Below, piece after piece: positions 1 to 64,000 of a stretch of 64,000 nt of DNA. A program made the position numbers and the translations under genes. Positions within the stretch are counted from its first letter, which is position 1. Every line of letters begins with the position of its first letter. Source of the stretch: Marinagarivorans sp. (GTDB lineage Bacteria > Pseudomonadota > Gammaproteobacteria > Pseudomonadales > Cellvibrionaceae); assembly GCA_046347475.1 (NCBI GenBank), contig JAXMGD010000003.1, forward strand, positions 453,242 through 517,241. Reading direction: 5' to 3'. The notes below the pieces were generated by a model that saw nothing but the letters and a program-made list of their open reading frames with translations, made no database searches and was not told where the DNA came from.

Positions 1-1020
1 GCGCTCCACCACAAAACGCGCTTCATCCTGCTCGTTAAAGGCGGCGTAGAGGTCGATGGGCTCGCCCTGCAGGCCTTCGGTCCAGAGGTTCTTGCCCAGG
101 CGGCCGCGATTATTGGCAATAACCGTATTGGCGGCCTCCAAAATAGTTTTACTGGAGCGGTAGTTTTGCTCTAAGCGAGTGGTTTGGGTGGCGGCAAAGT
201 GTTGGTCGAACTGCTGGATATTTTCAATGCGGGCGCCGCGCCAGCCGTAAATGGACTGGTCGTCATCCCCCACCGCCGTCACCTGCCCGCTAGTGCCCGC
301 CAGCACCCGCAGCCAGGCGTATTGCACGGCGTTGGTGTCTTGAAATTCGTCCACCAAAATATGTTTAAAGCGCTGTTGGTAGTGTTTAAGCAGGGCCGGT
401 TTGGTCAGCCACAGCTCGTGGGAGCGCAGCAGCAACTCGGCAAAATCCACCATGCCGCCGCGCTGGCAAGTCTCTTCATAACCCTGGTAAACAGCCTTCA
501 TGGTGGCCAGGTACACATCCGCCCCCTCCACTATATGGGCCGGGCGCACGCCCTCGTCTTTTTGTTCATTGATAAACCACTGCGCCTGTTTGGCGGGCCA
601 GCGCTCCTCATCTAGGTTTAGCTGTTGGCAGACGCGTTTAATCAGGCGCAACTGATCGTCGGAATCAAGGATTTGGAAGTTCTGCGGCAGCCCAGCGTCC
701 TGCCAATGGGCTTTTAATAAGCGGTGGGCAATGGAGTGAAAGGTGCCCACCCAGAGATTGCGAAAGGCGCCGCTGCTCGCTTCACCTAAAGCGGCCTGCA
801 AGCGCTCGCGCATTTCTTTGGCGGCTTTGTTGGTGAAGGTTACCGCCATAATTTGATGGGGCGACACGCCCAACACCTGCACCAGCCAGGCAATACGGTG
901 CACCAGCACGCGGGTTTTCCCCGACCCGGCCCCCGCCAGGATCAACTGATTACTCGGCTCAGCGCACACCGCCTGGCGCTGGGCATCGTTTAAGCCATCG
1001 AGGAGATAAGACACATCCAT
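1..1020 (-). CDS. uvrD: DNA helicase II UvrD, N-terminal part; gene runs off the window edge
   Basis: Reverse translation from 1020 gives MDVSYLLDGLNDAQRQAVCAEPSNQLILAGAGSGKTRVLVHRIAWLVQV..., which has Walker A GSGKT and a characteristic UvrD/Rep N-terminus. The + strand ORF 184..615 is antisense noise. Confidence 0.85.
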   Translation of the reverse strand, partial: MDVSYLLDGLNDAQRQAVCAEPSNQLILAGAGSGKTRVLVHRIAWLVQVLGVSPHQIMAVTFTNKAAKEMRERLQAALGEASSGAFRNLWVGTFHSIAHRLLKAHWQDAGLPQNFQILDSDDQLRLIKRVCQQLNLDEERWPAKQAQWFINEQKDEGVRPAHIVEGADVYLATMKAVYQGYEETCQRGGMVDFAELLLRSHELWLTKPALLKHYQQRFKHILVDEFQDTNAVQYAWLRVLAGTSGQVTAVGDDDQSIYGWRGARIENIQQFDQHFAATQTTRLEQNYRSSKTILEAANTVIANNRGRLGKNLWTEGLQGEPIDLYAAFNEQDEARFVVER

Positions 1021-1402
1021 AACCGACCACTGGGTAAATAAACAGGGGTGGGATTGTACCAGCAACGCCCGTGCTAAAAACCTGCCCAAAGGGCGCACAC
1101 GCCAAATTAAGCCCCGCGGCCAGTGTGAATGCGAGCACCCGGTGGCGGCGGCTAAGCGGTGGTATCCGCCATCAGGACCAGCAAGGTGTGAACCTGTTAA
1201 ATCTAAGATGGCGATTGGAGCCTGCTGCGTATTACCTCAGCCGTGCTTTTTTGCCAACTCTATCCCAATAGAACAACTACCGCGTGGGGGCGAGGGAGGT
1301 GTCGTTAGGCGGGTGTGTCTTGCATCGACCCCTGAGTTTTTTTGGATGTTTAACCCTGCGCAACCAGAAGCTGCTCCAACAGCTCACCCACGGAGATAAA
1401 CC

Positions 1403-4400
1403 ATGAAAAATATTTTTGTACCGGCCGCAGTACTGGGCTCGTTGTTATTAACCGGCTGCACTGGGCAGCAGAGCGAAAAACCCCCCGCTACGACACCACC
1501 GGTTACATCACCGCCTGTGACCAACAGCCGCATTAAAATCAACTCCATCACGTTTAAAGACGAATCCGTTGCCTACTACATGCGGGTGATTTCGGCGGGC
1601 AACCCTGATATGTATGCCGATGAGGTGACCTATCTTGCGCTTGATAAGGCAACTGATTTGAGCTGGTTACCCTATTTCAGCCAATTAAAAGTCTTAACGG
1701 TGAGCGGGCAGGTGCACGATAGGGTTGATTTAGCTTCTAACCCTCTGCTGGAAACGCTCGATATAAAAGCCGATTCATTATTGCTGAGCCACAATAATCG
1801 CCTGCGTGAATTAACCGCCCAGGTGAGCCATATTGAACTGCCCAGCACCGCCGCTCTTACAGTGCTGAATTTAACCCATAGCCCTGTCATCGGGCCGCAA
1901 AGTAAAGAGCTTTACCGCAGTAATAAAAACCCACTGTTGGCCAACCATTTAAAATTGGATTTAAGCCGCCAGCCAAAACTGCAACAATTGTATCTATCCG
2001 GTTCCTTTGAAGAAGTTATTTTGCCTAGCACTAGTGTGTTGGAGTATCTAACTATAAAGGGTTCTGCTACGGCACGTCTTAATGGTCTCGCCCAGCAGGC
2101 CGCTTTGAAAAGACTTGATGTGGTGTTAGATAAAAACCTGCAGGAGGTTGATGTAAGCGGGCTTAAACGGCTGGAATATCTCGCTTTAAAGGCCGATGGC
2201 ATACACAGTCTCGATATTAGTGCACTGCCTCAACTGGATGTGCTGGAGATCAATGGAGATAATTTCAGCCAGCTTGCCAGCAATACATCGCAGCCGTCCT
2301 TACATCATCTGCGCTTGATGGCACCCAAGATTTATTCGTTGGATTTAAACCCCTACCAGAATTTAAATACGTTTTTTTACGCCGACGGTGACTTAGCGCA
2401 TTTAAATGCTTCGCTGCCTAATCTTACTGATATCACTATCGGTAACGCCCCATTGGTAACGCTTAAAACAGGCAGTTGCAGTGCGTTGGCACACGTGGAA
2501 ATCGGCTATAACCTGCTGGATCAACTGGATTTAAGCCAGTGCAAATCCTTGACCGAAGCCTTTATTTTGCCCAGCACCGCGCGCACGGAGGATGTATTAA
2601 ATACACAATTAAAATTGCCCCAAGGTGTTGAGCGCGTCCTTTCTGCTGAGGCGCGGCTTCGCATCAGTGCGCTGACTCAAGAGCACATTCCCGATGCGCG
2701 TTTGTTAGCCTGTGCGCAGGCCGCAGGCAAGGCTGAAAATGCCCTCTACGTGCAGCAGTTAAAAAACATCACCTGCCGGGGCGAGAATAGCAAAGCCTAT
2801 TATCAAGCGTTTGCCAGTTTGCAAGAGGGGCGCGCCGACCCGCTCGTTAACAACTATATATTCGACCTAACTGGCCTCTCATTATTTACCGGCCTGCAAA
2901 ACTTGGATCTGGGCACTAATTGGATTAGCCAGCTGAATTTAAATGGCCTGAATAAACTTAAACGCCTGGTGGCCGACGGCAATATTATTCAGGACGCCGA
3001 CTTTTCTAATCCCGTTTTGCAGCAGGTGGATTTAAGCTCGAACCCACTGGTTCGAGTGGTTCTGCCTGAGGGGCTTGAGCAATTTAAAGCGGCTGCAGGC
3101 ATCAACTCTAATGCCTATGTCTCCTATATATTGGGTAATTATGGGCTTGATATTCTGCGCCGTGGGCCAGAGGGCAAGCTTTTATCTGTCGATGATTTTA
3201 GTAAAAAATTAAATGCGGCTGGCTGGCCTGTGTCGCTGACCGATATTCAAAGCAACCGCGTAACCTGGCCGAGTATCTCTTTGCCTGGCGCCCAGCGCCT
3301 GCGCTTTGCCGATGTGAATATTGAGGATAAAAACCTTAAGGACTGTATTCAGGAGGATTTCGTTTACGCCGATGAGGTGAAGTCTTTAAGTTGCCAAATT
3401 CGTGGAGGCCTGGGGGGCTATGTTATTCGCTCCTTTAAGGGCCTTGAGCAGCTCAGTAATTTAGAAGACGCTTTTCTTTATGGTCTTGATCTGCGCGCGG
3501 CGGATTTAAGCCCACTGAAAAACCTTAAAAAATTAACTATTGGTGATAGCCAAATAGGCGAGTTGAACTTTGGTCACTTGCCTGCGCTGGAGGAATTCTC
3601 CTTAAATAATTTTGGCGTCGTATCATCGCCTAATTTAACACTCGATCTTGCGCAGAATACCTATCTGCGGCGTTTAAATGCATCAGGCATTGGCCAGATT
3701 AAATTGCCCGAGTCCGACAGCCTGGAGTTTTTAACGCTGCGAACCGCGCATGATTCAATTTCGACGGATAATAAATATCCAGACCTGGATCTTTCTCACT
3801 ACACACACTTATACAAAGTAGACATAGACAATCGAGTGGGTGTGCTCACATTGCCTGCCAGCTCTAAATTAGATTCGCTCTCATGTTTTCGCTGTAAACC
3901 CCAACAATTGCTCAACCTGAATCAACAAGAGCGCTTGACCAAGCTCTCTTTTACAGCCCCCTCCGAATGGACTCAACTGGACTTAGCGAACCTGCCTCGC
4001 CTAAACAGCCTGAATCTTGAAGCGCCAAACCTGCAAGGCCTTAACCTTGCTGAAAACCTGCGCTTAAGTGAGTTAATTTTAAATGCGCCGCAGTTAACCC
4101 AGCTGCGCACACCGGCAGTAAGCGGCCTGACAGGTGTGCAATTAACCGCCCCCAAACTGACGCAATTGAATACAGCGGCCATGCCTAAATTGCTGAATCT
4201 CACAGTGAATGAACATGGTTTTAAACAACTGGATCTGTCAGCGTCTAGCCAATTAAAGCAATTGCAATTGGGAGATGGCATGCTGCAGTTATTAACCTTG
4301 GGTGACAATCGCCACCTTGCGGATGTGAATATAGGTGCAGGTAAAATTAAAGCCCTGGATTTTTCTCGCTTAAGCGCATTAAAAAATCTGCGCATCGGCC

Positions 4401-5182
4401 GCAACCCCTTGCAGAGTTTAGATTTACAGGCCAACACGGCATTAATGTCGCTCAGCTATACCGAACCGGCCCCTGCAAATATGCAGCTTCCCACCCTGGA
4501 TTTTGATTTGCCGGTAATCATTGAGCCTGCGGTTAAAAAAATACAGGAATTAACCCAAGCAGATGTGCCGGATGAACTATTGCGCAAGTGCATAATGTCT
4601 ACGGCATTAAAACAGGGCATCGAATTTGTGGATGAATTAACTGAGTTGTCCTGCAGAGGGCTTGATAGCAAGGACCGTACGGTTGCTATGAGCCACTATG
4701 CCAGTGGCGAGAGCCTTAAAGGTTATGCTTGTTGTATCTTCGACCTCAAAGGCCTACGGTTTTTTTACAATCTTAGAACCATCGATTTCACCGGTAATTG
4801 GATTAGCAATGTTTTATTTGAGGACATAAATCTGCCTAAACTTAACTCTCTGAATTTGGATCACAACGCTATTCAAACTCTGGCATTACTTCCTCAGCGA
4901 GGGTTTGGAGGCAGCATTTTCACCCGCTCGATTCGCAACCTCAGTCTTAATGCCAACCCCCTAAGCCATTTGATATTGCCATTTGAATTGCAGTATTTAG
5001 CGGCCTCTGCAGGGGATGACTGGATTTATACCCAAGCAGTCATTGCCTCACAATATAAAAAAGAGCCTATGTTAGATTGGGTCACGCGCTCGCCTCTTAC
5101 AATGAATGAGTACAAAAGACCATTTACGGTAGATTTTTATGGTGAAATGCTCTTTATTGATTCACCTAAATATGCCCGCTGA
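1403..5182 (+). CDS. Large leucine-rich-repeat (LRR) lipoprotein, 1259 aa
   Basis: Signal peptide with lipobox LLLTGC. Dozens of LxxLxLxxNxIxxL units along the whole protein (e.g. LQNLDLGTNWISQLNLNGLNKLKRLVADGNII). Has its own intrinsic terminator. Confidence 0.85.
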   Translation: MKNIFVPAAVLGSLLLTGCTGQQSEKPPATTPPVTSPPVTNSRIKINSITFKDESVAYYMRVISAGNPDMYADEVTYLALDKATDLSWLPYFSQLKVLTVSGQVHDRVDLASNPLLETLDIKADSLLLSHNNRLRELTAQVSHIELPSTAALTVLNLTHSPVIGPQSKELYRSNKNPLLANHLKLDLSRQPKLQQLYLSGSFEEVILPSTSVLEYLTIKGSATARLNGLAQQAALKRLDVVLDKNLQEVDVSGLKRLEYLALKADGIHSLDISALPQLDVLEINGDNFSQLASNTSQPSLHHLRLMAPKIYSLDLNPYQNLNTFFYADGDLAHLNASLPNLTDITIGNAPLVTLKTGSCSALAHVEIGYNLLDQLDLSQCKSLTEAFILPSTARTEDVLNTQLKLPQGVERVLSAEARLRISALTQEHIPDARLLACAQAAGKAENALYVQQLKNITCRGENSKAYYQAFASLQEGRADPLVNNYIFDLTGLSLFTGLQNLDLGTNWISQLNLNGLNKLKRLVADGNIIQDADFSNPVLQQVDLSSNPLVRVVLPEGLEQFKAAAGINSNAYVSYILGNYGLDILRRGPEGKLLSVDDFSKKLNAAGWPVSLTDIQSNRVTWPSISLPGAQRLRFADVNIEDKNLKDCIQEDFVYADEVKSLSCQIRGGLGGYVIRSFKGLEQLSNLEDAFLYGLDLRAADLSPLKNLKKLTIGDSQIGELNFGHLPALEEFSLNNFGVVSSPNLTLDLAQNTYLRRLNASGIGQIKLPESDSLEFLTLRTAHDSISTDNKYPDLDLSHYTHLYKVDIDNRVGVLTLPASSKLDSLSCFRCKPQQLLNLNQQERLTKLSFTAPSEWTQLDLANLPRLNSLNLEAPNLQGLNLAENLRLSELILNAPQLTQLRTPAVSGLTGVQLTAPKLTQLNTAAMPKLLNLTVNEHGFKQLDLSASSQLKQLQLGDGMLQLLTLGDNRHLADVNIGAGKIKALDFSRLSALKNLRIGRNPLQSLDLQANTALMSLSYTEPAPANMQLPTLDFDLPVIIEPAVKKIQELTQADVPDELLRKCIMSTALKQGIEFVDELTELSCRGLDSKDRTVAMSHYASGESLKGYACCIFDLKGLRFFYNLRTIDFTGNWISNVLFEDINLPKLNSLNLDHNAIQTLALLPQRGFGGSIFTRSIRNLSLNANPLSHLILPFELQYLAASAGDDWIYTQAVIASQYKKEPMLDWVTRSPLTMNEYKRPFTVDFYGEMLFIDSPKYAR

Positions 5183-5240
5183 GGGTTTTAAACACTCAGT
5201 TTTCATCGGCGCAATAAAACTTTTTCTATAAACGCGCCGC

Positions 5241-5278
5241 AACAAAAAAAGCGTTGTACCCAGTGCAACGCTTTTTTA
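5241..5278. terminator. Bidirectional rho-independent terminator between convergent genes
   Basis: A-tract aacaaaaaaa, hairpin gcgttgtacccagtgcaacgc (5251-5271), then T-tract tttttt. Confidence 0.7.
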
Positions 5279-5447
5279 TGGGCAGGTTTGATGTGGATGT
5301 ACAACTTATTTAATATCCAGTGATTCATGGCGGAGGCGGCGTCTAGCTGAGCCAAGGTCACTGCATCGACGGCTTCGTTCGCCCTGGGTCTGTCGATGCA
5401 TGGTTCTAAACCAAAGACCCTAGCCACCAGGCTTTCCCGGCAAAAAC

Positions 5448-6647
5448 TTAAGAAATAGGTTTTACCTTCCAAGCCACCCACATACCGACCAAGGTCAGCC
5501 CACAACTGATATACCCCACCCAATCGTAATGCACCAAGCGGCCCGCCTCGTCGCTGGTCATGATGTAGCCTGCCAGCATGGCGGCAAGGCCGGAGCCTAG
5601 GTTCATCACCGCCGAATTAAACGACATCACCCGGCCGCGATATTGCGGCGTGCAGCTGGCGGTGACCATGGCGGAGCAGGGGATGTAGCGGCCGGAGACA
5701 AAAACAAAAAATAAACCTGCCACCAAAAGCTGGTAGGCCAGGCCCAAAGGCAAGCTTTGGGAGACCAGCACTATGGGCAAAAGGCTTACGGCCATGAGTA
5801 CATTTAACACCAGAGCGTGGCGGTGGCGGTCGGTGATGCGGCCAATCAATGGCCGAGTAACCAGAGTGAGCGCGCCGCCGAGTAGGTAGATATAGGGCAA
5901 TTGGCTATGGCTTAAACCCGCGTTGGATACCAGTGACGGCGCTATGTAGGGGATGGTCATAAAGCCCGCCAGCATCACCATAAACGAGGTGGCAAAAGCC
6001 CAGAGGTGGTTGGCGTTACTCAACAAGCCCCGATAACTTTGCAGCAGGTTTTCGTGTTGGGCGGCTATATGCTCAGTAAGGCTCGGCACCCACACCCAGC
6101 AGCCCACAAATACCACACAGGCAACCGCCGCCACCGCAATAAACGGCGCTTGCCAGGCGAAGTGATCGGCAATCCAGATTCCGGCGGGCACACCGGCCAC
6201 GCTCGCTAAGGAAAACGCCAGCATTACCACACCCATGGCGCGGCCGCGCCGCTCAAATGGAACCACATCGCCCACTATAGCCATCACTATGGAAGTGGCC
6301 ACGCCACCAAATAGGCCCGCCAAGCAGCGCGCTACCAGCATTAAGAGGTGATTGGGCGCCAGGGCGCAGGCGGCGGTGGCGAGGATAAGGCCGCCGTAGC
6401 TGATGAGCAAAACTCTGCGCCGGTCGTAGCGGTCGAGAATGGCCGATGCCACCAGGGCGGTAATCCCGGCTGTTAGGGAGTAGGCGGAGATTAACAGGCC
6501 AAACTGCCCGGTGCTGATATCAAACACCGCCATCAGTTGGGCTGAGAGGGGCATCATGATCATAAAATCAAGGATGTTGGTGAACTGGGCTGCCATCAAG
6601 GTGAGCAGGAGCAGCTGTTCGCGGCGGGGGCTTAAAGCCTGGGGCAT
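5448..6647 (-). CDS. MFS transporter
   Basis: 399 aa with 12 predicted TM helices and typical MFS loop motifs (DRYDRRRVLL). Confidence 0.85.
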   Translation of the reverse strand: MPQALSPRREQLLLLTLMAAQFTNILDFMIMMPLSAQLMAVFDISTGQFGLLISAYSLTAGITALVASAILDRYDRRRVLLISYGGLILATAACALAPNHLLMLVARCLAGLFGGVATSIVMAIVGDVVPFERRGRAMGVVMLAFSLASVAGVPAGIWIADHFAWQAPFIAVAAVACVVFVGCWVWVPSLTEHIAAQHENLLQSYRGLLSNANHLWAFATSFMVMLAGFMTIPYIAPSLVSNAGLSHSQLPYIYLLGGALTLVTRPLIGRITDRHRHALVLNVLMAVSLLPIVLVSQSLPLGLAYQLLVAGLFFVFVSGRYIPCSAMVTASCTPQYRGRVMSFNSAVMNLGSGLAAMLAGYIMTSDEAGRLVHYDWVGYISCGLTLVGMWVAWKVKPIS

Positions 6648-7079
6648 AGAGAAAAACCTGGGGTAGGAATTATAGGGTTGGTGGCAGCAAGGGGTTTTGG
6701 GGTTTGAATGTACGCCTGCGCCGGTGTGGCAGGATGCTATAGCCTGCCGCTGGGTTTGTCAGAAATTTCTGGCTTGTTTTAACCGTCAAAGACCCGTCAG
6801 ACGTTTCGGTAGGAGCCTGTAAATCAGCCGCCGTGACGGCCCGTTGTCAGCTGCAACCTATTGAAAAATATAGGCCTTTCCATTTATCCGGCGGCTTTGC
6901 CGCCTGTCGCAGTCTGCTGGCCTTAGGGCCTAAAACTCCGCATACGCCGCCAATGCTGCAAAGCGGTGATTTCTCTAGCCCCTCGGCCAATCACCCCTAT
7001 CACTATGGACAATTTCGCACACGAAGAAGCGTTCGTAGCGACTAAACGCCCCTGCAAATTTGAACCATACTGTCTTCAA

Positions 7080-8075
7080 GTTGAGGCGCTAAGGAATGAG
7101 GCGTTTGCAAACCTAAGGAAAGGGTTATTAGGGTTTAAGAGCCGGATAGAGTTACCAAGGAATAAGTTACCAAGGAGTAACCAAAAGGATTGTTTAAGGA
7201 GCGCGCTGGAGAGTAGCAAGGATCGGCACACGGGAGCGAACTAAAACAGGGAGCCGCTTTTGGGAGGATACAAGGATTTAATTGGGAGCCAGTAAAGGGA
7301 TTAACCCTGGGAGAGAAGAGGGAAGGGCTTAGCGGGGCTAAGCCTGTAACAGGAACACCCACAAGGACGCACGCACAGGAACACAGACAAAGGACTAGGG
7401 CATAAGGAGCACCTACTGTCGCAGGAGGAATAGGAAGGGAGTTGAATAAAGGATAAATACTGGGAGTACACAAAGGATCAAACTGAGAAGGCAATAGGGA
7501 CGGCGGTACACAACAGCATGGTAATGGACACAGCGCCCCTGGCGCAGTGCGTGGAAGGGAGCTGCGCATTAAGGAGCACGAGTAGGTGCAGTGAGGGCAT
7601 ACAAGGAGCCGAAACGGATGGGGGTTATGGATTGCTGCAGGATGAGAGCTGATGGAATGGGGTTTAAACGGAGTACCGAAGGATCAATCCTGTGGAAACA
7701 GGTTTAAGGACGCATGAGAAACCAAGGATACTCACTAAAGGAATGTCACCAAGGGACATTGATAGATGGAGCTGGCAGGAACCGCGTTGGAGTACGCAGC
7801 AAGCCTGAGGAGCGGGCTGCCGGTACAGATTGATTAGGGACCTTCGTGTATCAGGGACATACAGGTATCAGGGACATACAGGTATCAGGGACATAATAGG
7901 AGCCAGACAACAGGAAACTACGGGGCCCGCTAGGCTGTTTGCTTGCCGCAGCGGAACAATTTGGCACCTCTCCAACGGAATGGCCTATCAAGCAAACTCA
8001 TAAGCAAAATGGCGATACATGACTGATTCAATTCGGCTGGCCCTAAATACACAGTATTTGGGGCTTCGTTTTTTT
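7080..8075 (+). ncRNA. Candidate CsrB/RsmZ-family CsrA-sequestering sRNA (unusually long, GGA-motif-rich)
   Basis: No long ORF in any frame. Extreme purine bias on the + strand only. About 60 GGA motifs, many in AAGGA / CAAGGA(N) context. Tandem 15-bp units gttaccaaggaNtaa x2 (7150-7179) and 17-bp units gtatcagggacatacag x3 (7847-7897). Ends in a strong intrinsic terminator at 8040-8075. Confidence 0.45.
8040..8075 (+). terminator. Rho-independent terminator
   Basis: 11-bp stem gccctaaatac / gtatttggggc with loop aca, followed by ttcgttttttt. Confidence 0.75.
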
Positions 8076-8084
8076 AGGTCTGGC

Positions 8085-9406
8085 GAGAGTGTAAACCAGA
8101 TTGTGTAACCGCCCATTGTTGAATAGGGTTTGGCGACCCGCCAAATAAGAGGCAACACAATGGACACCAACACACTGAAAACCCTCGCGCAAGAGCTGGC
8201 CAAAGGGATAAAAACCCCATCTGACCTCAATGCCTTCAGCGCACAACTGACCAAAATGGTGGTAGAAGCCGCGCTGAATGCTGAATTGACTGAACACCTA
8301 GGCTACCCCGCCCACGCCAAAGAAGGGCGCAACGGGGGCAATAGTCGCAATGGCAGCACCCCGAAGAAGCTCAAGGGCGACCACGGCGAAATAATCATCA
8401 ATACGCCCCGTGACCGCGACGGCAGCTTTGAACCGCTGTTAATTAAAAAAGGTCAAACGCGTTTTACGTCCATGGATGAACAAATTCTCAGTCTCTATGC
8501 TCGGGGTATGAGCACACGCGATATTGTGGCTGCATTTCAGGAAATGTACGGCGCTGAGGTTTCGGCGGGGCTGATATCCAAAGTGACCAACGCAGTATTG
8601 GAGCAGGTTGTTCAATGGCAAAATCGACCGCTGGAGGCGGTTTACCCCATCCTGTATTTAGATTGCATCCACATCAAAATTCGCCACGACAAGCGCGTGA
8701 TCAACAAAGCGATGTATTTAGCCTTGGGCGTTAATCTACAGGGTCAAAAAGAATTATTAGGCCTGTGGGTGTCTGAAAATGAAGACGCCAAATTTTGGCT
8801 TCAGGTGCTTACAGAGCTTAAAAATCGCGGGGTTGAACAGATTTTAATTGCCTGTGTCGACGGCCTGACGGGGTTCCCGGCGGCAATCAATGCTGCTTAT
8901 CCCGATGCACGCATTCAGCTGTGTATTATTCATATGACACGCAATTCTTTAAAATATGTATCCTGGAAAGACTATCGGGCGGTGACGGGCGATTTAAAGA
9001 AAATATATCAATCAACCACTGAGGCGGAGGCGTTAATGGAGCTGGATAATTTTGCTAGAACCTGGGATGAAAAGTATCCGCACATAAGCCAATCCTGGCG
9101 AAATCACTGGCCCAACTTGATTACGCTCTTTAATTTTCCTGCCGATATTCGCAAGGTGATCTATACCACGAATGCGATCGAATCGTTAAATAGCGTTATT
9201 CGCAAGGCGGTAAAAACACGCAAACTCTTTCCGAGTGACGAATCGGCTACCAAGGTGATATTTCTTGCTATCCAGGCAGCTTCTAAGAAATGGACCATGC
9301 CGATACGTAACTGGAAAGAGGCTATGAATCACTTTATCATCGAATTTGAGCCGCAGTTAAGGGCTCATATTTAGGCGGGTGGTTACACAGAATGGTTTAC
9401 AGTCTC
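8085..9406 (+). mobile_element. IS256-family insertion sequence, intact
   Basis: Left inverted repeat gagagtgtaaaccagattgtgtaaccgccc. Right inverted repeat (reverse complement) gagactgtaaaccattctgtgtaaccaccc. Element about 1.32 kb, flanked by 8-bp direct repeats GGTCTGGC (8077-8084 and 9407-9414). Confidence 0.85.
8130..9374 (+). CDS. IS256-family (Mutator-like) DDE transposase
   Basis: 414 aa with motifs YLDCIHIKIR and LCIIHMTRNS typical of the Transposase_mut family. True start may be the internal Met (MDTNTLK). Confidence 0.85.
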   Translation: MATRQIRGNTMDTNTLKTLAQELAKGIKTPSDLNAFSAQLTKMVVEAALNAELTEHLGYPAHAKEGRNGGNSRNGSTPKKLKGDHGEIIINTPRDRDGSFEPLLIKKGQTRFTSMDEQILSLYARGMSTRDIVAAFQEMYGAEVSAGLISKVTNAVLEQVVQWQNRPLEAVYPILYLDCIHIKIRHDKRVINKAMYLALGVNLQGQKELLGLWVSENEDAKFWLQVLTELKNRGVEQILIACVDGLTGFPAAINAAYPDARIQLCIIHMTRNSLKYVSWKDYRAVTGDLKKIYQSTTEAEALMELDNFARTWDEKYPHISQSWRNHWPNLITLFNFPADIRKVIYTTNAIESLNSVIRKAVKTRKLFPSDESATKVIFLAIQAASKKWTMPIRNWKEAMNHFIIEFEPQLRAHI

Positions 9407-9996
9407 GGTCTGGCATTCGGCCAGTAGCTCCCCGCTGAATGACGCTGCCTCCTTTTGGGGCTTAAACGAATCCTCTTGGGCGTAATAAACGCTTGGGGGC
9501 GCAGGGTTCACCGCCCACTTAAGTTAAGTGAATCATTAGCCTGCTCCAGTAAATCCGCATTGCGGTTCCCATCTCGCTGGATGTTATTGCCAATCCAGCG
9601 GCTCAGTCTGCAACGGGTATACGCCTTGCTCAACACGCAGCATTTTTAACCCCGCCCATAGCGCAGGATTGACTTGGTTGAACTTAAGAAGGAGCAGCTA
9701 GCTTGTGCGCTGCTCATCCATTCACTATCAACGCACTTGCCCCTTCAGCCAATGGCCTCTCCCACCGCCACTTTTGTTGCTGATGCCTCATCAATACAGG
9801 TTTCTGTTCTGCGTGGAGAGGGGGAATGCTTCGGTCAAAGGCCATTTAGCCTGCTAAGCTTTGGAGAGGCTTGCGCCTGAGTGTTTCGGAAAAATGCCAA
9901 GAAAATCACGTCATTAAAAGCCTGTGGCCAATTTCCGGCCAACGGGTAGTAACTGTGTTATAACTTAGCGAAAAATAACAGCATAAGGGTCTGTTC

Positions 9997-11394
9997 ATGG
10001 CCAAACGCCGCGTACTGATAGTTGATGACTCCAAAACGGCCCAGGTACGCCTGCGCAAAATGCTTGAACGCTTCGATGTTGACGTTGATACGGTCAATTC
10101 GGCTGAAGAAGCCCTGGGGTATCTATCCTATCGTCAACCCAGCGTGATATTTCTGGATCACCACATGGAAGGCATGGATGGTTTGGCGGCGTTAAAAATT
10201 ATTAAAGCCAACCCCGGTACCGCGCTGATTCCGGTGATTATGTACACCTCCGAGCAGGGCGATGTGTATGTAGGCCAGGCGCGGGCCTTGGGGGCTTTGG
10301 ATATTATTTCCAAAGAAGTGATTAAACAGGTGGATTTAGAAAAGCTCATGGGCAGCTTGAATATCTACCTGATCGGCGCGGAGCCACCCGAGGATGAGCA
10401 GGCGCCCCACGCTACCACCCTCGATATAGTGGCTGACTTAGACGAGATGCCCATAGCGCCCGCCGCCAGCCTAGACGATTTACCCCCCGCCAATGATTTA
10501 GCCCGTGTGCAGTTACAAATTGGCCGCCTGTTTGAAATCCACATCGCCAAGGTGCGCCAGGAGATTGAAGACAGCACCAAGTTTTTGATGCGCAGGCTGT
10601 CTAAAGAAATTCAGGAGCGCGCGGCCAAACCCTATGTGCGCCCGGTTACTCCGGTGGCCAACCCTTCGAATGAGCCGCTGCCACCGATTGAGGTGGAAAC
10701 CGATAAAGAGCGCGGCATCTCCACCTTTATCCTCGCCTTGGTGCTGCTGGGTGTGGCGTTTTTGGGGTATCACCTCTACATCAACAATGCGCATTTGCAG
10801 ATGATTGCTGAGAAATACGATGTGTTACAGCAGCAAAACGCCAAGCAAGAAGCCCTCATTAACCGCTTGTTTGAACAGAGTGTGCGCGCCAAAAGCGACC
10901 CAGAATTAGACACTAATATGATGTTGGAAACTCTCAGCTGGGCCTCCAACATGAATAACCAAGTGGCGTTTGGCGAGCAGGCGCTTAACGACCAGCGCAT
11001 TTACCCGGTGGGGGAATTGGTCGGCGTGTTAAAAGCTGCTAATTTTGCGGGCACTGTGTATTTGGATATTCACCTGGGTAACTTCTGCGTGGTGGAAGAC
11101 CCCAGCGGGCGTTACATCTTGCCCGAGCCTGAGAGCAATATTGAAGACTGTGTGTTCCTGGCGGACAAACAACCGCAAGTGCCCCTGGATAGCCATATAT
11201 CGGTGGGATTTTTAAATTATGTTCACTCGGCGCCGGTGCTGACAGAAGGGCCGATTGAGCTGGAGTTCTCCATGCAGGGCTACAGCCAACCTAAGGCCAG
11301 TTACCCGCCTAAAACCTCCGGCACCAGCGCGGGGGATTGGAATGAAGCGGCGCGTAAGAATAATCGGGTGAGTTTTTCTTTTGCGCGCAAATAA
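9997..11394 (+). CDS. Response-regulator receiver protein with a predicted TM helix and an uncharacterised C-terminal domain
   Basis: N-terminal REC domain (RVLIVDDSKTAQ, phospho-acceptor Asp region IFLDHHM). One hydrophobic helix (ISTFILALVLLGVAFLGYHLYI). About 200 aa C-terminal region with no recognisable fold. Confidence 0.7.
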   Translation: MAKRRVLIVDDSKTAQVRLRKMLERFDVDVDTVNSAEEALGYLSYRQPSVIFLDHHMEGMDGLAALKIIKANPGTALIPVIMYTSEQGDVYVGQARALGALDIISKEVIKQVDLEKLMGSLNIYLIGAEPPEDEQAPHATTLDIVADLDEMPIAPAASLDDLPPANDLARVQLQIGRLFEIHIAKVRQEIEDSTKFLMRRLSKEIQERAAKPYVRPVTPVANPSNEPLPPIEVETDKERGISTFILALVLLGVAFLGYHLYINNAHLQMIAEKYDVLQQQNAKQEALINRLFEQSVRAKSDPELDTNMMLETLSWASNMNNQVAFGEQALNDQRIYPVGELVGVLKAANFAGTVYLDIHLGNFCVVEDPSGRYILPEPESNIEDCVFLADKQPQVPLDSHISVGFLNYVHSAPVLTEGPIELEFSMQGYSQPKASYPPKTSGTSAGDWNEAARKNNRVSFSFARK

Positions 11395-11599
11395 GCTTCT
11401 TTAGCCTCATCCGTATTGCGGGCGCGAGATGCGCTACGCAATGCGGTTGGGTTTTTCACCCTCCTACGCCCTCGCACCAATTTTCCTCCTCAATTAGCTG
11501 CTGCTCTAATACAGCCCTTGCTAGGCGCTTTGTCTTTCTTTATCTGTCTCGCGTAGGCGTATAGAAAAAGTAAGCCACTATGAGTAATTACTTCGCGGT

Positions 11600-11710
11600 G
11601 CAGCAGTAATGGATGCAGATTATTTCAGACCGTCAAAAAGAGGGACCTTTTTGACGAGCCTACACGGATGTATTCACGGCGTGTCTGAAATAATCTGCAT
11701 TCATTGCTGC
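11600..11710. repeat. Structured intergenic repeat, family A copy 1 (nested hairpins)
   Basis: Outer 30-bp inverted repeat gcagcagtaatggatgcagattatttcagac / gtctgaaataatctgcattcattgctgc. Inner hairpin cgtcaaaaag-agggacc-tttttgacg. Second copy at 56131-56232. Confidence 0.7.
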
Positions 11711-11789
11711 GGGTGAGATTTAAAGGATTCGTGGCACTCAAGCCCCTCCCGATTGTTTTCAGCCTGGGCTTGGGTTCCCAGGTCGCCCT

Positions 11790-11870
11790 GCCTCGATTTC
11801 ACTCCCGGTAGAAATTCTACCTCCCCCATCCTCGGGGTCGTTCTGCATCCATGCCGTCGTCCGCTTTTTT
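11790..11870. repeat. Intergenic repeat, family C copy 1
   Basis: cctcgatttcactcccggtagaaattctacctcccccatcctcggggtcgttctgcatccatgccgtcgtcc. About 85% identical to 37960-38045 and more diverged at 27125-27250. Confidence 0.6.
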
Positions 11871-11921
11871 TGCCAAATTCGCCTCGCCAGCACTTCGCCG
11901 CCTAGTTTTTTCAGGGCTTCC

Positions 11922-13412
11922 CTAAGCCTCCCGGCGCCAAAACTCCTCCTGCCGTGGCAGGGTTTGCACCATGGTGTCTATGGCTGCCGCTGTTTTGGAC
12001 AATTCCTGATGCAAAAGCGCCGCCGATAGATGTGCAACCTTAGGTGAGAGATGGCGTGGCCTTATGCCCATGCCTTCAAAAATAGCCAGCCAACTGCTGG
12101 GGCGAAATAGGTCATCGCTGCGCTCATCCATTAACCCTTGGGCGGTAAATAAGTCGATGCGCTCTTGCAGGCTGTCGCTGATGGGCAGGCTCTGGCAGTG
12201 GCGCCAAAAAGCGCTGTCTTGGCGCTGGCTTTTTACATAATGCAGCTGCACAAAATCCCGCACCTCGGCAAAGTCTTTATTCATGCGCAGGTTGTAGGCC
12301 CGCGCCAGGCTCGGGTCGCATTGTTTGTGGGGTAAAAAACGCAGGAAAAAATCCAACCCGCGGGTAATTAAATGAATGGCGGTGGCTTCCAACGGCTCGA
12401 TAAAGCCTGCGGCCAGGCCCAAGGCCAGGCAGTTGTGCTGCCAGAACACTTGCCGGTGGCCGGTGGCAAAGGGCAGCACACGGGCCTGTTGCTCATCAAG
12501 GGGCAGCTGCGCTGAGCTGCATAACTCCTGCAGGGCTTTGTCGTCGCTGATGAAATCGCTGGAGTACACATAACCCATGCCTGTGCGTGAGCGCAGGGGA
12601 ATGGCCCAGCGCCAACCGGCTAAGGAGGCTTTGGCTTGGGTGTACAGGTGCGGGCGTGTTTGCGCGGGGGCGCGCAGGGCTAAGGCACGGTTACAGGGTA
12701 AAAAGCGCGACCAGTCGCACAGGGGCACTTTGAGAATCTGCCCGAACAAGAGGCTGTGAAAGCCGCTGCAATCGATAAAAAAATCGGCCCGGTGTTCGCT
12801 GCCATCTTCCAATAACAGGGCTTGCACAAACCCGCTGTCATCTTGCCGGGCGCCTACGACCCTGGCTGCTTGGGCGCTAAACGGGCGGTTCGCGCAGCGC
12901 TGCTTTAAGGCGGTCACTAGGCGCTCGGCATCCACATGCAGAGCGTAGTTGGCGCCGCCGATGGGGGTGTGTTGAGCCAGTTGGGGCGGGAAAAATCGCG
13001 CGTGCTGTGCCATCACCTGGCAGGGCGAAAACGCTTCCAGCGGCGCCACCGGGCCGTGTTCCTGGGCTTTTAACCAGCAGGGGTAAAAGTCCTGGCGCAA
13101 GATTTTGGCGCCGGTGCTGCCAAAGGGGTGAAAAAACCGCGAGTGTTTAACTCGCCAATCCACAAACTCGATGCCTAATTTGTAGGTGGCATCGGTCTGC
13201 TGCATAAATTGGGTTTCATCCAGCCCAAGGGATTTAATTAGGCCTACAAAAGGCGGCACGGTGGACTCCCCTAGGCCAATAGTGCCTATGTCGGGGGATT
13301 CAATTAAATGTATATGGCACTGCTCGCCGATCTCTTGGCTGAGAATGGCGGCGGCCAGCCAGCCTGCGGTGCCGCCGCCGAGAATAGTGATGGAGGTTAG
13401 GGGTTGCGACAT
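11922..13412 (-). CDS. Flavin-dependent tryptophan-halogenase-family protein
   Basis: N-terminal FAD motif ILGGGTAGW and the halogenase signature GWRWAIPL (WxWxIP). 496 aa. Confidence 0.75.
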   Translation of the reverse strand: MSQPLTSITILGGGTAGWLAAAILSQEIGEQCHIHLIESPDIGTIGLGESTVPPFVGLIKSLGLDETQFMQQTDATYKLGIEFVDWRVKHSRFFHPFGSTGAKILRQDFYPCWLKAQEHGPVAPLEAFSPCQVMAQHARFFPPQLAQHTPIGGANYALHVDAERLVTALKQRCANRPFSAQAARVVGARQDDSGFVQALLLEDGSEHRADFFIDCSGFHSLLFGQILKVPLCDWSRFLPCNRALALRAPAQTRPHLYTQAKASLAGWRWAIPLRSRTGMGYVYSSDFISDDKALQELCSSAQLPLDEQQARVLPFATGHRQVFWQHNCLALGLAAGFIEPLEATAIHLITRGLDFFLRFLPHKQCDPSLARAYNLRMNKDFAEVRDFVQLHYVKSQRQDSAFWRHCQSLPISDSLQERIDLFTAQGLMDERSDDLFRPSSWLAIFEGMGIRPRHLSPKVAHLSAALLHQELSKTAAAIDTMVQTLPRQEEFWRREA

Positions 13413-13446
13413 AACACGGCAGCCAAGTGGAAAAGGGGCAGCGGAT

Positions 13447-14409
13447 TTACCATCGGTAATAATCCGCTAGTGCATTAGAGTCGTCCTGTTCCTGCCAATG
13501 GGTGAAATCCCAAAAAACACTGCAGGAGGTAATTAAGGCCCGCTTGAGGGCATCTATTGCGCGGTGCCTGGGGAAGTTACTGCGCCAGTGCAGATACAAG
13601 GGCCTTTGGGGCGCCGGTGTCACCGGCAGCCAGGCCAAAAATTGGTTTTGCGCCACCGCCGCCTGGGCGGAGGATTTGGGCAGCAAGGTCACGGCTAAAT
13701 CCGCCGCCGTCACCTGCTTGAGCAGCTCAGTCCCTACGGTTGCCAGGCTGATTGATTTAAGCCCCATCTGCTGCAGGCAGGCCACCAGTGCGCTATCAGC
13801 GGCGGGAATTTGCAGGCGCTCGGCAATCTGCTCAAGGCTCAAGCAGGTTTGGGTATGAAAGGGATGTTGGCTTGGCAACAGGGCCACATAGGCCTCATCG
13901 GCGAGTTTGAGGGAGACAGTATCCGGCGCTTCGATGGGCTGGCAGTTGAGCAATGTGTCGATTTCCCCCGTGCGCAGATTGGCCACCAGGGCGCTGCTGT
14001 CCGCCTCCTGCAGCACCAGGGGCATCTGCGGCGCCAGCCACTTTAAGTGGCCGAGCACTTGGGGCAGCCACTCAGGCGCCAGTCCCTGTTGCACGCCGAG
14101 TTTTAAGGGCCCGTGCAGGTGATCGCCCAATTGCTGAGCCAGGTCTTTCATGGTTTGCACCTGGCCGAGGGCGACCTGAGCGCAGTGTAAAAGCGGTTCG
14201 GCCTGGGGCAATAAACGCACGCCGAGCTTGCTGCGCTCGAATAACTCAAGCCCCAAGGCGGCTTCGAGTTTTTTAATGCCCATACTTAAATTCGGCTGGC
14301 TCACATGGCACAGCGCAGCGGCTTTACCAAAATGTTGGGTTTTGGCCAGGGCGATAAAAAAGCGCAGTTCGTTGAGTGTCATGGGCGGGCAAAAGGCTAA
14401 GTGTGCCAA
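13447..14409 (-). CDS. LysR-family transcriptional regulator
   Basis: HTH region LNELRFFIALAKTQHFGKAAALCHVSQPNLSMGIKKLE. Likely true start at the internal Met (MTLNEL, about 14382). Confidence 0.8.
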   Translation of the reverse strand: MAHLAFCPPMTLNELRFFIALAKTQHFGKAAALCHVSQPNLSMGIKKLEAALGLELFERSKLGVRLLPQAEPLLHCAQVALGQVQTMKDLAQQLGDHLHGPLKLGVQQGLAPEWLPQVLGHLKWLAPQMPLVLQEADSSALVANLRTGEIDTLLNCQPIEAPDTVSLKLADEAYVALLPSQHPFHTQTCLSLEQIAERLQIPAADSALVACLQQMGLKSISLATVGTELLKQVTAADLAVTLLPKSSAQAAVAQNQFLAWLPVTPAPQRPLYLHWRSNFPRHRAIDALKRALITSCSVFWDFTHWQEQDDSNALADYYRW

Positions 14410-14520
14410 GTTCCGCCGCCAAACGCGAGGCGCCTAAAAATGTTTTGCAACGCGCTTAAAAAAACACGGCGCCAGGCTCAAGGCGCTCGTCCCGAAAGCG
14501 TTTAGAGCCAGGGTGGAATA

Positions 14521-14877
14521 TTAGTGGCTAATCATCCAAGGCCTGGCCGAGGGAAACATTTTTTCGCCCTGGGCTGTGTACAGCAGTGTGCGGGATTTTT
14601 TGTTTTGGCAGCCGCAGCCTTTTTTATGCTGATGATCATCCTCCCTGCGCGCTTTGCTAGAGAACTCCGGCGCGTGTTGGGCTTTTTCATTTAAGGCATG
14701 GGCTTTTTTAACTTCAGCAGGCAGCGTAAACAGCGCAGGATTCACCATAATTACCCGAGGCGATTGTGCGGCGCAGGTGGGGCACGCATTAGGCAGATGA
14801 GCCTCTTCCATAGTGGCCAGTTCAAAAAATAAACCGTGTTCGGCGCATTTATATTCATAGACGGGCATAGAGAACAT
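14521..14877 (-). CDS. fmdB: FmdB-family zinc-ribbon putative regulatory protein
   Basis: MPVYEYKCAEHG...CPTC, a CxxC...CxxC zinc ribbon typical of FmdB. Immediately downstream of the formamidase gene. Confidence 0.65.
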   Translation of the reverse strand: MFSMPVYEYKCAEHGLFFELATMEEAHLPNACPTCAAQSPRVIMVNPALFTLPAEVKKAHALNEKAQHAPEFSSKARREDDHQHKKGCGCQNKKSRTLLYTAQGEKMFPSARPWMISH

Positions 14878-14972
14878 TCTCCCCTGACAGGTTTTGCATC
14901 ACATAATAAAAAGGGGAAGTCGGCAGCTAAACTAATACAGCGAGCAAAAACCACCGAGCTTCCCGAAACCGT

Positions 14973-16202
14973 TTATTTATCTGGCGAGAGCGGAATATCC
15001 ACTGAGCCATCCAGCATTTTCTTCGGCCCATCGGCATTGGGCTTAATATCAAAGGCAAAAATATCCGTCGGCAGCCAGAGCGTTGCACAGGCATTGGGAA
15101 TATCCACCACGCCGCTAATATGCCCCTGCACCGGTGCCGTGCCTAAAATGGCATAGGCCTGTGCTTTGGAATATCCAAATTTGGTCATGTATTCAATGGC
15201 ATTTAAACAGGCTTGGCGGTAGGCGATGTGTACATCCAAATAATGTTGCTTGCCTTTTTCATCCACCGAAATACCTTCAAAAATCAAATAATCATCGTAT
15301 TTGGGGGTGATGGGGCTGGGTTTAAATACGGGGTTTTTAATGCCGTATTTTTTCACGCCATCTTTAATTAAATTTACCCGCAGGTGAATCCAACCGGCCA
15401 TTTCAATGGCGCCGCAAAAAGTGATTTCGCCATCGCCCTGGCTAAAATGTAAATCGCCCACGGATAGGCCGCCGCCTTTTACATACACAGGGAAATACAC
15501 CTTAGCGCCGCGCGATAAGTCTTTAATATCGCAATTGCCGCCGTGCTCCCGCGGCGGCACAGTGCGGGCGCCTTCGGCCGCCGCTGCTTTGGCGGCATCA
15601 CCTTTTAATTTACCCATATGGGCGGTTTCGGCATAGGGCAGGGCAGCCAGGGGCGGTGTGCGTTCAGGCTCGGTATCAAACAGGGCTTTTTCCCGCGCGT
15701 TCCACTCAGCCAACATTTCTTTCGACGGCAGGCAGCCGATTAAACCTGGGTGAATTAAACCGGCAAATTCCACCCCTGGCACATGACGGGAGCTGGTAAA
15801 CATGCCGTTAAAATCCCAAATGGATTTTTGCGCTTCAGGAAAATGTTCGGTTAAAAAGCCGCCGCCATTTTTCTTGGAGAAAAAACCGTTAAAACCCCAG
15901 AGGCTATTGGAAAACGCCCCTATATCTAAAATATCCACCACCAATAAATCGCCGGGCTCAGCGCCTTCAACCCCCACCGGGCCGGTGAGAAAGTGCACCT
16001 GGCTTAGGTCTACATCGCGCACATCATCGGCGTTGTCATTGTTAGCGATCTGCCCGCCGGTCCAGTCGTAACACTCCAAAATAAAATCATCGCCGGGTTT
16101 TACCATGGCGGCCATGGGAATATCCGGGTGCCAGCGGTTGTGAATGCCTTCGTTATCATAGGGTGAAGTGGATAAATCAACTTTTATTAGTGTTTCTGTC
16201 AT
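14973..16202 (-). CDS. fmdA: Formamidase/acetamidase (FmdA_AmdA family)
   Basis: 409 aa, matching the size and motifs of FmdA/AmdA amidohydrolases. Sits in an operon with urt-like ABC genes and fmdB. Confidence 0.75.
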   Translation of the reverse strand: MTETLIKVDLSTSPYDNEGIHNRWHPDIPMAAMVKPGDDFILECYDWTGGQIANNDNADDVRDVDLSQVHFLTGPVGVEGAEPGDLLVVDILDIGAFSNSLWGFNGFFSKKNGGGFLTEHFPEAQKSIWDFNGMFTSSRHVPGVEFAGLIHPGLIGCLPSKEMLAEWNAREKALFDTEPERTPPLAALPYAETAHMGKLKGDAAKAAAAEGARTVPPREHGGNCDIKDLSRGAKVYFPVYVKGGGLSVGDLHFSQGDGEITFCGAIEMAGWIHLRVNLIKDGVKKYGIKNPVFKPSPITPKYDDYLIFEGISVDEKGKQHYLDVHIAYRQACLNAIEYMTKFGYSKAQAYAILGTAPVQGHISGVVDIPNACATLWLPTDIFAFDIKPNADGPKKMLDGSVDIPLSPDK

Positions 16203-16245
16203 AACAAAACCCTCTGGGTTGGCGGGAATTTACTGTGTGTCTAAA

Positions 16246-16935
16246 TTAAACAGAAAGATAAGAAGCGATTTGCGCCTCGTTCACTTCGCTGCGCAATTGG
16301 TTTTTAACAATAATGCCTTTTTCCATCACTAAAATGCGATCGGCAATGTCTAAGGCAAAACTCAACACCTGTTCAGAGACCAAAATAGAAATACCTTTTT
16401 GATCGCGAATTTTTTTGAGGGTGTTGCCCATGTCCTTAATAATATTGGGCTGAATGCCCTCGGTGGGTTCATCCAAAATTAATACCTTGGGCTCGGTGGC
16501 GAGCGCCCGGGCTATGGCCAATTGTTGTTGCTGGCCACCGGATAAATTACCGCCCCGGCGCGCTTTCATCTCCTCCAAAACGGGAAACATCTCGTAAAGG
16601 TATTTGGGGATGCTCGTATTGCGGCCAGTGGCAAGGCCAGTTTGAATATTTTCTTGCACCGTCATGGTGGAAAAAATCATCCGCCCTTGGGGCACAAACG
16701 CAATGCCTGCACCTATGCGCTCATAACTTTTTAATTTAGAGACATTTAAACCATCTAAAATAATCTGCCCGGCTTTATGGGCGATCATGCCCACCAAGGA
16801 TTTCATCAGGGTGGTTTTGCCCATGCCATTGCGGCCCACCACGGCGACAATTTCATTTTTGCCTACAGAAAAATCAATGCCGTGGATCACTTCACTTTGG
16901 CCGTAGCTGACGGTGTAATCGCTGAGACTTAACAT
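16246..16935 (-). CDS. urtE: Urea/short-chain-amide ABC transporter ATPase (UrtE-like)
   Basis: Walker A GRNGMGKTT and ABC signature LSGGQQQ. 229 aa. Last gene of a five-gene ABC cluster. Confidence 0.75.
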   Translation of the reverse strand: MLSLSDYTVSYGQSEVIHGIDFSVGKNEIVAVVGRNGMGKTTLMKSLVGMIAHKAGQIILDGLNVSKLKSYERIGAGIAFVPQGRMIFSTMTVQENIQTGLATGRNTSIPKYLYEMFPVLEEMKARRGGNLSGGQQQQLAIARALATEPKVLILDEPTEGIQPNIIKDMGNTLKKIRDQKGISILVSEQVLSFALDIADRILVMEKGIIVKNQLRSEVNEAQIASYLSV

Positions 16936-16945
16936 AGAGTTCCCC

Positions 16946-17692
16946 TTAGTGACCGAGATAAACTTCTTTGACTTTTGGATCGTTTTTCACTTTCTCCATA
17001 GAGCCTTCAGAGAGCACCTTACCCTGGTGCATCACGGTGACTCGGTCGGCTATATCCTCCACAAATTGCATATCGTGCTCTACCACTAAAACCGAATGGT
17101 TTTTGGTAATGCGGTGTAATAACTCAGCGGTTTGTTTGCGCTCGGCGATGGACATGCCCGCCACCGGCTCATCGAGCATGAGCAGTTTAGGTTTTTGAAT
17201 TAATAACATGCCAATTTCCAACCACTGTTTTTGGCCGTGACTTAACAAACCCGCGGTTTTATACAGGCTATCCTGCAAAAAAATCATCGCGGCGGTTTCT
17301 TCTACACTTTGAATCACCTCCGCATCGCGTTTAAACGCCAGGGCGCCAAACACACTGTGGCCGCGCGGGAAGGAAATTTCTAAGTTTTCAAACACGGTTA
17401 AATCATCGTAAATAGACGGGTTTTGAAATTTGCGCCCCACCCCTGCATGCACTATGGCGTGCTCGCGCAGGCGGGTAAGTTCCTTGCCTCTAAATTTAAT
17501 GGAGCCGGAGGAGGCGCGGGTTTTACCGCAAATTAAATCCAGCACAGTGGTTTTACCTGCGCCATTCGGGCCAATAATCACGCGGATTTCGCCTTCATCT
17601 ACATAAAGGGATAAATCATTGACCGCTTTAAACCCGTCGAAGGAAACCGTCAGGCCTTCAATACTCAACAAAAAATCTTGGCTCATATTCAA
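16946..17692 (-). CDS. urtD: Urea/short-chain-amide ABC transporter ATPase (UrtD-like)
   Basis: Walker A GPNGAGKTT and signature LSHGQKQ. 248 aa. Confidence 0.75.
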   Translation of the reverse strand: MNMSQDFLLSIEGLTVSFDGFKAVNDLSLYVDEGEIRVIIGPNGAGKTTVLDLICGKTRASSGSIKFRGKELTRLREHAIVHAGVGRKFQNPSIYDDLTVFENLEISFPRGHSVFGALAFKRDAEVIQSVEETAAMIFLQDSLYKTAGLLSHGQKQWLEIGMLLIQKPKLLMLDEPVAGMSIAERKQTAELLHRITKNHSVLVVEHDMQFVEDIADRVTVMHQGKVLSEGSMEKVKNDPKVKEVYLGH

Positions 17693-17697
17693 GTCTC

Positions 17698-18852
17698 CTA
17701 GTGGGCGCTGGTGATAACAGGTTTAGTGGCTTTTGGCTTGCCCAGTTGCCCTAAAACGCCTGCCAGTTTTGGCGCTGCATAGGTTTGGTAAATACCGGCT
17801 AAACCATTGGGAAAGGCCATCACCACCGCAATAAACAAAGCGCCCATGGCGAATAACCACAGCTCAGGGAAGGATTCGGAAAAGGCGGTTTTAGAAAAAT
17901 TAATTAATAAGGTGCCGTATACAGCGCCTAAAATAGATAACCTGCCGCCTACGGCGCAGAAAATAACCATTTCAATGGAGGGCACTATGCCCACAAACGA
18001 AGGCGACATAAAACCCACTTGCAAGGTAAACATGGCGCCGCCTATAGCCGAAAATGTGGCCGCCAGGCAGAAAATAAATATTTTAAAGCTGGACACGTCA
18101 TAGCCGGAAAACCGCACCCTATCTTCCCGCTCGCGCATGGCCACCAATAAACGGCCGAATTTACTGGTGCGCACCCACTGAGCCGCTAGCAGGCAAAGTA
18201 TTAACAGCCCGGCGTTGACGAAATAAAGAATATTTTTAGCGCTATCCGTGCGTATATCCCAGCCTAAAAAAGTGCGTAAATCAGTAATGCCATTGACGCC
18301 GCCGGTATAACCCTGCTGGCCAATAATTAAAATGGTTAAAATAGAGGCGACCGCTTGGGTAATAATCGCGAAATAAACACCGCCCACGCGGCGCTTAAAC
18401 ATGGCCACACCAATAATATACGCAAATAAAGCGGGCAAAAATAATACGGCTAAGAGTGTAAAGGGTAGGCTGTGGAAGGGCTCCCAAAAAGCCGGTAAGG
18501 CGGTAATTTGGTTCCAGTCCATAAAGTCTGGAATGCCAGGCGTAGATTGAATTTTGGTGCTTTCAGGGTCAGAGGATTCGAGTTTTAAAAACATCGCCAT
18601 GCAGTAGCCGCCGATGCCAAAAAATACCCCTTGCCCCAGGCTTAAAATACCGCCATAACCCCAACATAAAACCAAACCCACCGCCACAAACGCGTAGGTT
18701 AGGTATTTACCCACCATGTTCAGACGGAAGGCATCTAAAAATAAGGGAAAAACAACTAATAAAATAACCGCTAACACCAAAAAGCCAATAAGGTCATTTT
18801 TGGGCATAAATGAACTAGTACTTGATGACAACATAAACCACCCCGTGTGCAA
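17698..18852 (-). CDS. urtC: ABC transporter permease (UrtC-like, branched-chain-amino-acid permease family)
   Basis: 384 aa polytopic membrane protein of the LivM/UrtC type. Confidence 0.7.
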   Translation of the reverse strand: MHTGWFMLSSSTSSFMPKNDLIGFLVLAVILLVVFPLFLDAFRLNMVGKYLTYAFVAVGLVLCWGYGGILSLGQGVFFGIGGYCMAMFLKLESSDPESTKIQSTPGIPDFMDWNQITALPAFWEPFHSLPFTLLAVLFLPALFAYIIGVAMFKRRVGGVYFAIITQAVASILTILIIGQQGYTGGVNGITDLRTFLGWDIRTDSAKNILYFVNAGLLILCLLAAQWVRTSKFGRLLVAMREREDRVRFSGYDVSSFKIFIFCLAATFSAIGGAMFTLQVGFMSPSFVGIVPSIEMVIFCAVGGRLSILGAVYGTLLINFSKTAFSESFPELWLFAMGALFIAVVMAFPNGLAGIYQTYAAPKLAGVLGQLGKPKATKPVITSAH

Positions 18853-18922
18853 TGGATAGCGATTAACGCTCTACAGGAGCCGGGCATTAATCGCTATTTG
18901 GCAAGTTAAATCGGCAGAATTT

Positions 18923-19864
18923 TTAGTGATGACGCATGCGCAGTGCGAACAAACCCTGCGGCCTGAGCATGAGAATAATGACAATGGCCAGCAGCGTGAG
19001 CACTTTGGACATAGAGCCACTCATAAAAAACTCCATGGTGGATTGTGCTTGAGAAATGGTAAACGCCGATGCAATGGTGCCTAATAAACTGGAGGCGCCG
19101 CCAAATACCACCACTAAAAAGGTATCCACTATATAAAGCTGGCCTGAGGTGGGGCCGGTGGAGCCGATCATGGTAAATGCGCTGCCTGCAACACCGGCAA
19201 TTGCACAACCTAATGCAAATGTCATGGCATCTACTTTGTGTGTATTAATACCCACCGCTGCCGCCATGGGGCGATTCTGCACCACCGCGCGCACTTGTCC
19301 GCCAGAGCGCGAGCGATACATCCAGTAATAAACAGCGAGGGAAATAAATAGGGTTAACACCATAACAAAAATGCCGTTGATGGGAATTTCAATGGAATCG
19401 GTCGGGTGCAGCGAACCCATCATCCACTCCGGCAAACTCACACCCACTTCGCGGGCGCCAAATACTGAGCGGTAGGTTTGCTGCATAATTAAACTTAAAC
19501 CCCAGGTGGCCAATAAGGTATCCAAGGGCCGTTTATATAAGTGCCGGATCATCACCCGTTCGATTAAATAGCCCAGGGCGCCGGCGGCAAAAAAGGCCAC
19601 AATCATCGCCACAAAAAAGTAGGCGGAAAACAAACTCGGCAAGTAGGTGGAAAACAGATTCGAAACTAAATAGGTAATATAGGCGCCGAGAATCATAAAT
19701 TCCCCGTGGGCCATATTAATTACGCCCATCTGGCCAAAAATAATGGCAAGGCCCAAGGCCATAAGCACAAAAACCGAAAAAAGACTTAAGCCTGCAAACC
19801 CTTGCATGGCAAAAATAGATAATAACTCTGCTGTTGAATAATCACCGAACATAAACCACCCCAC
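18923..19864 (-). CDS. urtB: ABC transporter permease (UrtB-like, LivH family)
   Basis: 313 aa polytopic membrane protein. Operon position between the binding protein and the second permease. Confidence 0.7.
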   Translation of the reverse strand: MGWFMFGDYSTAELLSIFAMQGFAGLSLFSVFVLMALGLAIIFGQMGVINMAHGEFMILGAYITYLVSNLFSTYLPSLFSAYFFVAMIVAFFAAGALGYLIERVMIRHLYKRPLDTLLATWGLSLIMQQTYRSVFGAREVGVSLPEWMMGSLHPTDSIEIPINGIFVMVLTLFISLAVYYWMYRSRSGGQVRAVVQNRPMAAAVGINTHKVDAMTFALGCAIAGVAGSAFTMIGSTGPTSGQLYIVDTFLVVVFGGASSLLGTIASAFTISQAQSTMEFFMSGSMSKVLTLLAIVIILMLRPQGLFALRMRHH

Positions 19865-19924
19865 TAATTGTGATTAAAAAAGCCGGAACATCGGGTGCAG
19901 AACGACTTCTGCACCCGAAAACTC

Positions 19925-21196
19925 TTATTGATAACCGGCAGGGAAGGGGTTGGGCTCCATCAGGTCTTTGGTTTCATACACCACCTTGTACTGGCCATCC
20001 GGTTGAGCCAGGCCTATGCGGGTTTTTGACCACAAGTGGTGGTTGGGGTGGATTTTTACGTAGCCTTCCGGTGCGGTTTTAAGCTCAATATCGGGCGAAG
20101 CTTTTTTGATTTTATCTATATCAAAGGAGCCGGCCTTTTCCACCGCTGCTTTCCACAACCAGGGCCCTAAATAGGCGGCTTGAGTCACATCACCGATCAC
20201 CACATTAGCGCCCCATTTTTCTTTAAAGGCTTTTACGAAGGCTTTGTTGTTGTCATTATCCAGGCTTTGGAAATATTTCATGGCGGCAAACGCGCCTGCG
20301 ATATTTTCACCACCGATCCCTTGAATTTCATCTTCAGTAACCGAGATGGTTAAAAGAGTTTGTTTATTCAGCTCAATGCCCGCGGCTTTTAATTGCTTGT
20401 AAAAGGCCACGTTCGAGCCGCCCACCACAATGGCGTAAATAACATCCGGTTTTTTGAGCTTAATTTTGTTGATCACCGAGTTAAATTGGGTATGGCCGAG
20501 CGGATAATATTCTTCACCCACTACGCTTAAGCCCAGCTTTTCAATGTGTTTGCGGGCAATTTTGTTGGAGGTGCGCGGCCAGATATAATCAGAGCCCAAT
20601 AAATAAAAGGTTTTTGCGCCTTTTTCTTTCACTACCCAGTCAATGCCGGCCAATATTTGTTGGGTAGCCTCTTGGCCGGTGTAAATTACGTTAGGCGATT
20701 GTTCTAAGCCTTCGTAAAAGGTCGGGTAATACAACATACCGTTGTACTGTTCAAATACAGGTAACACCGCTTTACGGGAGGCCGATGTCCAGCAGCCGAA
20801 TACGGCAGCCGCCTTATCGTTTACCAAAAGTTTTTTGGATTTTTCAGCGAAGGTTGGCCAGTCGCTGGCGCCATCTTCTTGAATAAATTCTATTTTGCGG
20901 CCTAATACCCCGCCTGCGGCATTAATTTGTTCAATGGCGAGTTTTTCTGCTTGCACAGAACCGGTTTCGCTGATGGCCATGGTACCGGTGACCGAATGTA
21001 AAATACCGACTTTTACTGTGCTGTCGGTAACGGCAAGGCCGGTGGTGTTTACCTCGGCCGTGCTGGTGCCTGCAAAACTGGCTGCACACAGTAGGGAACT
21101 ACTTAAAAACGCCGATATTTTTTTAAGAAATAAAGATGGGGTGTGTTTAATAGCGGTGGAGCGCTTACTTAATGGTAGACAATTTTGACTAAGCAT
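19925..21196 (-). CDS. urtA: Periplasmic urea/amide-binding protein (UrtA/FmdD-like)
   Basis: 423 aa with signal peptide and a type-I periplasmic binding fold (LivK-like). First gene of the cluster. Confidence 0.75.
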   Translation of the reverse strand: MLSQNCLPLSKRSTAIKHTPSLFLKKISAFLSSSLLCAASFAGTSTAEVNTTGLAVTDSTVKVGILHSVTGTMAISETGSVQAEKLAIEQINAAGGVLGRKIEFIQEDGASDWPTFAEKSKKLLVNDKAAAVFGCWTSASRKAVLPVFEQYNGMLYYPTFYEGLEQSPNVIYTGQEATQQILAGIDWVVKEKGAKTFYLLGSDYIWPRTSNKIARKHIEKLGLSVVGEEYYPLGHTQFNSVINKIKLKKPDVIYAIVVGGSNVAFYKQLKAAGIELNKQTLLTISVTEDEIQGIGGENIAGAFAAMKYFQSLDNDNNKAFVKAFKEKWGANVVIGDVTQAAYLGPWLWKAAVEKAGSFDIDKIKKASPDIELKTAPEGYVKIHPNHHLWSKTRIGLAQPDGQYKVVYETKDLMEPNPFPAGYQ

Positions 21197-21647
21197 AATG
21201 TTTCCTCAAAAGACCAGCGGGCAAATCGAGGTGCCATGGTTGATCAAAATGGGCAGGGAAACTATGCGGCAAATGTCGCAGGTGTATACGTCATTTACCC
21301 CAGGTAGTGGCGCAGAGCATTGGAGCGGTTTTTGACGAGTCGTGTGAGCGCGCAGAAATAATGTGCCGAGGACAAATAGAGTTGGCCGCACAGATTGGCA
21401 TAACACTGGCTATAGAAGCAGTGGCATATAATGTCTGCCACCCGAATTTTGGCGGTAATTGTGTCGGCATTGTCTATGATCGCTTGGTTTACACAGGCTT
21501 ATGCGGGGCACTTTTCTTACATGGATGTTTTTGAGCACACGCCAACACAACCTTACTAAGGCTTTTAATTCTTACATTATCGCGATTTTTCGCACTCGCT
21601 TGCTTAGGGCGCGCACTAAAAGCAGTCATTAGAGCGATGTATTTTCT

Positions 21648-24600
21648 ATGAATGCACCACAACAGATCTTTCGCGTGCGCAGGCAATACAACCAGTGGGT
21701 GAATAATCAAACCCTGGAAGATTACGCCCTGCGTTTTACCGCGAAGCATGCGCGCCGCTGGTCGCCTTTAAGTGTGGCGACTACTGCGCTGGGCGGCATT
21801 TCATTTTTAGCCCTTGAGGCCATAGGTGCCGTTAATACTTTAAGTTTTGGCGTTGCCAACACCCTGGTGGCCACCTGTTGTGTGGCGCTGCTTATTTTTA
21901 TTATGGGCACACCCATTTGTTATTACGCCGCCAAATACGGCTTGGATATAGATCTATTAACCCGCGGTGCAGGCTTCGGTTATCTAGGCTCTACCATCAC
22001 CTCATTAATTTACGCATCGTTTACGTTTATTTTTTTCGCCCTTGAGGCCGCTATCATGGCGCTGGCCCTCGAACATCTACTGCATGTGCCCTTATTTATT
22101 GGTTATATCCTCTGCTCCCTGATTATTATTCCCCTGGTCACCTTTGGTATAACGCTCATCAGCCAGCTGCAAAAATTTACCCAGCCCGTGTGGATTGTTT
22201 TGCAGCTATTGCCGTTTATTGCGCTGTTTGCCACCCAGGGCGATATTCTGGCCCAGTGGGTAGACTATCCGGGTAATACTGGCCGGGGTGAGGTGGCCAT
22301 TATGTATTGGGGGGCGGCCGCATCGGTACTATTTGCGCTGGTGGCCCAAATTGGCGAGCAAGTGGATTATCTGCGTTTTATGCCGGAAAAAACCCCGCAT
22401 AATCGCTGGCAGTGGTGGATCAATTTATTCGTGGCAGGCCCAGGTTGGATACTTTTGGGGGCGGCTAAAATTATGGCGGGTTCACTTTTGGCCTATGTGG
22501 CCATTGGGCAGGGATTAAATGCGGCGGATGCCAGTGACCCGACTCATATGTACCGAGTGGGGTTTTCTTTTTTAACCACTTCACCCACATTGGCGCTGGT
22601 GCTAGCGGCTATTTTTGTCATGGTGTCGCAAATAAAAATAAATGTCACCAATGCCTACGCAGGTTCCATTGCCTGGTCGAATTTTTTCTCGCGCTTAACC
22701 CATAGCCATCCAGGCCGTGTGGTATGGCTAATTTTTAATGTATTTATTTCCTTATCCTTAATGGAGCTGGGTATCTACCACGCCTTTGAGGCCACGCTGG
22801 GCATTTATGCTCTGATCGCCCTTGCTTGGCTTGGCAGTTTATTTGCGGATTTAAGCATTAATAAACCGCTTAAACTCAGCCCCCAGCACATCGAATTTAA
22901 ACGCGCTTATTTATATGCCATTAATCCTGTAGGGGTTGGCAGCATGTTACTCGCCAGTGCCCTGGGCGTTACCAGCTATTTAGGCGGCTTGGGTGTGGAA
23001 TTAAAAGCCTGGGCGCCTTTTATTACCCTAGGCAGTACACTCATTTTAGTGCCTGCCATCGCCTGGATTACCGGCGGCCGCTATTATTTGGCGCGGGAAA
23101 ATCAACTGCTCGAGGTGGCCGCTCAGCACACCTGTTGTATTTGCCAAAATTCCTACGAGCCTGAGGATGTAGCCCTCTGCCCGGCGTATAACGGCCCGAT
23201 CTGTTCGTTGTGTTGTTCGCTGGATTCGCGCTGTAATGACGTGTGCAAGCCCAAACACAATGCTACCCAGGCTTTATTGGGCTACCTGCAAAAATACCTG
23301 CGCAACACCATCAACCCTGCTGCGGGTAGGCTGAGCGTACATTTTTTTGCGCTGTTTATTCTGTTGGGGGTTGTCACCGCCGTACTGCTGCATTTGGTGA
23401 TGTTTAATGTGCAGCCTACCTCGGTAGAAACCCGCCAATTGTTACAGCATACGCTGCTAAAAGTCTTTTTTATCCTAATGATTATTGCAGGCGTAATTAT
23501 TTGGCTGGTGGTGTTAGCCCATGAAAGCAGGCAGGTGGCGCAAGATGAATCCCAACGGCAAAACCGTTTATTGTTAGAAGAAATCAGCGCTCACCGCGCT
23601 ACGGATTTGCAATTACAAAAAGCCAAAGAACAGGCCGAAGCAGCCAATAATGCCAAAAGCCGCTATTTAACCGGCATCAGCCACGAGTTGCGCACCCCGC
23701 TAAATGCCATATTAGGCTACGCCCAACTGCTTGAGCACGACCCGGAAATTCCGCCGGCCAAACGGGAAAAAATCGCCGTCATGCGCAACAGCAGCCAACA
23801 CCTGGAAGATTTAATAGAAGGCCTGTTGGATATTTCTAAAATTGAATCTGGCCGCTTGGATATTCGCCGTAATAAAGTGAATATCCGTGAGTTATTTGAG
23901 CAGGTTGTCTCTTTGTTTAGATTGCAAGCCGAAGAGAAAAACCTAGCGTTTATTTATCAGCTCACCAGCCCCTTGCCTGAGCGAGTGATTACGGACGAAC
24001 AGAGGCTACGGCAAATTTTAATTAATCTATTGTCCAACGCCATTAAATACACCCAGGAGGGCTACGTAAAATTGCAGGTAAAATACCGTAATCAGGTGGC
24101 GGAATTTAGTGTTGAAGACTCAGGCGTGGGTATAGACGAGAGCGATAGAGAACTCATTTTTAAACCCTTTGAGCGCATCCGCCGCCCCGGTGTGCCGAGC
24201 GTTACCGGCACTGGCCTGGGCCTTACGATTACGCGTTTATTGGTGGATATTATGGGCGGTGAATTAGAAGTGTGCGCCAATACACCGCGCGGCACGCGTT
24301 TTACCGTTTGGTTAATGCTCTCCTCCGTGGTGGATGCCGAGCCCGTATCGGTGCAAACACCACAACAACCATTGGGTTTTTTAGGCGATAAAAAAACTGT
24401 GGTGGTAGTGGATGATGACCCGGCCCATCGGGGGTTAATTGGCGATATTTTAATTCCCCTCGGCTTTAATGTGGTGGAATGTGCAGATGCCGAAAGCCTA
24501 TTAAAACTGCGCAGCCAATTGGCGCCGGATATATTTTTATTAGATGTGAATTTACCGGGTATGCAAGGCTGGGAATTGGTGCAGCACCTGCGGCGTTATT

Positions 24601-24998
24601 TTCCTGATGTGCCCCTGGTAATGTTATCGGCCAATGTGCATGAAGAGCAGGGCGCCGATCTGATTAACCCCCTGCATACGGCCTATTTATTAAAGCCTAT
24701 TAAAGTAGCCCATTTATTAGGCGTGCTACAAAAATCTCTTCATCTCACCTGGCAATATGCCCCCGCCCTGAACGAGCGCAGTACAAGCGCCCCAGCTGCG
24801 GCTTTAGGGCTTAGTCGCGGGCAAATAGAACAGGCCATGGATTGGGCTAAAAGCGGCTATTTTAGCGCGCTAAAAAATATTTTTAATGAGTGGGAAGCCC
24901 AGTTGGGGGCGGATAACCGCCATATCATTACTTTAAAAACACTGCTGCACGCCATGCAGTTTAACCGCATTAATGAATACCTAAGTGATTGTTTATGA
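21648..24998 (+). CDS. Hybrid sensor histidine kinase with an N-terminal NCS1 (purine-cytosine permease)-like 12-TM domain, a Cys-rich segment, HisKA, HATPase and a C-terminal REC
   Basis: N-terminal region aligns with CodB-type permeases (YAAKYGLDIDLLTRGAGFGYLGST vs CodB GAKTGLTTHLLARFSFGVKGS). 10 Cys in 45 aa (CCICQNSYEPEDVALCPAYNGPICSLCCSLDSRCNDVCKP). H-box SHELRTPLNAILGYAQLL. REC domain VVVVDDDPAHRGLIGDIL...DIFLLDVNLPGMQGWELV. Confidence 0.85.
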   Translation: MNAPQQIFRVRRQYNQWVNNQTLEDYALRFTAKHARRWSPLSVATTALGGISFLALEAIGAVNTLSFGVANTLVATCCVALLIFIMGTPICYYAAKYGLDIDLLTRGAGFGYLGSTITSLIYASFTFIFFALEAAIMALALEHLLHVPLFIGYILCSLIIIPLVTFGITLISQLQKFTQPVWIVLQLLPFIALFATQGDILAQWVDYPGNTGRGEVAIMYWGAAASVLFALVAQIGEQVDYLRFMPEKTPHNRWQWWINLFVAGPGWILLGAAKIMAGSLLAYVAIGQGLNAADASDPTHMYRVGFSFLTTSPTLALVLAAIFVMVSQIKINVTNAYAGSIAWSNFFSRLTHSHPGRVVWLIFNVFISLSLMELGIYHAFEATLGIYALIALAWLGSLFADLSINKPLKLSPQHIEFKRAYLYAINPVGVGSMLLASALGVTSYLGGLGVELKAWAPFITLGSTLILVPAIAWITGGRYYLARENQLLEVAAQHTCCICQNSYEPEDVALCPAYNGPICSLCCSLDSRCNDVCKPKHNATQALLGYLQKYLRNTINPAAGRLSVHFFALFILLGVVTAVLLHLVMFNVQPTSVETRQLLQHTLLKVFFILMIIAGVIIWLVVLAHESRQVAQDESQRQNRLLLEEISAHRATDLQLQKAKEQAEAANNAKSRYLTGISHELRTPLNAILGYAQLLEHDPEIPPAKREKIAVMRNSSQHLEDLIEGLLDISKIESGRLDIRRNKVNIRELFEQVVSLFRLQAEEKNLAFIYQLTSPLPERVITDEQRLRQILINLLSNAIKYTQEGYVKLQVKYRNQVAEFSVEDSGVGIDESDRELIFKPFERIRRPGVPSVTGTGLGLTITRLLVDIMGGELEVCANTPRGTRFTVWLMLSSVVDAEPVSVQTPQQPLGFLGDKKTVVVVDDDPAHRGLIGDILIPLGFNVVECADAESLLKLRSQLAPDIFLLDVNLPGMQGWELVQHLRRYFPDVPLVMLSANVHEEQGADLINPLHTAYLLKPIKVAHLLGVLQKSLHLTWQYAPALNERSTSAPAAALGLSRGQIEQAMDWAKSGYFSALKNIFNEWEAQLGADNRHIITLKTLLHAMQFNRINEYLSDCL

Positions 24999-25906
24999 AA
25001 ACCTCAGAGTTTAGCGGCCCCTGTGTATTGATTGTGGATGATTCGGCCGATACCCTGTCTATGTTGAACGACACTCTTGAACAAGCGGGCATGAATTGTT
25101 TATTAGCGCTGGATGCCAAACAAGCGCTCTCCATCGCGGCGCGTATGCTGCCGGATATTATTCTGGTGGATGCCATCATGCCCAATACCACGGGGTTTGA
25201 TTTATGCCAGCAGCTCAAACACGAGCGGGAATTACACGATATTCCGGTGATTTTTATGACGGGCCTTAACGATGCGGACAGTTTAGTAAAAGCTTTTTCC
25301 GTTGGCGCGGCGGATTTTATTACTAAGCCTATTAACACAGCCGAATTAGTAGCCCGAATGCGCGTGCATATTGCCAACACGCGCATTCGCCAAAGCGCAC
25401 AATCAGCTTTGGATCAAGCGGGCCATTATGTTTTTGCTATTACGCCAACGGGCGCGCTCTTGTGGAGTACACCATTGGTTAATCAACTGCTACAACAGGC
25501 CGGTGCCGATGATGCCTGGATGAGTGCTCAATTAGCGGCACAATTAAAAACCTGGCTTGCGCGCAATCCCATGCAGGGCAATGCCCTAGTCATTCGCGCG
25601 CCTGAGCGAGAATTTAGTTTAATTTTGCTCGGCCACAGCGGCCCCGGGGAAATTCTATTGCGCTTGATGCCCAATCAAGGGTTGGATGAATCCCAGGTAT
25701 TGCGTGAGCAACTGCATTTAACCGGCCGTGAAGCGGATGTTTTATTGTGGATTAGCCGCGGTAAAACCAACCGCGAGATGGCGCAAATTTTAGAAATTAG
25801 CCCGCGCACGATTAATAAACACCTTGAGCAGGTGTTTAAAAAACTGCAAGTGGATAACCGCACCAGTGCAGCGCGGATTGCGCTAGAGGTATTCGCACAG
25901 AAGTAA
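24989..25906 (+). CDS. Response regulator: REC, middle domain, LuxR/FixJ-type HTH
   Basis: CVLIVDDSADTL...LVDAIMP receiver. C-terminal EADVLLWISRGKTNREMAQILEISPRTINKHLEQVFKKL. Overlaps the upstream kinase by 10 nt. Confidence 0.85.
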   Translation: MFMKTSEFSGPCVLIVDDSADTLSMLNDTLEQAGMNCLLALDAKQALSIAARMLPDIILVDAIMPNTTGFDLCQQLKHERELHDIPVIFMTGLNDADSLVKAFSVGAADFITKPINTAELVARMRVHIANTRIRQSAQSALDQAGHYVFAITPTGALLWSTPLVNQLLQQAGADDAWMSAQLAAQLKTWLARNPMQGNALVIRAPEREFSLILLGHSGPGEILLRLMPNQGLDESQVLREQLHLTGREADVLLWISRGKTNREMAQILEISPRTINKHLEQVFKKLQVDNRTSAARIALEVFAQK

Positions 25907-25966
25907 ATAAGCGCAAACCGCATAAAATTTGCCTGCCCCTTGCCGTCGGCCTATTTCAACGAGCTG

Positions 25967-26887
25967 TTAAATAGGCACCTGAAACTTCAGTTCAGCTTGT
26001 TTTGCACAAAAATCGCTAATGCTCATGGATTTTCCTGCCGGGTCAAAAATTACAGGCATGGAAACACCGTCTAATAAATCGACGTAATTTTTGGGATATT
26101 TTTTGTTCAGCAATGGCATGACAGGCGCCACCACGTAGCAGCCGGACGCCAGCGCCGCTTTGCTGCAGAATTCTCGATTGGCTCCTATATTACAGCCGCC
26201 AAACCAGATGACACAGTTGGCCGCCATGCGGCCTTTTAGCGTTTTAAATACGCTTTCTACATTGCCTACATCCATTCGTAAATTGCCTAATTTGAAGCCT
26301 GCGACAAATAAGCAAATTTTGCTCATATCCTGTTTGTCGCGCTCGTTGGGCACGCCGCCATGGCTGGAGATCACTATATGGTGTGTGCCTTCGGCTACGC
26401 CGCTTAAGAGGCCTTGAGGGTTGGTGGCCACTTCACTAAATTTTCGTGTGGTCTGCATTTCATAGGCAACTGCATCGGGTGCATTAATAGCAACTGAGCG
26501 GCCTTCAAGTTTGGTGAGCGATATGGCCGCTGGTGTATTGGCTCTGCGCGCTAACACCTCAACTTGCATATGCACATCATCCATGATTTTGCTCGGATCA
26601 TTTTGGTAAAAATAAATCATCGTGAAACCAGGGCTTTCTGCATAAAACTTTACGCTGGCGCCAGCCCCTTTACTAGTTAGTGTGAGTGCTTTAGGCGCTG
26701 CGGCGCTCGGGCCTAAAACCACGTTAGGATTATTAGAGGCCACCTGTAAACCCGCAGTAAAATGTTCCACATTTAATTCAGCAAAGGCCCATTGGCGCAC
26801 CTGAACTTTCCAGAAGTAACCAGATGGGGTAAAAGAACAATTCGCCTTGGGAAAATTGGGGTGCCGGGTAAATTTGATTGCGGACAT
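25967..26887 (-). CDS. Hypothetical protein (306 aa); C-terminal half has possible His/Cys hydrolase-like motifs
   Basis: No confident family. Motifs IVISSHGG and VIWFGGCNIG resemble His/Cys dyads of caspase-fold or CHAT-like peptidases. This is speculative. Confidence 0.55.
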   Translation of the reverse strand: MSAIKFTRHPNFPKANCSFTPSGYFWKVQVRQWAFAELNVEHFTAGLQVASNNPNVVLGPSAAAPKALTLTSKGAGASVKFYAESPGFTMIYFYQNDPSKIMDDVHMQVEVLARRANTPAAISLTKLEGRSVAINAPDAVAYEMQTTRKFSEVATNPQGLLSGVAEGTHHIVISSHGGVPNERDKQDMSKICLFVAGFKLGNLRMDVGNVESVFKTLKGRMAANCVIWFGGCNIGANREFCSKAALASGCYVVAPVMPLLNKKYPKNYVDLLDGVSMPVIFDPAGKSMSISDFCAKQAELKFQVPI

Positions 26888-27124
26888 AGGATATTCCTGT
26901 GTTAACCAAATTAAAGTTGGCTCAACCCGTTTGGTTGAGTTGAGGGCTTAGATGAGAATAACACTGTTAACGGACCTAATCAGTGTGTCGGCTGCCCACT
27001 TATTTAAAATGCTAGCTATGCCACAGGTTAAGGGATGAGTTATCTCTTTAGGGCGCCTCCGGAAATTCACTTTTCGCGCCCTCGCTGCGTTATTTTCGTG
27101 CTCAGTCGGTCATTTATACCGCAT

Positions 27125-27250
27125 AAACTTCCTTCTTCGGCTTTGGTATCCTCGACTTTGGCTCCTGCATTGCTCTACCGCCTAAATCCATTTCGGCGTG
27201 CGTCACCCTACCTCCTGCATCCATGCATTCGTCCGCGCGAAAATGCCTTG
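27125..27250. repeat. Intergenic repeat, family C (diverged copy)
   Basis: Shares cctcgactttgg...ctacc.cc...ctgcatccatgcattcgtccgcg with copies at 11790 and 37960. Confidence 0.45.
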
Positions 27251-27299
27251 CGAGCATCACAAAAATTGAATTTCCAGAGGTGCCCTTTAGTTTTGAGGC

Positions 27300-27445
27300 G
27301 CCCTTAACCTAAGAAGCGGCTGATTAATTTCAGGTTTTGCCTTTTTTCAATGCGCCCGGCTGTCTCCCTGTAGCGCAGGTAAGGGCTCCATGCCCGCGGC
27401 GGTTTTAAAAAAAAGGAAAAACCCGTAATTACTAAGTAGGTCCGT
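27300..27445. repeat. Palindromic intergenic repeat, family B copy 1 (inverted orientation)
   Basis: Reverse complement matches the 37664-37790 and 53603-53745 copies (ttttgcctttttcaaaa...cgcgggcatggagccc...ctacaggga...gaaaaaaggcaaaacc). Confidence 0.7.
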
Positions 27446-27817
27446 TCAACTGCGCGCTGGCTATTAATAATCAGTACCCTAATTAACACGGTCAAATCCT
27501 TAACCGAAATGGGCAGCTTATTTTCTGCAGCATCGCTCGATTTCTCCTGTGTTTGTCCTGTTGTTTTCCTTGGCGAATCCTATGATGTCCTGGTTATTTC
27601 CTTGGCTGATGGCATCCGTTCATGTGGCCTTATTGGCGCGCGACGGTTTGGGCCGCGGGGGCTGCCATCCCTGCAGGCTAGCGTCCTTGCCTACTGGAGG
27701 TAAGAATAGAGCCCTCGGCTGCGGCCGTCTGTGCGAAAAATTGCCCGCCCCAGGTGATAAATTCACCAAGGGCACAGGGCAGGGTGGCAGGCTCGCTTTT
27801 TTAAAGCCTTATTTTGC

Positions 27818-29419
27818 CTACTGGGTTTTTAGGCTAGAGAGGATCTGTCCAAAACCTAAGCCGAACTTGGCCAGATATTGTTTAAGCCGGTGGCTATCGT
27901 TACTGGAGGCTTTTTGCGTGCGGCTGGCGTTAAATAATGTGCGGCCGGCTTGCGCGAGGCTCACACTGCTTAAACATACTTCCACTACGGCATTTAATTG
28001 CAAGCGGTCAAATAAATCCATGGCGGCGAGGGTTTCATCATCGAGTAAATTTTTTAGATGATCCCTGTGGGAGGGCTGGTTTTGAAAACCACTCCAAGCC
28101 TGTTTTAGGCGGCTAATTTCACCGCTGACTATGTCCTCGCTAATTCGCCCGCCGCTGGCTAAGGTGGCCATGCGCGTAATGCTGGAGTTTAAATCGCGAA
28201 AATTTGCTCGCCACAGAGCTTCAGGCGAGTTGGCAAACTGTAAATACAGGCTGCGGGCTGCGCGATTAAAACTAACTTTGTACCCGGCCGCTTGGGTAAA
28301 TTTAGCCAGTTCATGCTCTAAGTTGGGTTCTAAATCTTCGATGCGCTCTTTTAACGAGGGCAGCCTGTAGGTCCATAAATTAATGCGGGCTAATAAATCT
28401 TCGCGAAATAATCCGTGCCGCACCTGTTCAAATAAATCCCGGTGGGTGCCAGCAATCAGTTGAAAATTGCTGTGTACGGCTTTATCGCTGCCAAGGGGTA
28501 TAAAGGTTTTTTCTTCCACGGCCCGCAATAACATGGCCTGTTCATCAAGGCCCAACTCGGCGATTTCATCGAGAAATAACAAGCCTTTGTCCGCTTCCCG
28601 CAACAGGCCGCTGCGAGCGTTCGCAGCTCCGGTAAAAGCGCCTTTTACATGGCCGAAGAGAGCGCTCATGGCGTTATCACCCCGCAGGGTAGCGCAGTTC
28701 ACCTCAATTAAAGGGCCGCTTAATTGGCCGCGCTGGTGTTTTAATTCATAAATGCGCCGCGCCAATTGGGATTTGCCCGCGCCCGTGGGGCCATTTAATA
28801 AAATCGGCGCGCGGGATTTTATGGACACCTGCTCAATTTGTGCGATAAGCGCATTAAATTCAGCGTTGCGGGTGTGAATACCATTTTTTAAATGGGTGAG
28901 GGCGTCTTGAGTTTCTTTGGCAAAGCGCGAGGCGATTTGATCATAGCGGGAGAGATCCAAATCGATAATCTGGTAGCTGCCTTGGGTGCCTTCTTTACTG
29001 GGCGAAGCCTGAATTAATTTACCCGGCAGGTAATGCGCTTCGGTTAATAAATACAAACAAATTTGTACCACATGGGTACCGGTAGTGATGTTAATAAAAT
29101 ACTGGTTGCGCTCCACATCAAACGCATAGTTGCGGGCTACATCGTGCAGGGCGCCGTACACCTGCTCAAAATCCCATGCATCGGCCACGTCTATAGGCAC
29201 GGCTGTTACCTGGGTGTTGGGCGCAACGCTTGCCATATCCGCAAGGGTTACGCGCAGCAGGGCCTCATCCCCCGGCATATACAGCAACAGATATTCACTA
29301 ATTATCAGCTGCGGGTGCATAAGTAGGGCGAGGCTCGGCCGCCAGCGATCCCAGCGTTTTTTACCCAGCCCACCGTGGTCCAGGCGAGAGCCTAGAATGC
29401 CAATCAATACATTATTCAT
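27818..29419 (-). CDS. rtcR: RtcR, sigma-54-dependent transcriptional activator with N-terminal CARF domain
   Basis: N-terminus MNNVLIGILGSRLDHGGLGKKRWDRWRPSLALL matches the RtcR CARF domain. AAA+ sigma-54 interaction domain (GPTGAGKS, GAFTGA). Divergent from rtcB. Confidence 0.85.
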   Translation of the reverse strand: MNNVLIGILGSRLDHGGLGKKRWDRWRPSLALLMHPQLIISEYLLLYMPGDEALLRVTLADMASVAPNTQVTAVPIDVADAWDFEQVYGALHDVARNYAFDVERNQYFINITTGTHVVQICLYLLTEAHYLPGKLIQASPSKEGTQGSYQIIDLDLSRYDQIASRFAKETQDALTHLKNGIHTRNAEFNALIAQIEQVSIKSRAPILLNGPTGAGKSQLARRIYELKHQRGQLSGPLIEVNCATLRGDNAMSALFGHVKGAFTGAANARSGLLREADKGLLFLDEIAELGLDEQAMLLRAVEEKTFIPLGSDKAVHSNFQLIAGTHRDLFEQVRHGLFREDLLARINLWTYRLPSLKERIEDLEPNLEHELAKFTQAAGYKVSFNRAARSLYLQFANSPEALWRANFRDLNSSITRMATLASGGRISEDIVSGEISRLKQAWSGFQNQPSHRDHLKNLLDDETLAAMDLFDRLQLNAVVEVCLSSVSLAQAGRTLFNASRTQKASSNDSHRLKQYLAKFGLGFGQILSSLKTQ

Positions 29420-29556
29420 AAGGATAAATGCCTATCTATATAGATACATAAAGCTGCCGATCTCAGTGTAGTGGGGCTAGGCAGGCGGCGTCCAGGCAAA
29501 AATAAAACCTTTTAAAAACAGATAGCTATAAATTTTAATCTCGGCGTTTAGGCAGG

Positions 29557-29572
29557 TTGGCAACGGCCTTGC
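29557..29572 (+). promoter_or_regulatory. Sigma-54 (-24/-12) promoter for rtcB
   Basis: TTGGCAACGGCCTTGC is TGGCA-N6-TTGC with exact GG-N10-GC spacing, about 90 nt upstream of the rtcB start codon. Confidence 0.75.
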
Positions 29573-29661
29573 TATTAAGGGTTTATCTGGAGCATCGATC
29601 CAGCCAACACAAGGCGCAATGCCAACAGGCTGAGCGCTTATATAGATTCAAGGTGGAACCC

Positions 29662-30885
29662 ATGACGAACTATGAAGTAATGCATCAACCCGGACAGGTA
29701 CCGGTTAAGGCCTGGACAAAAGGAGTGGCGTTTGACGATAACGCCCGTAAACAAATCAACAACATGGCCAGCATGCCGTTTATTCATAAATGGATTGCCG
29801 TAATGCCCGATGTGCACTTGGGAAAGGGGGCCACTATCGGCAGCGTAATTCCCACTGTGGGGGCAATAATTCCTGCGGCCGTGGGTGTGGATTTAGGCTG
29901 CGGCATGATGGCGGTAAAAACCAGTTTAAACGCGGCGCAATTGCCGGATTCGCTGCAGAATTTGCGCGCTGATATTGAAAAAAATGTACCCCATGGCTCA
30001 AGCCCAACTACCCGTGGCAAGCGTGATACCGGAAGCTGGTTTAACGCCCCGGAAGACGTAATAAATGCCTGGGCGGGATTGGATGCAGGGTTTATTGCGC
30101 TGTGTGAGAAACACCCATTTTTAAAAAATACCAACAATAAAAATCATTTGGGAACTTTGGGATCGGGCAACCATTTTATTGAGGTGTGTGTGGATGAAGA
30201 AAATAGCGTGTGGGTGATGTTGCATAGTGGTTCACGCGGGGTGGGAAACCGTATTGGTACCCATTTTATTGAGCAGGCGAAAAAAGATATGGAGCGTTGG
30301 TTTATTCAATTGCCCGATAGGGATTTAGCCTATATTCCTGAGGGAAGTGAAACATTCAAAGATTATGTAGCGGCCGTGGCCTGGGCGCAGGATTTTGCCC
30401 GCGCCAATCGTGAAGTGATGATGGTGCGGGCTTTAAATGCCTTGCAGCGCAATGTGCCGGTGCCGTTTACCGCGCATTTAGAGGCGGTAAATTGCCACCA
30501 TAATTACATCAGCCGCGAGCACCACTATGGCGAAAATGTCTGGGTAACCCGTAAAGGTGCTGTGCGTGCCGGTGCAGGGGAAATGGGAATTATCCCCGGC
30601 AGCATGGGGGCTAAGTCTTTTATTGTGCGCGGCCTGGGTAATGCGGAGAGTTTTTGCAGCTGTAGCCACGGCGCAGGAAGAATTATGTCGCGCACCGAGG
30701 CAAAAAAACGTGTGTCTATGCAGGAGCATGAATTAGCTACCGCTGGTGTGGAATGCCGTAAGGATGCCAATGTAATCGACGAGACGCCTTCTGCTTATAA
30801 GCCTATAGATGCTGTGATGCAGGCGCAGGCGGATTTGGTGGAAATTGTTCACACACTTAAACAAGTGGTGTGTGTTAAAGGTTAA
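29662..30885 (+). CDS. rtcB: RNA-splicing ligase RtcB (3'-phosphate/5'-hydroxyl RNA ligase)
   Basis: MTNYEVMHQPGQVPVKAWTKGV...MPFIHKWIAVMPDVHLGKGATIGSVIPT closely matches E. coli RtcB. RBS AAGGTGGA lies 7 nt upstream of 29662. The track ORF start at 29557 is an in-frame extension across the promoter. No rtcA follows. Confidence 0.9.
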   Translation: MTNYEVMHQPGQVPVKAWTKGVAFDDNARKQINNMASMPFIHKWIAVMPDVHLGKGATIGSVIPTVGAIIPAAVGVDLGCGMMAVKTSLNAAQLPDSLQNLRADIEKNVPHGSSPTTRGKRDTGSWFNAPEDVINAWAGLDAGFIALCEKHPFLKNTNNKNHLGTLGSGNHFIEVCVDEENSVWVMLHSGSRGVGNRIGTHFIEQAKKDMERWFIQLPDRDLAYIPEGSETFKDYVAAVAWAQDFARANREVMMVRALNALQRNVPVPFTAHLEAVNCHHNYISREHHYGENVWVTRKGAVRAGAGEMGIIPGSMGAKSFIVRGLGNAESFCSCSHGAGRIMSRTEAKKRVSMQEHELATAGVECRKDANVIDETPSAYKPIDAVMQAQADLVEIVHTLKQVVCVKG

Positions 30886-31050
30886 ACATTTAGGCGTGCT
30901 GTAAATAGCATTAATAAATGTTGTGAATTTGGTGGGTTATTTATTTTGGGTATAAATAACACTGTGTAATCTCAGCGATAAGTGCGTAAAAGCACTCTGA
31001 CACGAGGCCGCTGGTTTATTGTGTGTCGAGATGAAACAGCACCAAATAAT

Positions 31051-31112
31051 GCCCCCGTAGCTCAGTCTGGTAGAGCACATTGAGGTCGCAGGTTCGAATC
31101 CTGTCGGGGGCG
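31051..31112 (+). ncRNA. tRNA-like element lacking an anticodon arm (candidate Y RNA-type tRNA mimic)
   Basis: Acceptor GCCCCCG/CGGGGGC, D-arm GCTC-AGTCTGGTA-GAGC, then only CATTG where the 17-nt anticodon arm should be. Variable loop AGGTC, T-arm GCAGG-TTCGAAT-CCTGT. 62 nt. Lies 165 nt downstream of rtcB on the same strand. Confidence 0.5.
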
Positions 31113-31113
31113 C

Positions 31114-31187
31114 AATGCTATAGCTCATCCTGGTAGAGCATCTCACTCATAATGAGACGGTAGCCGGTTCGAATCCGACTAGCAATT
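31114..31187 (+). tRNA. tRNA-Met(CAT)-like gene, possibly degenerate; directly abuts the preceding tRNA-like element
   Basis: Clover-leaf with anticodon stem TCTCA/TGAGA and loop CTCATAA, D-arm GCTC-ATCCTGGTA-GAGC, T-loop TTCGAAT. One mismatch each in the acceptor (A2-A71) and T stems. No encoded CCA. Only 1 nt separates it from the upstream element. Confidence 0.5.
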
Positions 31188-31363
31188 ACCCTGTCACGGT
31201 AAACGTAAAGTAAAAATACACACCGGCGCAGGTGTTAGATAATTAAGGAGTGAATAAACAGGGAAATAAATGGAAATGCTTGTGCAGCAGTGGGCGGCCA
31301 TAACACGTCCGGTTGGATGTGCGCTGCAGGTGCAATTAGGCCTAAGGCCCGCATCACTTCACC

Positions 31364-32581
31364 TTGTTGTGCCCGCTTCGCTGCGGTTGTGTTAATAATT
31401 GGACATTAATGGAGAATACTATGAGATTTAAAAAACGCTATGTGATCAGCGATACCCAATTGGGTTTATTATTTAAAGAACACCAATTTCAGCGCGTGTT
31501 AACCCGCGGTGTCTATGAATTTTGGGATTGGCGCAACACATTGGTGTTGCGCACTATCAGCTTAAATGCCAGCCTCACTGAGGGCGTTCCTGCGGATATT
31601 TTATTTTTAGCTCAGGGCAACCCCGGTGCTTTTGATGCCCATCTGATTAATTGGCAAACCGCCGAGCATGAAGTGGGTTTGGTGTATCAAGACGGCGTGT
31701 TGCGGGACATTAAAGCGCCCGGCCAACAAGGCGCCTATTGGAAAACTCACCAACATGTGGAAATTAAAATCCTCAGCGTTGAAGATGATTTCGCTTTGGG
31801 TGAGTCTTTGGCGCGGGTTTTATCTGGCGCCCGTGAGAGCCTGTTAAGCCGCGCGGCTACCAATGCGGTGGCGGTAAGCTCTGTGGCTGAAGGCTGTGTG
31901 GGTTTTTTAATGGTGAACGGTAATACCGTTAAAACCCTAAGCCCCGGTGTGCATATGTTTTGGAAATTTAACCGTGTTATTGAGGTTAAACAGTACGACT
32001 TGCGTTTGCAGGCAATGGAAGTTAACGGCCAGGAAATTCTTACCAAGGATCGGGTGAGCCTGCGGATTAATTTGTCGGCTACCTGGCAAATTAATAATGC
32101 CGAGCAGGTGCGCGTGAGCTTGGCGGATGCAAAAGAGTATTTATACCGTGAATTGCAGTTGGCGCTACGTGCGGTGGTGAGTACCCAAACCCTGGATGAA
32201 TTGTTGGCAGACAAAAACTCGCTTAATCATCAGGTATTGGACTTGGTGAGTGAAAAAGCCCAGGTGTTTGGTATATCGCTTAATTCGGTAGGGGCGCGGG
32301 ATATTATTTTACCCGGTGAAATGAAAGCTATTTTAACCTCTGTGGTGGAGGCGCAAAAATTGGCCGAGGCGAATTTAATTAAACGCCAAGAAGAGACTCA
32401 AGCCACCCGCTCGTTACACAACACGGCTAAAGTGATGGAGGGTAATCCGATTTTGCTGCGTTTAAAGGAGTTGGAAGTATTGGAGAAAATTACCGGCAAA
32501 ATTAACTCCCTTAATGTTTATGGCGGTTTGGACGGAGTGATGCACGATTTAGTGCGCCTGACGGACAGACGGAGTCAATAA
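31364..32581 (+). CDS. SPFH/band-7 (stomatin/HflC-like) domain protein
   Basis: C-terminal EAQKLAEANLIKRQEETQATR and the preceding region are typical of the SPFH fold. Start may be the internal Met at about 31409 (MENTMRFKK). Confidence 0.7.
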   Translation: MLCPLRCGCVNNWTLMENTMRFKKRYVISDTQLGLLFKEHQFQRVLTRGVYEFWDWRNTLVLRTISLNASLTEGVPADILFLAQGNPGAFDAHLINWQTAEHEVGLVYQDGVLRDIKAPGQQGAYWKTHQHVEIKILSVEDDFALGESLARVLSGARESLLSRAATNAVAVSSVAEGCVGFLMVNGNTVKTLSPGVHMFWKFNRVIEVKQYDLRLQAMEVNGQEILTKDRVSLRINLSATWQINNAEQVRVSLADAKEYLYRELQLALRAVVSTQTLDELLADKNSLNHQVLDLVSEKAQVFGISLNSVGARDIILPGEMKAILTSVVEAQKLAEANLIKRQEETQATRSLHNTAKVMEGNPILLRLKELEVLEKITGKINSLNVYGGLDGVMHDLVRLTDRRSQ

Positions 32582-33115
32582 GCAGTCAGTGCCTGGGTTT
32601 TAAGCCTACTTCTGATGGGGCTATGTTATCTGTTATCTCAGGTGGTTATTGTTGTGGTCGCAGCGTATTAAAGGCTTAAGAGCACCTTCGGGCATTGGAT
32701 GTCCGGAGGTGTCCCTATATTAATCCGCCCGAAACATTCGATTGCCCTAAGTATCTACAAGCTAATAATGGGTCTCTGCCATAACCTTAGCCCGTTATAA
32801 AAAATGTATTGGCAAGGGCAGGCCATTTTATTGCGAATAGTTTTGAATGGATCGCCTAGGTAAGGCTATTATCAATTGAGCCTTGGCGCCTCTAAAATCC
32901 ATTGCTAAAAATGCCAATATGACGCAGGGTTTTACGGAGTTTAGCGTCCGGTGGCTTTACCCGTAGGCGCAGCTTGGCCAGGTAAGCTCCTTGTTTCGCA
33001 CACAGTTGGCTGGTATTTAATGCCGTTTTGTTTGGCTTTATTGTTTTAACAGAAAAAGGCCCTTGTTGTATAAGGGATTAATTAACCCTAAAACCTAATA
33101 TTAAATGGGGTTTTT

Positions 33116-34627
33116 ATGCAGCAGCTTGGTGCCGATGAACGCGCAGCGGCTAAGGTGGAATCAGCCCTCGCTTTGCAGGCCTTCTGCCCACTTATTCTCG
33201 ATACGGTAGCTGCGGCGATCATGCTAATAGCTAAATCGGGACAAATTGTTTATTGCAATAATGAAGTCAACCGCTTGTTCGGCTACACAGGCGCAGAATT
33301 AATTGGCCAACCGGTTGAAACAATTATGCCCGCTGCCCTTTGCACGCAGATAGCGGATTGGTTTGAGCCTCAATTGATTCCTGGCGATCAAACCGAATAC
33401 CCCACACCTCCTAAAAATGAGCCGGGCCGGGATTATCTCGGCGAGCGCAAAGATGGAGTGGTTTTTCCAATAGAAGTCATCCTGCGCCCACTGGCCTATG
33501 GAAGTGAGCAATATGTGGTGGCTTCTGTATTGGATATCGCAGTGCGAAACGAGGCTCAGGATCAATTGGCACGAGTCATTGATTCCTCACCCTATGGGAA
33601 AATAGTGGTGGATAAGAGTGGGATTATTCGCTTGGTGAATGATCGTTTAGTTGATTTATTCGGTTATTCAAAAGAGCAGTTATTAGGGCAGCCCATTGAA
33701 CTATTACTGCCGGAGCGGTACCGCAGCGGCCATCAGGCTATGTTGCAGGGTTTTTTTGCTAATCCTAGCCTGCGCGCCATGGGGGAGGGGCGAGATTTAA
33801 CCGGGCGCCATGTATCAGGGCGAGAAATTCCCATTGAAATAGGGCTTGCACCGCTTGAGTTCGCTGGCGGCTTACATGTACTAGTCTGCATAACGGACAT
33901 CACTCGCCGTAAGCGGCTGGAATTGGATTTGCGTGAGGCCAATGCGCAGCTTGAAGAATTTACTTATGTTGTCTCCCACGATCTTAAATCGCCTATGCGC
34001 GGCATTGCTGATTTAACCGAGTGGATTACGGAGGATTTAGGCCCCGCCGTAGAGCCTGCGGTAGCCCATAATTTGCAGCGCATTCAAACGCGCATTCAGA
34101 GGATGGAAAACCTTACGGAGGATTTATTGCTTTATGCCCGTGCGGCAAAACGTAGCAAAGATGTCACTCAAGTGCATCTGCCGGATGTGGTCAATAGTAT
34201 TTTGGAATTATTAACGTTGCCTGAGCAGGCCCAAGTCAGGCTTGATTTTGCGCAGACGGATTTAGTTACGGCCAAAACTCCGTTGGAAACCGTGTTGCGC
34301 AATTTAATCAGCAACGCAATAAAACATCACCACGCTCCTGAACACTTTCAGTTGGCCATCAGTACAGAGGCGGCCGGCAGTTATTTATGTATCCGCGTAC
34401 AGGATAACGGCCCCGGTATTCCTGCGACGGCCCAAGAGCGAGTTTTTCGTTTATTTCAAACCCTAAACGGGTCTGGCACTGGCCTTGGGGGCGTCGGGCT
34501 TGCGGTTGCTAAGCGGCTAAGCGAGGCCCATGGTGGGCGTTTGGAATTTGATAACCAACCGGGCCTCGGCGGTTGTAGTTTCGCACTTTGGTGGCCCCGA
34601 TTCTTAAGGAGTGATTTCGATGAGTAG
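33116..34627 (+). CDS. Cytoplasmic sensor histidine kinase with two PAS domains
   Basis: Two PAS-like segments, H-box VSHDLKSPMRGIADL, HATPase N/G boxes (ISNAIKHH, GTGLGGVGLAVAKRL). No TM segments. Confidence 0.85.
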   Translation: MQQLGADERAAAKVESALALQAFCPLILDTVAAAIMLIAKSGQIVYCNNEVNRLFGYTGAELIGQPVETIMPAALCTQIADWFEPQLIPGDQTEYPTPPKNEPGRDYLGERKDGVVFPIEVILRPLAYGSEQYVVASVLDIAVRNEAQDQLARVIDSSPYGKIVVDKSGIIRLVNDRLVDLFGYSKEQLLGQPIELLLPERYRSGHQAMLQGFFANPSLRAMGEGRDLTGRHVSGREIPIEIGLAPLEFAGGLHVLVCITDITRRKRLELDLREANAQLEEFTYVVSHDLKSPMRGIADLTEWITEDLGPAVEPAVAHNLQRIQTRIQRMENLTEDLLLYARAAKRSKDVTQVHLPDVVNSILELLTLPEQAQVRLDFAQTDLVTAKTPLETVLRNLISNAIKHHHAPEHFQLAISTEAAGSYLCIRVQDNGPGIPATAQERVFRLFQTLNGSGTGLGGVGLAVAKRLSEAHGGRLEFDNQPGLGGCSFALWWPRFLRSDFDE

Positions 34628-35048
34628 TGCACTACCTCTTTCTGTTTTATTAATTGACGACGACGATGTAGCTTTGGAAGCGGTGCAGCGCAGCCTGCGC
34701 AAACACAATGTATTTTATCCGGTTTATACGGCGTGTGATGGCTTAGAAGGGCTGCAGATTTTGCGTGACATTCATCCTACCCAAAAAATTCCCAAACCCT
34801 ATCTGGTGCTGTTGGATTTAAATATGCCCAGAATGAATGGGTTTGAATTTTTAAATGAGGTGCGTTCGGACCCGCTTTTAAAAGAAACGGTGGTATTTGT
34901 TTTAACTACCTCGAACAATGATGCGGATCGCAATAAGGCCTACAACGAAAATATTGCAGGGTACATGGTGAAATCAGCGGTTGGGCCGCAGTTTCAAAAG
35001 TTGGCGCTATTGTTGGAGCATTTTTCGCAGGCTGTTGTATTTCCATAA
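34611..35048 (+). CDS. Single-domain CheY-like response regulator
   Basis: 145 aa receiver only (SVLLIDDDDVALEAV...LVLLDLNMPRMNG). Overlaps the upstream kinase by 17 nt. Confidence 0.85.
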   Translation: MISMSSALPLSVLLIDDDDVALEAVQRSLRKHNVFYPVYTACDGLEGLQILRDIHPTQKIPKPYLVLLDLNMPRMNGFEFLNEVRSDPLLKETVVFVLTTSNNDADRNKAYNENIAGYMVKSAVGPQFQKLALLLEHFSQAVVFP

Positions 35049-35166
35049 GTTGATAATTATGGGCCTGCAAACCTCTATGGAACTTCATCAGAGATTTCTT
35101 AGGTTTTAGGGCCTCGGCTGTATCAGCAGGATACACTCCCCAGCACACAATGAAGGTAAGGTTAAA

Positions 35167-37647
35167 ATGTCTGCACGACGTTTTTTGGTGGTAGATGACG
35201 ACGATGTCGATCGTGAAAAAGTCATTCGCCTTTTAAAATTTTATCCAACGGAAATCGAAACGGACGAAGCGGCGACTGTCGGTGAAGCACTCATTAAGCT
35301 TAAAAATATCCATTTTGACTGTTTATTAATTGACTACCGGTTAAGTGATGCGCTGGGCACGGAAATATTGTCAGGCCTGCGGGCCAGCGACCGGCGGCCA
35401 TTACCGGTGATTGTGATTAGTGGCAATAGCAGCCCCGAGGTAGTCAAAGAAGTTATGCGTGCAGGCGCGCAGGATTGTTTGGTGAAAAATATGCTCACGC
35501 CCGAGCTATTATGCGACTCCATTAAAAAGGCCTTGGACGATATCAGTGCGCAATGTGTGAGTTGGGATGCGCATACTCGCAATCGCCAATTGGCCGAAGG
35601 ACTACCGCAATTAGCCTGGAGTTGTTTACCCGATGGCAGCTGTGAATATTTAAACCGACGCTGGTGCGAATACACAGGCTTCAGCCAGGAGGAACAATTG
35701 GGTTTTGGTTGGTTAAATGCGGTGCACCCAGAGGATCGCGATCGCTTAGTGCAGGCCTGGATGACGGCTGTGCGCAGCCAAGAACCTATGTATATTTATT
35801 TTCGCGTGCGCCGTCACGATGGGGAATACCGCTGGTTTGATACCCGTGCGCTGCCTGAGCGCAACGATGCGGGCGAGGTGGTGCGCTGGCTGGGTACTAA
35901 TTCCGATGTTACCGAATACGAAACCACGCGGCAGGCCTTGGCCGATAGCGAGCGGCGTTTTCGCGCGGCGTTTGACCACGCCCCCTTAGGCATGGCCATA
36001 GTAACCGTCGAAGGGCATATTTTGCAGGCCAATCCGGCGTTTAATCAGTTGGTGGGGTTTGCCCAGGAGCAACAGCCCAATCGCCGCCGGTTAAATTTAT
36101 TAGGCTTTAAAATGAAGGATATTTCCCACCCCAGTGATTGGGAGTTGGAAGACCGCAAATTGCGCGAAATCCAAAGTTTAGGCCTGCCGGTGGTGCGCTA
36201 TGAAAAGCGTTATTTAACTAAGGATAACGATGTTATTTATACCGTCACTAATGTTTCTCTGGTGCAATTATCCGGTGGTGAGCATTGTTATCTGTATCAA
36301 ATTGTCGATGTGACCGACCGTAAAACCTATGAAAGCCAATTATTAAATCTCGCTCACCACGATGAATTAACGGGCTTATACAACCGCGCAAAACTTTATG
36401 AGATGTTTGATTGTTTTTTGCTGGCGAGCCAACGAGCCGAGCAGTGTTTTGCTGTGTTATTTGTTGACCTGGATAACTTTAAGCAGGTAAATGACAGTTT
36501 GGGCCACGAGGCAGGCGATCAGCTTTTGCGCGTGGTGGCGCGGCGTATGCGCAAATATTTGCGGCAGGATGATTGTGTGGCGCGCCTAGGTGGCGATGAA
36601 TTTATTATTTTGCTGCGCGATGTGGCGGATAAACAGGCCGTCTGCCGAGTGGTGGAATTATTAATTGAAAAAATCAGCTCGCCTATTCGTTTGGATGTGG
36701 CCATGGTGCATGTGGGCATGAGCGTTGGCGTGGCAGTTTATCCCTTTGATGGCGATACAGTGCAAACCCTTATGCGCAATGCCGACTCTGCTCTTTATGA
36801 TGCCAAAGGGCGCGGCCGGGGGTGTTTTCAAGTGTATAGGCCGGAACTAACCGAAAGCGCCAATCTGCGTTTAATGCTGGATGCGGATTTGCGCACCGCG
36901 ATTAATAACGAAGAATTTGAAATCTATTACCAGCCTTTAATTGATATTAACAGCCGGAAGGTTTCTTCAGTGGAGGCGCTGTTGCGCTGGAATCACCCGA
37001 AAAAGGGCCTATTAGAGCCGGAGAGTTTTATTGATTACGCCTTGGAGAGTGGCTTGATTTGCCCTATGGGCGATTGGGCGATTGTGAGCGCCTGCGCGCA
37101 ATTAGCCCGCTGGCGCGATGCGGGCCTTGTGCTGGCAATGAGTATTAATGTGTCCGCGCGCCAATTTCACACCGATGCATTAGTGGCCCGCGTGGCCCGC
37201 TGCCTACAGCAGTTTAATTTGGACCCGCAGTATTTAATTATTGAAATTACCGAGCAAATTTTTATGGATGAGGTGGAAGAGGTGCTGCAACGAGTGCAGG
37301 CCCTGCGCAATTTAGGCGTAAAAATTTCGCTAGATGATTTTGGTACGGGTTATTCATCACTGAATTATATCGTGCGGTTTTCGCCGGATTATTTAAAAAT
37401 TGACCGCTCCTTTGTTGCCCGCATCGGCGAGCAACCCCTGCACAACGGCATGGTAGAAGCCATAGTGGGCCTGGGCCGCATTGTGCCTTTGGGCATAGTG
37501 GCCGAGGGCGTGGAAACTCAAGCGCAATTTGATTTTCTCAAAGCCAGTGGCTGCCACTTTGCGCAGGGGTTTTATTTTTCTAAACCCTGTTGTGCAGAGG
37601 ATTTATCCCGTTATTTGGGGCGGCAGGGGGAGGCGCTGTGCCATTAG
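35167..37647 (+). CDS. REC-PAS-PAS-GGDEF-EAL c-di-GMP signalling protein
   Basis: Receiver (RFLVVDDDDVDREKV). GGDEF motif RLGGDEFIILL. EAL motifs (EALLRWNHP, DDFGTGYSSLNYI). Confidence 0.9.
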   Translation: MSARRFLVVDDDDVDREKVIRLLKFYPTEIETDEAATVGEALIKLKNIHFDCLLIDYRLSDALGTEILSGLRASDRRPLPVIVISGNSSPEVVKEVMRAGAQDCLVKNMLTPELLCDSIKKALDDISAQCVSWDAHTRNRQLAEGLPQLAWSCLPDGSCEYLNRRWCEYTGFSQEEQLGFGWLNAVHPEDRDRLVQAWMTAVRSQEPMYIYFRVRRHDGEYRWFDTRALPERNDAGEVVRWLGTNSDVTEYETTRQALADSERRFRAAFDHAPLGMAIVTVEGHILQANPAFNQLVGFAQEQQPNRRRLNLLGFKMKDISHPSDWELEDRKLREIQSLGLPVVRYEKRYLTKDNDVIYTVTNVSLVQLSGGEHCYLYQIVDVTDRKTYESQLLNLAHHDELTGLYNRAKLYEMFDCFLLASQRAEQCFAVLFVDLDNFKQVNDSLGHEAGDQLLRVVARRMRKYLRQDDCVARLGGDEFIILLRDVADKQAVCRVVELLIEKISSPIRLDVAMVHVGMSVGVAVYPFDGDTVQTLMRNADSALYDAKGRGRGCFQVYRPELTESANLRLMLDADLRTAINNEEFEIYYQPLIDINSRKVSSVEALLRWNHPKKGLLEPESFIDYALESGLICPMGDWAIVSACAQLARWRDAGLVLAMSINVSARQFHTDALVARVARCLQQFNLDPQYLIIEITEQIFMDEVEEVLQRVQALRNLGVKISLDDFGTGYSSLNYIVRFSPDYLKIDRSFVARIGEQPLHNGMVEAIVGLGRIVPLGIVAEGVETQAQFDFLKASGCHFAQGFYFSKPCCAEDLSRYLGRQGEALCH

Positions 37648-37663
37648 GTAATGGGTTTACGGG

Positions 37664-37790
37664 TTAAGGAACCTCTGATGAATTCCGGGGTTTGCCTTTT
37701 TCAAAACCGGCGCGGGCATGGAGCCCTTGCCTGAGCTACAGGGAGGTACTCGGGCGCTTTTGAAAAAGGCAAAACCTGGAATTAATGAGA
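37664..37790. repeat. Palindromic intergenic repeat, family B copy 2
   Basis: ggaacctctgatgaattccggggtttgcctttttcaaaaccggcgcgggcatggagccc...gcgcttttgaaaaaggcaaaacctggaattaatgagag. Internal dyad symmetry. Confidence 0.7.
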
Positions 37791-37904
37791 GCTTACTTAA
37801 AAAAGCCATCACGGCCGTTCACCCTGAGGTGTTGAACCCGCCTTCAACAAGCTGCTAACGGGTATCGGCGTAAGGCTGGGGAGGCGGGAGGCTGGGGGGC
37901 AATG

Positions 37905-38178
37905 TCATTAAGTTAAGCCAAGCCCCCTCACCCTAGCCCTCTCGGTAACCGCTCCTGGCGTGACTCTACCTCGATTTCATTCCCGATGAAATTCTACCTC
38001 CCCCGTCCTTGGGGTCGTCCTGCATCCGTGCAGTCGTCCCAAAGGGAGAGGGGACAGTGTGTGCTAACCCTGGAGGGCTTGCTTTTAGCTCCCTCTCCCT
38101 CTGGGAGAGGGTTGGGGTGAGGGTAAGACAGGGAGCGTGAAACAGGCCCAAATCCTTAACTTAATGACATTGGACTGG
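37905..38178. repeat. About 270-bp composite palindromic element containing family C copy 2 (37960-38045)
   Basis: Perfect outer inverted repeat caatgtcattaagttaag / cttaacttaatgacattg. Inner ccccctcaccct / agggtgagggg-like arms. The minus-strand ORFs called here are artefacts. Confidence 0.65.
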
Positions 38179-38299
38179 AGAGGAAGCTCAGTGCCTTTGT
38201 TACGCTGCCCATAACTTCGATTCACCCAGGTAAAACCGGCAGCCTTTGCTTCCCTAGGTGAAACCAATACCATGGGCGTTTTTGCGCTAAGGTTGCCCC

Positions 38300-39187
38300 A
38301 TGGTGTCATCCCTCACCCCCGCCGCCAGGCTCTACGCCTACGCCCGCTTAATGCGGCTGGATAAACCCATCGGTTTTTTCCTTCTATTGTGGCCGGTGTT
38401 GTGGAGTTTGTGGCTGGCGGCCAAGGGCGCTCCCTCCATCGCCAACCTGCTGATTTTTAGCCTAGGGGCTTTGGTGATGCGCTCGGCCGGGTGTGTGATT
38501 AACGACTATGCCGATCGCAATATCGACGGAGCGGTCAGCCGCACAAAAATGCGGCCATTGGTGCTGGGCCATGTTTCAAGCCGTGAGGCCCTGGGGTTGT
38601 TTGGGGGCCTGTGCCTGCTGGCGCTGCTGCTGGTGAGCCTCACCAACCGCCTCACCCTGTATTTATCCGTCGGCGCCCTGGCCTTGGCCACGGCCTATCC
38701 TTTTATGAAGCGCTACACCTATTTGCCGCAGGTGGTGTTGGGAGCTGCTTTTGCCTGGTCGATCCCTATGGCGTTTGCCGCCGAGACCGGCACTGTGCCG
38801 CCCCAGGCCTGGCTGGTGTACACCGCCGTGGTGATGTGGACCACCGCCTACGATACGTTTTACGGCATGGTGGACCGGGAGGAGGATATAAAAATTGGTG
38901 TGAAATCCACGGCGATTTTATTTGCCGAGCAAGATCGCACCATGACCGGCCTGCTGCAGGGGCTGTTCCTGCTCACCCTGTGGGTGGTGGGCCATAAAAT
39001 GGCCTTGGGCTGGCCCTATTATTTGGGCCTTGTGGCTGCCGCTTTGCTGTCGGGCTACCAGCAGTGGTTGATCCGCGCGCGGGAGCCCGCCGCTTGTTTT
39101 CGTGCCTTCTTGCATAACAATTGGGTGGGCATGGTGATTTTCTTAGGGCTGGTGGCGCAATTTGCTCTTGTCATAAAACCGCAATAA
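38300..39187 (+). CDS. ubiA: 4-hydroxybenzoate polyprenyltransferase
   Basis: 295 aa. [10 protein letters not shown] (NDxxDxxxD) motif and UbiA-type TM topology. Conserved ubiA-phoB-phoR synteny. Confidence 0.85.
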
Positions 39188-39236
39188 AAGGTTTATCTAA
39201 TCGCAACATACTTTCCCCCTAACCAGTTGCGCCTGT

Positions 39237-39944
39237 ATGAGCTTAAGTAAAACGATTTTGATTGTGGATGATGAGCCCGCCATTCGCGACATGCTGCGGG
39301 TGGCCTTGGAAATGGCCAATTACCAGGTGCTTGAAGCTGGCGACGCCAAAGCCGCCCACGGCCTCATAGTGGATAACAAACCGGATTTAATTTTGCTCGA
39401 TTGGATGATGCCCGGCACCAGCGGCATGGAGCTGGCCCGCCGCCTAAAACGCGATGAACTCACCGCCGCCATCCCCATCATCATGCTCACCGCCAAGGTG
39501 GAAGAGGACAACAAAATCCAAGGCCTTGAAGTAGGCGCCGACGATTACATCACCAAACCCTTCTCCCCCCGCGAGCTGGTGGCGCGCCTTAAAGCCGTAT
39601 TGCGCCGCACCGACACCCTCACCAGCGGCGACCCGATAAAAGCCGGTGAGCTGGTGCTGGACCCGGTCAGCCACCGGGTGAGCATTCAAGGCACCCCCGT
39701 GCAAATGGGGCCAACCGAGTACCGCCTGCTGGAGTTTTTCCTCACCCACCAAGAGCGGGTGTACAGCCGCAGCCAATTGCTGGACCATGTGTGGGGCGGC
39801 AATGTGTATGTGGAAGAGCGCACAGTGGATGTACACATTCGCCGCCTGCGCAAAGCCATAGGCATTGCCGATCACGACCAATTTATCCAGACTGTGCGCG
39901 GGGCGGGCTACCGCTTTTCACTCAAGCACACTTCTAACGAATAA
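39237..39944 (+). CDS. phoB: Phosphate-regulon response regulator PhoB
   Basis: ILIVDDEPAIRDML...LILLDWMMPGTSG receiver plus winged-helix OmpR/PhoB C-terminus. Followed by phoR. Confidence 0.85.
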   Translation: MSLSKTILIVDDEPAIRDMLRVALEMANYQVLEAGDAKAAHGLIVDNKPDLILLDWMMPGTSGMELARRLKRDELTAAIPIIMLTAKVEEDNKIQGLEVGADDYITKPFSPRELVARLKAVLRRTDTLTSGDPIKAGELVLDPVSHRVSIQGTPVQMGPTEYRLLEFFLTHQERVYSRSQLLDHVWGGNVYVEERTVDVHIRRLRKAIGIADHDQFIQTVRGAGYRFSLKHTSNE

Positions 39945-39952
39945 GATTATCT

Positions 39953-41248
39953 ATGCCACTTGAAGGTTATCGCCTCGAACTCTTAGGGCTTGCAGGCTTT
40001 ATCAGTGCGCTGGGCTTATTGGGCTATTTTTTTGATGCCACCGCACTGGGCCTGTTAATCGCCACCAGCCTCTACTGCTGCCGCATCCTTTATCAAACCC
40101 ACCGCTTAGGCCGCTGGATCTACCAGGCTCGCCGCAGTACCGAAGCGGATGAGGGGCTATCCAGTGTGTGGAGCGATATAGCCGAAGATGTGCGCTTTTT
40201 ACAGCTGCGCCACGACCGAGAAAAACAACGCCTGCAAGCAGTAGTGGTGCGTGTGCAAGAGATGACCACGGCGCTGACCGACGGCGTTATCCTCATCGAC
40301 AAGCGCGACAACGTCGAATGGTGGAACCAAGCGGCCGGGCATCTGTTCGGTTTTAAAGAGGTCGACCAGGGCCACAAACTCACCAACATCATCCGCGCCC
40401 CCAAATTCGTCCACTACTTCGACCAGCGCAGCTACCAACAACCGCTGGAGCTCAACGCCTTTCGCAAGGACGATTTGCAACTGCAAATTCAAGTACACCC
40501 CTTCGGCCAGGGCGAGCGCTTGGTGGTGGCCCGCGATATCAGCCGGGTTTATAAACTCGAACAAATGCGCAAAGACTTTATCGCTAACCTCTCCCACGAA
40601 CTGCGCACCCCCCTCACCGTCATCAAAGGCTATCTAGAAACCCTCACCGACAGCGAGCAAATGCCCCGCACCTGGCAGCAGCCCATGGCCCAAATGAGCG
40701 GCCAGGCCGCCCGCATGAATAGCCTGATTGAAGACCTGATGACCCTCTCCAAGCTCGAAACCCAAGAGCGCGAACCCCAGCGCCACCCAGTGGCCTTAGG
40801 CCCGCTCTTGACGGGTATCATCGAAGACGCCAAAGCCCTAAGCGCCAGCCGGGGCCACGAATTTGTCCTGCAGGGCGAGCTGGCTACCAGCCTGCTGGGC
40901 AACAGCGATGAACTGCGCAGCGCCTTCGCCAATTTGGTGGTGAACGCCGTAAATTACTCGCCCAATGGCGGCAAGATTATTATCTCGGTGCAGCGCGCAA
41001 GCGGCGGCCTTGAGGTCTCTGTGAAGGACAATGGCGTGGGCATAGACCCCAAACACATCCCGCGCTTAACCGAGCGCTTCTACCGCGTAGACCCCAGCCG
41101 CTCAGTGCTCACCGGCGGCACAGGCTTAGGCCTTGCCATAGTCAAACACATCCTCTTGCGCCACCAGGCCCAACTGCGCATCAACTCCATGCCGGGCAAA
41201 GGCAGCACCTTTTATTGCGAATTTCCCCAAGAGGCGGTGGCTACTTAG
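39953..41248 (+). CDS. phoR: Phosphate-regulon sensor kinase PhoR
   Basis: Two N-terminal TM segments, PAS, H-box LSHELRTPLTVIKGY, HATPase (GTGLGLAIVKH). Confidence 0.85.
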   Translation: MPLEGYRLELLGLAGFISALGLLGYFFDATALGLLIATSLYCCRILYQTHRLGRWIYQARRSTEADEGLSSVWSDIAEDVRFLQLRHDREKQRLQAVVVRVQEMTTALTDGVILIDKRDNVEWWNQAAGHLFGFKEVDQGHKLTNIIRAPKFVHYFDQRSYQQPLELNAFRKDDLQLQIQVHPFGQGERLVVARDISRVYKLEQMRKDFIANLSHELRTPLTVIKGYLETLTDSEQMPRTWQQPMAQMSGQAARMNSLIEDLMTLSKLETQEREPQRHPVALGPLLTGIIEDAKALSASRGHEFVLQGELATSLLGNSDELRSAFANLVVNAVNYSPNGGKIIISVQRASGGLEVSVKDNGVGIDPKHIPRLTERFYRVDPSRSVLTGGTGLGLAIVKHILLRHQAQLRINSMPGKGSTFYCEFPQEAVAT

Positions 41249-41277
41249 TTGCAGGCTGACTCCTGCTGCTGCGGTTC

Positions 41278-41300
41278 AACCCATCGTTGGATGGGTTTTG
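41278..41300 (+). terminator. Probable intrinsic terminator after phoR
   Basis: aacccatc-gttg-gatgggtt followed by a short T-run (ttttg). Confidence 0.45.
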
Positions 41301-41575
41301 CGGCTTAATGGAGGGGCGTACATTGTGCCCGGTATTCCGGCTGTTCATGAACAGCCGCGGCACAGAGTTAAATGCCTCGGCCTTGATGGAAAGCTTGTTG
41401 GGTGTGAAGTGCCTTTTGGTTCTGAATAGAGCGAACAACCCTCAGATTGCCCGGCACTTTTTTCGAGCAGTGTCACAAGGGAAAAATTCTTAACCGATTA
41501 ATCCGGCCGCGTGGTTAATAAAGGCAGCTAAACTAGTGGTTGTCAGCGTGAATATATACAAAGGGGCATCCACAA

Positions 41576-42946
41576 ATGCGTTATATGGATAAAAAATTTT
41601 CCATTCTTATCTTGTGCTTTATGTCTGTATTTTCCGTGGCAGCCGAACAACCCAAATGGGTTGCAGGATCTTGGGTCAGTATTCGCAAAACTATTGACGC
41701 TACTAGCCCGATTGTCGATCACCTCGTTACGAATTCTGCGGTAAACCAAATTAACAAAAACGATAAAGTATGCGAAATATCTTGGGCGCAACAGGGGCGT
41801 GGTTTTGTGCCCTGCGAATTTTTAGGGGATAAACCACTTCAATTTTCCGAACTGCTTGTCAAGCTGGATTCCGCAGTCCCACATCGCGACTCTACGCCTT
41901 TACGAGCATTTTGGCTTAAACCCACTGCGGCGGGCTTATTTCAAGCGGCTGATTATTTTCATGGGACATTGCTAACGGATGCACAACGGCAGGGTGAAGT
42001 AGGTGATTCCAGCGCCTTTGCGCCGGGTAAATTAATCCGCTATGCGGTGCCAGAGCTTGAAGCGATGAAAAGCGTATTAAGCAAAGGAATCGTTGCTCCG
42101 GCAGAAGCGTTTGTACCCTTGATCAGTTGTCGTGAAATTCAATCCGCACAGGATAAAATCAAGGGCGATTGGGAGCAGGTTACATCCTCATGGGCCTCTC
42201 AGATGCGCTTACAATATCCTTATAGTCCCTATACTTCATTTAGAGGCCCCTGCCGAGTTAGTGGCGTACCTAAGCTTAATCTGCCCACTGTTAAACCATC
42301 ATTTTTTACCAATGCGGCACAACTGGCTAGTGGCGATGCTACCGTCGAGGAACTTAGTGCCCGGTTTGGCATTCTGGAAAAGGGCCGAGTTCTGGGCGGG
42401 CCGCGATGGGAGTTAGATTACGACGCCTACCGCTACACGGGGGCTTGGGATATAGGAAAATACGAGCTCCAACTTACGCAGCCCATTTACGAGCATGTCA
42501 TAGGCCGCAACGGGTTAATAGGCGTTTATCGATGGCAACCCAAATCTATCATTACGCCGAACGGTGTAAGTTCCTATTGTGTTGAAGGACTGCGCAACAA
42601 ACGAATGGGCAAAGAATTGGTGCCCGGATATCCAGCCGTAAAAGGCGATTTATTTTGGTTCCAAACCAACACAGCGCTGCCTTTTAAATCTGCCAAAATT
42701 TCGCGCGCAGTGGTTATGGCTCCTGAAAATAAAAACGCCGATCCTTCATTGCAGTTAGCAAATAAAGTGGCAGTTTATGAAATTGACATTAATAGTGACG
42801 GGATAGTTGATTTTGTCCAGTGGGATGCTTGGGGGAAGCCGCAAATTGCGGGACCGGATCCCTTGTTGGTTTCGCGTAGAGTTTTCGTAAATATCTCAGG
42901 TATTTGGTACCCGCTAAGCATGGATGGCTACGGTGAATGTACCTAA
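41576..42946 (+). CDS. Secreted hypothetical protein (456 aa) in a lower-GC islet
   Basis: Signal peptide MRYMDKKFSILILCFMSVFSVAA. No recognisable catalytic motif. Local GC is clearly below the flanks. Confidence 0.6.
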   Translation: MRYMDKKFSILILCFMSVFSVAAEQPKWVAGSWVSIRKTIDATSPIVDHLVTNSAVNQINKNDKVCEISWAQQGRGFVPCEFLGDKPLQFSELLVKLDSAVPHRDSTPLRAFWLKPTAAGLFQAADYFHGTLLTDAQRQGEVGDSSAFAPGKLIRYAVPELEAMKSVLSKGIVAPAEAFVPLISCREIQSAQDKIKGDWEQVTSSWASQMRLQYPYSPYTSFRGPCRVSGVPKLNLPTVKPSFFTNAAQLASGDATVEELSARFGILEKGRVLGGPRWELDYDAYRYTGAWDIGKYELQLTQPIYEHVIGRNGLIGVYRWQPKSIITPNGVSSYCVEGLRNKRMGKELVPGYPAVKGDLFWFQTNTALPFKSAKISRAVVMAPENKNADPSLQLANKVAVYEIDINSDGIVDFVQWDAWGKPQIAGPDPLLVSRRVFVNISGIWYPLSMDGYGECT

Positions 42947-42952
42947 TCATTT

Positions 42953-43582
42953 CTAAATGGACTTTTCATTTTTGCCTATAGGCAAGCCCAGCAACGTACC
43001 CAAAAACAATCCCTGGGCCAACACCAAAAATAGTGCTTTATAGGGCAACAATACGCTCGGCATGCCAGTAAATCGTAAAACCATGGCAAACAATCCCACC
43101 GCCAAAGAGGCCAGTAAAAAGCTCTTTGGCAGAGGGGTTAAGAAATATGGGAGCAGGAAAAATCCAGTTGCAACACCTAGCGCTATTACCAGCAACATAG
43201 GAATTTCTGTAACCCAGTAATATTGGCACAGACTTATCCATTCAAGGCATTGATATTTCCACTGCTCATGCAACATAAATTGCTCATCACACGCCATCAG
43301 CATCAGCGCAATTGCCAGCCAAGCGGATAATAGTGGCGGCAGAGCTCGCTCTTGCCACAGACGCAAACTCAAAATAGCAATTGCCCACATTTGTGCACTT
43401 GAAAGCCAAGCTACTGGAGAATCGTCAGTGCGGAATGCAATTTCTGGTGTTGGCCAATAAAGCGAGAAGCTAACAGCCATGAATACTATGGCTGCCAGTA
43501 CACTTATAAGAATGGGCAGTATGCCAGAGCGTTGTTTGGCCCGAATTAAATGCACCCTAACTCCAAAATATTGACTGAGCAT
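42953..43582 (-). CDS. Hypothetical polytopic membrane protein (209 aa)
   Basis: Five to six hydrophobic helices. No family recognised. Confidence 0.55.
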   Translation of the reverse strand: MLSQYFGVRVHLIRAKQRSGILPILISVLAAIVFMAVSFSLYWPTPEIAFRTDDSPVAWLSSAQMWAIAILSLRLWQERALPPLLSAWLAIALMLMACDEQFMLHEQWKYQCLEWISLCQYYWVTEIPMLLVIALGVATGFFLLPYFLTPLPKSFLLASLAVGLFAMVLRFTGMPSVLLPYKALFLVLAQGLFLGTLLGLPIGKNEKSI

Positions 43583-43656
43583 TTAGGCGGCACCAGTTGG
43601 CTTAAGTGATAAGGATTTTGTTGCGTCAAAATAGGTGTAGTCAATATTAGTTCGGT

Positions 43657-45015
43657 TTATGCCCGCACCGTCCCCTTCACATACCCCACGCGCCCATTGT
43701 CCGTAAAATTCTTATGCAGTGAGGCAATATCAATGCCCAGTGCAACACCAAGAGTTTTGGCGGCGGCGGTGTGGGTGTCGGCGCGGGCAATTGACGCCGA
43801 GGTGATATCGGCGGCGCCATAAATGCCGTTGGCTATCACGCTTACGCCACCGGTAACGCCAGGATTAATATTTTTGCCGATCATGACCATTACAGCATGG
43901 TTACCAAAATGATCGCGACCTGCGCGACTGGTGACCTTGCTGGAGCCGTTTAAATCGCGGCCAAAGACGTTCATGGTGGCGAAGGTGGCTGCATCCTGTT
44001 GGTTTAAAGAGGCTAAAGCATCCATAACCGCTTGAATGCCTGCTACACCTTGTTTGCTGCCGCCATGATCGCTGCCTTGGAACCACTCATCATAAAGGTC
44101 GGCATCTTCGTGGTTGTCTAACCCGAATGGGATGCGCAGGGTCACCACTGGGGAGACTTTTGCCGCTACTAGGGCCGCAGCAGCTAAGGCTTGGCCCTGC
44201 ACACTGTTATCGGTGATCGCCGTTAGCGTGCTGGCGAGGTTATCGGCCAATTTGCGCACCTGGGTTTGGCTGCTGGCGAGGGCATCCAAAAAAGCCAATT
44301 GCGCTTTATTGCCACCTTCTTTTAATAAACCGTTTAAATCATTAAGGGTTTGATCGCGCAGGCTGCGCAGTTTAACCAGCGGATTATTTTTATTGCCGCT
44401 TAATAATTCTTTTAATTGCAAAGGGCTAATGGCTGAAAGCGGGCGACCGGAAAAACTTAATTGCTCCAAACTGTTTCCACCTGCGCCCACCGCTACAGGT
44501 TCGGTTAACACGGTTCCTAAACAGGGTGCTAAATGTTTGGCATAAATGGACGGCAACATTTCATTGTTGGCCGTTTTACCCATTAATTTAAGGGATTTTG
44601 GATGGTCGCCGTGGACCGTTGCCGAGGTGATATGGTGGAAAAAATTCGTGCGGGCGCGCACCGAATCACTCAGGCTTGCCCATATTTTTGCACCATTAAT
44701 ACTGCTGCCGCCGAGGCTAATGGGAGTGCTGGCAAATTCTGCTTGTGCCGGATGAATTAATGCAGGGATGTCGTAGGTGCCCGGCACATTACAATTAATT
44801 GGGCAGCCAGCGCTGGAGGCGCTCACCACTAAAAATTGTGCGCGGCTGCTGGCACTGAGTGCACAGGTTAATTCGTCTGCAGAAGCCGCTTGTGGGTTGG
44901 CTAAAAACCAAGCCGGCAAGCCGGTGGCAAGTGCGCGCAGCCCCAACAAGCCACCGCCAAATAATCCACTTAATAACAGAGCGCGTTTATTGTGATCGTG
45001 CGATGAACGGGTCAT
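43657..45015 (-). CDS. DUF1501-like (sulfatase/alkaline-phosphatase superfamily) secreted protein; tentative
   Basis: 452 aa. N-terminal hydrophobic signal-like region. C-terminal GRDHFGNH resembles the conserved GRDH of DUF1501. Start codon overlaps the stop of the upstream gene. Confidence 0.45.
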   Translation of the reverse strand: MTRSSHDHNKRALLLSGLFGGGLLGLRALATGLPAWFLANPQAASADELTCALSASSRAQFLVVSASSAGCPINCNVPGTYDIPALIHPAQAEFASTPISLGGSSINGAKIWASLSDSVRARTNFFHHITSATVHGDHPKSLKLMGKTANNEMLPSIYAKHLAPCLGTVLTEPVAVGAGGNSLEQLSFSGRPLSAISPLQLKELLSGNKNNPLVKLRSLRDQTLNDLNGLLKEGGNKAQLAFLDALASSQTQVRKLADNLASTLTAITDNSVQGQALAAAALVAAKVSPVVTLRIPFGLDNHEDADLYDEWFQGSDHGGSKQGVAGIQAVMDALASLNQQDAATFATMNVFGRDLNGSSKVTSRAGRDHFGNHAVMVMIGKNINPGVTGGVSVIANGIYGAADITSASIARADTHTAAAKTLGVALGIDIASLHKNFTDNGRVGYVKGTVRA

Positions 45016-45016
45016 G

Positions 45017-47557
45017 TTAAATTCCTAAACCAGTGGATGAAGGCGCCAGGCAAGCGGCGACAAAGGTCGAGCGCAGCGAATTGCTGGCGTTAGCGCCTGA
45101 TGCCAGTGCTGCCGTGTTATGGGCTTTTAAAATGCTTACGGCGCGGGCGTGTTTTGGATCCGCAGGCGGCAGTGCCATCAGCGTGCTCACCATATCCTCA
45201 AGCGCCAGCGCAACATTGCTGCTGCTAAATACTTTGTATTGGCTGCCATCTACCACTAGGTTAGCCGCCGCCTCACACAGCAACTCACTGGCGCTGCGGT
45301 AAAAAATAGTCGGGTCTGCTGCGGTGACCGGTTCGGCCACACCTCGGCTAAACGCATCGGCGGGCAGCGCACCGGCCAAGCGCCCGATACTGCTTTTCTC
45401 TTCAATTAACGGCAGCGCTATTTGGCAAAGGTCGGCCACTTTTAGACGGTTGGACAGCGCCTGACAAAGCTGCTGGCGGCGCACGATACTAATGGTAATT
45501 CCCTGATTGGCCGTGGTTTGCGTACTGCTGCTGCCGGTCACTAAGGGAGAGGTGAATAGATCAATGAGTAAGGATTTAAAATCAAAATTAGCATCGGCAA
45601 AGGCTTTGGCGATCTCGCGCATCTGCGGGTCGGTTTCATCACAACCACTGGAATTGGCGAAGAAACATAATTTCTGCGTCATTTCCAGCGCAAAGCGATT
45701 AATTTTATCGCCCTGCACACTCTCGTCACTCACCTGCTTAATAAATTGGCCAAATTCCAACAGTGATTTTCCATTGCCTGCTACGTCGCCAAAACCAAAA
45801 CTCGGTTGCGCGCCGGAGCCTGCGGCATTACCTGTTTTTGGTTTGTCATTGTCGTTGTACCAGTTTTTAAAGAACTGGCGCATGGGGTCCAAACTCTTGT
45901 GGCAGGCAAAGCACTCTGAGGTGGATACCGCATGGGTGCCATCGACTGCGGCTGTATTGGGCGGTACTGGAATACTCTGTGCGGCGCTGGTAAAACCCTG
46001 CCCGAGCGCCACTAATAATGCCTGATTAACCGTAACGCGATGGGAATTACTGTCGTTGGTATTCCACACACCTAAAAATGCGGGGGTAGTGAAATAACTA
46101 ATACGCGGCGCTACTGAAGGGAGTGTATTGCCCGATGCGCGCAATTTAATTAATTCCCAGGGTTCTATGCGCGTGCCGCGCACTATTTTCACCATTTTCC
46201 AATCGCTTAAATCCTGCGGAGTAAAATAGGGTTTAGTGGCCCGCTCCCAACAGGGCGTATCGCTCATGCCTGGGCCTGTGCCTGTGTCCCTATCCACACT
46301 GCCGAGCAACACATGGAATAAATAAACGTTGCCAGGGAATTGTGCTTCTAAGCTGGAATCACCGTTGCAATTATCGGTAAATTTGCGATCGGCCGTGATG
46401 GTTGTAGGCGCCTCGTAACCGAATACCATGTAATCGGGGCTATTGGGGTTGAGCGTATCGGCCAAGGCCGGGCGACGGCCATAGTTGTAGCGCCATTTCA
46501 TAACATTGGCATTTGAAGCGGTATCGTAATTGGCCTCAATTTGCATATAGAGGCTCTTTAATGCCGTAGTCATCATAAATTCGTCGGTGGTGAGCAGATC
46601 CGCGAAGGAGCGGCCATCTTTGACAAACTGCAGTGCTGTGCGCGCAAAACTCTCCTTCATATTTTTAAATAACATGGGGAAAGCACTGTCACCGTAAATA
46701 CCATAGGGCAAATTAAATGCACCCGGGCGATCGCGTAATTGGCTTTTAAAATCCTCTACTGAAAGCGACGACTGCTGAAACGTATTGGCAAAATAAAACA
46801 GCATTTTTTCGTCAAATTCCGGTGTATTCATCCATTCGCCAATTAAGGTGCGCAGCGCATCCGGTGAGGTACCCTTAGCTAATTCTGCATCCGTGGGCGC
46901 AAGGCCTGTCAGTACATTTTTAATTTTGCGCAGTGCGCTGGCTGCAGGTAAGGGTGCGTCGAACTGACTGCTGCCGGGGTTGTTAGTATTTAAATAATTA
47001 GCGCGGATAAACGCAGTAATTGCCTTGGCACAATTACTATCACAGGCGCCCACATTGCCCTTGGGCATATTGGTCAGGATGAAATCGCTCAGGGCAGCAT
47101 CGGTTACGAATTTTGCGGCATTAATTTTAAATTGGCCCTGACCGTCGGCGCCGGCGATGCTGCTGGAATCGTGGCATGTAGCGCATAACTGCTGATATTT
47201 TCCTTGGCCTACTGTTGCCAAATTACCTGAGCTGGATGAGCTTGAACTAGAACTGCTAGAGCTAGAAGATTTTCCTGAACTGGAGCTGGAGCTGGAGCTG
47301 GAGCTGGAGCTGGAGCTGGAGCTGGAGCTGGAGCTGGAGCTGGAACTTTTGCCCGAGCTAGAGCTGGATGCCTTTCCTGAGCTTGAACTGCTGGAACTAG
47401 AACTGGAGGCTCTGCCACTACTTGATGAGGTGCTGGACGAAGTCCCTCCAATCCCTGAGCTAGAAGAGCCCGACGAGCTAGAGGCGGGATCAGTACCACT
47501 GCAGGCAGCCACGAGGCTCGACAGCAGCAGGCAAATTGCCAAGGAATGTATGCGCAT
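45017..47557 (-). CDS. Lipoprotein with poly-Ser linker, c-type cytochrome motif (CATCH) and a large DUF1549/DUF1553 (or DUF1800)-like domain; tentative family
   Basis: Lipobox LVAACSG. About 90 aa of Ser/Gly linker. CxxCH heme motif with a downstream Met (TNMPKG). About 650-aa C-terminal domain containing ECFACHKSLDP. Translationally coupled to the DUF1501-like gene. Confidence 0.55.
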   Translation of the reverse strand: MRIHSLAICLLLSSLVAACSGTDPASSSSGSSSSGIGGTSSSTSSSSGRASSSSSSSSSSGKASSSSSGKSSSSSSSSSSSSSSSSSSSSSSSSGKSSSSSSSSSSSSSSGNLATVGQGKYQQLCATCHDSSSIAGADGQGQFKINAAKFVTDAALSDFILTNMPKGNVGACDSNCAKAITAFIRANYLNTNNPGSSQFDAPLPAASALRKIKNVLTGLAPTDAELAKGTSPDALRTLIGEWMNTPEFDEKMLFYFANTFQQSSLSVEDFKSQLRDRPGAFNLPYGIYGDSAFPMLFKNMKESFARTALQFVKDGRSFADLLTTDEFMMTTALKSLYMQIEANYDTASNANVMKWRYNYGRRPALADTLNPNSPDYMVFGYEAPTTITADRKFTDNCNGDSSLEAQFPGNVYLFHVLLGSVDRDTGTGPGMSDTPCWERATKPYFTPQDLSDWKMVKIVRGTRIEPWELIKLRASGNTLPSVAPRISYFTTPAFLGVWNTNDSNSHRVTVNQALLVALGQGFTSAAQSIPVPPNTAAVDGTHAVSTSECFACHKSLDPMRQFFKNWYNDNDKPKTGNAAGSGAQPSFGFGDVAGNGKSLLEFGQFIKQVSDESVQGDKINRFALEMTQKLCFFANSSGCDETDPQMREIAKAFADANFDFKSLLIDLFTSPLVTGSSSTQTTANQGITISIVRRQQLCQALSNRLKVADLCQIALPLIEEKSSIGRLAGALPADAFSRGVAEPVTAADPTIFYRSASELLCEAAANLVVDGSQYKVFSSSNVALALEDMVSTLMALPPADPKHARAVSILKAHNTAALASGANASNSLRSTFVAACLAPSSTGLGI

Positions 47558-47988
47558 AGGTAACCTTATAGAACTGGGAGATAAGTACCAGGAAGGAGCG
47601 AGTAGAGTATTAATACTGAAGTCTAATCAAATTCCAAATAGTCCAGCGTGACTGGGCGCGTGTTTTGCGGTGTCTTCTGTGGACGCCAGTTTAGCTGAGT
47701 GTGGGAGTGTGACTTGAGTGGCAATTGGCGCAAAACCAATAGCAAAAACTGCGGTGAAATCGAGGTGGTGTTAGCTTAAGACCAGGCGCTTTACCCTGCT
47801 TACACTCGCGGCTGATGGAGCGCAGCGTAAGAATTATGGTATTGAGGTGACTGAAAAGAGAATCGGTTGAGGCTTGCCGCATTTAAATGGGGGTTTGAAA
47901 AAATAATGATACACCTGGCAAGAAGGAAAAACCTCGTTGCAGATAGCCTTCTGCAACGAGGTGTAATGAGTGCATTTAAATGTTTAGA

Positions 47989-49251
47989 CTAATTCCAAAA
48001 CTGCTGAGCTTGTCGCCCCAATTTCTGCTGGCCAGTGGTGTTGGCGTGGCAGGTGTCGGTGCGATCTGAGCTAGTTAAAGGCCCAAAAGCACCTGGATAC
48101 ACCACATTTAAACTGGTATCAGCCGCCGCTTGTTTAGCCATGCTGTCGGTTTTTTCCGGGCCGCCGGCACCGGCTAAATCACAGGTTAAACCCGACGCAT
48201 ACAGGGGCTGGCCAGTAATATAGATCTTGGCGCCGGGTGCCGCGTGGGAGCGAGCATTGGTGATGAGTTTTTTCACTTCATCGTAGGTCACGCCGTTTTG
48301 GGCAAAAATACAAATCATGATCCACACCTCTGAAGGCTTACCGAATTTGGCCACTTGCTGATCAAATTTGCCCCAGGCGGCTGAGGTATTGCTGGTCCAG
48401 TTTTGCACTACATCACCATTAGTGCCATAGGGCGCCCACATCTTTTTGCCGCCCACGGCGCGATACCCAGTTGCGGTATTTTCAGCCATAGAACAGCCAA
48501 TAAATCCCATAGTATCGTTGCCACCGGTTGTTGGCGGAGGCGGTGGTGGCGTAGTGGTGGTATCTAATTTTCCGTCAGCAGAATAAATGCTGAAGCCGCT
48601 AATAGTGGCGTTATCAACTAGGCTTTCTAACGCAATAGTAAGTTTACCGTCGGTGACACGCACATTTTTAACTTCATAAGAATAAGCACCGTTGCGACCG
48701 GCCAATGTATATAAATCCACGTTGGCTAATTCCGTTTTGCCTTCCACTGCAACGTTAAATGAGCGCTTGCCCGCCGAGGTTTGATAAATTTCGGCAAACT
48801 GTAACCGCACGCGATAGGTGCCTGTGGTAACCGGCACATCGTAGGAAAAAGTGCCGTAGCGTTCGGTTTGATACACGGCCGTTTCACTGCCGCCGGTAAT
48901 CGATTCTGTTGTACTGCTGGTATTACCGCCGGAGAAATATTGGTCGGCAAGATAATTTATATCCCCATAGGTTTGCGCTGTGCCGCCGGCATTTATGGCT
49001 ACAACTAATTTTTCATTGGTGTTAGCGCCGCTGGACGAACTGGATGAAGAGCTCGACGACGAGCTAGAAGAGCTAGTAGAACTCGAGGAGCTAGAAGAGC
49101 TGGATGACGATGAGCTAGACGAGGACGAGCTTGATGAAGAGCTGGAGCTAGACGAGCTTTGGCCGCCGCAGCCGCTTATGAGGGAGGCTACAACCATCAA
49201 CCAACCACACGCCAAGCGATGGGACAGCCAGGGAGATATCTGCGTATTCAT
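47989..49251 (-). CDS. Lipoprotein with poly-Ser linker, malectin-like carbohydrate-binding domain, and an uncharacterised C-terminal domain
   Basis: Lipobox LISGCGG. Malectin signature YRVRLQFAEIY...KRSFNVAVEG. T/P-rich second linker (TTTPPPPPPTTGG). Confidence 0.7.
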   Translation of the reverse strand: MNTQISPWLSHRLACGWLMVVASLISGCGGQSSSSSSSSSSSSSSSSSSSSSSSSSSSTSSSSSSSSSSSSSSSGANTNEKLVVAINAGGTAQTYGDINYLADQYFSGGNTSSTTESITGGSETAVYQTERYGTFSYDVPVTTGTYRVRLQFAEIYQTSAGKRSFNVAVEGKTELANVDLYTLAGRNGAYSYEVKNVRVTDGKLTIALESLVDNATISGFSIYSADGKLDTTTTPPPPPPTTGGNDTMGFIGCSMAENTATGYRAVGGKKMWAPYGTNGDVVQNWTSNTSAAWGKFDQQVAKFGKPSEVWIMICIFAQNGVTYDEVKKLITNARSHAAPGAKIYITGQPLYASGLTCDLAGAGGPEKTDSMAKQAAADTSLNVVYPGAFGPLTSSDRTDTCHANTTGQQKLGRQAQQFWN

Positions 49252-49531
49252 TAAATTACCCCTAAACTTAATTTTTTTATCAGGATGATTGCGCGGCGGC
49301 CGTCATTTGCCAGTTTTGCCTCGCGCCGTGTCGGTACATCACATAAACCCAGTCTAAGCGCGGCTAGGTTTTATATGATCAGGGCGAAAGTCTAAAGAGG
49401 ACTTGTGAGGAAATTATGAGGATTCTTTGAGTAAACAATGAGGCGCATACACTCTGTGAAAGGGTAGAGATTTAAGGCATTGCCTGCTAACAGCTGGTTG
49501 ATTTGACCGAGATAATTTTTATCCTCTGCAC

Positions 49532-51022
49532 ATGCCATTTTGTGGCACAACACATATGTATTTGAGAAACCGTATGACCATAAAATTGGCCCACAAGTTT
49601 TTTATTGCCCACGCCCTCATAATTCTTGTATTGGTGACGGCTTTTTTATCGTTTAGTTACGTATCCAACCAATCCTTAGTTAGCAACGCCATGAACGGCA
49701 TTGATAAAACCGTGATGGAAGAACTCGCGCCACTATTGGCAGGCTCCTATGTACAATCAGGCTCTTTTGATCACTGGATACAAGAACCTGGCAAATGGAA
49801 CGAATTAGTAGATGGGACATTTTTGCGGGTGTTCTTTTCAATTTCACCTATGCCGCATGGGGCGCCTGCGCCTATGTCCGCCCCTTCCGGTGGCCAAGCC
49901 CTCAAACCTTGTGAGCCGCCGTTTGCAACATTTTTGCAGCGTTTAACACTTTTGGCCGCTGATAAAACACCATTAATTAAAGCCCTTAAACCCGCGCCAG
50001 ACACTCATTTAGAAGCAATTAAAGTGCACGGGCGAATAGTTGGTTGGTTGCAAGTGGCAAAAATTAATGTTGATGCATTGCCCTATGCCGGTTATTTCTT
50101 TCATCAGCAGGTGCGTTTTACTCTGTGGGTGGTAGCCTGCGCGGGGCTCTTAGCATTAGCTTTGGGTTATTGGTTGGCGCAACATATGACGCAACCTATT
50201 CGTTTAATTACCGAAGAAACGCAAAAACTCGCCCAGCGAGATTTCACGGTGAATATTGCGGTACACACAGGTGATGAGCTAGAAGCACTAGGCAAACACA
50301 TCACGAGCATCGCGCAAGAGTTAAGTATGTTCAGCCAGCAACAAAAACAATGGCTATTGGATATTTCTCATGAGTTGCGCACACCCTTAACGATTTTATA
50401 CGGCGAGTTTAACGCCATGTTAGAGCATGTCTCGCCCATAAACGCCAGTGCCATAATATCCTTGCATGAAGAGGTGGTGCACCTTAAGCGCATAGTGGAT
50501 GATTTACACGCTTTATCCATGATGGATGCGGTGACGTTTCAATTAAATTGTGCGCCGGTGGATGCTGATGAGTTTATGCGTGAGCAAGTGGCTCGGTATG
50601 GTGAGCGATTTGCTGAGCAGGCAATAAAAATTACCTACGTGGAAGCTAAACCTGGATTATTAATCAATGTTGATGCTGATAGGCTGGGCCAAGTGGTACG
50701 CAATTTATTTGATAACAATGCACGCTACACCGACTCCCCTGGCGAGGTGCAGGTGACGCTGGAATCTGATGACAAAACGGTGCGGATTCAATTCGACGAT
50801 ACGGGGCCGGGGGTCCCTGCGGAGCTTTTAAATAAAGTCTTTGATCGCTTATATCGAGTCGATAGCGCCCGCACCCGCGTAAGCGGTGGGGCGGGTCTGG
50901 GTTTGAGTATTTGTAAAAATATTATCGAGGCACATCAGGGCTATATTCATGCCTCAGCCAGCCGTTTAGGCGGTTTGTGTATTGTGATTGGATTGCCTTT
51001 ATTTAAAGGGGCGCAGCTGTGA
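49532..51022 (+). CDS. Envelope-type sensor histidine kinase (BaeS/CpxA-like: periplasmic domain, HAMP, HisKA, HATPase)
   Basis: Two TM segments, HAMP, H-box ISHELRTPLTILYGE, G-boxes. Probable start at the internal Met at about 49574. Confidence 0.8.
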   Translation: MPFCGTTHMYLRNRMTIKLAHKFFIAHALIILVLVTAFLSFSYVSNQSLVSNAMNGIDKTVMEELAPLLAGSYVQSGSFDHWIQEPGKWNELVDGTFLRVFFSISPMPHGAPAPMSAPSGGQALKPCEPPFATFLQRLTLLAADKTPLIKALKPAPDTHLEAIKVHGRIVGWLQVAKINVDALPYAGYFFHQQVRFTLWVVACAGLLALALGYWLAQHMTQPIRLITEETQKLAQRDFTVNIAVHTGDELEALGKHITSIAQELSMFSQQQKQWLLDISHELRTPLTILYGEFNAMLEHVSPINASAIISLHEEVVHLKRIVDDLHALSMMDAVTFQLNCAPVDADEFMREQVARYGERFAEQAIKITYVEAKPGLLINVDADRLGQVVRNLFDNNARYTDSPGEVQVTLESDDKTVRIQFDDTGPGVPAELLNKVFDRLYRVDSARTRVSGGAGLGLSICKNIIEAHQGYIHASASRLGGLCIVIGLPLFKGAQL

Positions 51023-51693
51023 GCGCGACCATTTTGGTGGTGGAAGATGAAATTAAAATCGCCGACTTAATCGCCAAGTATTTAGCCCTAGAGGGTTATG
51101 AAGCCGTCACAGTACAAAATGGTGCTGATGCTTTAGCGCGATTTAAACAGCTGCGGCCACAATTGGTCATTTTGGATATTATGCTACCTGGTTTGGATGG
51201 GCTGGAAGTCTGTAAGCGTTTGCGCACTATCGCGGATACCCCCATTATTTTTTTAACGGCGCGTATACAGGATGTGGAGCGTTTAATGGGGTTTGCCGCT
51301 GGAGCGGATGACTACGTATGCAAGCCATTTAATCCACAGGAATTAATGGCTCGGGTGAAGGCAATCTTACGTCGCCGCCAACCGCCTGGTGAAGCTGCCC
51401 CCTTGTGTTATGAGGATATTGCGCTTGTATTAAGCGAGCACAGTGCTTTTGTGGGCGGCATAAAAATTCAATTAACCCAAATCGAATTTAAATTACTCAG
51501 TATGTTTGTAGAGCAGCCAAATAAGGTTTTTACTCGCGAAGAGCTGCTATTATCCAGCCATGGTAAATACACCGAATCCTACGAGCGCACGATCGATTTT
51601 CATATTAAAAATTTGCGCAAAAAAATTAATGCACCTTCAGGTAGCCGCTATATTCAAACTATTTACGGTCTGGGGTATAAGTTAGTGAATTAG
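51019..51693 (+). CDS. OmpR-family response regulator
   Basis: TILVVEDEIKIADLI...LVILDIMLPGLDG plus winged-helix C-terminus. 4-nt overlap with the kinase. Confidence 0.85.
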   Translation: MSATILVVEDEIKIADLIAKYLALEGYEAVTVQNGADALARFKQLRPQLVILDIMLPGLDGLEVCKRLRTIADTPIIFLTARIQDVERLMGFAAGADDYVCKPFNPQELMARVKAILRRRQPPGEAAPLCYEDIALVLSEHSAFVGGIKIQLTQIEFKLLSMFVEQPNKVFTREELLLSSHGKYTESYERTIDFHIKNLRKKINAPSGSRYIQTIYGLGYKLVN

Positions 51694-51828
51694 TCGTGTG
51701 CGCCCAATCGCCGAGCGGCAAGGGATTGGGCTGGGTAAATCCGCACGCATAATCGCGCACTTACACAGCCTGTACAGCCGCAGCCAAGGGCGTTAAGGTG
51801 TAGCGCTTGCTCCTGTGGGAGGCGCTTC

Positions 51829-53010
51829 ATGCATTTTGCTTTAATTTCTAGTATTAACCAGGTTCCCGCTGCGGCCTGGCAGGCGCTTTGGCGTACCGAC
51901 TATCCTTTTATTCAGCACGATTTTATGGCCCTGCTTGAGGCCAGCGATTGTGTGGGCGGGCGCAGTGGGTGGGCGCCTTTGCATATTTTGGTGTGGCAGG
52001 GCGAGCAGTTGGTGGCAGCTATGCCGGGTTATCTTAAAACCCATTCCTACGGTGAATATGTATTTGACTGGAGCTGGGCTGATGCCTACGGGCGCCACCA
52101 ATTGGATTATTACCCCAAGTGGATTAACGCCATGCCGTTTACCCCCGCCACTGGCCCCCGTGTGGCCTTTGCGGCGGGGGTGGATGAGGTGGCGGTGGGG
52201 CAGGTTTTAGCGGCGGCCTGGCAGGCGCTGGTTGAGCAGGGCGTGCATAGCCTGCACAGTTTATTTCCCGATGCCGACAGCCTACAAAAAATACCCAATC
52301 AGTGGCACACCCGTTGGGGTTGCCAATATCACTGGATTAATAAAGATAATGTAAAAACCTGGGACGAATTTTTAGCGCTTTGCCATAGCCGCAAACGCAA
52401 AATGATAGTGAAAGAGCGGCAAAAAGTGCAGGCCTCAGGTTTAACGATTGAGGTCAAATCTGCGGCGCAATTAACCCTTAGCGATTGGCAGGCATTTTAT
52501 CGCTTATATCAAAATACCTACGCTAAACGCAGTGGCCGCAGCGGCTATTTAACGCAGCGTTTTTTTACTGGATTACAGTCTATTTTGCCCGGCCAGATTC
52601 ACCGTGTAGATGTAAGCCGAGCCGGGCAATTAATTGCCGCCGCTTTGTATTTTAGTGATGCCAGCACCTTATACGGGCGTTATTGGGGCTGTAGCGAGGA
52701 ATACGACGGCCTGCATTTTGAAGCCTGTTATTACCAGGGCATTGAATTAGCCTTGCAGTTAGGCCTTACTCGTTTTGACCCCGGCGCCCAGGGCGAGCAT
52801 AAAATTGCCCGTGGGTTTACACCTATTTTTACTCGCTCAAAACATTTTTTAGTGCACGCGGGTTTTCATGAGGCGGTGGGTGAATTTTGTCGGGAAGAAC
52901 ATGAGGGGATTGAGCGTTATATTCAAACCGCCCGCCAAGGCTTGCCTTTTAAAGAGGGTATTCGCTGCGAGCCAGCGGATATTTTATATTCGTGTGCGGC
53001 GCCCGATTAA
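51829..53010 (+). CDS. FemAB-like/GNAT-fold acyltransferase-family protein (DUF482-like); tentative
   Basis: 393 aa. The size and two-lobed architecture resemble FemABX-type proteins, and only their overall pattern is recognised. Confidence 0.4.
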   Translation: MHFALISSINQVPAAAWQALWRTDYPFIQHDFMALLEASDCVGGRSGWAPLHILVWQGEQLVAAMPGYLKTHSYGEYVFDWSWADAYGRHQLDYYPKWINAMPFTPATGPRVAFAAGVDEVAVGQVLAAAWQALVEQGVHSLHSLFPDADSLQKIPNQWHTRWGCQYHWINKDNVKTWDEFLALCHSRKRKMIVKERQKVQASGLTIEVKSAAQLTLSDWQAFYRLYQNTYAKRSGRSGYLTQRFFTGLQSILPGQIHRVDVSRAGQLIAAALYFSDASTLYGRYWGCSEEYDGLHFEACYYQGIELALQLGLTRFDPGAQGEHKIARGFTPIFTRSKHFLVHAGFHEAVGEFCREEHEGIERYIQTARQGLPFKEGIRCEPADILYSCAAPD

Positions 53011-53111
53011 GGCGTGAAGGGTTTTAAGGGGCTGTTAATTTTTTGCTCGTGTATGGAATTAATCAGCGCGTCCTTCCGTACCGCTAGTAACAATCAACAG
53101 CGAGTATCACT

Positions 53112-53348
53112 ATGCAAATACTACTGCGTCGAGCGGTTGGTTTGGCGTGTTTAGTCATGGCCGCTTATATTCTTGTGCAGGTGGGGCAAGGCCTAATGGC
53201 TGGGCACGTTAATAAACTCAGCAAACACCATCAGGAGGTTATAGCGCGTGCGGTGCAGCCTGAGCGTTTTTGGCTTGCCATTGGTTTTTGGAGCCTCGGG
53301 GCAGGCATCTTAATCGTTACGGGTGTGAAAAAAATGACTGCGCGCTAA
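53112..53348 (+). CDS. Small two-TM membrane protein (78 aa), hypothetical
   Basis: Two hydrophobic helices. Isolated ORF with plausible spacing. Confidence 0.35.
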   Translation: MQILLRRAVGLACLVMAAYILVQVGQGLMAGHVNKLSKHHQEVIARAVQPERFWLAIGFWSLGAGILIVTGVKKMTAR

Positions 53349-53602
53349 AGCTTAGTTAGGCAATTTTTCTTCCTGTTTCCTTCATTCATTTCTGCCGCCC
53401 CCAACTGCTTAGTCAAGCGGCTTTAATGTCATACCATATGCTTAGTTTGTGTGGCTGCGGTTGACTTGGCCTCTATTCATGAATAAGTCTGTGTTTTGAG
53501 CGTGATGCAAACGGCGGTGTTGTTAGCCGCTGCGGTATACACTTGCAGACTCAACAATTCAGGGCGACAACGATTTCTTTTTTGTAAGCGTTCTGAATTC
53601 TC

Positions 53603-53745
53603 TAAGGAACCTCTAATTAATTCTAGTTTTTGCCTTTTTTCAAAACTGTCGCGGGCATGGAGCCCGCGCCGGAGCTACAGGGATGTGCTCGGGCAGTTTT
53701 GAAAAAAGGCAAAAGCCAGAATTAATCAGAGCCTCCCTAACAGCT
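53603..53745. repeat. Palindromic intergenic repeat, family B copy 3
   Basis: ggaacctctaattaattctagtttttgccttttttcaaaactgtcgcgggcatggagcccgcgccggagctacaggga...ttttgaaaaaaggcaaaagccagaattaatcagag. Confidence 0.7.
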
Positions 53746-54016
53746 TGTTGAACTAGGTTGGCAGCAAGAGTATGGCAAGGCAAATTTGGCGAAAAAACCG
53801 CAGTTTACACCTAGTAAATGAGGATTTTTCGCCAACTTTAACGCCGCCAGACCTAGCTAGGTAGTATTTCAACAAGCTGCTCAGTGACTTTTAGGGTTAA
53901 AACAGGAGCGCTGGGAATTTTTTACTTTATTTTTTGCAATCGACGCGGGTGATGCGTCGTTGGGTCAAAAAAATATCCACTCTTTACTGCGTTTTTACCC
54001 GTACATATAACCGCCT

Positions 54017-56095
54017 GTGGAGGTGATCGTGAAAATAGTTATTCTCTTATTTTTGGCTACCGCCTTATTCGCCTGCGGCGCCTCGCCCGGTGGGGAGGGC
54101 ACCTCGTCTAGCTCATCCAGTTCATCCAGCGGCAAATTGGCCAGCAGTAGCTCAAGTTCCTCGGGTAAAAGCTCAAGTTCATCCAGCAGCAGCTCAAGCT
54201 CCTCGGGCAAAAGCTCAAGTTCTTCCAGCAGTAGTTCCAGTTCCTCCGGTAAAAGTTCAAGTTCTTCTAGCAGTAGTTCAAGTTCCTCCAGCAGCAGTTC
54301 GTCTTCCTCAGGTGCTCCCTTGAGTTGTGAGCTGGGCACAAGCCAGACCCAATGGGCTACCCGCTGCAGCGCGCCGCCCAGTTGTGTGGCGGGCACTTGG
54401 AACCCACCGAAAGACGGCGGCGAAAATGGTGCTCCTCTACGCCTGGAAACAGAGCATTTTGCTTTTTATTGGAAAGACGGCACCAATATTACAGACGCGG
54501 ACGCCAAAGCCGCAGGTGTTACCTTGGAATCTATTTGGGATAAATATTTTACCGCGCCCATAAATTTCCCCGAGCCCTACTGCAACAGCAGTAAAAAATG
54601 GAAAGCGGCTGTGCATTTTGATAACAGCTTCCCCTTGTGGGGCGGTGCCTGGAGCCGCAACGGCATTAATTATGCCGGCATGTGGGTAGGGCCGGGTGCG
54701 GCCAAGGATAATTGGGGCTTGGCCCATGAATTTATGCACGGCGTGCAATCCTTAACGCCTGCGTTTTCTGAATGTGGCGGGCAGGGCTGTTGGATTTTTG
54801 AAAGCCACGCCAATTGGATGCCTCACCAAATATACCGCGACAACGTGCACTGTTCTGAAATGCTCGCCAACGCGCCCCATCTACACTACGGCAATACCCG
54901 CGACCGCTACTGCAACTGGCAATTTTTTGAGTACGTTAAAGATCGTTTTTGCCCCAGCGCTATTAATGATATGTGGACCACTGAAGCGCCCCAAGGCCAA
55001 CGGGACCCCTTTCAAAAACTCATGTATGCCAACCGTTGGACGCTAGAAGAATTAAACGATTTATTTGGCGAGTGGGCCATGCACAACGTCACCTGGGATT
55101 ACATGAACCCCGATGGTAGCAATCAGGGCGCGATTTACCGCAAAAATTACGGTGCAATTACCGATACACAATACAGCCAGCGCCGTTTGCGCATGACACA
55201 ATTAGAGTCATTAGATAATGACTGGGCTAAAAATCGACGCTTTAGCTCACCTTATTATTGGGCGCCCCAACGCTGGGGGTACAACGTTATTCGCCTGTAC
55301 CCCGATGCGGGGGCCAGTAGTGTGCGCATTAAATTTCGCGGGGTGTTACAGCCGGGCGCCAATACCGGTTTTCGTTGGGGGCTGGTCGCCACCGATGGCA
55401 ATATTCAAAATCCGCGTTACAGCAGTATAAAAGCCGGTACCGATGGAGAATTAAATTTTTGTCTTAACGCGAACGAACAATTATTTTTAGTGGTGTTAGC
55501 GGCGCCCACTCAATATCAAAAAATTACCTGGCAACAACCCAGCGACGGCACACCTTACCCCAGTATTTACCGCTACCCCTATATGCTGGAATTAACCAAC
55601 GCCTGGCCGGCCGGTTTTAAAAATGGCAGCCGCGATAATTGCGCGACTAATTTAGTGCGCCATAGCAATGGTGGTGGCTGCGCTCCGGCCAATACACCCA
55701 GCAGTGTTTATGTGGGCCCATACGCCACGGTGGCGGGTGGCAAAGTGAGCGATAATGCGCGCATTGAAGATCAGGCTATGGTGGTAAATGGCACGGTGAG
55801 CGGCAATGCCCGCGTGGGCGCTTTAACCACACTAGGTGTAGCCGCCAACGCGCACCATGGGGCAGCCAGTTTTACTGTAACGGGCAATGCCAGTGTAATG
55901 GCAAGTTTTTATCCCATGGGGTGGTTTGCTAATAATGCTACAGCACAGGGTTCGGTGCAGTTATGGGGTGATCTGGAGTATTACACCAATGCCAAAACCA
56001 GCGGTATTTTTTACGGCTTAGTGGATGAAGCGGCTACAGGGGTTCCCACGGCAGCAGAAGTAACCTTGCCGCCGCCGTATAGTTGGCGTAATTAA
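54017..56095 (+). CDS. Lipoprotein with poly-Ser linker, HExxH metallopeptidase-like domain and C-terminal beta-helix-like repeats
   Basis: Lipobox LFACGAS. About 90 aa Ser linker. GLAHEFMHGVQ (HExxH). C-terminal repetitive G/N/V-rich segment (GGKVSDNARIEDQAMVVNGTVSGNARVGALTT). Confidence 0.7.
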   Translation: MEVIVKIVILLFLATALFACGASPGGEGTSSSSSSSSSGKLASSSSSSSGKSSSSSSSSSSSSGKSSSSSSSSSSSSGKSSSSSSSSSSSSSSSSSSSGAPLSCELGTSQTQWATRCSAPPSCVAGTWNPPKDGGENGAPLRLETEHFAFYWKDGTNITDADAKAAGVTLESIWDKYFTAPINFPEPYCNSSKKWKAAVHFDNSFPLWGGAWSRNGINYAGMWVGPGAAKDNWGLAHEFMHGVQSLTPAFSECGGQGCWIFESHANWMPHQIYRDNVHCSEMLANAPHLHYGNTRDRYCNWQFFEYVKDRFCPSAINDMWTTEAPQGQRDPFQKLMYANRWTLEELNDLFGEWAMHNVTWDYMNPDGSNQGAIYRKNYGAITDTQYSQRRLRMTQLESLDNDWAKNRRFSSPYYWAPQRWGYNVIRLYPDAGASSVRIKFRGVLQPGANTGFRWGLVATDGNIQNPRYSSIKAGTDGELNFCLNANEQLFLVVLAAPTQYQKITWQQPSDGTPYPSIYRYPYMLELTNAWPAGFKNGSRDNCATNLVRHSNGGGCAPANTPSSVYVGPYATVAGGKVSDNARIEDQAMVVNGTVSGNARVGALTTLGVAANAHHGAASFTVTGNASVMASFYPMGWFANNATAQGSVQLWGDLEYYTNAKTSGIFYGLVDEAATGVPTAAEVTLPPPYSWRN

Positions 56096-56130
56096 TTCTA
56101 AGGGTGCACTGATTACTGGCTGTACGGAAG

Positions 56131-56232
56131 CGATGAATACACATCGTTTCGGACCGTCAAAAAGAGAGACTTTTTTGACGCGCCTACAAGGATGTATTTA
56201 CGGCGTGTCAGAAATGATGTGTATTCATTGCC
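56131..56232. repeat. Structured repeat, family A copy 2
   Basis: gaatacacatcgtttcggac / gtcagaaatgatgtgtattc outer stem around a conserved core cgtcaaaaagagagacttttttgacg...ggatgtatttacggcgtgtc. Confidence 0.7.
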
Positions 56233-56241
56233 GGTGCCTAG

Positions 56242-56350
56242 GTAGGAATTCCATTTCAAAATCGCCCGAGTAGCACCCTCGCGGGCTCCATGCCCGCGAG
56301 GGTTTTGAAAAAAGGCAAAGCCAGGAATTAACAGAGGTTCCCTAAGGCAT
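56242..56350. repeat. Family B repeat, partial copy 4, fused to family A copy 2
   Basis: gcgggctccatgcccgcgagggttttgaaaaaaggcaaagccaggaattaacagaggttcc. Confidence 0.6.
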
Positions 56351-57259
56351 TGCCGAGAAATGACGTCGCTTTCGCTGGCGTCGTTCAAGTGTGCACACAA
56401 TATCTTTTTAATCAGCAAATGCTGCGAGTATTGGCGAGGCTCGCGACGGCTTAGGCCGTGGCGCCAAAACCGCTAGTAAAAAACGGGTTAATATCGGTGT
56501 GCCGAGTAAAAATCCAGTTCTATATAGCCAGTGTATTTGGCTCTTCCATTATTGTGCTATGCGCTTAGGGTATTAACCGGGCAGTTTTAATGCGGCGACA
56601 CAATAACTCAGCGCGATCATTTTGTTCCCAGGTGAATAAGCTGCCTGCGCCATCAGCAGATTAATTTAACTAGACTATTATAAGAAGTAGCTAATAGTGT
56701 GACGCGTTTAGCTCTATTTTAATCGTGATTTATTCACTTATTACGGCGGTGAATTGCTATTAATTATATGGGCCTTTGGCTATAGCCGACTGCAACACGC
56801 TGCTAGACGAATTTAGGCTGGGTGCCCGGCAAAAAATAAGGCGCAGGGCTGCTTGGCTATGCCGCAGATGTAGGCTGGAATTCTGTGGGCCCTGCAAGAA
56901 TCACCGCCATCTGGGGATATTGCTGGAGCCTAGGGAATAGCTGGAGCGAATCTGCTAAGTCTCAATTGCACCAAGTCAGAATTCGGCAGTGAGTTTTTAA
57001 GCCTTGTAAGGCTAGGGGGTAGTGAAGGATGCCGGGCAACACAAACCCCACGCGGCTCGGGCAGTATTTTGCTGCTCAGGTGCTGTTTATTTTTAGCATC
57101 AGGGTTATGGGCCCCATTCATACAGGGCGGGAATTAATCAACGCATCGTGAAATCAGACTATTGCTTGTGTCCTTAAGGTGTGTGGCGCTTAAGCTTTTG
57201 GATGCAGCCTGCTGTTGTGGCTACTGGAATTATTATTTTCAAAAGGTGCGTGTAGCTTT

Positions 57260-58957
57260 ATGCCTAACAATCGTCACGCCAAGATTCGGTTGGTGTTATT
57301 TACGCCTTATCACGAAGGGTTTTTCTATGGTGAAATTATTAACCATGTGCGCCTGCTGTGTAAGTTAAAAAACTATGCGTTGGATGTTATAGCTACCCAC
57401 AGTTTGGGTGAATACCACAGTAATTTTTGGCTGGCCAATGTGGGCGCCGTTATTATTGTGCGCAATGCCATCAGCCCAAGCTTCGCCGCCGAGCTAAGTG
57501 CGCGGGGGATTCCCTGTGTATCCATTGCGTATGATTATTTTCCCGCGCCGATCAATATGGTGTGCAGCGATAATCGCCAGGGCGTTAAGTTGGCCTTTGA
57601 ACATTTAGTGGCTAAGGGCCACAGCCGGATTGCTTTTATCGGTGATTTAACCCAGTACGATTTGCGCAAGCGCTATGAGGCCTATTGTGAAGAACACGGT
57701 CGCCATCATTTGCCGCTGGATGAAGAGCTCTCATTTTTTACCCAAACTACTACCTATTTAGGTGGCTTTAACGCCGCCACTGAATTTGTAAAACGCGACT
57801 GCGATGCCACCGCTGTTATTGCCGGAGCGGGGCTTTTGGCGGAAGGATTTAAATCGCGTTTAAATGATATCAGCCCCATGTTGTGTGAGTCGTTGGAAAT
57901 TGTTGCCTTTGATGTAATGCCCGTGCAGATATTATCCAATAAATCCACGGTGGCGATTGATTTAAACCTCATGTTCATCGCCCATAATTGCATCACAATT
58001 ATCGAGCGCATTCGCGCAGGTCACGATGTGGAGCATCAAACCAAAATTGATTGTCGCCTGGTGACCTTGCCCGCATTTGGCGTGGCCGCCGCCGATGATT
58101 TAGCCCCCTGTTTAGAGGACGCGAGTTTCACCAATACCCCCTACGTGAAAAGCCTGATCACGAATATGTACGAGTGGACCATGGCGATTGCCGGCACGGG
58201 GTTGAGCGATGTGATGAGCTTATCGCCGCTGTTTGACCAGCTGTTAAAAATGGGCTTGTTATTTAGGCTGGTCAAGGGCGCAGGCGCCGTGGAGTCGGCC
58301 CGTTTAGTTAAGGTGTGCAAACGGCGGGAAACTTTATTAATGGATAAATACGACCCTGCTAATCAGTGTTTGTCTGAGGAGGTGCAAAACCATTTTGAAT
58401 CGTATTTTGAACACGCCGAATATGAGTTAACCACCAGCTTCCCCATTGTGATTAACGGCAAAATGTGGGGGATGTTTACCGCCTGTGGCCTTAATGAAAT
58501 TAGTGATAGCCGCAATAATTATTTGGCGCTCTTGTGTTATCTGGATTTGTCGATTCAATTTTTAACCAAAAATATCGTCTCCTCCTTGGATGCCGCGGCC
58601 GAGAAAAATCCTACGCCCCATGCCACCACGGCCGATAACTGTGGCATAGTGAAGTGGGATTTAGCCAAGGGCGTAGTGGAGTGGAGTGATGAGGCCTTGG
58701 CGTTTTTAGGTTTAATGTCCCCGCTGGAGAAAAATATTTACCGCTACATGGAGCTGGATGATCGAGTCCATGACGAGGACCAAAGTGTTCTGCGCTCAGG
58801 GCTTTATAAACTGCATGAACAAGCGGTACCCCTGCATGTGCAGGTGCGAATGAAATCCAAAGCGGGGCCTTATCTTTTGATGCGGATAGATGGCCAAGCG
58901 GAACTCGCGCAGAAATTACTTTTATTTGAGCTGCGGCAGGAGTTGGGGGCACTGTAG
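57260..58957 (+). CDS. Cytoplasmic sensor-like protein: LacI/RbsB-type periplasmic-binding-fold domain (no HTH), central GAF-like region, C-terminal PAS
   Basis: IRLVLFTPYHEGFFYGEII...GHSRIAFIGDLTQYDLRKRYEAY matches the LacI-family ligand-binding core. C-terminal WDLAKGVVEWSDEALAFLG...HVQVRMKSKAGPYLLMRIDGQ is PAS-like. No signal peptide and no DNA-binding domain. Low GC. Confidence 0.6.
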   Translation: MPNNRHAKIRLVLFTPYHEGFFYGEIINHVRLLCKLKNYALDVIATHSLGEYHSNFWLANVGAVIIVRNAISPSFAAELSARGIPCVSIAYDYFPAPINMVCSDNRQGVKLAFEHLVAKGHSRIAFIGDLTQYDLRKRYEAYCEEHGRHHLPLDEELSFFTQTTTYLGGFNAATEFVKRDCDATAVIAGAGLLAEGFKSRLNDISPMLCESLEIVAFDVMPVQILSNKSTVAIDLNLMFIAHNCITIIERIRAGHDVEHQTKIDCRLVTLPAFGVAAADDLAPCLEDASFTNTPYVKSLITNMYEWTMAIAGTGLSDVMSLSPLFDQLLKMGLLFRLVKGAGAVESARLVKVCKRRETLLMDKYDPANQCLSEEVQNHFESYFEHAEYELTTSFPIVINGKMWGMFTACGLNEISDSRNNYLALLCYLDLSIQFLTKNIVSSLDAAAEKNPTPHATTADNCGIVKWDLAKGVVEWSDEALAFLGLMSPLEKNIYRYMELDDRVHDEDQSVLRSGLYKLHEQAVPLHVQVRMKSKAGPYLLMRIDGQAELAQKLLLFELRQELGAL

Positions 58958-58961
58958 GCCT

Positions 58962-60878
58962 ATGCAATCACTATGGGCAGTATTAACAACCTATCCCTGG
59001 TTGTGGGCAAGTTTATTCTTGGCTACCACAGGGATTCTTGTGATTTGCCTGGCCAAACAGCACCTGCGCGACAAACAGACTCATCCGACTACAAACAGCA
59101 GCCTAAGCCCAGAAGAGCAGGACCGCGCGATCATTCTGAATTTTTTAGTGGAGCAGTTTGATAAAACAAAACGCCTGCAGGACAACGTGTATTTTCGTCA
59201 CGATGAGCTAGACCGGCACGCCTGCTCGCTGCGCAGTGCCTATTTAAAAATAGAAGAAAAAAGTTTATTAAACCATGCCGATCATCGCAATTATCACCTG
59301 GCTATTAATAAGTCATTAGTTAAATTGCTGAAAATAATTCGTGATGATGCGGTCAAAGCCATCGACCAGGAGGGATTGTCGGATCACTCATTACATGAGG
59401 CCCTCGACGGCTCATCACTGAGCGCCCAAGAGAAGAGCGATTTACTGGACGAAATCGAAACCTTTTGTGACCAACTCAAATCCGGCGCTATAGGCGTTGA
59501 ATACAGGAAAAAACGCTACAAACAGCTCTTGTCCATGATTAAAAATGTAGAGAATACCGAAGAGCGCGTGGCGATGAAAAAATTGCTGCTGTTGGCGGAA
59601 TCCGCCGATGCAAGCTTCACACACTACTCCAATCTATCGGAATCGGTTTTTAATGCAGGCTCTGATGTGGCCGCCTTAGAAGGCGCCTTAGACGGCAGCG
59701 GGCAGGGCCTTAGTGCTCAAGTGCGGGCACAATTAGAGGCCCTGAATAAAGAAAATATGAAACTCTATTCCCAAGTGCAAATGCTGCGGCAGTGGTCTAA
59801 GGAGCATAAAAAACTCGCTTATCCCGAAGGGGTCAGCCTGAGCACCAACGCCATTAATGATGTCTCGGATGAAATTATTAGCAAGCATGAGGAGGAGCTT
59901 AAAGCCTTAAAAGCCCTGGTGCGCAATCAAAAGCTAACCATTGTTGAGCTGGAAAGCAGTTTGGATGAGTACCGCAAGTTAGAACCTGTCAAAGGTGTAA
60001 AACCCGCCTATGAGCAGGAGTTTGGTGCCTTAAACCGCAGGCTTAGCGCCACCGAAGACTTAATTAGCGAGCAGGAGAAAAATGTCGGCCGTATGCGCAG
60101 CGGGCTTGATGCCCTGAGCAGCCAAGCACCCAGTGGAGATGAACGCGCAACTTTGATGCAGTGCATCGATAAACTCAAAAAAGAAGTAGTAGAAGCAAAA
60201 GAGGCTTATAGCACTAAAAATGTAGAGTTCGATTTTATCAGTGAATTAATTCGCGTCGGCTCCCTTGAAGATTTGGCCTTGTTGGTGTTCCAATATTTTT
60301 GTGATCAAAAATGCGACCCATTTTTGCTGATTACCCATAAGGGCCGCAGCATTGAGATGTCCGCTAGTGGGTCTTTATCGGTTAAAGATAAAACCATTAT
60401 TAACGCTATGATGCCCAATGATGCCTCCAAGGATGATGAGCGTTTTCAGTTGCAGTTTCGCTATCAGAATTTTGGCGGCATACTGCGTTTTTTGCCGGGC
60501 AGCACCGATAATTACGACGCCTGTGAGGCCATGTTAAAAATGGCCAAGATTACCGATGCCTTTATTGAAAAAATATCCAGCGGGCAGACTATGCGCGGTG
60601 TTAAAAAACAATTGGAGCAGTGCGCGAATGACGTTAAACAGTTGGCGCAAACCGTAGATGTGGGCTTTGAACACCTCTGTCAAACCCACCGCCAGCTAGT
60701 GGCTAACCATGTGCTTCGCACTCAAAACCTGTTGCGTGTGAAAGGTGCCAGCGCTGCCCAGATTGCCTGCTTAAAACAAATGGAAACTGAGATGTTAGAG
60801 GATATGGTGCTCAACGGCAGTGTGCGCATTAAAATGCGCAAAGAATTTTTAACGCTGGTTAAAAAAGTGGAGTCATGA
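58962..60878 (+). CDS. N-terminally membrane-anchored coiled-coil protein with a C-terminal GAF-like domain, hypothetical
   Basis: TM helix LWASLFLATTGILVICLA. Long heptad-rich region. Starts 4 nt after the stop of the upstream gene. Confidence 0.6.
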   Translation: MQSLWAVLTTYPWLWASLFLATTGILVICLAKQHLRDKQTHPTTNSSLSPEEQDRAIILNFLVEQFDKTKRLQDNVYFRHDELDRHACSLRSAYLKIEEKSLLNHADHRNYHLAINKSLVKLLKIIRDDAVKAIDQEGLSDHSLHEALDGSSLSAQEKSDLLDEIETFCDQLKSGAIGVEYRKKRYKQLLSMIKNVENTEERVAMKKLLLLAESADASFTHYSNLSESVFNAGSDVAALEGALDGSGQGLSAQVRAQLEALNKENMKLYSQVQMLRQWSKEHKKLAYPEGVSLSTNAINDVSDEIISKHEEELKALKALVRNQKLTIVELESSLDEYRKLEPVKGVKPAYEQEFGALNRRLSATEDLISEQEKNVGRMRSGLDALSSQAPSGDERATLMQCIDKLKKEVVEAKEAYSTKNVEFDFISELIRVGSLEDLALLVFQYFCDQKCDPFLLITHKGRSIEMSASGSLSVKDKTIINAMMPNDASKDDERFQLQFRYQNFGGILRFLPGSTDNYDACEAMLKMAKITDAFIEKISSGQTMRGVKKQLEQCANDVKQLAQTVDVGFEHLCQTHRQLVANHVLRTQNLLRVKGASAAQIACLKQMETEMLEDMVLNGSVRIKMRKEFLTLVKKVES

Positions 60879-60950
60879 GGGGAAGGACCTTTTGGCTCAA
60901 ATCTTTACCCTGTGACTCTGCGTGCCGGTTTAGTTGTGTAAAGGCATGAA

Positions 60951-60985
60951 TAAAAACCGCCTAAGGCTTTGCGCCTTAGGCGGTT
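60951..60985. terminator. Rho-independent terminator between convergent genes
   Basis: Perfect 11-bp stem ccgcctaaggc / gccttaggcgg with a 5-nt loop. U-tract on the minus-strand side (taaaaa on +). Confidence 0.75.
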
Positions 60986-60995
60986 GGCCATGCCG

Positions 60996-62711
60996 TTAAA
61001 TTCCGACCCGTGATGGCAGGCGGGTTTGGCATTCGCTGCTGGAGGTGGGCAGTGTGTTTTGTGCCTCTAGACCCTTGGCACTGTACCAAATGCGATACTC
61101 ATCATTGTTGTCAAAACGCAACGCCTGATAAACCGTGCCCTCAATAGTGCGGCTACCGACAGATTTCATGATGGCTTGGTATTTGGCGCCGAGGAATTCA
61201 AAGGTGAGCAGTAGGCTGTAATTATTGGTTTTATTGCCGCGCTCCATCTGGCTCCAAAAACCCTTAATTAATTCGCCGCGGGAATTGCCTTTGCCAAGGC
61301 TGCCATCGGCTTTAGCTTTTTTAATGTATTTTGCACAGGCGGTAAAACTGCCAGCGGTGGCATCGCTGCCGCCGGCAAAATACAGCTCAAATTCAATGTC
61401 TTTTAAATTATTGGGTTTTTGGCCTAAATCCATGTCGGCTACGTGCAGCTGCTTGCCGCCGACAGAATTAAAGGGCACCGCGTTGGCGTCCAGGGCGCCG
61501 AGGTGTTTGATGTTTGCCGGGTTTTTCACATCCTCGGCGGAAAACTCATGTTCCGTTAATTGACTAATATCCGCTTGTTCGCTGCCTAAGCTGGTTAATA
61601 ATTCCTGATGGGACGTGTGGGCGGCGCGGAAAAAATTAAACGCCTCATCAGTGGCGGGGTTTTTTTCTGTTTCGTTAAGCGCTTTTATACCCAGCACCTC
61701 AATGGCGCGCGCACCTGCGCGGGCCTCCTCGGCAGTAGTATTGGCTGTGGGCGGCAGGAGCTGATTAATTAAGGGATTTAACTGCTGAAGGCGGTCCACA
61801 ATGACATCAAACTTTCCGTCATCGCTACTTTGTGCCGGCAGTGGCAATTCTTTTTGCTCATAGCGCTTTTGAACCGCTTGTTCGGCATTTTTAGCTACAC
61901 GTTTTAATAAGCTGGCATCGGTTAAGGCCTCATCCACTGAGCCCTCATATTGAGTGAGTGCTTCGGCCAGGGCTTCATAGGCGTGGCCAGATGCATCGCT
62001 GGGCATGCCGTTTTCATCGCCGAGGGCGGTATAAACAGTGGCGATTTTTTTACCCATTAGACTCGCCACTTTATGTAGCTTAATTGCATTATTTAACAGT
62101 GCGCCATCAACCTTGCTGTCGGGGGCTGTGTAGTCGCTATTTAAATCCGTTGTACTCAGGCCTAATTTGGTTAACAGGGCTGAGCTTTGGCTGGCGGTTA
62201 ATCCGCTGGTTAAACTGCTTAAGGGCGAAATAACATGGTTGTTATTTACATCCTGTAAACGCAGGCTTAATTGCCCGGTAAAAGGCTCTCCGGTCAGCGT
62301 ATCGTAGCCGCCGGTAATGCGCAGGCTGGCATTATCGTATTGGCGGGCCGGTTTTAAACAATATTGGCTTTCTTCTGCCGTGCTCGTATCGGCGCAATAA
62401 TTTTTTTGGCTGTTGGGATTATAGCTGAAATAACCTTCGTTATCCGTAAATGCAAATGGCTCCCAGGCATCGCGCACACCATTATTATCGCTGTCGATAT
62501 ACACTTTGGCGCGCGCTAAATGGCCGTCAATGGCCAGCCCTTTTAACGCCGTTTGGCTGGGCGCTGTGGTGGTCTGTACGGCCGTGCCGCGATCTTGATT
62601 GCCACCGCCGCAGCTGGAGAGTGCCGCAAGGCTTATTGCCAGCACAGTTAATTTAAAACGCTGTGGAGCAGGCTTGGGCAATTGAATAAGGGATGTACGC
62701 ATAGGGACCAC
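60996..62711 (-). CDS. Hypothetical lipoprotein (571 aa)
   Basis: Signal peptide and lipobox LSSCGGG. No family recognised. Confidence 0.65.
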   Translation of the reverse strand: MVPMRTSLIQLPKPAPQRFKLTVLAISLAALSSCGGGNQDRGTAVQTTTAPSQTALKGLAIDGHLARAKVYIDSDNNGVRDAWEPFAFTDNEGYFSYNPNSQKNYCADTSTAEESQYCLKPARQYDNASLRITGGYDTLTGEPFTGQLSLRLQDVNNNHVISPLSSLTSGLTASQSSALLTKLGLSTTDLNSDYTAPDSKVDGALLNNAIKLHKVASLMGKKIATVYTALGDENGMPSDASGHAYEALAEALTQYEGSVDEALTDASLLKRVAKNAEQAVQKRYEQKELPLPAQSSDDGKFDVIVDRLQQLNPLINQLLPPTANTTAEEARAGARAIEVLGIKALNETEKNPATDEAFNFFRAAHTSHQELLTSLGSEQADISQLTEHEFSAEDVKNPANIKHLGALDANAVPFNSVGGKQLHVADMDLGQKPNNLKDIEFELYFAGGSDATAGSFTACAKYIKKAKADGSLGKGNSRGELIKGFWSQMERGNKTNNYSLLLTFEFLGAKYQAIMKSVGSRTIEGTVYQALRFDNNDEYRIWYSAKGLEAQNTLPTSSSECQTRLPSRVGI

Positions 62712-62789
62712 TTTTACCTCGTTGAATAACTATTAATTCGTCGGCCTCCCTACCGCCATTAACAACCCGGCTTTTAATAGCGCAGGGTT

Positions 62790-63947
62790 TTAAAACTGTT
62801 CTGCAATTGCCAATGCAAAACCAAAACTGCGCGGCAGATCGCTGCCATCGACGCGGGTACTATCAAGCGCCCAGGACACATCTAAACTCACCCCTTTAAA
62901 TTCAATACCCAACGCCAGTTGTGTTAATTGGCTACCGGCGAGATTTTTTTGCAGGCCGCTACGTACATTGGGCAACCAGTGAGTGCTGGGTGCATAGTGT
63001 GCGGAAATCGTTAGCCATTGCTGTTCAGTGCCGACAAAATCGTCGTAGGCGGTGAGATCTAAAGCGGCGGATGCCCAGGCATTGCTCTGCCAATAATAGG
63101 TGCCATCAAGCCCAAGATAGGCTGTTTTTTTGTGTGTTTCGCGGGCTTTAATGTCGCCGCGCACCTGGGCAAAATCGGCGGCGGCTTCGCAGTTCGCGCG
63201 GGCGATGGAATTTTCCGCGCGGGTTTGGCAGTTTTCACCTACCGGGCCGTAATCAAACGAGGGCTGATTTAAATTGTATAAAGTGGCGCCGAGTCTGTAG
63301 CGATCCGCCGCCCAGATAACACCCACATCAAGCCCCGGTGCGGTGGTGGATTGGCTGTTGTTATCGTATTCATCGCGTATAACATCACCTATGTCTTTGC
63401 CATCAAGTTTTTGCAACAAAAAAACCTGTTTACTTAAATCCAAGGCGTATACAGATAATTTGGCTCCGGCGTAGAGTTGGCCGCCGTAGCGTTTTTGATC
63501 AGCCCCATCAAACCAGCCCCTTGAATAACCCAATGCAAAAGCCGTTTGCGTGGCACCTTTTAAATAGGCGGCGGTGGCGGTGCTAAAGGATTTATTTTGT
63601 TCATCGTAGCTGAGCGGGGCGTCCAGTACGCGGGCTAGCACTTGGGTATTAAAGCTGATATCGGCCATTAAAGTGCCGTCCCACAGAGGCATTTTCCAAT
63701 ACAGGGGCATGAGCGGCAGGTGTAATTCGGCGCTATTTTTAACGTAACCTTCGTCACCCATTTTGACCAAAATAGAATTAAATCGGTCTAAAACAGTTTG
63801 TACTGGGTCTTTATTTAAACTGGGGTCATCGATCAGATCGATTAAATCATCCAGATCATCCACAAAATTATCAACCTGACCAATTTCCGTCAGTGTGCTA
63901 AGGCTGGGTGTAAACCCTAAGCGAAATTGTTCGCCATCATTCACCAT
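62790..63947 (-). CDS. Putative outer-membrane beta-barrel protein; N-terminus may lie upstream of the listed Met
   Basis: C-terminal ...FGFALAIAEQF ends in Phe, the classic OMP signature. Alternating amphipathic strands. The listed Met has no signal peptide, so the true start is probably further upstream or beyond the window. Confidence 0.5.
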   Translation of the reverse strand: MVNDGEQFRLGFTPSLSTLTEIGQVDNFVDDLDDLIDLIDDPSLNKDPVQTVLDRFNSILVKMGDEGYVKNSAELHLPLMPLYWKMPLWDGTLMADISFNTQVLARVLDAPLSYDEQNKSFSTATAAYLKGATQTAFALGYSRGWFDGADQKRYGGQLYAGAKLSVYALDLSKQVFLLQKLDGKDIGDVIRDEYDNNSQSTTAPGLDVGVIWAADRYRLGATLYNLNQPSFDYGPVGENCQTRAENSIARANCEAAADFAQVRGDIKARETHKKTAYLGLDGTYYWQSNAWASAALDLTAYDDFVGTEQQWLTISAHYAPSTHWLPNVRSGLQKNLAGSQLTQLALGIEFKGVSLDVSWALDSTRVDGSDLPRSFGFALAIAEQF

Positions 63948-64000
63948 TAAATCCCCTAAAGCGGGGTTTAATGCTCCGGCGTATACACTGTGGTGATCAG

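What the first reader, a model, noticed from the sequence alone, without database searches (positions are those of the whole stretch)
6650..8084. Giant GGA-motif RNA: a candidate CsrB/RsmZ-type CsrA sponge
- From about 7080 to 7920 the + strand is purine-rich with no ORF in any frame.
- It carries roughly 60 GGA triplets, most as A(N)GGA / CAAGGA, about four times the random expectation.
- The complementary strand has none of this bias, so a coding explanation is unlikely.
- It contains tandem 15-bp (gttaccaaggaNtaa x2) and 17-bp (gtatcagggacatacag x3) units, each carrying a GGA. This is the duplication pattern by which Csr/Rsm sponge RNAs grow.
- It ends in a strong intrinsic terminator at 8040-8075. 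No + strand gene upstream could use that terminator.
- At about 850-1000 nt it would be far larger than described CsrB/RsmZ RNAs (about 110-420 nt). It may be two tandem sRNAs.
- Upstream there is a perfect palindrome cagaaatttctg inside TGTCAGAAATTTCTGGCT (about 6757-6774), loosely like a GacA/UvrY box.
Basis: partly seen in the sequence, partly recalled or inferred. Interest (0 to 1): 0.78.

Follow-up and report, generated by a model that had tools for sequence, protein, structure and literature searches.

The report
Kilobase GGA-repeat RNA, likely CsrA sponge
This is a conserved non-coding RNA gene of about 1,000 bases with about 60 evenly spaced AAGGA motifs, most likely a decoy that soaks up the global regulator protein CsrA, and it is two to three times larger than any such decoy I know of.

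Summary
Window 7080-7920 (+) has 57 GGA and 1 TCC, and no conserved ORF. A strong terminator lies at 8039-8076.

The same element occurs in eight distinct relatives, all freshwater Cellvibrionaceae or Marinagarivorans-like genomes. One of them carries it at a different genomic position. The RNAs are 734-1274 nt long and carry 39-74 GGA. All share about 280 bp of conserved upstream sequence, a -10-like CATACT, and the same terminator.

The central body has diverged: 63% identity to the closest relative, with indels mostly not multiples of three. Yet GGA density stays at one per 17-20 nt. The selected word is AAGGA (174 observed, 35 expected). Spacing is quasi-periodic at about 13 nt, and the complement UCC is depleted.

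Composition, GGA density and median spacing match E. coli CsrB almost exactly. Hfq-type A-rich motifs are not enriched. No Rfam family matches.

Two things differ from CsrB/RsmZ: the size, and the fact that GGAs sit mostly in unstructured purine-rich RNA rather than in hairpin loops.

Verdict: a real single-transcript RNA gene. It is most likely a giant Csr/Rsm-type sponge, a new variant of a known kind. Expression and CsrA binding are untested.

The parts
6844..6909 (+). Distal conserved upstream blocks. Block A is TTGTCA..CAACCTATTGAAA..TA, with an IHF-like core. Block B is CC.TT..TC.GGC..TGCCG..TCG.
   Evidence: Conserved in the seven syntenic homologs. The IHF resemblance is my reading against the WATCAANNNNTTR consensus and was not tested.
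6952..6979 (+). Conserved upstream block C: ATGCTGCAAAGCGGTGATTTCTCTAGC.
   Evidence: Core AAG(C/T)GG(T/C)G..A(T/A)TTC(T/C)CT(A/G)G is shared by all homologs, partly also by non-syntenic L104.
7004..7021 (+). Conserved block D: TATGGACAATTTCGCACA. Candidate GacA/UvrY-type site, centred about -65 from the predicted start.
   Evidence: CAAT(T/G)TC(G/T)CACA is invariant in all eight homologs, including L104. Best match to TGTAAGN6CTTACA is 8/12 (L097) and 7/12 in the window. Equally good matches occur by chance elsewhere, so this is inconclusive.
7038..7071 (+). Core promoter: GCGACTAAAC, then TTGAAC, then a -10-like CATACT (7066-7071). No good -35 hexamer.
   Evidence: AACCATACTGT is invariant in all eight homologs. 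The sigma-70 scan finds no + strand promoter, so the promoter is inferred from conservation only.
7078..8076 (+). Predicted primary transcript, about 1.0 kb, 59 GGA and 2 TCC.
   Evidence: The start is inferred as 7 nt after the -10-like hexamer. The end is set by the terminator. No experimental mapping.
7084..7106 (+). 5' hairpin presenting AAGGAAUGA in its loop.
   Evidence: RNAalifold consensus with some compensatory changes across 5 sequences. Seven-pair local stem (the labels in that call are 3 too high).
7093..7915 (+). GGA-repeat body: 57 GGA at a modal spacing of 13 nt.
7150..7180 (+). 15-nt tandem unit x 2.1 (AGTTACCAAGGAATA). The second copy forms GUUAC-CAAGGA-GUAAC.
7848..7895 (+). 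17-nt tandem unit x 2.8 (GTATCAGGGACATACAG). Each copy forms a 4-5-bp hairpin with CAGGGAC in the loop.
7923..8038 (+). Conserved 3' domain with long-range stem 7938-7945/7989-7996 (UUUGCUUG/CAAGCAAA) enclosing a conserved GGAAUG.
   Evidence: Alignment at 77% mean column identity. 95% of cells paired against 23-56% when the partners are slid. Only two compensatory pairs, reached by 57 of 500 shuffles, so not significant. Absent from L104.
8039..8076 (+). Intrinsic terminator: 12-bp stem, 3-nt loop, T-run.
   Evidence: The stem is conserved while the loop varies in all eight homologs.
8084..9407 (+). IS256/Mutator-family insertion sequence. Not part of the RNA; it separates it from its ancestral neighbour.
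   Evidence: Transposase Pfam PF00872, E 5.6e-116. 31-nt inverted repeats at 8084-8114 and 9377-9407. Absent from the syntenic loci L002, L096, L097, L102 and L110.

Best explanation
The locus is a stand-alone gene for a non-coding RNA of about 1.0 kb (0.73-1.27 kb in relatives). It is transcribed on the + strand from a conserved promoter that probably needs an activator, and it ends at a conserved intrinsic terminator.

The body is a quasi-periodic array, period about 13 nt, of 39-74 single-stranded (A/U)AAGGA(U/A) sites. The most likely function is a Csr/Rsm-type protein sponge. Each molecule would bind many CsrA (RsmA) dimers, roughly 20-35 if each dimer bridges two neighbouring GGA sites. 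[quoted passage not shown]

Sites are kept accessible by composition rather than by hairpin loops: 64-68% purine, and UCC nearly absent. The array grows and shrinks by slippage or duplication of single 12-17-nt units.

Shown here: the motif statistics, conservation across eight genomes, lack of coding potential, the terminator, and unit turnover. Inferred: transcription itself, the start site, CsrA as the ligand, and the identity of the activator.
For: (1) GGA is enriched beyond dinucleotide composition in all seven homologs tested, z 5.4-7.5 (L110 was counted but not shuffled). AAGGA is the most over-represented 5-mer, 174 observed against 35.2 expected, z 23. A is at -2 in 66% and at -1 in 56% of sites against a 37% background, which is the A(N)GGA/ARGGA CsrA core. 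There is no G preference at +3, so the motif is not a Shine-Dalgarno mimic.

(2) It matches a verified CsrA sponge. E. coli CsrB (sequence checked) has one GGA per 16.8 nt, median spacing 14, and composition A .30 C .18 G .33 T .18. The window RNA has one per 16.9 nt, median 14, and A .32 C .19 G .32 T .18.

(3) The 10-17-nt spacing lies within the 10-63-nt range over which one CsrA dimer bridges two sites (PMC7652899).

(4) GGAs are preferentially unpaired: P(unpaired) 0.60-0.68 against 0.33-0.38 for other G. UCC is depleted, 13 observed against 28.8 +/- 5.1.

(5) The flanks and the motif density are conserved while the body diverges. Window against L102: 63% identity, 15 of 21 indels not multiples of three, only 33 GGA in shared columns, yet 59 and 74 GGA in total.

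(6) The element is intergenic, divergent from the MFS gene, and has its own terminator. Its downstream neighbour varies: response regulator, IS256, or other genes. L104 carries it at a different locus with the same -10 block and terminator.

(7) It meets 3 of the 5 published criteria for CsrA-regulating sRNAs outright and one in part (PMC1488887).

(8) Related Cellvibrionaceae encode GacS/GacA and CsrA (PMC2699552).
Against: No experimental evidence of a transcript or of CsrA binding.

csrA, gacA and hfq are not in the 64-kb window, and I could not search the rest of the genome.

No Rfam Csr/Rsm family matches, even at E <= 10.

GGAs are not enriched in short hairpin loops relative to shuffles that keep the GGA positions. 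The window has 23 of 59 against 19.9 +/- 3.5, and L003 has 1 of 39. CsrB is enriched in the same test: 14 of 22 against 8.3 +/- 2.1. High-affinity CsrA/RsmE binding normally uses a hairpin loop (PMC7652899).

No canonical 18-bp GacA/UvrY box is conserved upstream.

The family was found only in a narrow clade.
Confidence: 0.7

Rival explanations
1. It is a real non-coding RNA, but its ligand is not CsrA. The single-stranded periodic AAGGA array would bind another RNA-binding protein, or act as a scaffold or decoy for something else, such as 30S subunits through the anti-Shine-Dalgarno sequence, or pyrimidine-rich sRNAs.
For: GGAs lie mostly in unstructured purine-rich RNA and are not enriched in hairpin loops, unlike CsrB. 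No canonical GacA/UvrY box. No Rfam Csr/Rsm match. The regular period of about 13 nt would suit any protein with a fixed footprint.
Against: The selected word is A-A-GGA with no G enrichment at +3, so it is not an AGGAGG mimic. Density, spacing and composition equal those of CsrB. I know of no other gammaproteobacterial protein with A(N)GGA specificity (my knowledge, not tested). CsrA also binds single-stranded GGA (PMC1488887; PMC7652899).
Confidence: 0.15
2. It is a CrcZ-like sponge for Hfq (and Crc). The A-rich tracts between the GGAs would be the functional sites, binding the distal face of Hfq.
For: The RNAs are A-rich (32-44% A), with runs such as AAAAAGGAAAAA. In the GTDB classification, Cellvibrionaceae sit in the same order as Pseudomonas (my recollection, not checked here), where CrcZ works this way.
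Against: AANAANAA and (ARN)4 are not enriched over dinucleotide shuffles in any homolog, z from -1.8 to +0.9. The window RNA has zero AANAANAA. The conserved and enriched word is AAGGA.
Confidence: 0.04
3. It is two or more tandem sRNA genes rather than one long RNA.
For: GGA density dips at 7498-7553 and around 7810-7838. Processing into smaller RNAs cannot be excluded; RsmB of Pectobacterium is processed (my knowledge).
Against: The conserved -10 block occurs once per locus. The window has no terminator-like site between 7078 and 8039. Five of the seven distinct homologs examined have no internal run of 5 or more T; L002 has two and L003 one, not tested for hairpins. Only one conserved terminator per locus.
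Confidence: 0.06
4. It is not an RNA gene. It would be a decayed low-complexity coding region, or a DNA-level purine tract such as a protein-binding array or H-DNA.
For: A 144-aa antisense ORF exists. Strand-asymmetric purine tracts can arise without transcription.
Against: No ORF is conserved in position or frame across homologs. Indels are mostly not multiples of three. A promoter-like block and a terminator hairpin with a variable loop are conserved at fixed ends of a body whose length varies. The specific word AAGGA is enriched, not purines in general; GGGG, AAGA and AGAA are depleted.
Confidence: 0.03

Closest known systems
CsrB (E. coli; Rfam RF00018) and the CsrB-like RNAs of Vibrio and Pseudoalteromonas (Pf1)
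   Same: Intergenic, stand-alone, ends in an intrinsic terminator. Purine-rich with almost the same base composition. One GGA per about 17 nt, median spacing 14. A/R before GGA. GGAs preferentially unpaired.
   Different: Length is 734-1274 nt against 369 nt for CsrB and about 420 nt for Vibrio. GGA count is 39-74 against 22 (CsrB), 14 (CsrC) and 25 (Pf1) (PMC11882849; PMC1488887). The local motif is (A/U)AAGGA(U/A) rather than CAGGA(U/A/C)G. There is no hairpin-loop enrichment. No sequence or structure match to the Rfam model. No canonical UvrY box.
RsmX/RsmY/RsmZ (Pseudomonas; Rfam RF00166, RF00195, RF02144)
   Same: Same taxonomic neighbourhood. The first GGA sits in a 5' hairpin loop right after the start site. 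A conserved terminator. A conserved element about 65 bp upstream, where the GacA UAS of rsmX/Y lies (my knowledge of the -70 position).
   Different: Six to ten times longer, with about ten times more sites. Rsm RNAs present most GGAs in defined stem-loops, and this family does not. The upstream element matches TGTAAGN6CTTACA at only 7-8 of 12 positions. No Rfam hit.
RsmB (Pectobacterium/Erwinia), 479 nt: the largest Csr-type sponge I know of (my knowledge)
   Same: A large multi-site CsrA/RsmA antagonist.
   Different: Still less than half the size. It is enterobacterial and homologous to CsrB.
CrcZ/CrcY (Pseudomonas Hfq/Crc sponge)
   Same: A protein-sponge RNA with repeated single-stranded purine-rich motifs in a related order.
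   Different: The CrcZ motif AANAANAA is not enriched here. No sigma-54 promoter is evident (my reading of the sequence, not scanned).

Membership tests
CsrA-regulating sRNAs (functional class; five criteria of Kulkarni et al. 2006, PMC1488887) | (i) Located in an intergenic region | tested here: met
   It lies between the divergent MFS gene (ends at 6647) and IS256 or the response regulator. No conserved ORF.
CsrA-regulating sRNAs (functional class; five criteria of Kulkarni et al. 2006, PMC1488887) | (ii) High concentration of AGGA/ARGGA | tested here: met
   30 AGGA and 36 ANGGA in 841 nt, with none on the opposite strand. AGGA 251 against 88 expected and AAGGA 174 against 35 across the family.
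CsrA-regulating sRNAs (functional class; five criteria of Kulkarni et al. 2006, PMC1488887) | (iii) Rho-independent terminator | tested here: met
   12-bp stem at 8039-8065 plus a T-run. Conserved in all eight homologs.
CsrA-regulating sRNAs (functional class; five criteria of Kulkarni et al. 2006, PMC1488887) | [quoted passage not shown] | tested here: inconclusive
   The 'free' part is met: P(unpaired) 0.60-0.68 against 0.33-0.38 for other G, and UCC is depleted. The 'loop' part is not: no enrichment in hairpin loops over shuffles, unlike the CsrB control.
CsrA-regulating sRNAs (functional class; five criteria of Kulkarni et al. 2006, PMC1488887) | (v) Conserved csrB-, csrC- or rsmY-type upstream (UvrY/GacA) site | tested here: inconclusive
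Five conserved upstream blocks exist. The best match to TGTAAGN6CTTACA is 7-8 of 12, at block D (7004-7021), and this is no better than chance matches elsewhere.
CsrA-regulating sRNAs (functional class) | Binds and antagonises CsrA/RsmA | not testable with these tools
   Needs EMSA, CLIP or genetics.
CsrA-regulating sRNAs (functional class) | The host encodes CsrA | not tested
   Not in the 64-kb window. Relatives T. turnerae, S. degradans and C. japonicus have it (PMC2699552).
Rfam CsrB, CsrC, RsmY, PrrB_RsmZ, RsmX (homology families) | Match to the family covariance model | tested here: not met
   No hit at gathering score or at E <= 10 in the window, and none at E <= 1 in four homologs. It is not a member of these sequence families.
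CrcZ-type Hfq/Crc sponges | Repeated AANAANAA (A-R-N) motifs | tested here: not met
   Not enriched over dinucleotide shuffles, and zero copies in the window RNA.

The most novel reading that the evidence does not exclude
This would be a new architectural class of protein-sponge RNA. Instead of a small RNA with a handful of hairpin-presented sites, it is a kilobase 'beads-on-a-string' array of up to 74 single-stranded AAGGA sites at a fixed pitch of about 13 nt. On this reading it either (a) binds CsrA cooperatively as a continuous ribonucleoprotein filament, giving switch-like, very high-capacity titration, or (b) serves a ligand other than CsrA. Its rapid gain and loss of units would make sponge capacity an evolvable, strain-specific trait.
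Probability: 0.25. Interest if true: 0.8.

Novelty: new variant of a known kind. Interest (0 to 1): 0.62.

Why it matters
Csr/Rsm sponges are the main control point of a global post-transcriptional regulator in Gammaproteobacteria. The described ones carry roughly 5 to 25 GGA sites in about 110-480 nt.

A conserved family with 39-74 sites in 0.7-1.3 kb would extend the known capacity per molecule about three-fold. It would show that sites can be kept accessible by composition (purine richness and UCC avoidance) rather than by hairpins. It would also give a natural system for asking how site number, spacing and cooperativity set the titration curve.

The family also shows sponge growth by unit duplication in progress, since two strains differ by one 13-nt unit.

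There is a practical point too. Such RNAs are missed by Rfam-based annotation and by sRNA screens that size-select 50-500 nt. A simple GGA/UCC asymmetry scan finds them.

Tried and rejected
- Rfam at gathering score and at E <= 10 on the window, and at E <= 1 on four homologs. No Csr/Rsm hit, only noise.
- Metagenome DNA scan with AACCATACTGTNNTCANGTTG. It returned 14 chance matches, mostly one unrelated repeat, none GGA-rich. The pattern was too strict: it misses L104, which reads ...TCAGTCGAG.
- Synteny walks. MFS homologs at 62% identity or less (L099-L101) have no RNA next to them. Response-regulator homologs at 60% or less (Saccharophagus sp. K07 in L105/L106; M. cellulosilyticus L107; M. 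algicola L108; L109) have none within 6-10 kb. The wider distribution is therefore unknown.
- GacA/UvrY box search. No match of 9/12 or better, and no conserved palindrome.
- Covariation in the 3' domain. It is compatible with a stem but not significant with six sequences.
- A global MFE fold of 1 kb was used only for paired/unpaired statistics, not as a structure.
- Hfq/CrcZ motif test: negative.
- Coding tests: negative.
- tblastn for CsrA, Hfq and GacA in the window. It found only generic receiver-domain hits.
- Literature searches for Cellvibrio or Cellvibrionales Csr sRNAs, or for a giant sponge, found nothing.
- I ran no further search on CsrA, because the top-120 list was unlikely to name this genus.
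Full report
**What is in the sequence.**
Between the divergent MFS transporter gene (5448-6647, minus strand) and an IS256-family element (8084-9407) lies 1.4 kb without a credible gene. On the + strand, 7080-7920 carries 57 GGA against a single TCC. This is the strongest GGA peak in the 64-kb window, whose mean is 10.6 per 841 nt with sd 5.8. The count exceeds all 2000 mononucleotide shuffles (mean 30.7, max 49) and all 500 dinucleotide shuffles (35.0 +/- 4.0, z 6.1).

**It is a conserved element.**
The flanking proteins place the window in a Marinagarivorans sp. MAG of the Cellvibrionaceae; the response regulator is 100% identical to an NCBI entry of that name. I fetched relatives through the MFS transporter and the response regulator.
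- The same element is present in eight distinct genomes: the window, L102, L110, L002, L096, L097 (with L098 as a near-identical strain), L003 and L104.
- In seven of them it sits upstream of, and divergent from, the MFS gene.
- In L104 it lies elsewhere, next to a MAPEG gene, but has the same -10 block and terminator.
- From the predicted start to the terminator the RNAs measure 734-1274 nt, with 39-74 GGA and 0-5 TCC, or one GGA per 17-20 nt. The dinucleotide-shuffle z is 5.4-7.5 in the seven homologs tested.
- The IS256 copy in the window is a later insertion 8 nt after the terminator. The syntenic loci L002, L096, L097, L102 and L110 lack it and run straight on to the response-regulator gene.

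**Anatomy.**
About 280 bp upstream are conserved in five blocks, ending in GCGACTAAAC-N-TTGAAC-CATACT. CATACT (7066-7071) is a plausible -10. No -35 hexamer is evident and the sigma-70 scan finds nothing on this strand, so I infer an activator-dependent promoter with a start near 7078.

The RNA opens with a hairpin (7084-7106) that displays AAGGAAUGA in its loop. The GGA body follows. In the syntenic clade a conserved 3' domain of about 115 nt comes next, with a long-range stem at 7938-7945/7989-7996. In that domain 95% of cells pair, against 23-56% when the partners are slid, but there are only two compensatory pairs, which is not significant with six sequences. The RNA ends in a terminator whose stem is conserved while its loop varies.

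The -10 block occurs once per locus. The window has no internal terminator-like site. Five of the seven distinct homologs examined have no internal run of five or more T. L002 has two such runs and L003 one, and I did not test these for terminator hairpins. I read the locus as one transcription unit rather than two tandem genes.

**What is under selection.**
The body evolves fast. Window against L102 (neighbouring protein 93% identical) is 63% identical. Of 21 indels, 15 are not multiples of three. Only 33 GGA sit in shared columns, yet the totals are 59 and 74. So it is non-coding, and what is maintained is motif density rather than sequence.
- The most over-represented words are AAGGA (174 against 35.2, z 23), AAAGGA, AAGGAT and TAAGGA. 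GGGG, AAGA and AGAA are depleted, so this is not simple purine richness.
- A is favoured at -2 (66%) and at -1 (56%). G is not favoured at +3, which argues against a Shine-Dalgarno mimic.
- Nearest-neighbour spacing peaks at 13 nt. The pair-distance histogram has further peaks near 26, 40 and 53, so the array is quasi-periodic.
- The complement UCC is depleted 2.2-fold in the body: 13 observed against 28.8 +/- 5.1.
- GGA bases are predicted unpaired far more often than other G: 0.60-0.68 against 0.33-0.38.
- Every homolog has its own short tandem arrays of 12-17-nt units with one GGA each. The near-identical L097 and L098 differ by exactly one 13-nt unit.

**Comparison with a real sponge.**
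I put E. coli CsrB, whose sequence I first verified against 5426 genomes, through the same scripts.

| Feature | E. coli CsrB | Window RNA |
|---|---|---|
| Length | 369 nt | 995 nt |
| GGA count | 22 | 59 |
| nt per GGA | 16.8 | 16.9 |
| Median spacing | 14 | 14 |
| Composition (A/C/G/T) | .30/.18/.33/.18 | .32/.19/.32/.18 |
| GGA in short hairpin loops | 14 of 22 (control 8.3 +/- 2.1) | 23 of 59 (control 19.9 +/- 3.5) |

The two RNAs are essentially identical in density, spacing and composition. They differ in how the sites are presented: CsrB is enriched for hairpin loops and the new family is not. L003 has only 1 of 39, and L097 has 14 of 60 against a control of 19.8. The family therefore shows its sites mainly as open, purine-rich single strand.

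The review literature says hairpin presentation raises CsrA/RsmE affinity, but that single-stranded GGA is also bound. It also says one dimer can bridge sites 10-63 nt apart (PMC7652899; PMC1488887).

**Tests of rivals.**
- Hfq/Crc-type motifs (AANAANAA, (ARN)4) are not enriched; z runs from -1.8 to +0.9.
- Coding is excluded.
- Rfam has no match in the window or in four homologs. The family is therefore not a sequence homologue of CsrB, CsrC, RsmX, RsmY or RsmZ.

**The upstream activator.**
Relatives share only TGTC.GG, and its distance to the promoter varies from about 315 to 485 bp. It is closer to the MFS start and may belong to that gene.

No match of 9/12 or better to TGTAAGN6CTTACA exists upstream in any homolog. 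The best candidate is conserved block D (7004-7021, TATGGACAATTTCGCACA; TGTGGACAATGTCTCACA in L097). Its centre is about -65, and its right half C(G/T)CACA resembles CTTACA. The match is 7-8 of 12, which is no better than chance matches elsewhere, so I rate it inconclusive.

**Context.**
csrA, hfq and a gacA orthologue are not in the window, and I could not search the rest of the genome. Published genomes of the related T. turnerae, S. degradans and C. japonicus encode GacS/GacA and CsrA (PMC2699552).

**Scope.**
I did not find the RNA next to the orthologous genes in Saccharophagus sp. K07, M. cellulosilyticus, M. algicola or other genomes at 62% or less (MFS) or 60% or less (response regulator) neighbour identity. 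My single metagenome pattern scan was too strict and returned only chance hits. The family is documented for one freshwater clade, and its true range is unknown.

**Known or new.**
Literature searches found no Csr sRNA described for Cellvibrionaceae and no sponge of this size. Reported motif counts are 22 (CsrB), 14 (CsrC) and 25, 21 and 9 (Pseudoalteromonas Pf1-3) (PMC11882849). Vibrio CsrB1 and CsrB2 are 416 and 420 nt with 21 motifs (PMC1488887). RsmB at 479 nt is the largest I know of (my knowledge).

**Verdict.**
I am about 0.9 confident that this is a real, conserved, single-unit non-coding RNA gene. I am about 0.7 confident that it is a Csr/Rsm-type CsrA sponge.

It works like CsrB but is not a member of any described sequence family. 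It differs in scale, being 2-3 times larger in length and site number, and in presenting its sites without hairpins. I class it as a new variant of a known kind.

Note: position labels printed are 3 too high, because the RNA start is 7078 and not 7081. Coordinates in this report are corrected.

Noticed in passing
window 27818-31187: RtcR (27818-29419, minus strand) and RtcB (29557-30885, plus strand) are followed by a 62-nt tRNA-like element at 31051-31112. Rfam scores it as tRNA at 52 bits, but ARAGORN does not call it. It abuts a normal tRNA-Met at 31114-31187. A truncated tRNA-like RNA directly downstream of the RNA ligase gene might be a substrate or a Y-RNA-like partner.
   Followed up: no
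window 8084-9407: An IS256/Mutator-family insertion sequence with 31-nt imperfect inverted repeats has landed 8 nt after the RNA's terminator. It separates the RNA from the response-regulator gene that is its direct neighbour in five relatives.
   Followed up: partly
window 9997-11394: The response regulator that usually neighbours the RNA has a receiver domain, then what looks on reading the translation like a hydrophobic membrane segment (not run through a predictor), then a C-terminal region of about 200 aa with no Pfam or NCBIfam match. It is conserved across Cellvibrionaceae (Saccharophagus, Teredinibacter, Marinagarivorans). Output function unknown.
   Followed up: partly
window 1403-5182: A 1259-aa protein with only weak leucine-rich-repeat (internalin-like) matches. 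It is syntenic in L096 (1262 aa).
   Followed up: no
L003 7995-8084: A 90-nt segment matches Rfam mir-8489 on both strands (E about 5e-9, below the gathering score). It is presumably a near-perfect palindrome or REP-like hairpin, not a microRNA.
   Followed up: no
window 46900-47990: The second-highest + strand GGA density in the window (26-27 per 841 nt). It lies inside the minus-strand 846-aa ORF 45017-47557, so it probably reflects codon and amino-acid bias.
   Followed up: no
It sits about 110 nt upstream of the MFS start codon, so it is more likely an operator or leader element of the MFS gene than part of the RNA promoter.
   Followed up: partly

What the first reader, a model, noticed from the sequence alone, without database searches (positions are those of the whole stretch)
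11600..11870. Family A nested-hairpin repeat shows compensatory changes between copies
- Two copies (11600-11710 and 56131-56232) share a conserved core: an inner perfect hairpin cgtcaaaaag…ctttttgacg plus ggatgtatt.acggcgtgtc.
- The outer 20-30-bp arms differ in sequence between copies, yet remain almost perfectly self-complementary within each copy.
- Structure is preserved while sequence diverges. That suggests selection on an RNA or DNA secondary structure (REP-like element, sRNA, terminator or recombination site) rather than a simple MITE with fixed terminal repeats.
- Both copies sit immediately 3' of genes, in terminator-like positions.
Basis: seen in the sequence. Interest (0 to 1): 0.55.

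Follow-up and report, generated by a model that had tools for sequence, protein, structure and literature searches.

The report
YPAL-type hairpin repeat with twin GGA loops
The finding is real: it is one copy of a small, probably mobile hairpin-forming repeat found across many gammaproteobacteria, related to the Yersinia YPAL element and built like "TwoAYGGAY" RNAs, in which the stems change freely but stay paired around two conserved loops that look like binding sites for the regulator CsrA.

Summary
Both copies exist as described (11603-11710 and 56130-56231; full extents about 11587-11715 and 56112-56249). The compensatory pattern is real and general. An exact 19-base core motif occurs in at least 118 genome stretches across Gammaproteobacteria. 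Every copy has the same layout: a long basal stem of lineage-specific sequence, hairpin 1 with a variable stem and an A-N-GGA-Y loop, and hairpin 2 (UACA-NGGA-UGUA). In 64 aligned copies 93.9% of cells pair, against 35-43% when partners are slid. Arm mismatches are strand-biased (G·U 88, A·C 17), so the constraint acts on the motif strand as a single strand. The core is homologous to the Yersinia MITE YPAL/RU-2, whose antisense strand is Rfam Ysr224. The architecture and the divergent doublets (13 of 17 adjacent pairs) match the multi-copy TwoAYGGAY RNAs, already proposed to be Csr/Rsm binders that spread like mobile elements. The Rfam TwoAYGGAY model itself does not hit these copies. The element is not a terminator, has no promoter, and shows no orientation bias relative to neighbouring genes. 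Four more divergent relatives (family B) lie in the window. Verdict: a new member of a known kind, of moderate interest. CsrA binding and the means of mobilisation are inferred, not shown.

The parts
11587..11715 (+). Family A copy 1, full extent (the outer part begins with ATTACT; the 3' outer end is divergent or truncated)
   Evidence: Homology with copies in a Cellvibrionaceae MAG: L096 matches 11587-11707 and L098 matches 11573-11715. R1 covariance model: 98.1 bits at 11609-11704. Fold -60.6 kcal/mol, z = -7.4.
11603..11630 (+). Copy 1, 5' arm of the basal stem (ends with the conserved GAC, 11628-11630)
   Evidence: Inverted repeat I3: 28 nt, 93% complementary.
11631..11656 (+). Copy 1, hairpin 1: 10-bp stem CGTCAAAAAG/CTTTTTGACG with hexaloop AGGGAC (11641-11646)
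   Evidence: The stem covaries across the family: 9 of 10 pairs show changes on both sides.
11658..11680 (+). Copy 1, hairpin 2: GCC-UACA-CGGA-UGUA-UUCAC-GGC. It contains ACACGGAUGU, which fits the CsrA SELEX consensus RUACARGGAUGU
   Evidence: The stem covaries from UACA/UGUA to CCCA/UGGG in copies not selected by the motif. Consensus taken from PMC4347634.
11683..11710 (+). Copy 1, 3' arm of the basal stem (begins with the conserved GTC)
   Evidence: I3.
56112..56249 (+). Family A copy 2, full extent (ATTACT...AGGTAGGAAT). Arms 56130-56154 / 56207-56231; hairpin 1 56155-56180 (loop AGAGAC, one G·U pair); hairpin 2 56182-56204 (ACAAGGAUGU)
   Evidence: L096 1113-1249 matches 56112-56248 at 89%. 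R1: 86.9 bits. Inverted repeat I4. Fold z = -6.9.
53603..53739 (+). Family B copy: same architecture (about 44-bp basal stem, hairpin CGCGGGC-AUGGA-GCCCGCG, hairpin with UACAGGGAUGU)
   Evidence: R1: 49.7 bits, E = 2.4e-10. Inverted repeat I1. Fold -74.9 kcal/mol, z = -11.7.
37664..37800 (+). Family B copy
   Evidence: R1: 44.7 bits, E = 4.3e-9. Inverted repeat I2. Fold z = -6.5.
27309..27447 (-). Family B copy in the opposite orientation, more degenerate
   Evidence: Direct-repeat families D4, D8 and D9. Sequence read. Weak fold, z = -1.8.
56250..56345 (-). Family B copy lacking hairpin 2, directly abutting family A copy 2
   Evidence: D4 and D9. Sequence read. Hairpin CCCUCGCGGGC-AUGGA-GCCCGCGAGGG.
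11788..11862 (-). Family C repeat inside the finding's coordinates: two short GGA-loop hairpins (GC-AUGGAU-GC and CCCC-GAGGAU-GGGG) on the minus strand
   Evidence: D12: 90% identical to 37988-38039..
37966..38039 (-). Family C repeat, second copy (CUGC-ACGGAU-GCAG and CCCC-AAGGAC-GGGG)

Best explanation
The feature is one copy of a non-coding, multi-copy, probably mobile structured repeat that is widespread in Gammaproteobacteria. It is homologous to the Yersinia MITE YPAL/RU-2 and has the architecture of TwoAYGGAY RNAs. Each unit is a three-part fold on one specific strand: (1) a long basal stem (20-45 bp) whose sequence is free as long as it pairs, closed by a conserved GAC/GUC; (2) hairpin 1, with a free-sequence 10-bp stem and a C-[A-N-G-G-A-Y]-G hexaloop; (3) hairpin 2, GCC-UACA-NGGA-UGUA-AUUYAC-GGC, with the same C-ANGGAY-G loop. 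SHOWN: the fold, the covariation, the conservation of the two loops, the strand bias, the multi-copy dispersed distribution with divergent doublets, and the homology to YPAL. INFERRED: the unit spreads as a non-autonomous element recognised through its conserved core by a trans-acting factor. Because the core is nearly invariant across orders, that factor is probably a conserved host factor rather than a fast-evolving transposase. The arms co-vary because only copies that can form the single-stranded hairpin persist or propagate. When the motif strand is transcribed, the two ANGGAY hairpins, about 23 nt apart, should form a bipartite high-affinity site for a Csr/Rsm (CsrA/RsmA) dimer. Each sense-transcribed copy would then act as a small CsrA-binding module and a stable 3' hairpin on the neighbouring mRNA.
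For: Taxa include Cellvibrio, Microbulbifer, Marinobacter, Stenotrophomonas, Thermomonas, Rheinheimera, Aeromonadaceae, Erwinia, Pantoea and Pseudomonas. Structure: 64 copies show 93.9% paired cells against 35-43% when partners are slid, and 796 double-change cells against 221 in shuffles. Hairpin 1 was not selected for pairing, yet 9 of its 10 pairs covary. Including 34 copies not selected by the motif, 37 of 39 pairs covary, and hairpin 2 switches from UA/AU to CG/CG in 8-10 copies. In those 34 copies the positions conserved at 90% or more are CA.GGA.G in both loops. Loop sequences are AGGGAU, AUGGAU, AGGGAC, ACGGAU and AAGGAU. Strand bias: arm mismatches are G·U 88 against A·C 17 (p = 1e-12) and G·A/G·G 62 against C·U/C·C 8. 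The + strand folds better than the - strand. YPAL homology: the published Y. pestis RU-2 sequence contains ...CGCGCC-AAGGAT-GGCGCG...GAGCCTACATGGATGTATTTACGGCGT (PMC2759123). Model R1 hits a Yersinia copy at 67 bits, and the same copy is Rfam Ysr224 at 133.9 bits. YPAL is reported to have target-site duplications, filled and empty sites, and co-transcription with upstream genes (PMC2229807). Mobility-like features seen here: identical 96-nt units at two unrelated loci of one Marinobacter MAG; presence versus absence at an orthologous intergenic site, L078 against L046; an assembly contig that breaks inside the element. TwoAYGGAY parallels: 13 divergent, 0 convergent and 4 same-orientation adjacent pairs, against 68% divergent doublets in Pseudomonas, where Csr/Rsm binding and mobile-like expansion have been proposed (bioRxiv 10.64898/2026.09.22.753630). 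CsrA consensus RUACARGGAUGU with GGA in a hairpin loop (PMC4347634). Families A, B and C in the same window share little beyond the GGA hairpins.
Against: No expression or binding data exist here. Orientation relative to flanking genes in co-directional contexts is 19 sense against 21 antisense (16 against 16 without doublets), by a crude ORF caller. That is not expected for a host-selected cis-acting RNA. There is no promoter-like or terminator-like site at the window copies. In some loci a terminator-like T-run precedes the element, so some copies may be barely transcribed. The only RNA on record for the family (Ysr224) is annotated on the opposite strand. Rfam's TwoAYGGAY model does not hit these copies. 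The G·T, G·A and G·G excess fits a single-stranded DNA hairpin as well as an RNA one. No mobilising enzyme was found, and no target-site duplications could be defined.
Confidence: 0.55

Rival explanations
1. A purely DNA-level selfish element. The hairpin matters only as single-stranded DNA during mobilisation, for example by an HUH/Y1-type or other structure-specific enzyme. The two ANGGAY loops are that enzyme's recognition sites. Arm complementarity is kept by DNA processes: template-switch correction of quasipalindromes, gene conversion between the inverted arms, or propagation only from intact master copies. There is no RNA function and no CsrA involvement.
For: There is no orientation bias relative to neighbouring genes. 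Copies are enriched between convergent genes (28) and depleted between divergent genes (9). In some loci copies sit after terminator-like T-runs. Doublets are head-to-head, as in REP dimers (PMC3733652). The mismatch spectrum (G·T, G·A and G·G far above A·C, C·T and C·C) follows the known order of mismatch stability in DNA (established thermodynamics). The core appears inverted relative to the outer asymmetric ends between two identical copies. Among compensated changes between nearest-neighbour copies, transversion pairs outnumber transition pairs 44 to 22. That is not the pattern expected from stepwise change through G·U intermediates. Hairpin 1 starts with CGTC, and the opposite strand carries GTAG next to it; both are REP-type tags.
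Against: No transposase or RAYT gene lies between or beside copies in the loci inspected; the genes there are housekeeping genes. A core that is nearly invariant across orders is unusual for sites of lineage-specific transposases. The loops match the Csr/Rsm RNA consensus position by position. The 44:22 ratio is also what saturation alone would give.
Confidence: 0.3
2. A host-selected cis-acting 3'-end element, acting as an mRNA stabiliser, RNase barrier or terminator, kept at each locus for the benefit of the upstream gene.
For: Both window copies lie just after stop codons and on the same strand as the upstream gene. The hairpins are very stable. YPAL is reported to be co-transcribed with upstream genes and possibly to affect their transcript stability (PMC2229807).
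Against: No U-tract and no terminator-like site. Sense and antisense orientations are equally frequent. The same unit occurs next to unrelated genes. Conserved loop sequences are not needed for a simple stabilising hairpin.
Confidence: 0.07
3. Stand-alone small RNA genes, a dispersed family of Csr/Rsm sponge sRNAs each with its own promoter.
For: Two GGA hairpins per unit. Divergent doublets could share a bidirectional promoter region. Ysr224 was catalogued as an sRNA.
Against: No conserved flanking sequence, promoter or terminator. The flanks are unrelated between copies. The window appears to hold a separate, much larger GGA-rich candidate sponge at about 7100-8075.
Confidence: 0.05

Closest known systems
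YPAL / RU-2 (Yersinia palindromic sequences; De Gregorio et al. 2006 J Bacteriol 188:7876; Delihas 2007, PMC2759123)
   Same: It shares the core: hairpin with AAGGAU loop, then GAGCCTACATGGATGTATTTACGGCGT. It has long imperfect inverted arms and is multi-copy and intergenic. Model R1, built from non-Yersinia copies, hits a Yersinia copy at 67 bits.
   Different: The window copies are 129-138 bp rather than 167-168 bp. Their arms are unrelated in sequence. The basal stem closes with GAC/GUC instead of the Yersinia GCGTC...GCGTC context. YPAL was described only in Yersinia and Pectobacterium; here the family spans many gammaproteobacterial orders. E. coli has none.
TwoAYGGAY RNA motif (Rfam RF01731; Weinberg et al. 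2010, PMC2864571; Li et al. 2026 bioRxiv 10.64898/2026.09.22.753630)
   Same: Two sequential hairpins with A-Y/N-GGA-Y terminal loops on a common basal stem. Multi-copy with very variable copy number. Frequent divergent doublets. Proposed Csr/Rsm binding and mobile-element-like spread.
   Different: The RF01731 model does not hit any copy tested. Loop position 2 is G in about half of the copies. The upstream GMTBT 5-6-mer arrays of the Pseudomonas form are not enriched (1.6 against 1.3 background). That preprint does not mention YPAL or MITEs.
Rfam Ysr224 (RF02770, Yersinia sRNA 224)
   Same: It covers the reverse complement of the same core. A Yersinia YPAL copy scores 133.9 bits.
   Different: It lies on the strand opposite to the GGA motifs. 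The window copy scores only 12.9 bits against a gathering score of 70.
REP / REPIN elements (GTAG- and CGTC-tagged palindromes; PMC3733652)
   Same: Dispersed extragenic hairpins. Head-to-head dimers predominate. Single-strand hairpin logic. A CGTC tag at the foot of hairpin 1, and GTAG on the other strand.
   Different: REPs are 20-40 bp, species-specific in sequence and linked to RAYT genes. Here a roughly 50-nt core is conserved across orders, the long arms vary, and no RAYT was seen nearby.
CsrB/RsmB/RsmX/Y/Z sponge sRNAs
   Same: GGA motifs presented in hairpin loops that fit the CsrA/RsmE consensus.
   Different: Only two sites per unit, no promoter or terminator of its own, and dispersed in many copies. 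There are no Rfam hits to those families.

Membership tests
YPAL / RU-2 MITE | Shares the family's conserved core sequence | tested here: met
   The published RU-2 sequence holds GAGCCTACATGGATGTATTTACGGCGT preceded by a GGA-loop hairpin. Model R1 hits Yersinia copy L119 at 67 bits, E = 1.7e-14. blastn finds only Yersinia among plasmids.
YPAL / RU-2 MITE | Unit length about 167-168 bp | tested here: not met
   Window copies are about 129 and 138 bp.
YPAL / RU-2 MITE | Multi-copy, dispersed, intergenic; folds into a long stable hairpin | tested here: met
YPAL / RU-2 MITE | Variable target-site duplications (3-26 bp); insertion at or next to dyad symmetry | tested here: inconclusive
   No direct repeats were recognisable at the ends of the copies inspected. 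One filled-versus-empty orthologous site was too diverged to show the junctions.
Rfam Ysr224 (RF02770) | Reaches the gathering score (70 bits) | tested here: not met
   12.9 bits, minus strand. Other non-Yersinia copies score 23-37 bits.
TwoAYGGAY RNA (RF01731) | [quoted passage not shown] | tested here: met
TwoAYGGAY RNA (RF01731) | AYGGAY in both terminal loops | tested here: inconclusive
   The loops are A-N-GGA-Y. In hairpin 1 / hairpin 2, AUGGAU occurs in 14 / 17 of 64 copies and AGGGAU in 21 / 30; hairpin 2 also has ACGGAU in 8. Position 2 is often G rather than Y.
TwoAYGGAY RNA (RF01731) | Detected by the Rfam covariance model | tested here: not met
   No RF01731 match at the gathering score, at E<=10 on 11500-11900, at E<=5 on the whole window, or at E<=1 on 8 loci.
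TwoAYGGAY RNA (RF01731) | Multi-copy with an excess of divergent doublets | tested here: met
   13 divergent, 0 convergent and 4 same-orientation adjacent pairs, with gaps of 53-226 nt.
TwoAYGGAY RNA (Pseudomonas extended form) | Upstream arrays of GMTBT(T) 5-6-mers | tested here: not met
   1.6 motifs per 200 nt upstream against 1.3 background.
Csr/Rsm-binding RNA | GGA in a hairpin loop within a match to RUACARGGAUGU / CANGGANG | tested here: met
   Hairpin 2 reads (C)UACA-N-GGAUGU and hairpin 1 reads C-ANGGAY-G. These are the most conserved positions in copies not selected by the motif. Consensus.
Csr/Rsm-binding RNA | Physical binding by CsrA/RsmA and expression of the GGA strand | not testable with these tools
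   Needs EMSA, CLIP or RNA-seq.
Intrinsic (Rho-independent) terminator | G+C-rich stem followed directly by a U-run | tested here: not met
   No terminator-like sites in 11300-12000 or 55900-56600. The 3' flanks read gggtgag and cggtgcc.
REP/REPIN-RAYT | Short (20-40 bp) GTAG- or CGTC-tagged palindrome linked to a RAYT gene | tested here: inconclusive
   CGTC lies at the foot of hairpin 1, and GTAG lies on the opposite strand. The units are much larger, and no transposase lies between or beside copies in the loci inspected. Genomes were not searched for RAYT genes.

The most novel reading that the evidence does not exclude
A mobile DNA element that carries a ready-made bipartite Csr/Rsm binding site. 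YPAL, the one member with published evidence of recent transposition, and the TwoAYGGAY-type repeats would then be one gammaproteobacteria-wide superfamily. It would scatter high-affinity CsrA sites through genomes, rewiring or buffering the Csr regulon, or would use the highly conserved CsrA as its host factor. That use of CsrA would explain a core that is nearly invariant across orders beside freely varying, perfectly paired arms.
Probability: 0.3. Interest if true: 0.65.

Novelty: new member of a known kind. Interest (0 to 1): 0.45.

Why it matters
It would tie together three records that the literature searched here keeps apart: a Yersinia MITE (YPAL/RU-2, 2006-07), a Yersinia "sRNA" in Rfam (Ysr224), and the TwoAYGGAY-type multi-copy RNAs. 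The first has reported evidence of transposition. The last has a proposed Csr/Rsm link. Together they would give a testable model in which mobile DNA distributes binding sites for a global post-transcriptional regulator. It is also a clear natural case of hairpin arms that are free in sequence but strictly paired on one strand, useful for asking whether such pairing is kept by selection or by templated correction. For annotation, these units break assemblies and can be miscalled as sRNAs or terminators.

Tried and rejected
1. Rfam at gathering score: only two tRNAs in the window. At E-value thresholds: only a weak antisense Ysr224 hit, with no TwoAYGGAY, CsrB or Rsm hits.
2. E. coli complete genomes: no copy. 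Plasmids: only Yersinia.
3. Terminator or promoter reading: rejected.
4. A transposase or RAYT gene between paired copies: L083 and L015 hold housekeeping genes. The genes next to the copies in L010 and L085 are frmB and adhC homologues.
5. Upstream GMTBT repeat arrays as in Pseudomonas TwoAYGGAY: not enriched.
6. Orientation bias relative to flanking genes: none, 19 against 21. The gene calls come from a crude longest-ORF method, so this result is soft.
7. Target-site duplications: none recognisable.
8. Extending the source genome by protein look-up: only a 2.3-kb contig, which ends inside the element.
9. Separating stepwise compensation from templated arm copying using nearest-neighbour copies: 66 compensated against 39 one-sided changes, with transversion to transition pairs at 44:22. 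This equals the ratio expected at saturation and so does not decide.
10. The original YPAL paper (PMC1636318) is not held, so its content is cited second-hand from Delihas. A first DOI guess fetched an unrelated paper.
11. The G·U excess in hairpin 1 is weak (13 against 9 outside the conserved U position). The strand bias therefore rests mainly on the basal stem.

Full report
OBSERVATION. Copy 1 has 28-nt arms at 11603-11630 / 11683-11710 (93% complementary). Copy 2 has 25-nt arms at 56130-56154 / 56207-56231 (88%). The copies are 81% identical over 113 nt. The inner-hairpin pattern and the motif GGATGTATTNACGGCGTGTC each occur exactly twice in the window, against 0.00 expected. Both copies fold far better than shuffled sequence (z = -9.6 and -8.4), and the + strand folds 5-6 kcal/mol better than the - strand. 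In the 22 arm pairs next to the core, five pairs differ between the copies. Three are fully compensated, including one G-C to C-G. One became G·T and one became G·A. Copy 2's inner hairpin carries one G·U pair, so it is not strictly perfect. Homology to copies from a Cellvibrionaceae MAG puts the full extents at about 11587-11715 and 56112-56249, with ATTACT...AGTAAT-like outer ends.

THE FAMILY. The hits cover Cellvibrionales, Marinobacter, Alcanivorax, some Pseudomonas and Halopseudomonas, Xanthomonadales, Chromatiales, Rheinheimera and Arsukibacterium, Aeromonadales, Erwinia, Pantoea and others. Every copy has the same layout:
- a variable arm, then GAC;
- a variable 10-bp stem with loop A-N-GGA-Y;
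- (A)GCCUACA-N-GGAUGUAUU-Y-ACGGCGU;
- GUC, then the complementary arm.
The arms are unrelated in sequence between genera yet often perfectly paired, for example 35 of 35, 33 of 33 and 42 of 43 positions.

COVARIATION. On a 64-copy alignment, 93.9% of cells form standard pairs, against 35-43% when partners are slid. There are 796 double-change cells against 221 in shuffles. The basal stem was partly pre-selected: only copies with an ungapped stem of at least 15 bp were used (77 of 111), further limited to canonical interior length. Hairpin 1 was not selected for pairing, and 9 of its 10 pairs still covary. A covariance model (R1) found 150 matches in 119 loci. Thirty-four of 77 re-aligned matches lack the exact search motif, so they are not biased by it. 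In those 34, the positions conserved at 90% or more are CA.GGA.G in both hairpin loops. Hairpin 2's stem switches from UACA/UGUA to CCCA/UGGG in 8-10 copies. The A-U pair next to loop 2 breaks without compensation in 12 copies. Both loops are therefore best read as hexaloops, C-[ANGGAY]-G.

STRAND. With symmetric scoring, arm mismatches are G·U 88, A·C 17 (binomial p = 1e-12), G·A/A·G 46, G·G 16, C·U 5 and C·C 3. The hairpin is therefore constrained on the motif-bearing strand as a single strand. This fits RNA (wobble pairs). It fits single-stranded DNA equally, where G-containing mismatches are the most stable by established thermodynamics. The bias is tied to the polarity of the core, because inverting the core would turn G·U into A·C.

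WHAT IT IS RELATED TO. Three known records are relevant.
- The only Rfam hit is a weak antisense match to Ysr224. A Yersinia plasmid copy found by blastn scores 133.9 bits for Ysr224 and 67 bits for R1.
- The Y. pestis 168-nt RU-2 sequence printed by Delihas (PMC2759123) is the YPAL MITE of De Gregorio et al. 2006. It contains ...CGCGCC-AAGGAT-GGCGCG-GCTCGAGCCTACATGGATGTATTTACGGCGT.... The window family is thus a YPAL homologue. YPAL is reported to make 3-26-bp target duplications, to insert at or near dyad symmetry, to differ between Y. pestis and Y. pseudotuberculosis, and to be co-transcribed with upstream genes (PMC2229807). No other paper in the library holds the core 16-mers.
- A September 2026 preprint (10.64898/2026.09.22.753630) describes TwoAYGGAY RNAs as two sequential AYGGAY-loop hairpins on a basal stem. 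In Pseudomonas they are multi-copy (median 11-23 copies, up to 202), and 68% of doublets are divergent. The preprint notes that the loops have been proposed as Csr/Rsm binding sites and that the expansion looks like that of a mobile element. My loci show the same doublet bias: 13 divergent, 0 convergent and 4 same-orientation pairs, with gaps of 53-226 nt.
The architecture and behaviour are therefore those of TwoAYGGAY. However, Rfam's RF01731 model does not hit any copy tested, and the upstream GMTBT arrays of the Pseudomonas form are absent. That preprint does not mention YPAL or MITEs.

THE Csr/Rsm READING. Hairpin 2 reads (C)UACA-N-GGAUGU. The CsrA SELEX consensus is RUACARGGAUGU, with GGA in a hairpin loop (PMC4347634). 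Hairpin 1 presents C-ANGGAY-G. In copy 1 the two GGA triplets are about 23 nt apart. Families A, B and C in this window differ in almost everything except such hairpins. CANGGAYG is over-represented in the window, 21 matches against 12.3 expected. This evidence is in silico only.

AGAINST A HOST-SELECTED RNA ROLE.
- By a crude ORF caller, 28 intergenic copies lie between convergent genes, 9 between divergent genes and 40 between co-directional genes.
- In the co-directional class, 19 are sense and 21 antisense (16 and 16 without doublets).
- No promoter-like or terminator-like site accompanies the window copies.
- In some loci a terminator-like T-run precedes the element.
- Ysr224 is annotated on the other strand.
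These points favour a selfish element whose conserved core serves its own propagation.

MOBILITY-LIKE EVIDENCE SEEN HERE.
- Identical 96-nt units sit at two unrelated loci of one Marinobacter MAG. Their outer asymmetric ends appear swapped, so the core appears inverted relative to them.
- One orthologous intergenic site is filled in Microbulbifer (L078) and empty in Parahaliea (L046).
- Arsukibacterium and Rheinheimera carry copies at an orthologous site, in opposite orientations and with different arms.
- A Saccharophagus MAG has a tandem array of four copies.
- An assembly contig ends inside copy 1.
- No transposase was seen between or beside copies.

HOW THE ARMS STAY PAIRED. In Microbulbifer the arms have conserved proximal and distal segments around a 7-8-bp box. 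The box differs completely between copies but is complementary on the two arms. Two copies in one MAG (L016 and L094) differ by three substitutions in that box, and all three are compensated. Across 17 independent nearest-neighbour pairs there are 66 compensated, 39 one-sided and 6 other changes. Among the compensated changes, transversion pairs outnumber transition pairs 44 to 22. That ratio is the one expected at saturation. It does not separate selection on a hairpin from templated correction between inverted repeats. This question is left open.

VERDICT. The element is a new, shorter, Cellvibrionaceae-type member of the YPAL superfamily with TwoAYGGAY architecture. It is not a terminator and not a simple fixed-TIR MITE. 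I consider identity with this superfamily about 0.9 likely, mobility about 0.75, and CsrA binding by sense transcripts about 0.4-0.5. The most useful new points are three: the link between YPAL, Ysr224 and TwoAYGGAY-type repeats; the breadth across gammaproteobacterial orders; and the strand-specific mismatch spectrum.

Noticed in passing
window 7100-8075 (+): An ORF-free stretch of about 0.9 kb with extreme GGA density: 19 GGA per 220 nt at 7261-7480 and 16 at 7601-7820, against a window mean of 2.8 (sd 2.3). The motifs are mostly CCAAGGA, ACAAGGA and ACAGGAA, plus three 17-nt tandem units AUCAGGGACAUACAGGU. It ends in a hairpin followed by a U-run near 8040-8075. It looks like a very large CsrB/RsmB-type CsrA sponge RNA. 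Rfam does not hit it at E<=5. No clear GacA/UvrY box was seen upstream.
   Followed up: partly
window 27490-27700 (-): A second, smaller GGA-rich stretch with about 10-11 GGA motifs (GCAAGGACGC, GCAGGGAUGGC, CCAAGGAAA, CAGGACA and others). It lies between ORF 27818-29419 (-) and a family B repeat, and ends near a weak terminator-like hairpin at 27506-27489.
   Followed up: partly
window 37664-37800, 53603-53739 (+); 27309-27447, 56250-56345 (-): Repeat family B has about 44-bp arms and the same two-GGA-hairpin core. The family A model detects it at 45-50 bits. One copy lacks hairpin 2 and abuts family A copy 2.
   Followed up: partly
window 11788-11862 and 37966-38039 (-): Repeat family C is a 75-nt unit, 90% identical between its two copies. 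It has two short GGA-loop hairpins (CUGC-ACGGAU-GCAG, CCCC-AAGGAC-GGGG) followed by GGUAGAAUUUCUACC. Each copy lies 80-170 nt downstream of a family A or B copy, on the opposite strand.
   Followed up: partly
L004 3112-3745 (Saccharophagus MAG): Four copies of the element lie head-to-tail with a period of about 180 nt, a tandem array rather than a doublet.
   Followed up: no
L013, L025, L028, L055, L082: Long variants of 145-148 nt. Hairpin 1 or the region after it carries extra nested hairpins, some with further GGA loops or an inverted AUCCAU copy.
   Followed up: no
L010 6208-6303 and L085 5369-5633: In Microbulbifer rhizosphaerae and in Pseudomonas sp. MYb185, copies sit just downstream of the same gene pair, homologues of S-formylglutathione hydrolase and the glutathione-dependent formaldehyde dehydrogenase. 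This is either a shared hot spot or an old insertion.
   Followed up: partly
L006 4756-4853 (+) vs L044 7129-7226 (-): Arsukibacterium and Rheinheimera carry a copy at an orthologous site next to the same gene, but in opposite orientations and with unrelated arms.
   Followed up: no
window 31051-31187 (+): Two tRNA matches lie one base apart. The first spans only 62 nt, short for a tRNA.
   Followed up: no
window 47229-47437 and 49061-49141; 54128-54312: Coding-region tandem repeats: a 12-nt GAGCTGGAGCTG period, and the 21-nt period of a poly-Ser/Gly-Lys linker in ORF 54017-56095. The linker is typical of Cellvibrionaceae secreted proteins. Window 16009-18019 is syntenic with a Cellvibrio MAG (L081) at 68-78% identity.
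   Followed up: no
L119 1127-1410 (-): On the Yersinia similis plasmid, the YPAL copy lies next to a ryfA RNA match of 179.5 bits.
   Followed up: no

What the first reader, a model, noticed from the sequence alone, without database searches (positions are those of the whole stretch)
14521..25906. NCS1-permease-fused hybrid histidine kinase (transceptor) with LuxR regulator, divergent from a urtABCDE-fmdA-fmdB amide-utilisation operon
- The 1116-aa kinase has a full 12-TM NCS1 (CodB/Mhp1-like) permease domain as sensor, then a 10-cysteine segment, HisKA/HATPase and REC.
- It is translationally coupled to a REC-LuxR regulator.
- Divergently transcribed is a complete high-affinity urea/short-chain-amide ABC transporter plus formamidase FmdA and zinc-ribbon FmdB.
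- NCS1 substrates (hydantoins, allantoin, cytosine, uracil) are ureides or amides, chemically related to urea and formamide.
- A transporter-like sensor may therefore couple substrate flux to expression of the amide catabolic operon.
- Permease-kinase fusions of this type are poorly characterised.
Basis: partly seen in the sequence, partly recalled or inferred. Interest (0 to 1): 0.6.

Follow-up and report, generated by a model that had tools for sequence, protein, structure and literature searches.

The report
Permease-like urea/amide sensor kinase module
A membrane sensor kinase whose sensing part is built like a cytosine/hydantoin permease sits, with its DNA-binding partner, next to genes for urea/amide uptake and formamide breakdown. 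Comparison with dozens of other bacteria indicates that the pair switches those genes on, but nobody appears to have studied this widespread sensor type.

Summary
On the minus strand are urtABCDE, fmdA and fmdB. On the plus strand are an 1116-aa hybrid histidine kinase and a REC-LuxR regulator that overlap by ATGA.

Of 66 related genomes with enough flank, 48 have the same divergent urtABCDE. In 46 of those, fmdA is present too. Others pair the system with a porin-urt-urease operon.

A 7-2-7 palindrome, TACGTCA-NN-TGACGTA, lies upstream of urtA or fmdA wherever these genes sit. It is the likely operator. A kinase-less relative of the sensor lies in an amidase gene cluster.

Best reading: this is a urea/short-chain-amide sensor that activates the urt-fmd operon. 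It works like the SLC5-fused kinases CbrA and CrbS and the Amt-fused ammonium sensors, but on a different transporter scaffold. I found no published study. Ligand, transport activity and the role of eight invariant cysteines are untested.

The parts
14469..14486 (-). Terminator-like hairpin followed by a T-run, 35 nt after the fmdB stop. Probable end of the urt-fmd operon.
14521..14877 (-). fmdB-type zinc-ribbon protein with a C-terminal RPWMISH domain (118 aa).
   Evidence: Pfam Zn_ribbon_8. NCBIfam TIGR02605 scores 41 bits and NF053663 138 bits, both above their cut-offs. A homologue follows fmdA in the related loci.
14973..16202 (-). fmdA formamidase (409 aa). It lies 43 nt downstream of urtE, so it is probably co-transcribed.
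   Evidence: Pfam FmdA_AmdA 617 bits. NCBIfam NF045496 scores 781 bits against a cut-off of 500.
16246..16935 (-). urtE, ABC ATPase.
   Evidence: TIGR03410, 320 bits against a cut-off of 286.
16946..17692 (-). urtD, ABC ATPase. The start codon is taken from the ORF list and was not refined.
   Evidence: TIGR03411, 379 bits against a cut-off of 304.
17698..18852 (-). urtC, permease.
   Evidence: TIGR03408, 442 bits against a cut-off of 296.
18923..19864 (-). urtB, permease.
   Evidence: TIGR03409, 406 bits against a cut-off of 250.
19925..21196 (-). urtA, periplasmic urea/short-chain-amide binding protein. It is 71-90% identical to the UrtA encoded divergently from the kinase in alpha-, beta- and gammaproteobacteria.
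   Evidence: TIGR03407, 558 bits against a cut-off of 493. Identities.
21287..21302 (.). Candidate operator for the REC-LuxR regulator. The plus strand reads TACGTCATTTACCCCA: one perfect TACGTCA half-site, a 2-nt spacer and a degenerate second half-site. Its centre is about 98 nt upstream of the urtA ATG and about 350 nt upstream of the kinase ATG.
   Evidence: Family consensus is TACGTCA-NN-TGACGTA. It is found with <=4 mismatches in 59 of 60 urtA-kinase intergenic regions. All 48 sites with <=2 mismatches in 1.63 Mb of related loci belong to the system. The window copy has 4 mismatches, so it was not recovered at <=3.
21648..23102 (+). Kinase residues 1-485: a 12-TM LeuT-fold, NCS1/CodB-like sensor domain.
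23127..23249 (+). Kinase residues 494-534: cytoplasmic cysteine-rich module with 9 Cys, 8 of them invariant. Presumed to bind metal.
   Evidence: No Pfam or PDB match. Also present in kinase-less relatives.
23316..23540 (+). Kinase residues about 557-631: an extra two-helix TM hairpin that leads into the coiled coil and the DHp domain.
   Evidence: Helices at 561-587 and 593-639 in the model. Hydropathy profile.
23652..24722 (+). Kinase residues 669-1025: HisKA (phospho-accepting His679), HATPase_c and REC (Asp966). No HPt domain was detected. An additional tail extends to residue 1116; roughly its last 60 residues are absent from most homologues.
24995..25906 (+). Response regulator (303 aa): REC, an unmatched insert of about 110 aa, and a GerE/LuxR helix-turn-helix. 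Its start overlaps the kinase stop codon (ATGA).

Best explanation
This is a conserved two-component module that most likely turns on uptake and hydrolysis of urea and short-chain amides when such compounds are present.

**Proposed mechanism**
1. The kinase's 12-TM domain descends from an NCS1/CodB-type permease. It binds the small amide (urea, formamide, possibly acetamide) at the central LeuT-fold site. That site is lined by residues invariant across the family: E133, Q234, E237, Q238, D240, K330, N332, T334 and N335.
2. The change of shape passes through a cytoplasmic eight-cysteine module and an extra two-helix TM hairpin to the kinase core.
3. The kinase phosphorylates itself on His679.
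4. The phosphoryl group reaches the translationally coupled REC-LuxR regulator. This is probably direct, with the kinase's own REC (Asp966) acting as a modulator or phosphate sink, because no HPt domain is present.
5. The regulator binds as a dimer to the 7-2-7 palindrome TACGTCA-NN-TGACGTA upstream of urtA (window copy 21287-21302). It activates urtABCDE-fmdA-fmdB.

**Shown here**
- The gene content and domain order.
- The fold.
- The conserved neighbourhood.
- The conserved palindrome and the way it follows its target genes.

**Inferred**
- The identity of the ligand.
- Activation rather than repression.
- The phosphotransfer route.
- Whether the sensor still transports anything.
For: **Fold**
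- CodB and Mhp1 are the best structural matches.
- The profile-profile alignment with the CodB family is collinear. It retains the TM1 G-x-x-x-F, the loop LL(T/A)R-x-FG-x-GS, the TM6 end D-(F/Y)-x-RF and the TM8 T-N motifs.

**Regulatory link**
- 48 of 66 species-level loci have urtABCDE divergent from the kinase. 46 of those also have fmdA.
- The regulator is downstream of the kinase in essentially all loci.

**Operator**
- 59 of 60 intergenic regions carry the palindrome, against a background about 30-fold lower.
- All 48 sites with <=2 mismatches in 1.63 Mb fall within the system. 43 lie 25-205 nt upstream of urtA or fmdA. This includes separate copies before fmdA where it is detached (L014, L017, L023, L029, L068) and before distant urtA genes 5-9 kb from the kinase (L028, L040, L044, L063). 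The other five lie upstream of the kinase.

**Ligand**
- The same sensor family is paired with a porin-urtABCDE-ureDAB urease operon in L066 and L069.
- A kinase-less relative that keeps the same invariant polar residues lies 33 nt upstream of an amidase gene. That cluster also encodes a second amidase, a CN-hydrolase and an FmdA_AmdA enzyme.
[quoted passage not shown] A Methylophilaceae genome carries this kinase (L075).

**Precedent**
- CrbS (an SLC5-fused hybrid kinase) works with CrbR, a partner that activates transcription through a defined DNA motif (PMC5715377).
- Amt-fused ammonium sensors are also known (PMC5764959).
Against: - There is no experimental evidence for any step.
- The window's own operator copy has only one good half-site (4 mismatches).
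- No sigma-70-like promoter was found in the intergenic region.
- The sensor gives no Pfam, NCBIfam or PDB sequence hit.
- hhalign probability is only about 50%, so residue-level mapping to CodB is tentative.
- Five related loci show no urt genes within 10 kb. The context of two of them was examined and gave no clue.
- Cyanobacterial members often stand alone, without REC or an adjacent regulator.
- The cysteine module could add or replace the signal with a metal or redox input.
- A hybrid kinase without HPt leaves the phosphotransfer route open.
Confidence: 0.65

Rival explanations
1. True transceptor. The NCS1-like domain still transports urea or amide, and the kinase reports transport flux, as proposed for CbrA. 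It would not be a pure non-transporting receptor.
For: - Kinase-less forms of the same module exist and sit in amidase operons like ordinary permeases.
- The invariant charged TM residues, including K330 at the position of the CodB Na2-site residue N275, resemble those of H+-coupled LeuT-fold carriers (CbrA K196 in PMC13022988).
Against: - A high-affinity ABC importer is already encoded next door, so a second uptake route is not required.
- E57 is invariant only in the kinase-fused forms, which hints at a specialisation for signalling.
- The Amt-fused sensor kinase is described as an ammonium sensor/transducer rather than an ordinary transporter (PMC5764959).
Confidence: 0.3
2. Co-sensing with the transporter. 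The kinase does not bind the amide itself. It monitors the activity or occupancy of the Urt ABC transporter or UrtA, as PhoR does with Pst, or BceS with BceAB.
For: - Tight and ancient genetic linkage to urtABCDE.
- UrtA is unusually conserved, 71-90% identical across classes.
Against: - The module is also fused to GGDEF-EAL outputs and occurs alone next to amidases, with no urt genes among the called genes of that locus.
- Five kinase loci lack urt genes nearby.
- The central-site residues are invariant, as expected for a ligand pocket.
Confidence: 0.1
3. The signal is something else. The eight-cysteine cytoplasmic module could sense a metal or redox state, or the pocket could bind another small nitrogen compound such as ammonium, cyanate or guanidine. 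Amide specificity would then come from other regulators.
For: - The eight cysteines are invariant, and their function is unknown.
- Expression of such operons is known to respond to ammonia as well (PMC10781810).
Against: - The cysteine module is also present in kinase-less forms that end directly after it, so it looks structural or part of the permease unit.
- Three independent contexts all involve amide C-N hydrolysis: formamidase, urease and amidase clusters.
Confidence: 0.12
4. The adjacency is coincidental, and the pair regulates unrelated genes.
For: Nothing specific. Five related loci have no urt genes within 10 kb, and the window's operator copy is weak.
Against: - The arrangement is conserved across alpha-, beta- and gammaproteobacteria.
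- The palindrome occurs only in front of urtA, fmdA, the porin or the kinase, across 1.63 Mb.
Confidence: 0.03

Closest known systems
SLC5/STAC sensor kinases: CrbS/CrbR, CbrA/CbrB, RpuS/RpuR
   Same: - A LeuT-fold transporter domain is fused N-terminally to a histidine kinase.
- CrbS is also a hybrid kinase, and its partner CrbR activates a catabolic gene through a defined DNA motif (PMC5715377).
- CbrA both transports and signals (PMC7096432, PMC13022988).
   Different: - The transporter scaffold here is NCS1/CodB-like, not SLC5. The SLC5-family structures SiaT and SGLT score lower.
- No STAC or PAS domain was detected. The linker is instead an eight-cysteine module plus a two-helix TM hairpin.
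- The target is a nitrogen-source operon (urt-fmd), not acetate, pyruvate or carbon-catabolite control.
NCS1 transporters CodB and Mhp1 (TC 2.A.39, Pfam PF02133)
   Same: - Same 12-TM fold, and the best structural matches.
- Several motifs are shared in TM1, the TM2-3 loop, the end of TM6 and TM8.
   Different: - No PF02133 hit and about 15-20% identity.
- The aromatic sandwich for the nucleobase is not kept (F129/L231 for W108/F204).
- The Na2-site residue N275 is replaced by an invariant lysine, K330.
- A cytoplasmic cysteine module is added.
- The domain is fused to signalling outputs.
Amt-type ammonium sensors (Ks-Amt5 Amt-kinase fusion; Sd-Amt1 Amt-diguanylate cyclase fusion)
   Same: - A transporter module for a small nitrogen compound has been re-used as a receptor.
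- It is fused either to a histidine kinase or to a c-di-GMP enzyme (PMC5764959, PMC11152129). The module studied here is likewise found with both output types.
   Different: Unrelated fold (Amt trimer versus LeuT fold) and a different ligand.
Methylophilus methylotrophus fmdCAB-fmdDEF amide/urea system
   Same: - Formamidase, the FmdB zinc-ribbon protein, a binding-protein-dependent amide/urea transporter and, in some related loci, an FmdC/ExtI-like porin.
[quoted passage not shown]
   Different: - No two-component sensor has been described for it in the papers I could read.
- FmdB was only proposed as a positive regulator.
- The gene order differs.
NarL/FixJ-family regulators binding 7-2-7 heptamer pairs
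   Same: - REC plus GerE helix-turn-helix.
- The predicted site is an inverted pair of TAC-initiated heptamers with a 2-nt spacer. From my own knowledge this resembles NarL 7-2-7 sites (TACYYMT); that resemblance was not tested here.
   Different: - The regulator has an extra insert of about 110 aa between REC and the helix-turn-helix.
- The heptamer sequence differs (TACGTCA).

Membership tests
NCS1 transporters (Pfam PF02133 Transp_cyt_pur; TC 2.A.39) | Sequence match to the family model above the curated threshold | tested here: not met
   No PF02133 hit for residues 1-490 even at E<=10. No PDB chain was matched by sequence or by profile. JGI's COG-based names do call homologues 'purine-cytosine permease-like'.
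NCS1 transporters (Pfam PF02133 Transp_cyt_pur; TC 2.A.39) | 12-TM LeuT fold with NCS1 structures as nearest neighbours | tested here: met
NCS1 transporters (Pfam PF02133 Transp_cyt_pur; TC 2.A.39) | Profile-level sequence homology to a bona fide NCS1 subfamily | tested here: inconclusive
   hhalign of the sensor family against the CodB family: probability 49.7%, P 2.5e-5, 410 collinear columns. With a single CodB sequence the probability is 7.8%.
NCS1 transporters (Pfam PF02133 Transp_cyt_pur; TC 2.A.39) | Aromatic pair on TM3 and TM6 that sandwiches the substrate ring, stated to be conserved throughout NCS1 (PMC9379551) | tested here: not met
   In the hhalign register, W108 maps to F129 (aromatic kept) but F204 maps to L231, which is invariant Leu. 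Q105 maps to T126. The register is tentative.
NCS1 transporters (Pfam PF02133 Transp_cyt_pur; TC 2.A.39) | Na2 sodium site (TM1 break carbonyls plus TM8 hydroxyls) | tested here: inconclusive
   G29 maps to G49, T279 to T334 and N280 to N335, all kept. T278 maps to V333, and N275 maps to the invariant K330. This suggests a site not occupied by Na+.
NCS1 transporters (Pfam PF02133 Transp_cyt_pur; TC 2.A.39) | Solute transport activity | not testable with these tools
   Needs uptake assays.
Hybrid sensor histidine kinases (HisKA type) | HisKA with a phospho-accepting His, HATPase_c, and a C-terminal REC with the acceptor Asp | tested here: met
   HisKA scores 61.9 bits, HATPase_c 89.4 bits and Response_reg 70.8 bits, all above their cut-offs. 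H679 and D966 were located.
Hybrid sensor histidine kinases (HisKA type) | HPt domain for the His-Asp-His-Asp relay | tested here: not met
   No Hpt hit in the C-terminal tail at E<=10. Some distant family members do carry Hpt (P0155, P0157).
SLC5/STAC sensor kinases (CbrA/CrbS) | SLC5 (SSS) transporter domain joined to the kinase through a STAC domain | tested here: not met
   The nearest folds are NCS1, and SLC5-family structures rank lower. No Pfam domain lies between the TM region and HisKA.
NarL/FixJ (LuxR-type) response regulators | N-terminal REC plus C-terminal GerE helix-turn-helix | tested here: met
   Response_reg 93.3 bits and GerE 62.4 bits. The helix-turn-helix matches NarL and VraR chains.
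Urt urea/amide ABC transporter (UrtABCDE) | All five subunits match the TIGR03407-03411 models above their cut-offs and lie in one operon | tested here: met
   contiguous on the minus strand.
FmdA formamidase / FmdB | Equivalog model NF045496 for FmdA, and the FmdB zinc-ribbon model TIGR02605 | tested here: met
   781 bits against 500, and 41.3 against 31.3.

The most novel reading that the evidence does not exclude
The NCS1-like domain plus eight-cysteine module is an undescribed and very widespread membrane sensor domain for urea and small amides. It would be the missing inducer sensor of the proteobacterial urt/fmd/urease regulon, with a defined operator (TACGTCA-NN-TGACGTA). In other bacteria it would wire urea/amide availability to c-di-GMP signalling through GGDEF-EAL fusions. 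It may signal through a lysine-based (K330), sodium-free conformational switch and a zinc-bound linker.
Probability: 0.45. Interest if true: 0.7.

Novelty: new variant of a known kind. Interest (0 to 1): 0.6.

Why it matters
Urea and small amides are major nitrogen sources in soil and sea. The Urt transporter is a standard marker gene for their use. How proteobacteria sense these compounds as inducers, as opposed to sensing general nitrogen status, is not established in anything I could find.

This module offers a concrete and testable answer: a sensor, a regulator, an operator sequence and a regulon.

It also adds a second LeuT-fold scaffold (NCS1-like) to the short list of transporter-derived receptors, which so far holds the SLC5 kinases and the Amt fusions. 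The family is large: 1941 cluster representatives at 50% identity match at E<=0.001, and at least 599 species genomes carry it.

The family is not covered by Pfam, so it is currently annotated only as 'ATP-binding protein' or 'hybrid sensor kinase'. A urea/formamide-responsive switch could also be useful for formamide-based bioprocess designs (PMC10781810).

Tried and rejected
1. **Sigma-54 promoter.** A TGGCAC-N-TTTGC match lies about 40 nt upstream of urtA in the window. Its GG-GC spacing is off by one, and the motif is absent from all 59 related intergenic regions. It is treated as chance.
2. **Sigma-70 promoter and terminator scan of the intergenic region.** Nothing found.
3. **Sequence searches for the sensor domain.** None gave an NCS1 hit: Pfam at E<=10, NCBIfam, PDB phmmer and a PDB profile search. 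Only structure comparison and hhalign did.
4. **HPt in the kinase tail.** Not found. The last roughly 60 residues of the tail are not conserved in most homologues.
5. **Exact-sequence look-up of the window kinase.** Not on record. The organism is therefore not in the collection. The nearest relatives are Cellvibrionaceae, at about 60% identity for the sensor.
6. **Neighbouring genes.** The 306-aa ORF downstream of the regulator (25967-26887) has no homologue in the related loci, so it is not considered part of the system. I did not search those loci for the window's LysR gene (13447-14409); I leave it out only because the loci whose genes I looked at show no conserved LysR gene after fmdB.
7. 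**Kinase loci without urt nearby (L024, L038).** The neighbours gave no clue to the signal.
8. **Literature.** Ten full-text searches found no functional study. They combined NCS1, histidine kinase, urea, urtA, formamidase, two-component, transceptor and fmdA/fmdB. One genome paper merely notes a urtABCDE operon next to a LuxR-type two-component pair (PMC13296017).
9. **Coordinates of the model.** They were not available to me, so I could not inspect the pocket directly.

Full report
**1. What is in the window**

- On the minus strand, urtA, urtB, urtC, urtD and urtE (19925-21196 down to 16246-16935) all score above the curated cut-offs of the TIGR03407-03411 models.
- fmdA (14973-16202) scores 781 bits against the formamidase equivalog model, whose cut-off is 500.
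- A 118-aa FmdB-type zinc-ribbon protein with an RPWMISH domain follows at 14521-14877.
- Only 43 nt separate urtE from fmdA. A hairpin followed by a T-run lies 35 nt after fmdB. The seven genes therefore look like one operon.
- On the plus strand, after a 451-nt intergenic region, lies the 1116-aa kinase (21648-24998). It has HisKA, HATPase_c and REC domains.
- The REC-GerE regulator follows. Its most likely start, ATG 24995, overlaps the kinase stop codon as ATGA. The same 4-nt overlap recurs in relatives.
- Three details need correcting. The cysteine cluster has nine cysteines, not ten. Two more TM helices follow it. There is no HPt domain.

**2. The sensor domain**

Residues 1-490 give no hit in Pfam even at E<=10. 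They give none in NCBIfam and none among PDB sequences, either by single sequence or by profile.

- An AlphaFold2 model of residues 1-640 was built on 56 homologues (pLDDT 76.5, pTM 0.74). It is a 12-TM LeuT fold.
- Foldseek ranks CodB (7qoa) and Mhp1 (2jln, 4d1a, 2x79) first, at E 6e-8 to 5e-7. Other LeuT-fold families start at 3.6e-5.
- A profile-profile comparison of the sensor family with CodB orthologues is collinear over 410 columns (P 2.5e-5, probability about 50%).
- That alignment retains several motifs: the TM1 G-x-x-x-F, the LL(T/A)R-x-FG-x-GS loop, the D-(F/Y)-x-RF end of TM6 and the T-N of TM8.
- I used the residue roles given in the CodB structure paper (PMC9379551). On that basis the nucleobase-stacking pair W108/F204 maps to F129/L231, and Q105 maps to T126. 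The Na2-site residue N275 maps to an invariant lysine, K330.

The domain is therefore NCS1-like in fold and probably in descent. It is not a nucleobase or hydantoin binder by this mapping, and probably does not hold a sodium ion. The register is tentative.

**3. The family**

- The sensor has more than 5500 homologues among the scored candidates.
- It matches 1941 cluster representatives in an exhaustive search.
- At least 599 species-level genomes encode it.
- Members are 50-62% identical across alpha-, beta- and gammaproteobacteria and cyanobacteria. About 190 positions are invariant in 56 sequences. These include charged and polar residues inside TM helices, and eight cysteines.
- The same module is fused to kinase-REC-Hpt or to PAS/GAF-GGDEF-EAL outputs.
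- It also exists as a 546-576-aa protein that ends right after the cysteine module.
- It is therefore a modular sensor/permease unit. Pfam does not cover it.

**4. What it controls**

I compared the window's proteins with 86 related loci.

- Of 66 genome loci with at least 8 kb of upstream sequence, 48 have a close urtA (>=65% identity) divergent from the kinase, followed by urtBCDE. 46 of these also have fmdA.
- Ten more have a urtA elsewhere within 10 kb. Two of these (L012, L071) carry the close type and eight carry a distant urtA (about 40% identical).
- In two loci of the distant type (L066, L069), the divergent operon is an ExtI/FmdC-like porin, urtABCDE, then ureD-ureA-ureB.
- K-mer counting on 60 urtA-kinase intergenic regions revealed a palindrome, TACGTCA-NN-TGACGTA. 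59 of the 60 regions carry it with <=4 mismatches, about 30 times the background density.
- In 1.63 Mb of loci there are 48 sites with <=2 mismatches.
  - 43 lie 25-205 nt upstream of urtA or fmdA.
  - These include second copies in front of fmdA where fmdA is detached from urtE (L014, L017, L023, L029, L068).
  - They also include perfect copies in front of distant urtA genes 5-9 kb from the kinase (L028, L040, L044, L063).
  - The remaining five lie upstream of the kinase, three of them on contigs that end before urtA could appear. L069's copy stands before the porin gene that leads the operon.
- A site that follows its target genes in this way is what an operator of the co-inherited regulator should look like. 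Its 7-2-7 inverted-heptamer form suits a GerE-type dimer.
- The window's copy (21287-21302) has one perfect and one degenerate half-site, as in Marinobacterium L018.

**5. What it senses**

Three independent contexts share one chemistry, hydrolysis of a small amide.

- The first is the formamidase operons.
- The second is the urease operons.
- The third concerns the kinase-less relative P0182, which lies 33 nt upstream of an amidase gene. That cluster also encodes a second amidase, a CN-hydrolase and an FmdA_AmdA enzyme.
- The kinase-less forms keep nearly all the invariant polar residues of the kinase-fused forms, except E57.

I therefore favour urea and/or formamide-type amides as the ligand. 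This is inference, not demonstration.

**6. Mechanism and rivals**

The best-supported model is a ligand-dependent change of shape in the LeuT-fold domain. It would pass through the cysteine module and the TM13-14 hairpin to the DHp domain. Phosphotransfer to the regulator would follow, then activation from the palindrome.

| Claim | My estimate |
|---|---|
| The pair regulates urt/fmd | about 0.85 |
| The ligand is urea or a small amide | about 0.6 |
| The domain also transports | about 0.3 |
| Rival: co-sensing through the Urt transporter | 0.1 |
| Rival: a metal, redox or other nitrogen signal through the cysteines or the pocket | 0.12 |
| Rival: coincidental adjacency | 0.03 |

**7. Comparison with known systems**

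- It works like the SLC5/STAC kinases CbrA, CrbS and RpuS (PMC7096432, PMC5715377, PMC9100948, PMC13022988). It also works like the Amt-fused ammonium sensors (PMC5764959, PMC11152129).
- It is not a member of either group. The scaffold is NCS1-like, no STAC domain was detected, and the linker is new.
- A 2026 preprint still calls CbrA 'a rare transceptor' and does not mention NCS1 fusions.
- Ten literature searches found no functional work on this family. One genome note records the adjacency (PMC13296017). Many papers in subscription journals are not in the searchable library, so an earlier description cannot be excluded.

**8. Verdict**

The fold and the regulatory link hold. The ureide substrates and flux coupling do not, or cannot be tested here.
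- It is a new variant of a known kind of system: widespread, unannotated and directly testable.
- Interest: 0.6.

Noticed in passing
P0131, P0125: The same NCS1-like sensor module is fused to PAS/GAF-GGDEF-EAL outputs in other organisms. The signal may therefore also feed c-di-GMP signalling.
   Followed up: partly
L090/L091 8001-9677: A kinase-less relative (P0182, 558 aa: NCS1-like domain plus cysteine module only) sits between a LysR gene and an amidase gene. Nearby are a second amidase, a CN-hydrolase, an amino-acid permease and an FmdA_AmdA enzyme. It is probably an amide permease.
   Followed up: partly
L069 8525-9685 (-), L066 8557-9630 (-): In loci with the distant urtA type, an ExtI/FmdC-like porin gene (below the model cut-off) leads a porin-urtABCDE-ureDAB operon divergent from the kinase.
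   Followed up: partly
window 24995-25906, regulator residues about 125-240: An insert of about 110 aa lies between REC and the GerE helix-turn-helix. It has no Pfam or PDB match. Regulators of similar total length (298-304 aa) are seen in relatives, so the insert may be a family trait.
   Followed up: no
window 24813-24995, kinase residues about 1056-1116: A C-terminal tail of about 60 aa that is absent from most homologues. No HPt match.
   Followed up: partly
window 25967-26887 (-): A 306-aa ORF with no Pfam or NCBIfam hit and no homologue in the 86 related loci.
   Followed up: partly
window 8130-9374 (+): A Mutator-family IS transposase (Transposase_mut, 388 bits).
   Followed up: no
window 11922-13412 (-) and 13447-14409 (-): A tryptophan-halogenase-family gene and a LysR regulator lie directly downstream of fmdB on the same strand.
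   Followed up: no
window 27818-29419 (-) / 29557-30885 (+): A divergent RtcR (sigma-54 activator) and RtcB RNA ligase pair.
   Followed up: no
window 1403-5182, 41576-42946, 45017-47557, 58890-60878, 60996-62711: Five large ORFs (456-1259 aa) with no Pfam hit at E<=1e-6.
   Followed up: no
window 33116-34627, 35167-37647, 39953-41248: Further signalling genes: a PAS histidine kinase, a REC-PAS-GGDEF-EAL protein and a PhoR-type kinase.
   Followed up: no
window about 21220-21236 (-): A sigma-54-like TGGCAC...TTTGC match about 40 nt upstream of urtA. It is not conserved in any related locus and its spacing is off by one. Probably chance.
   Followed up: yes
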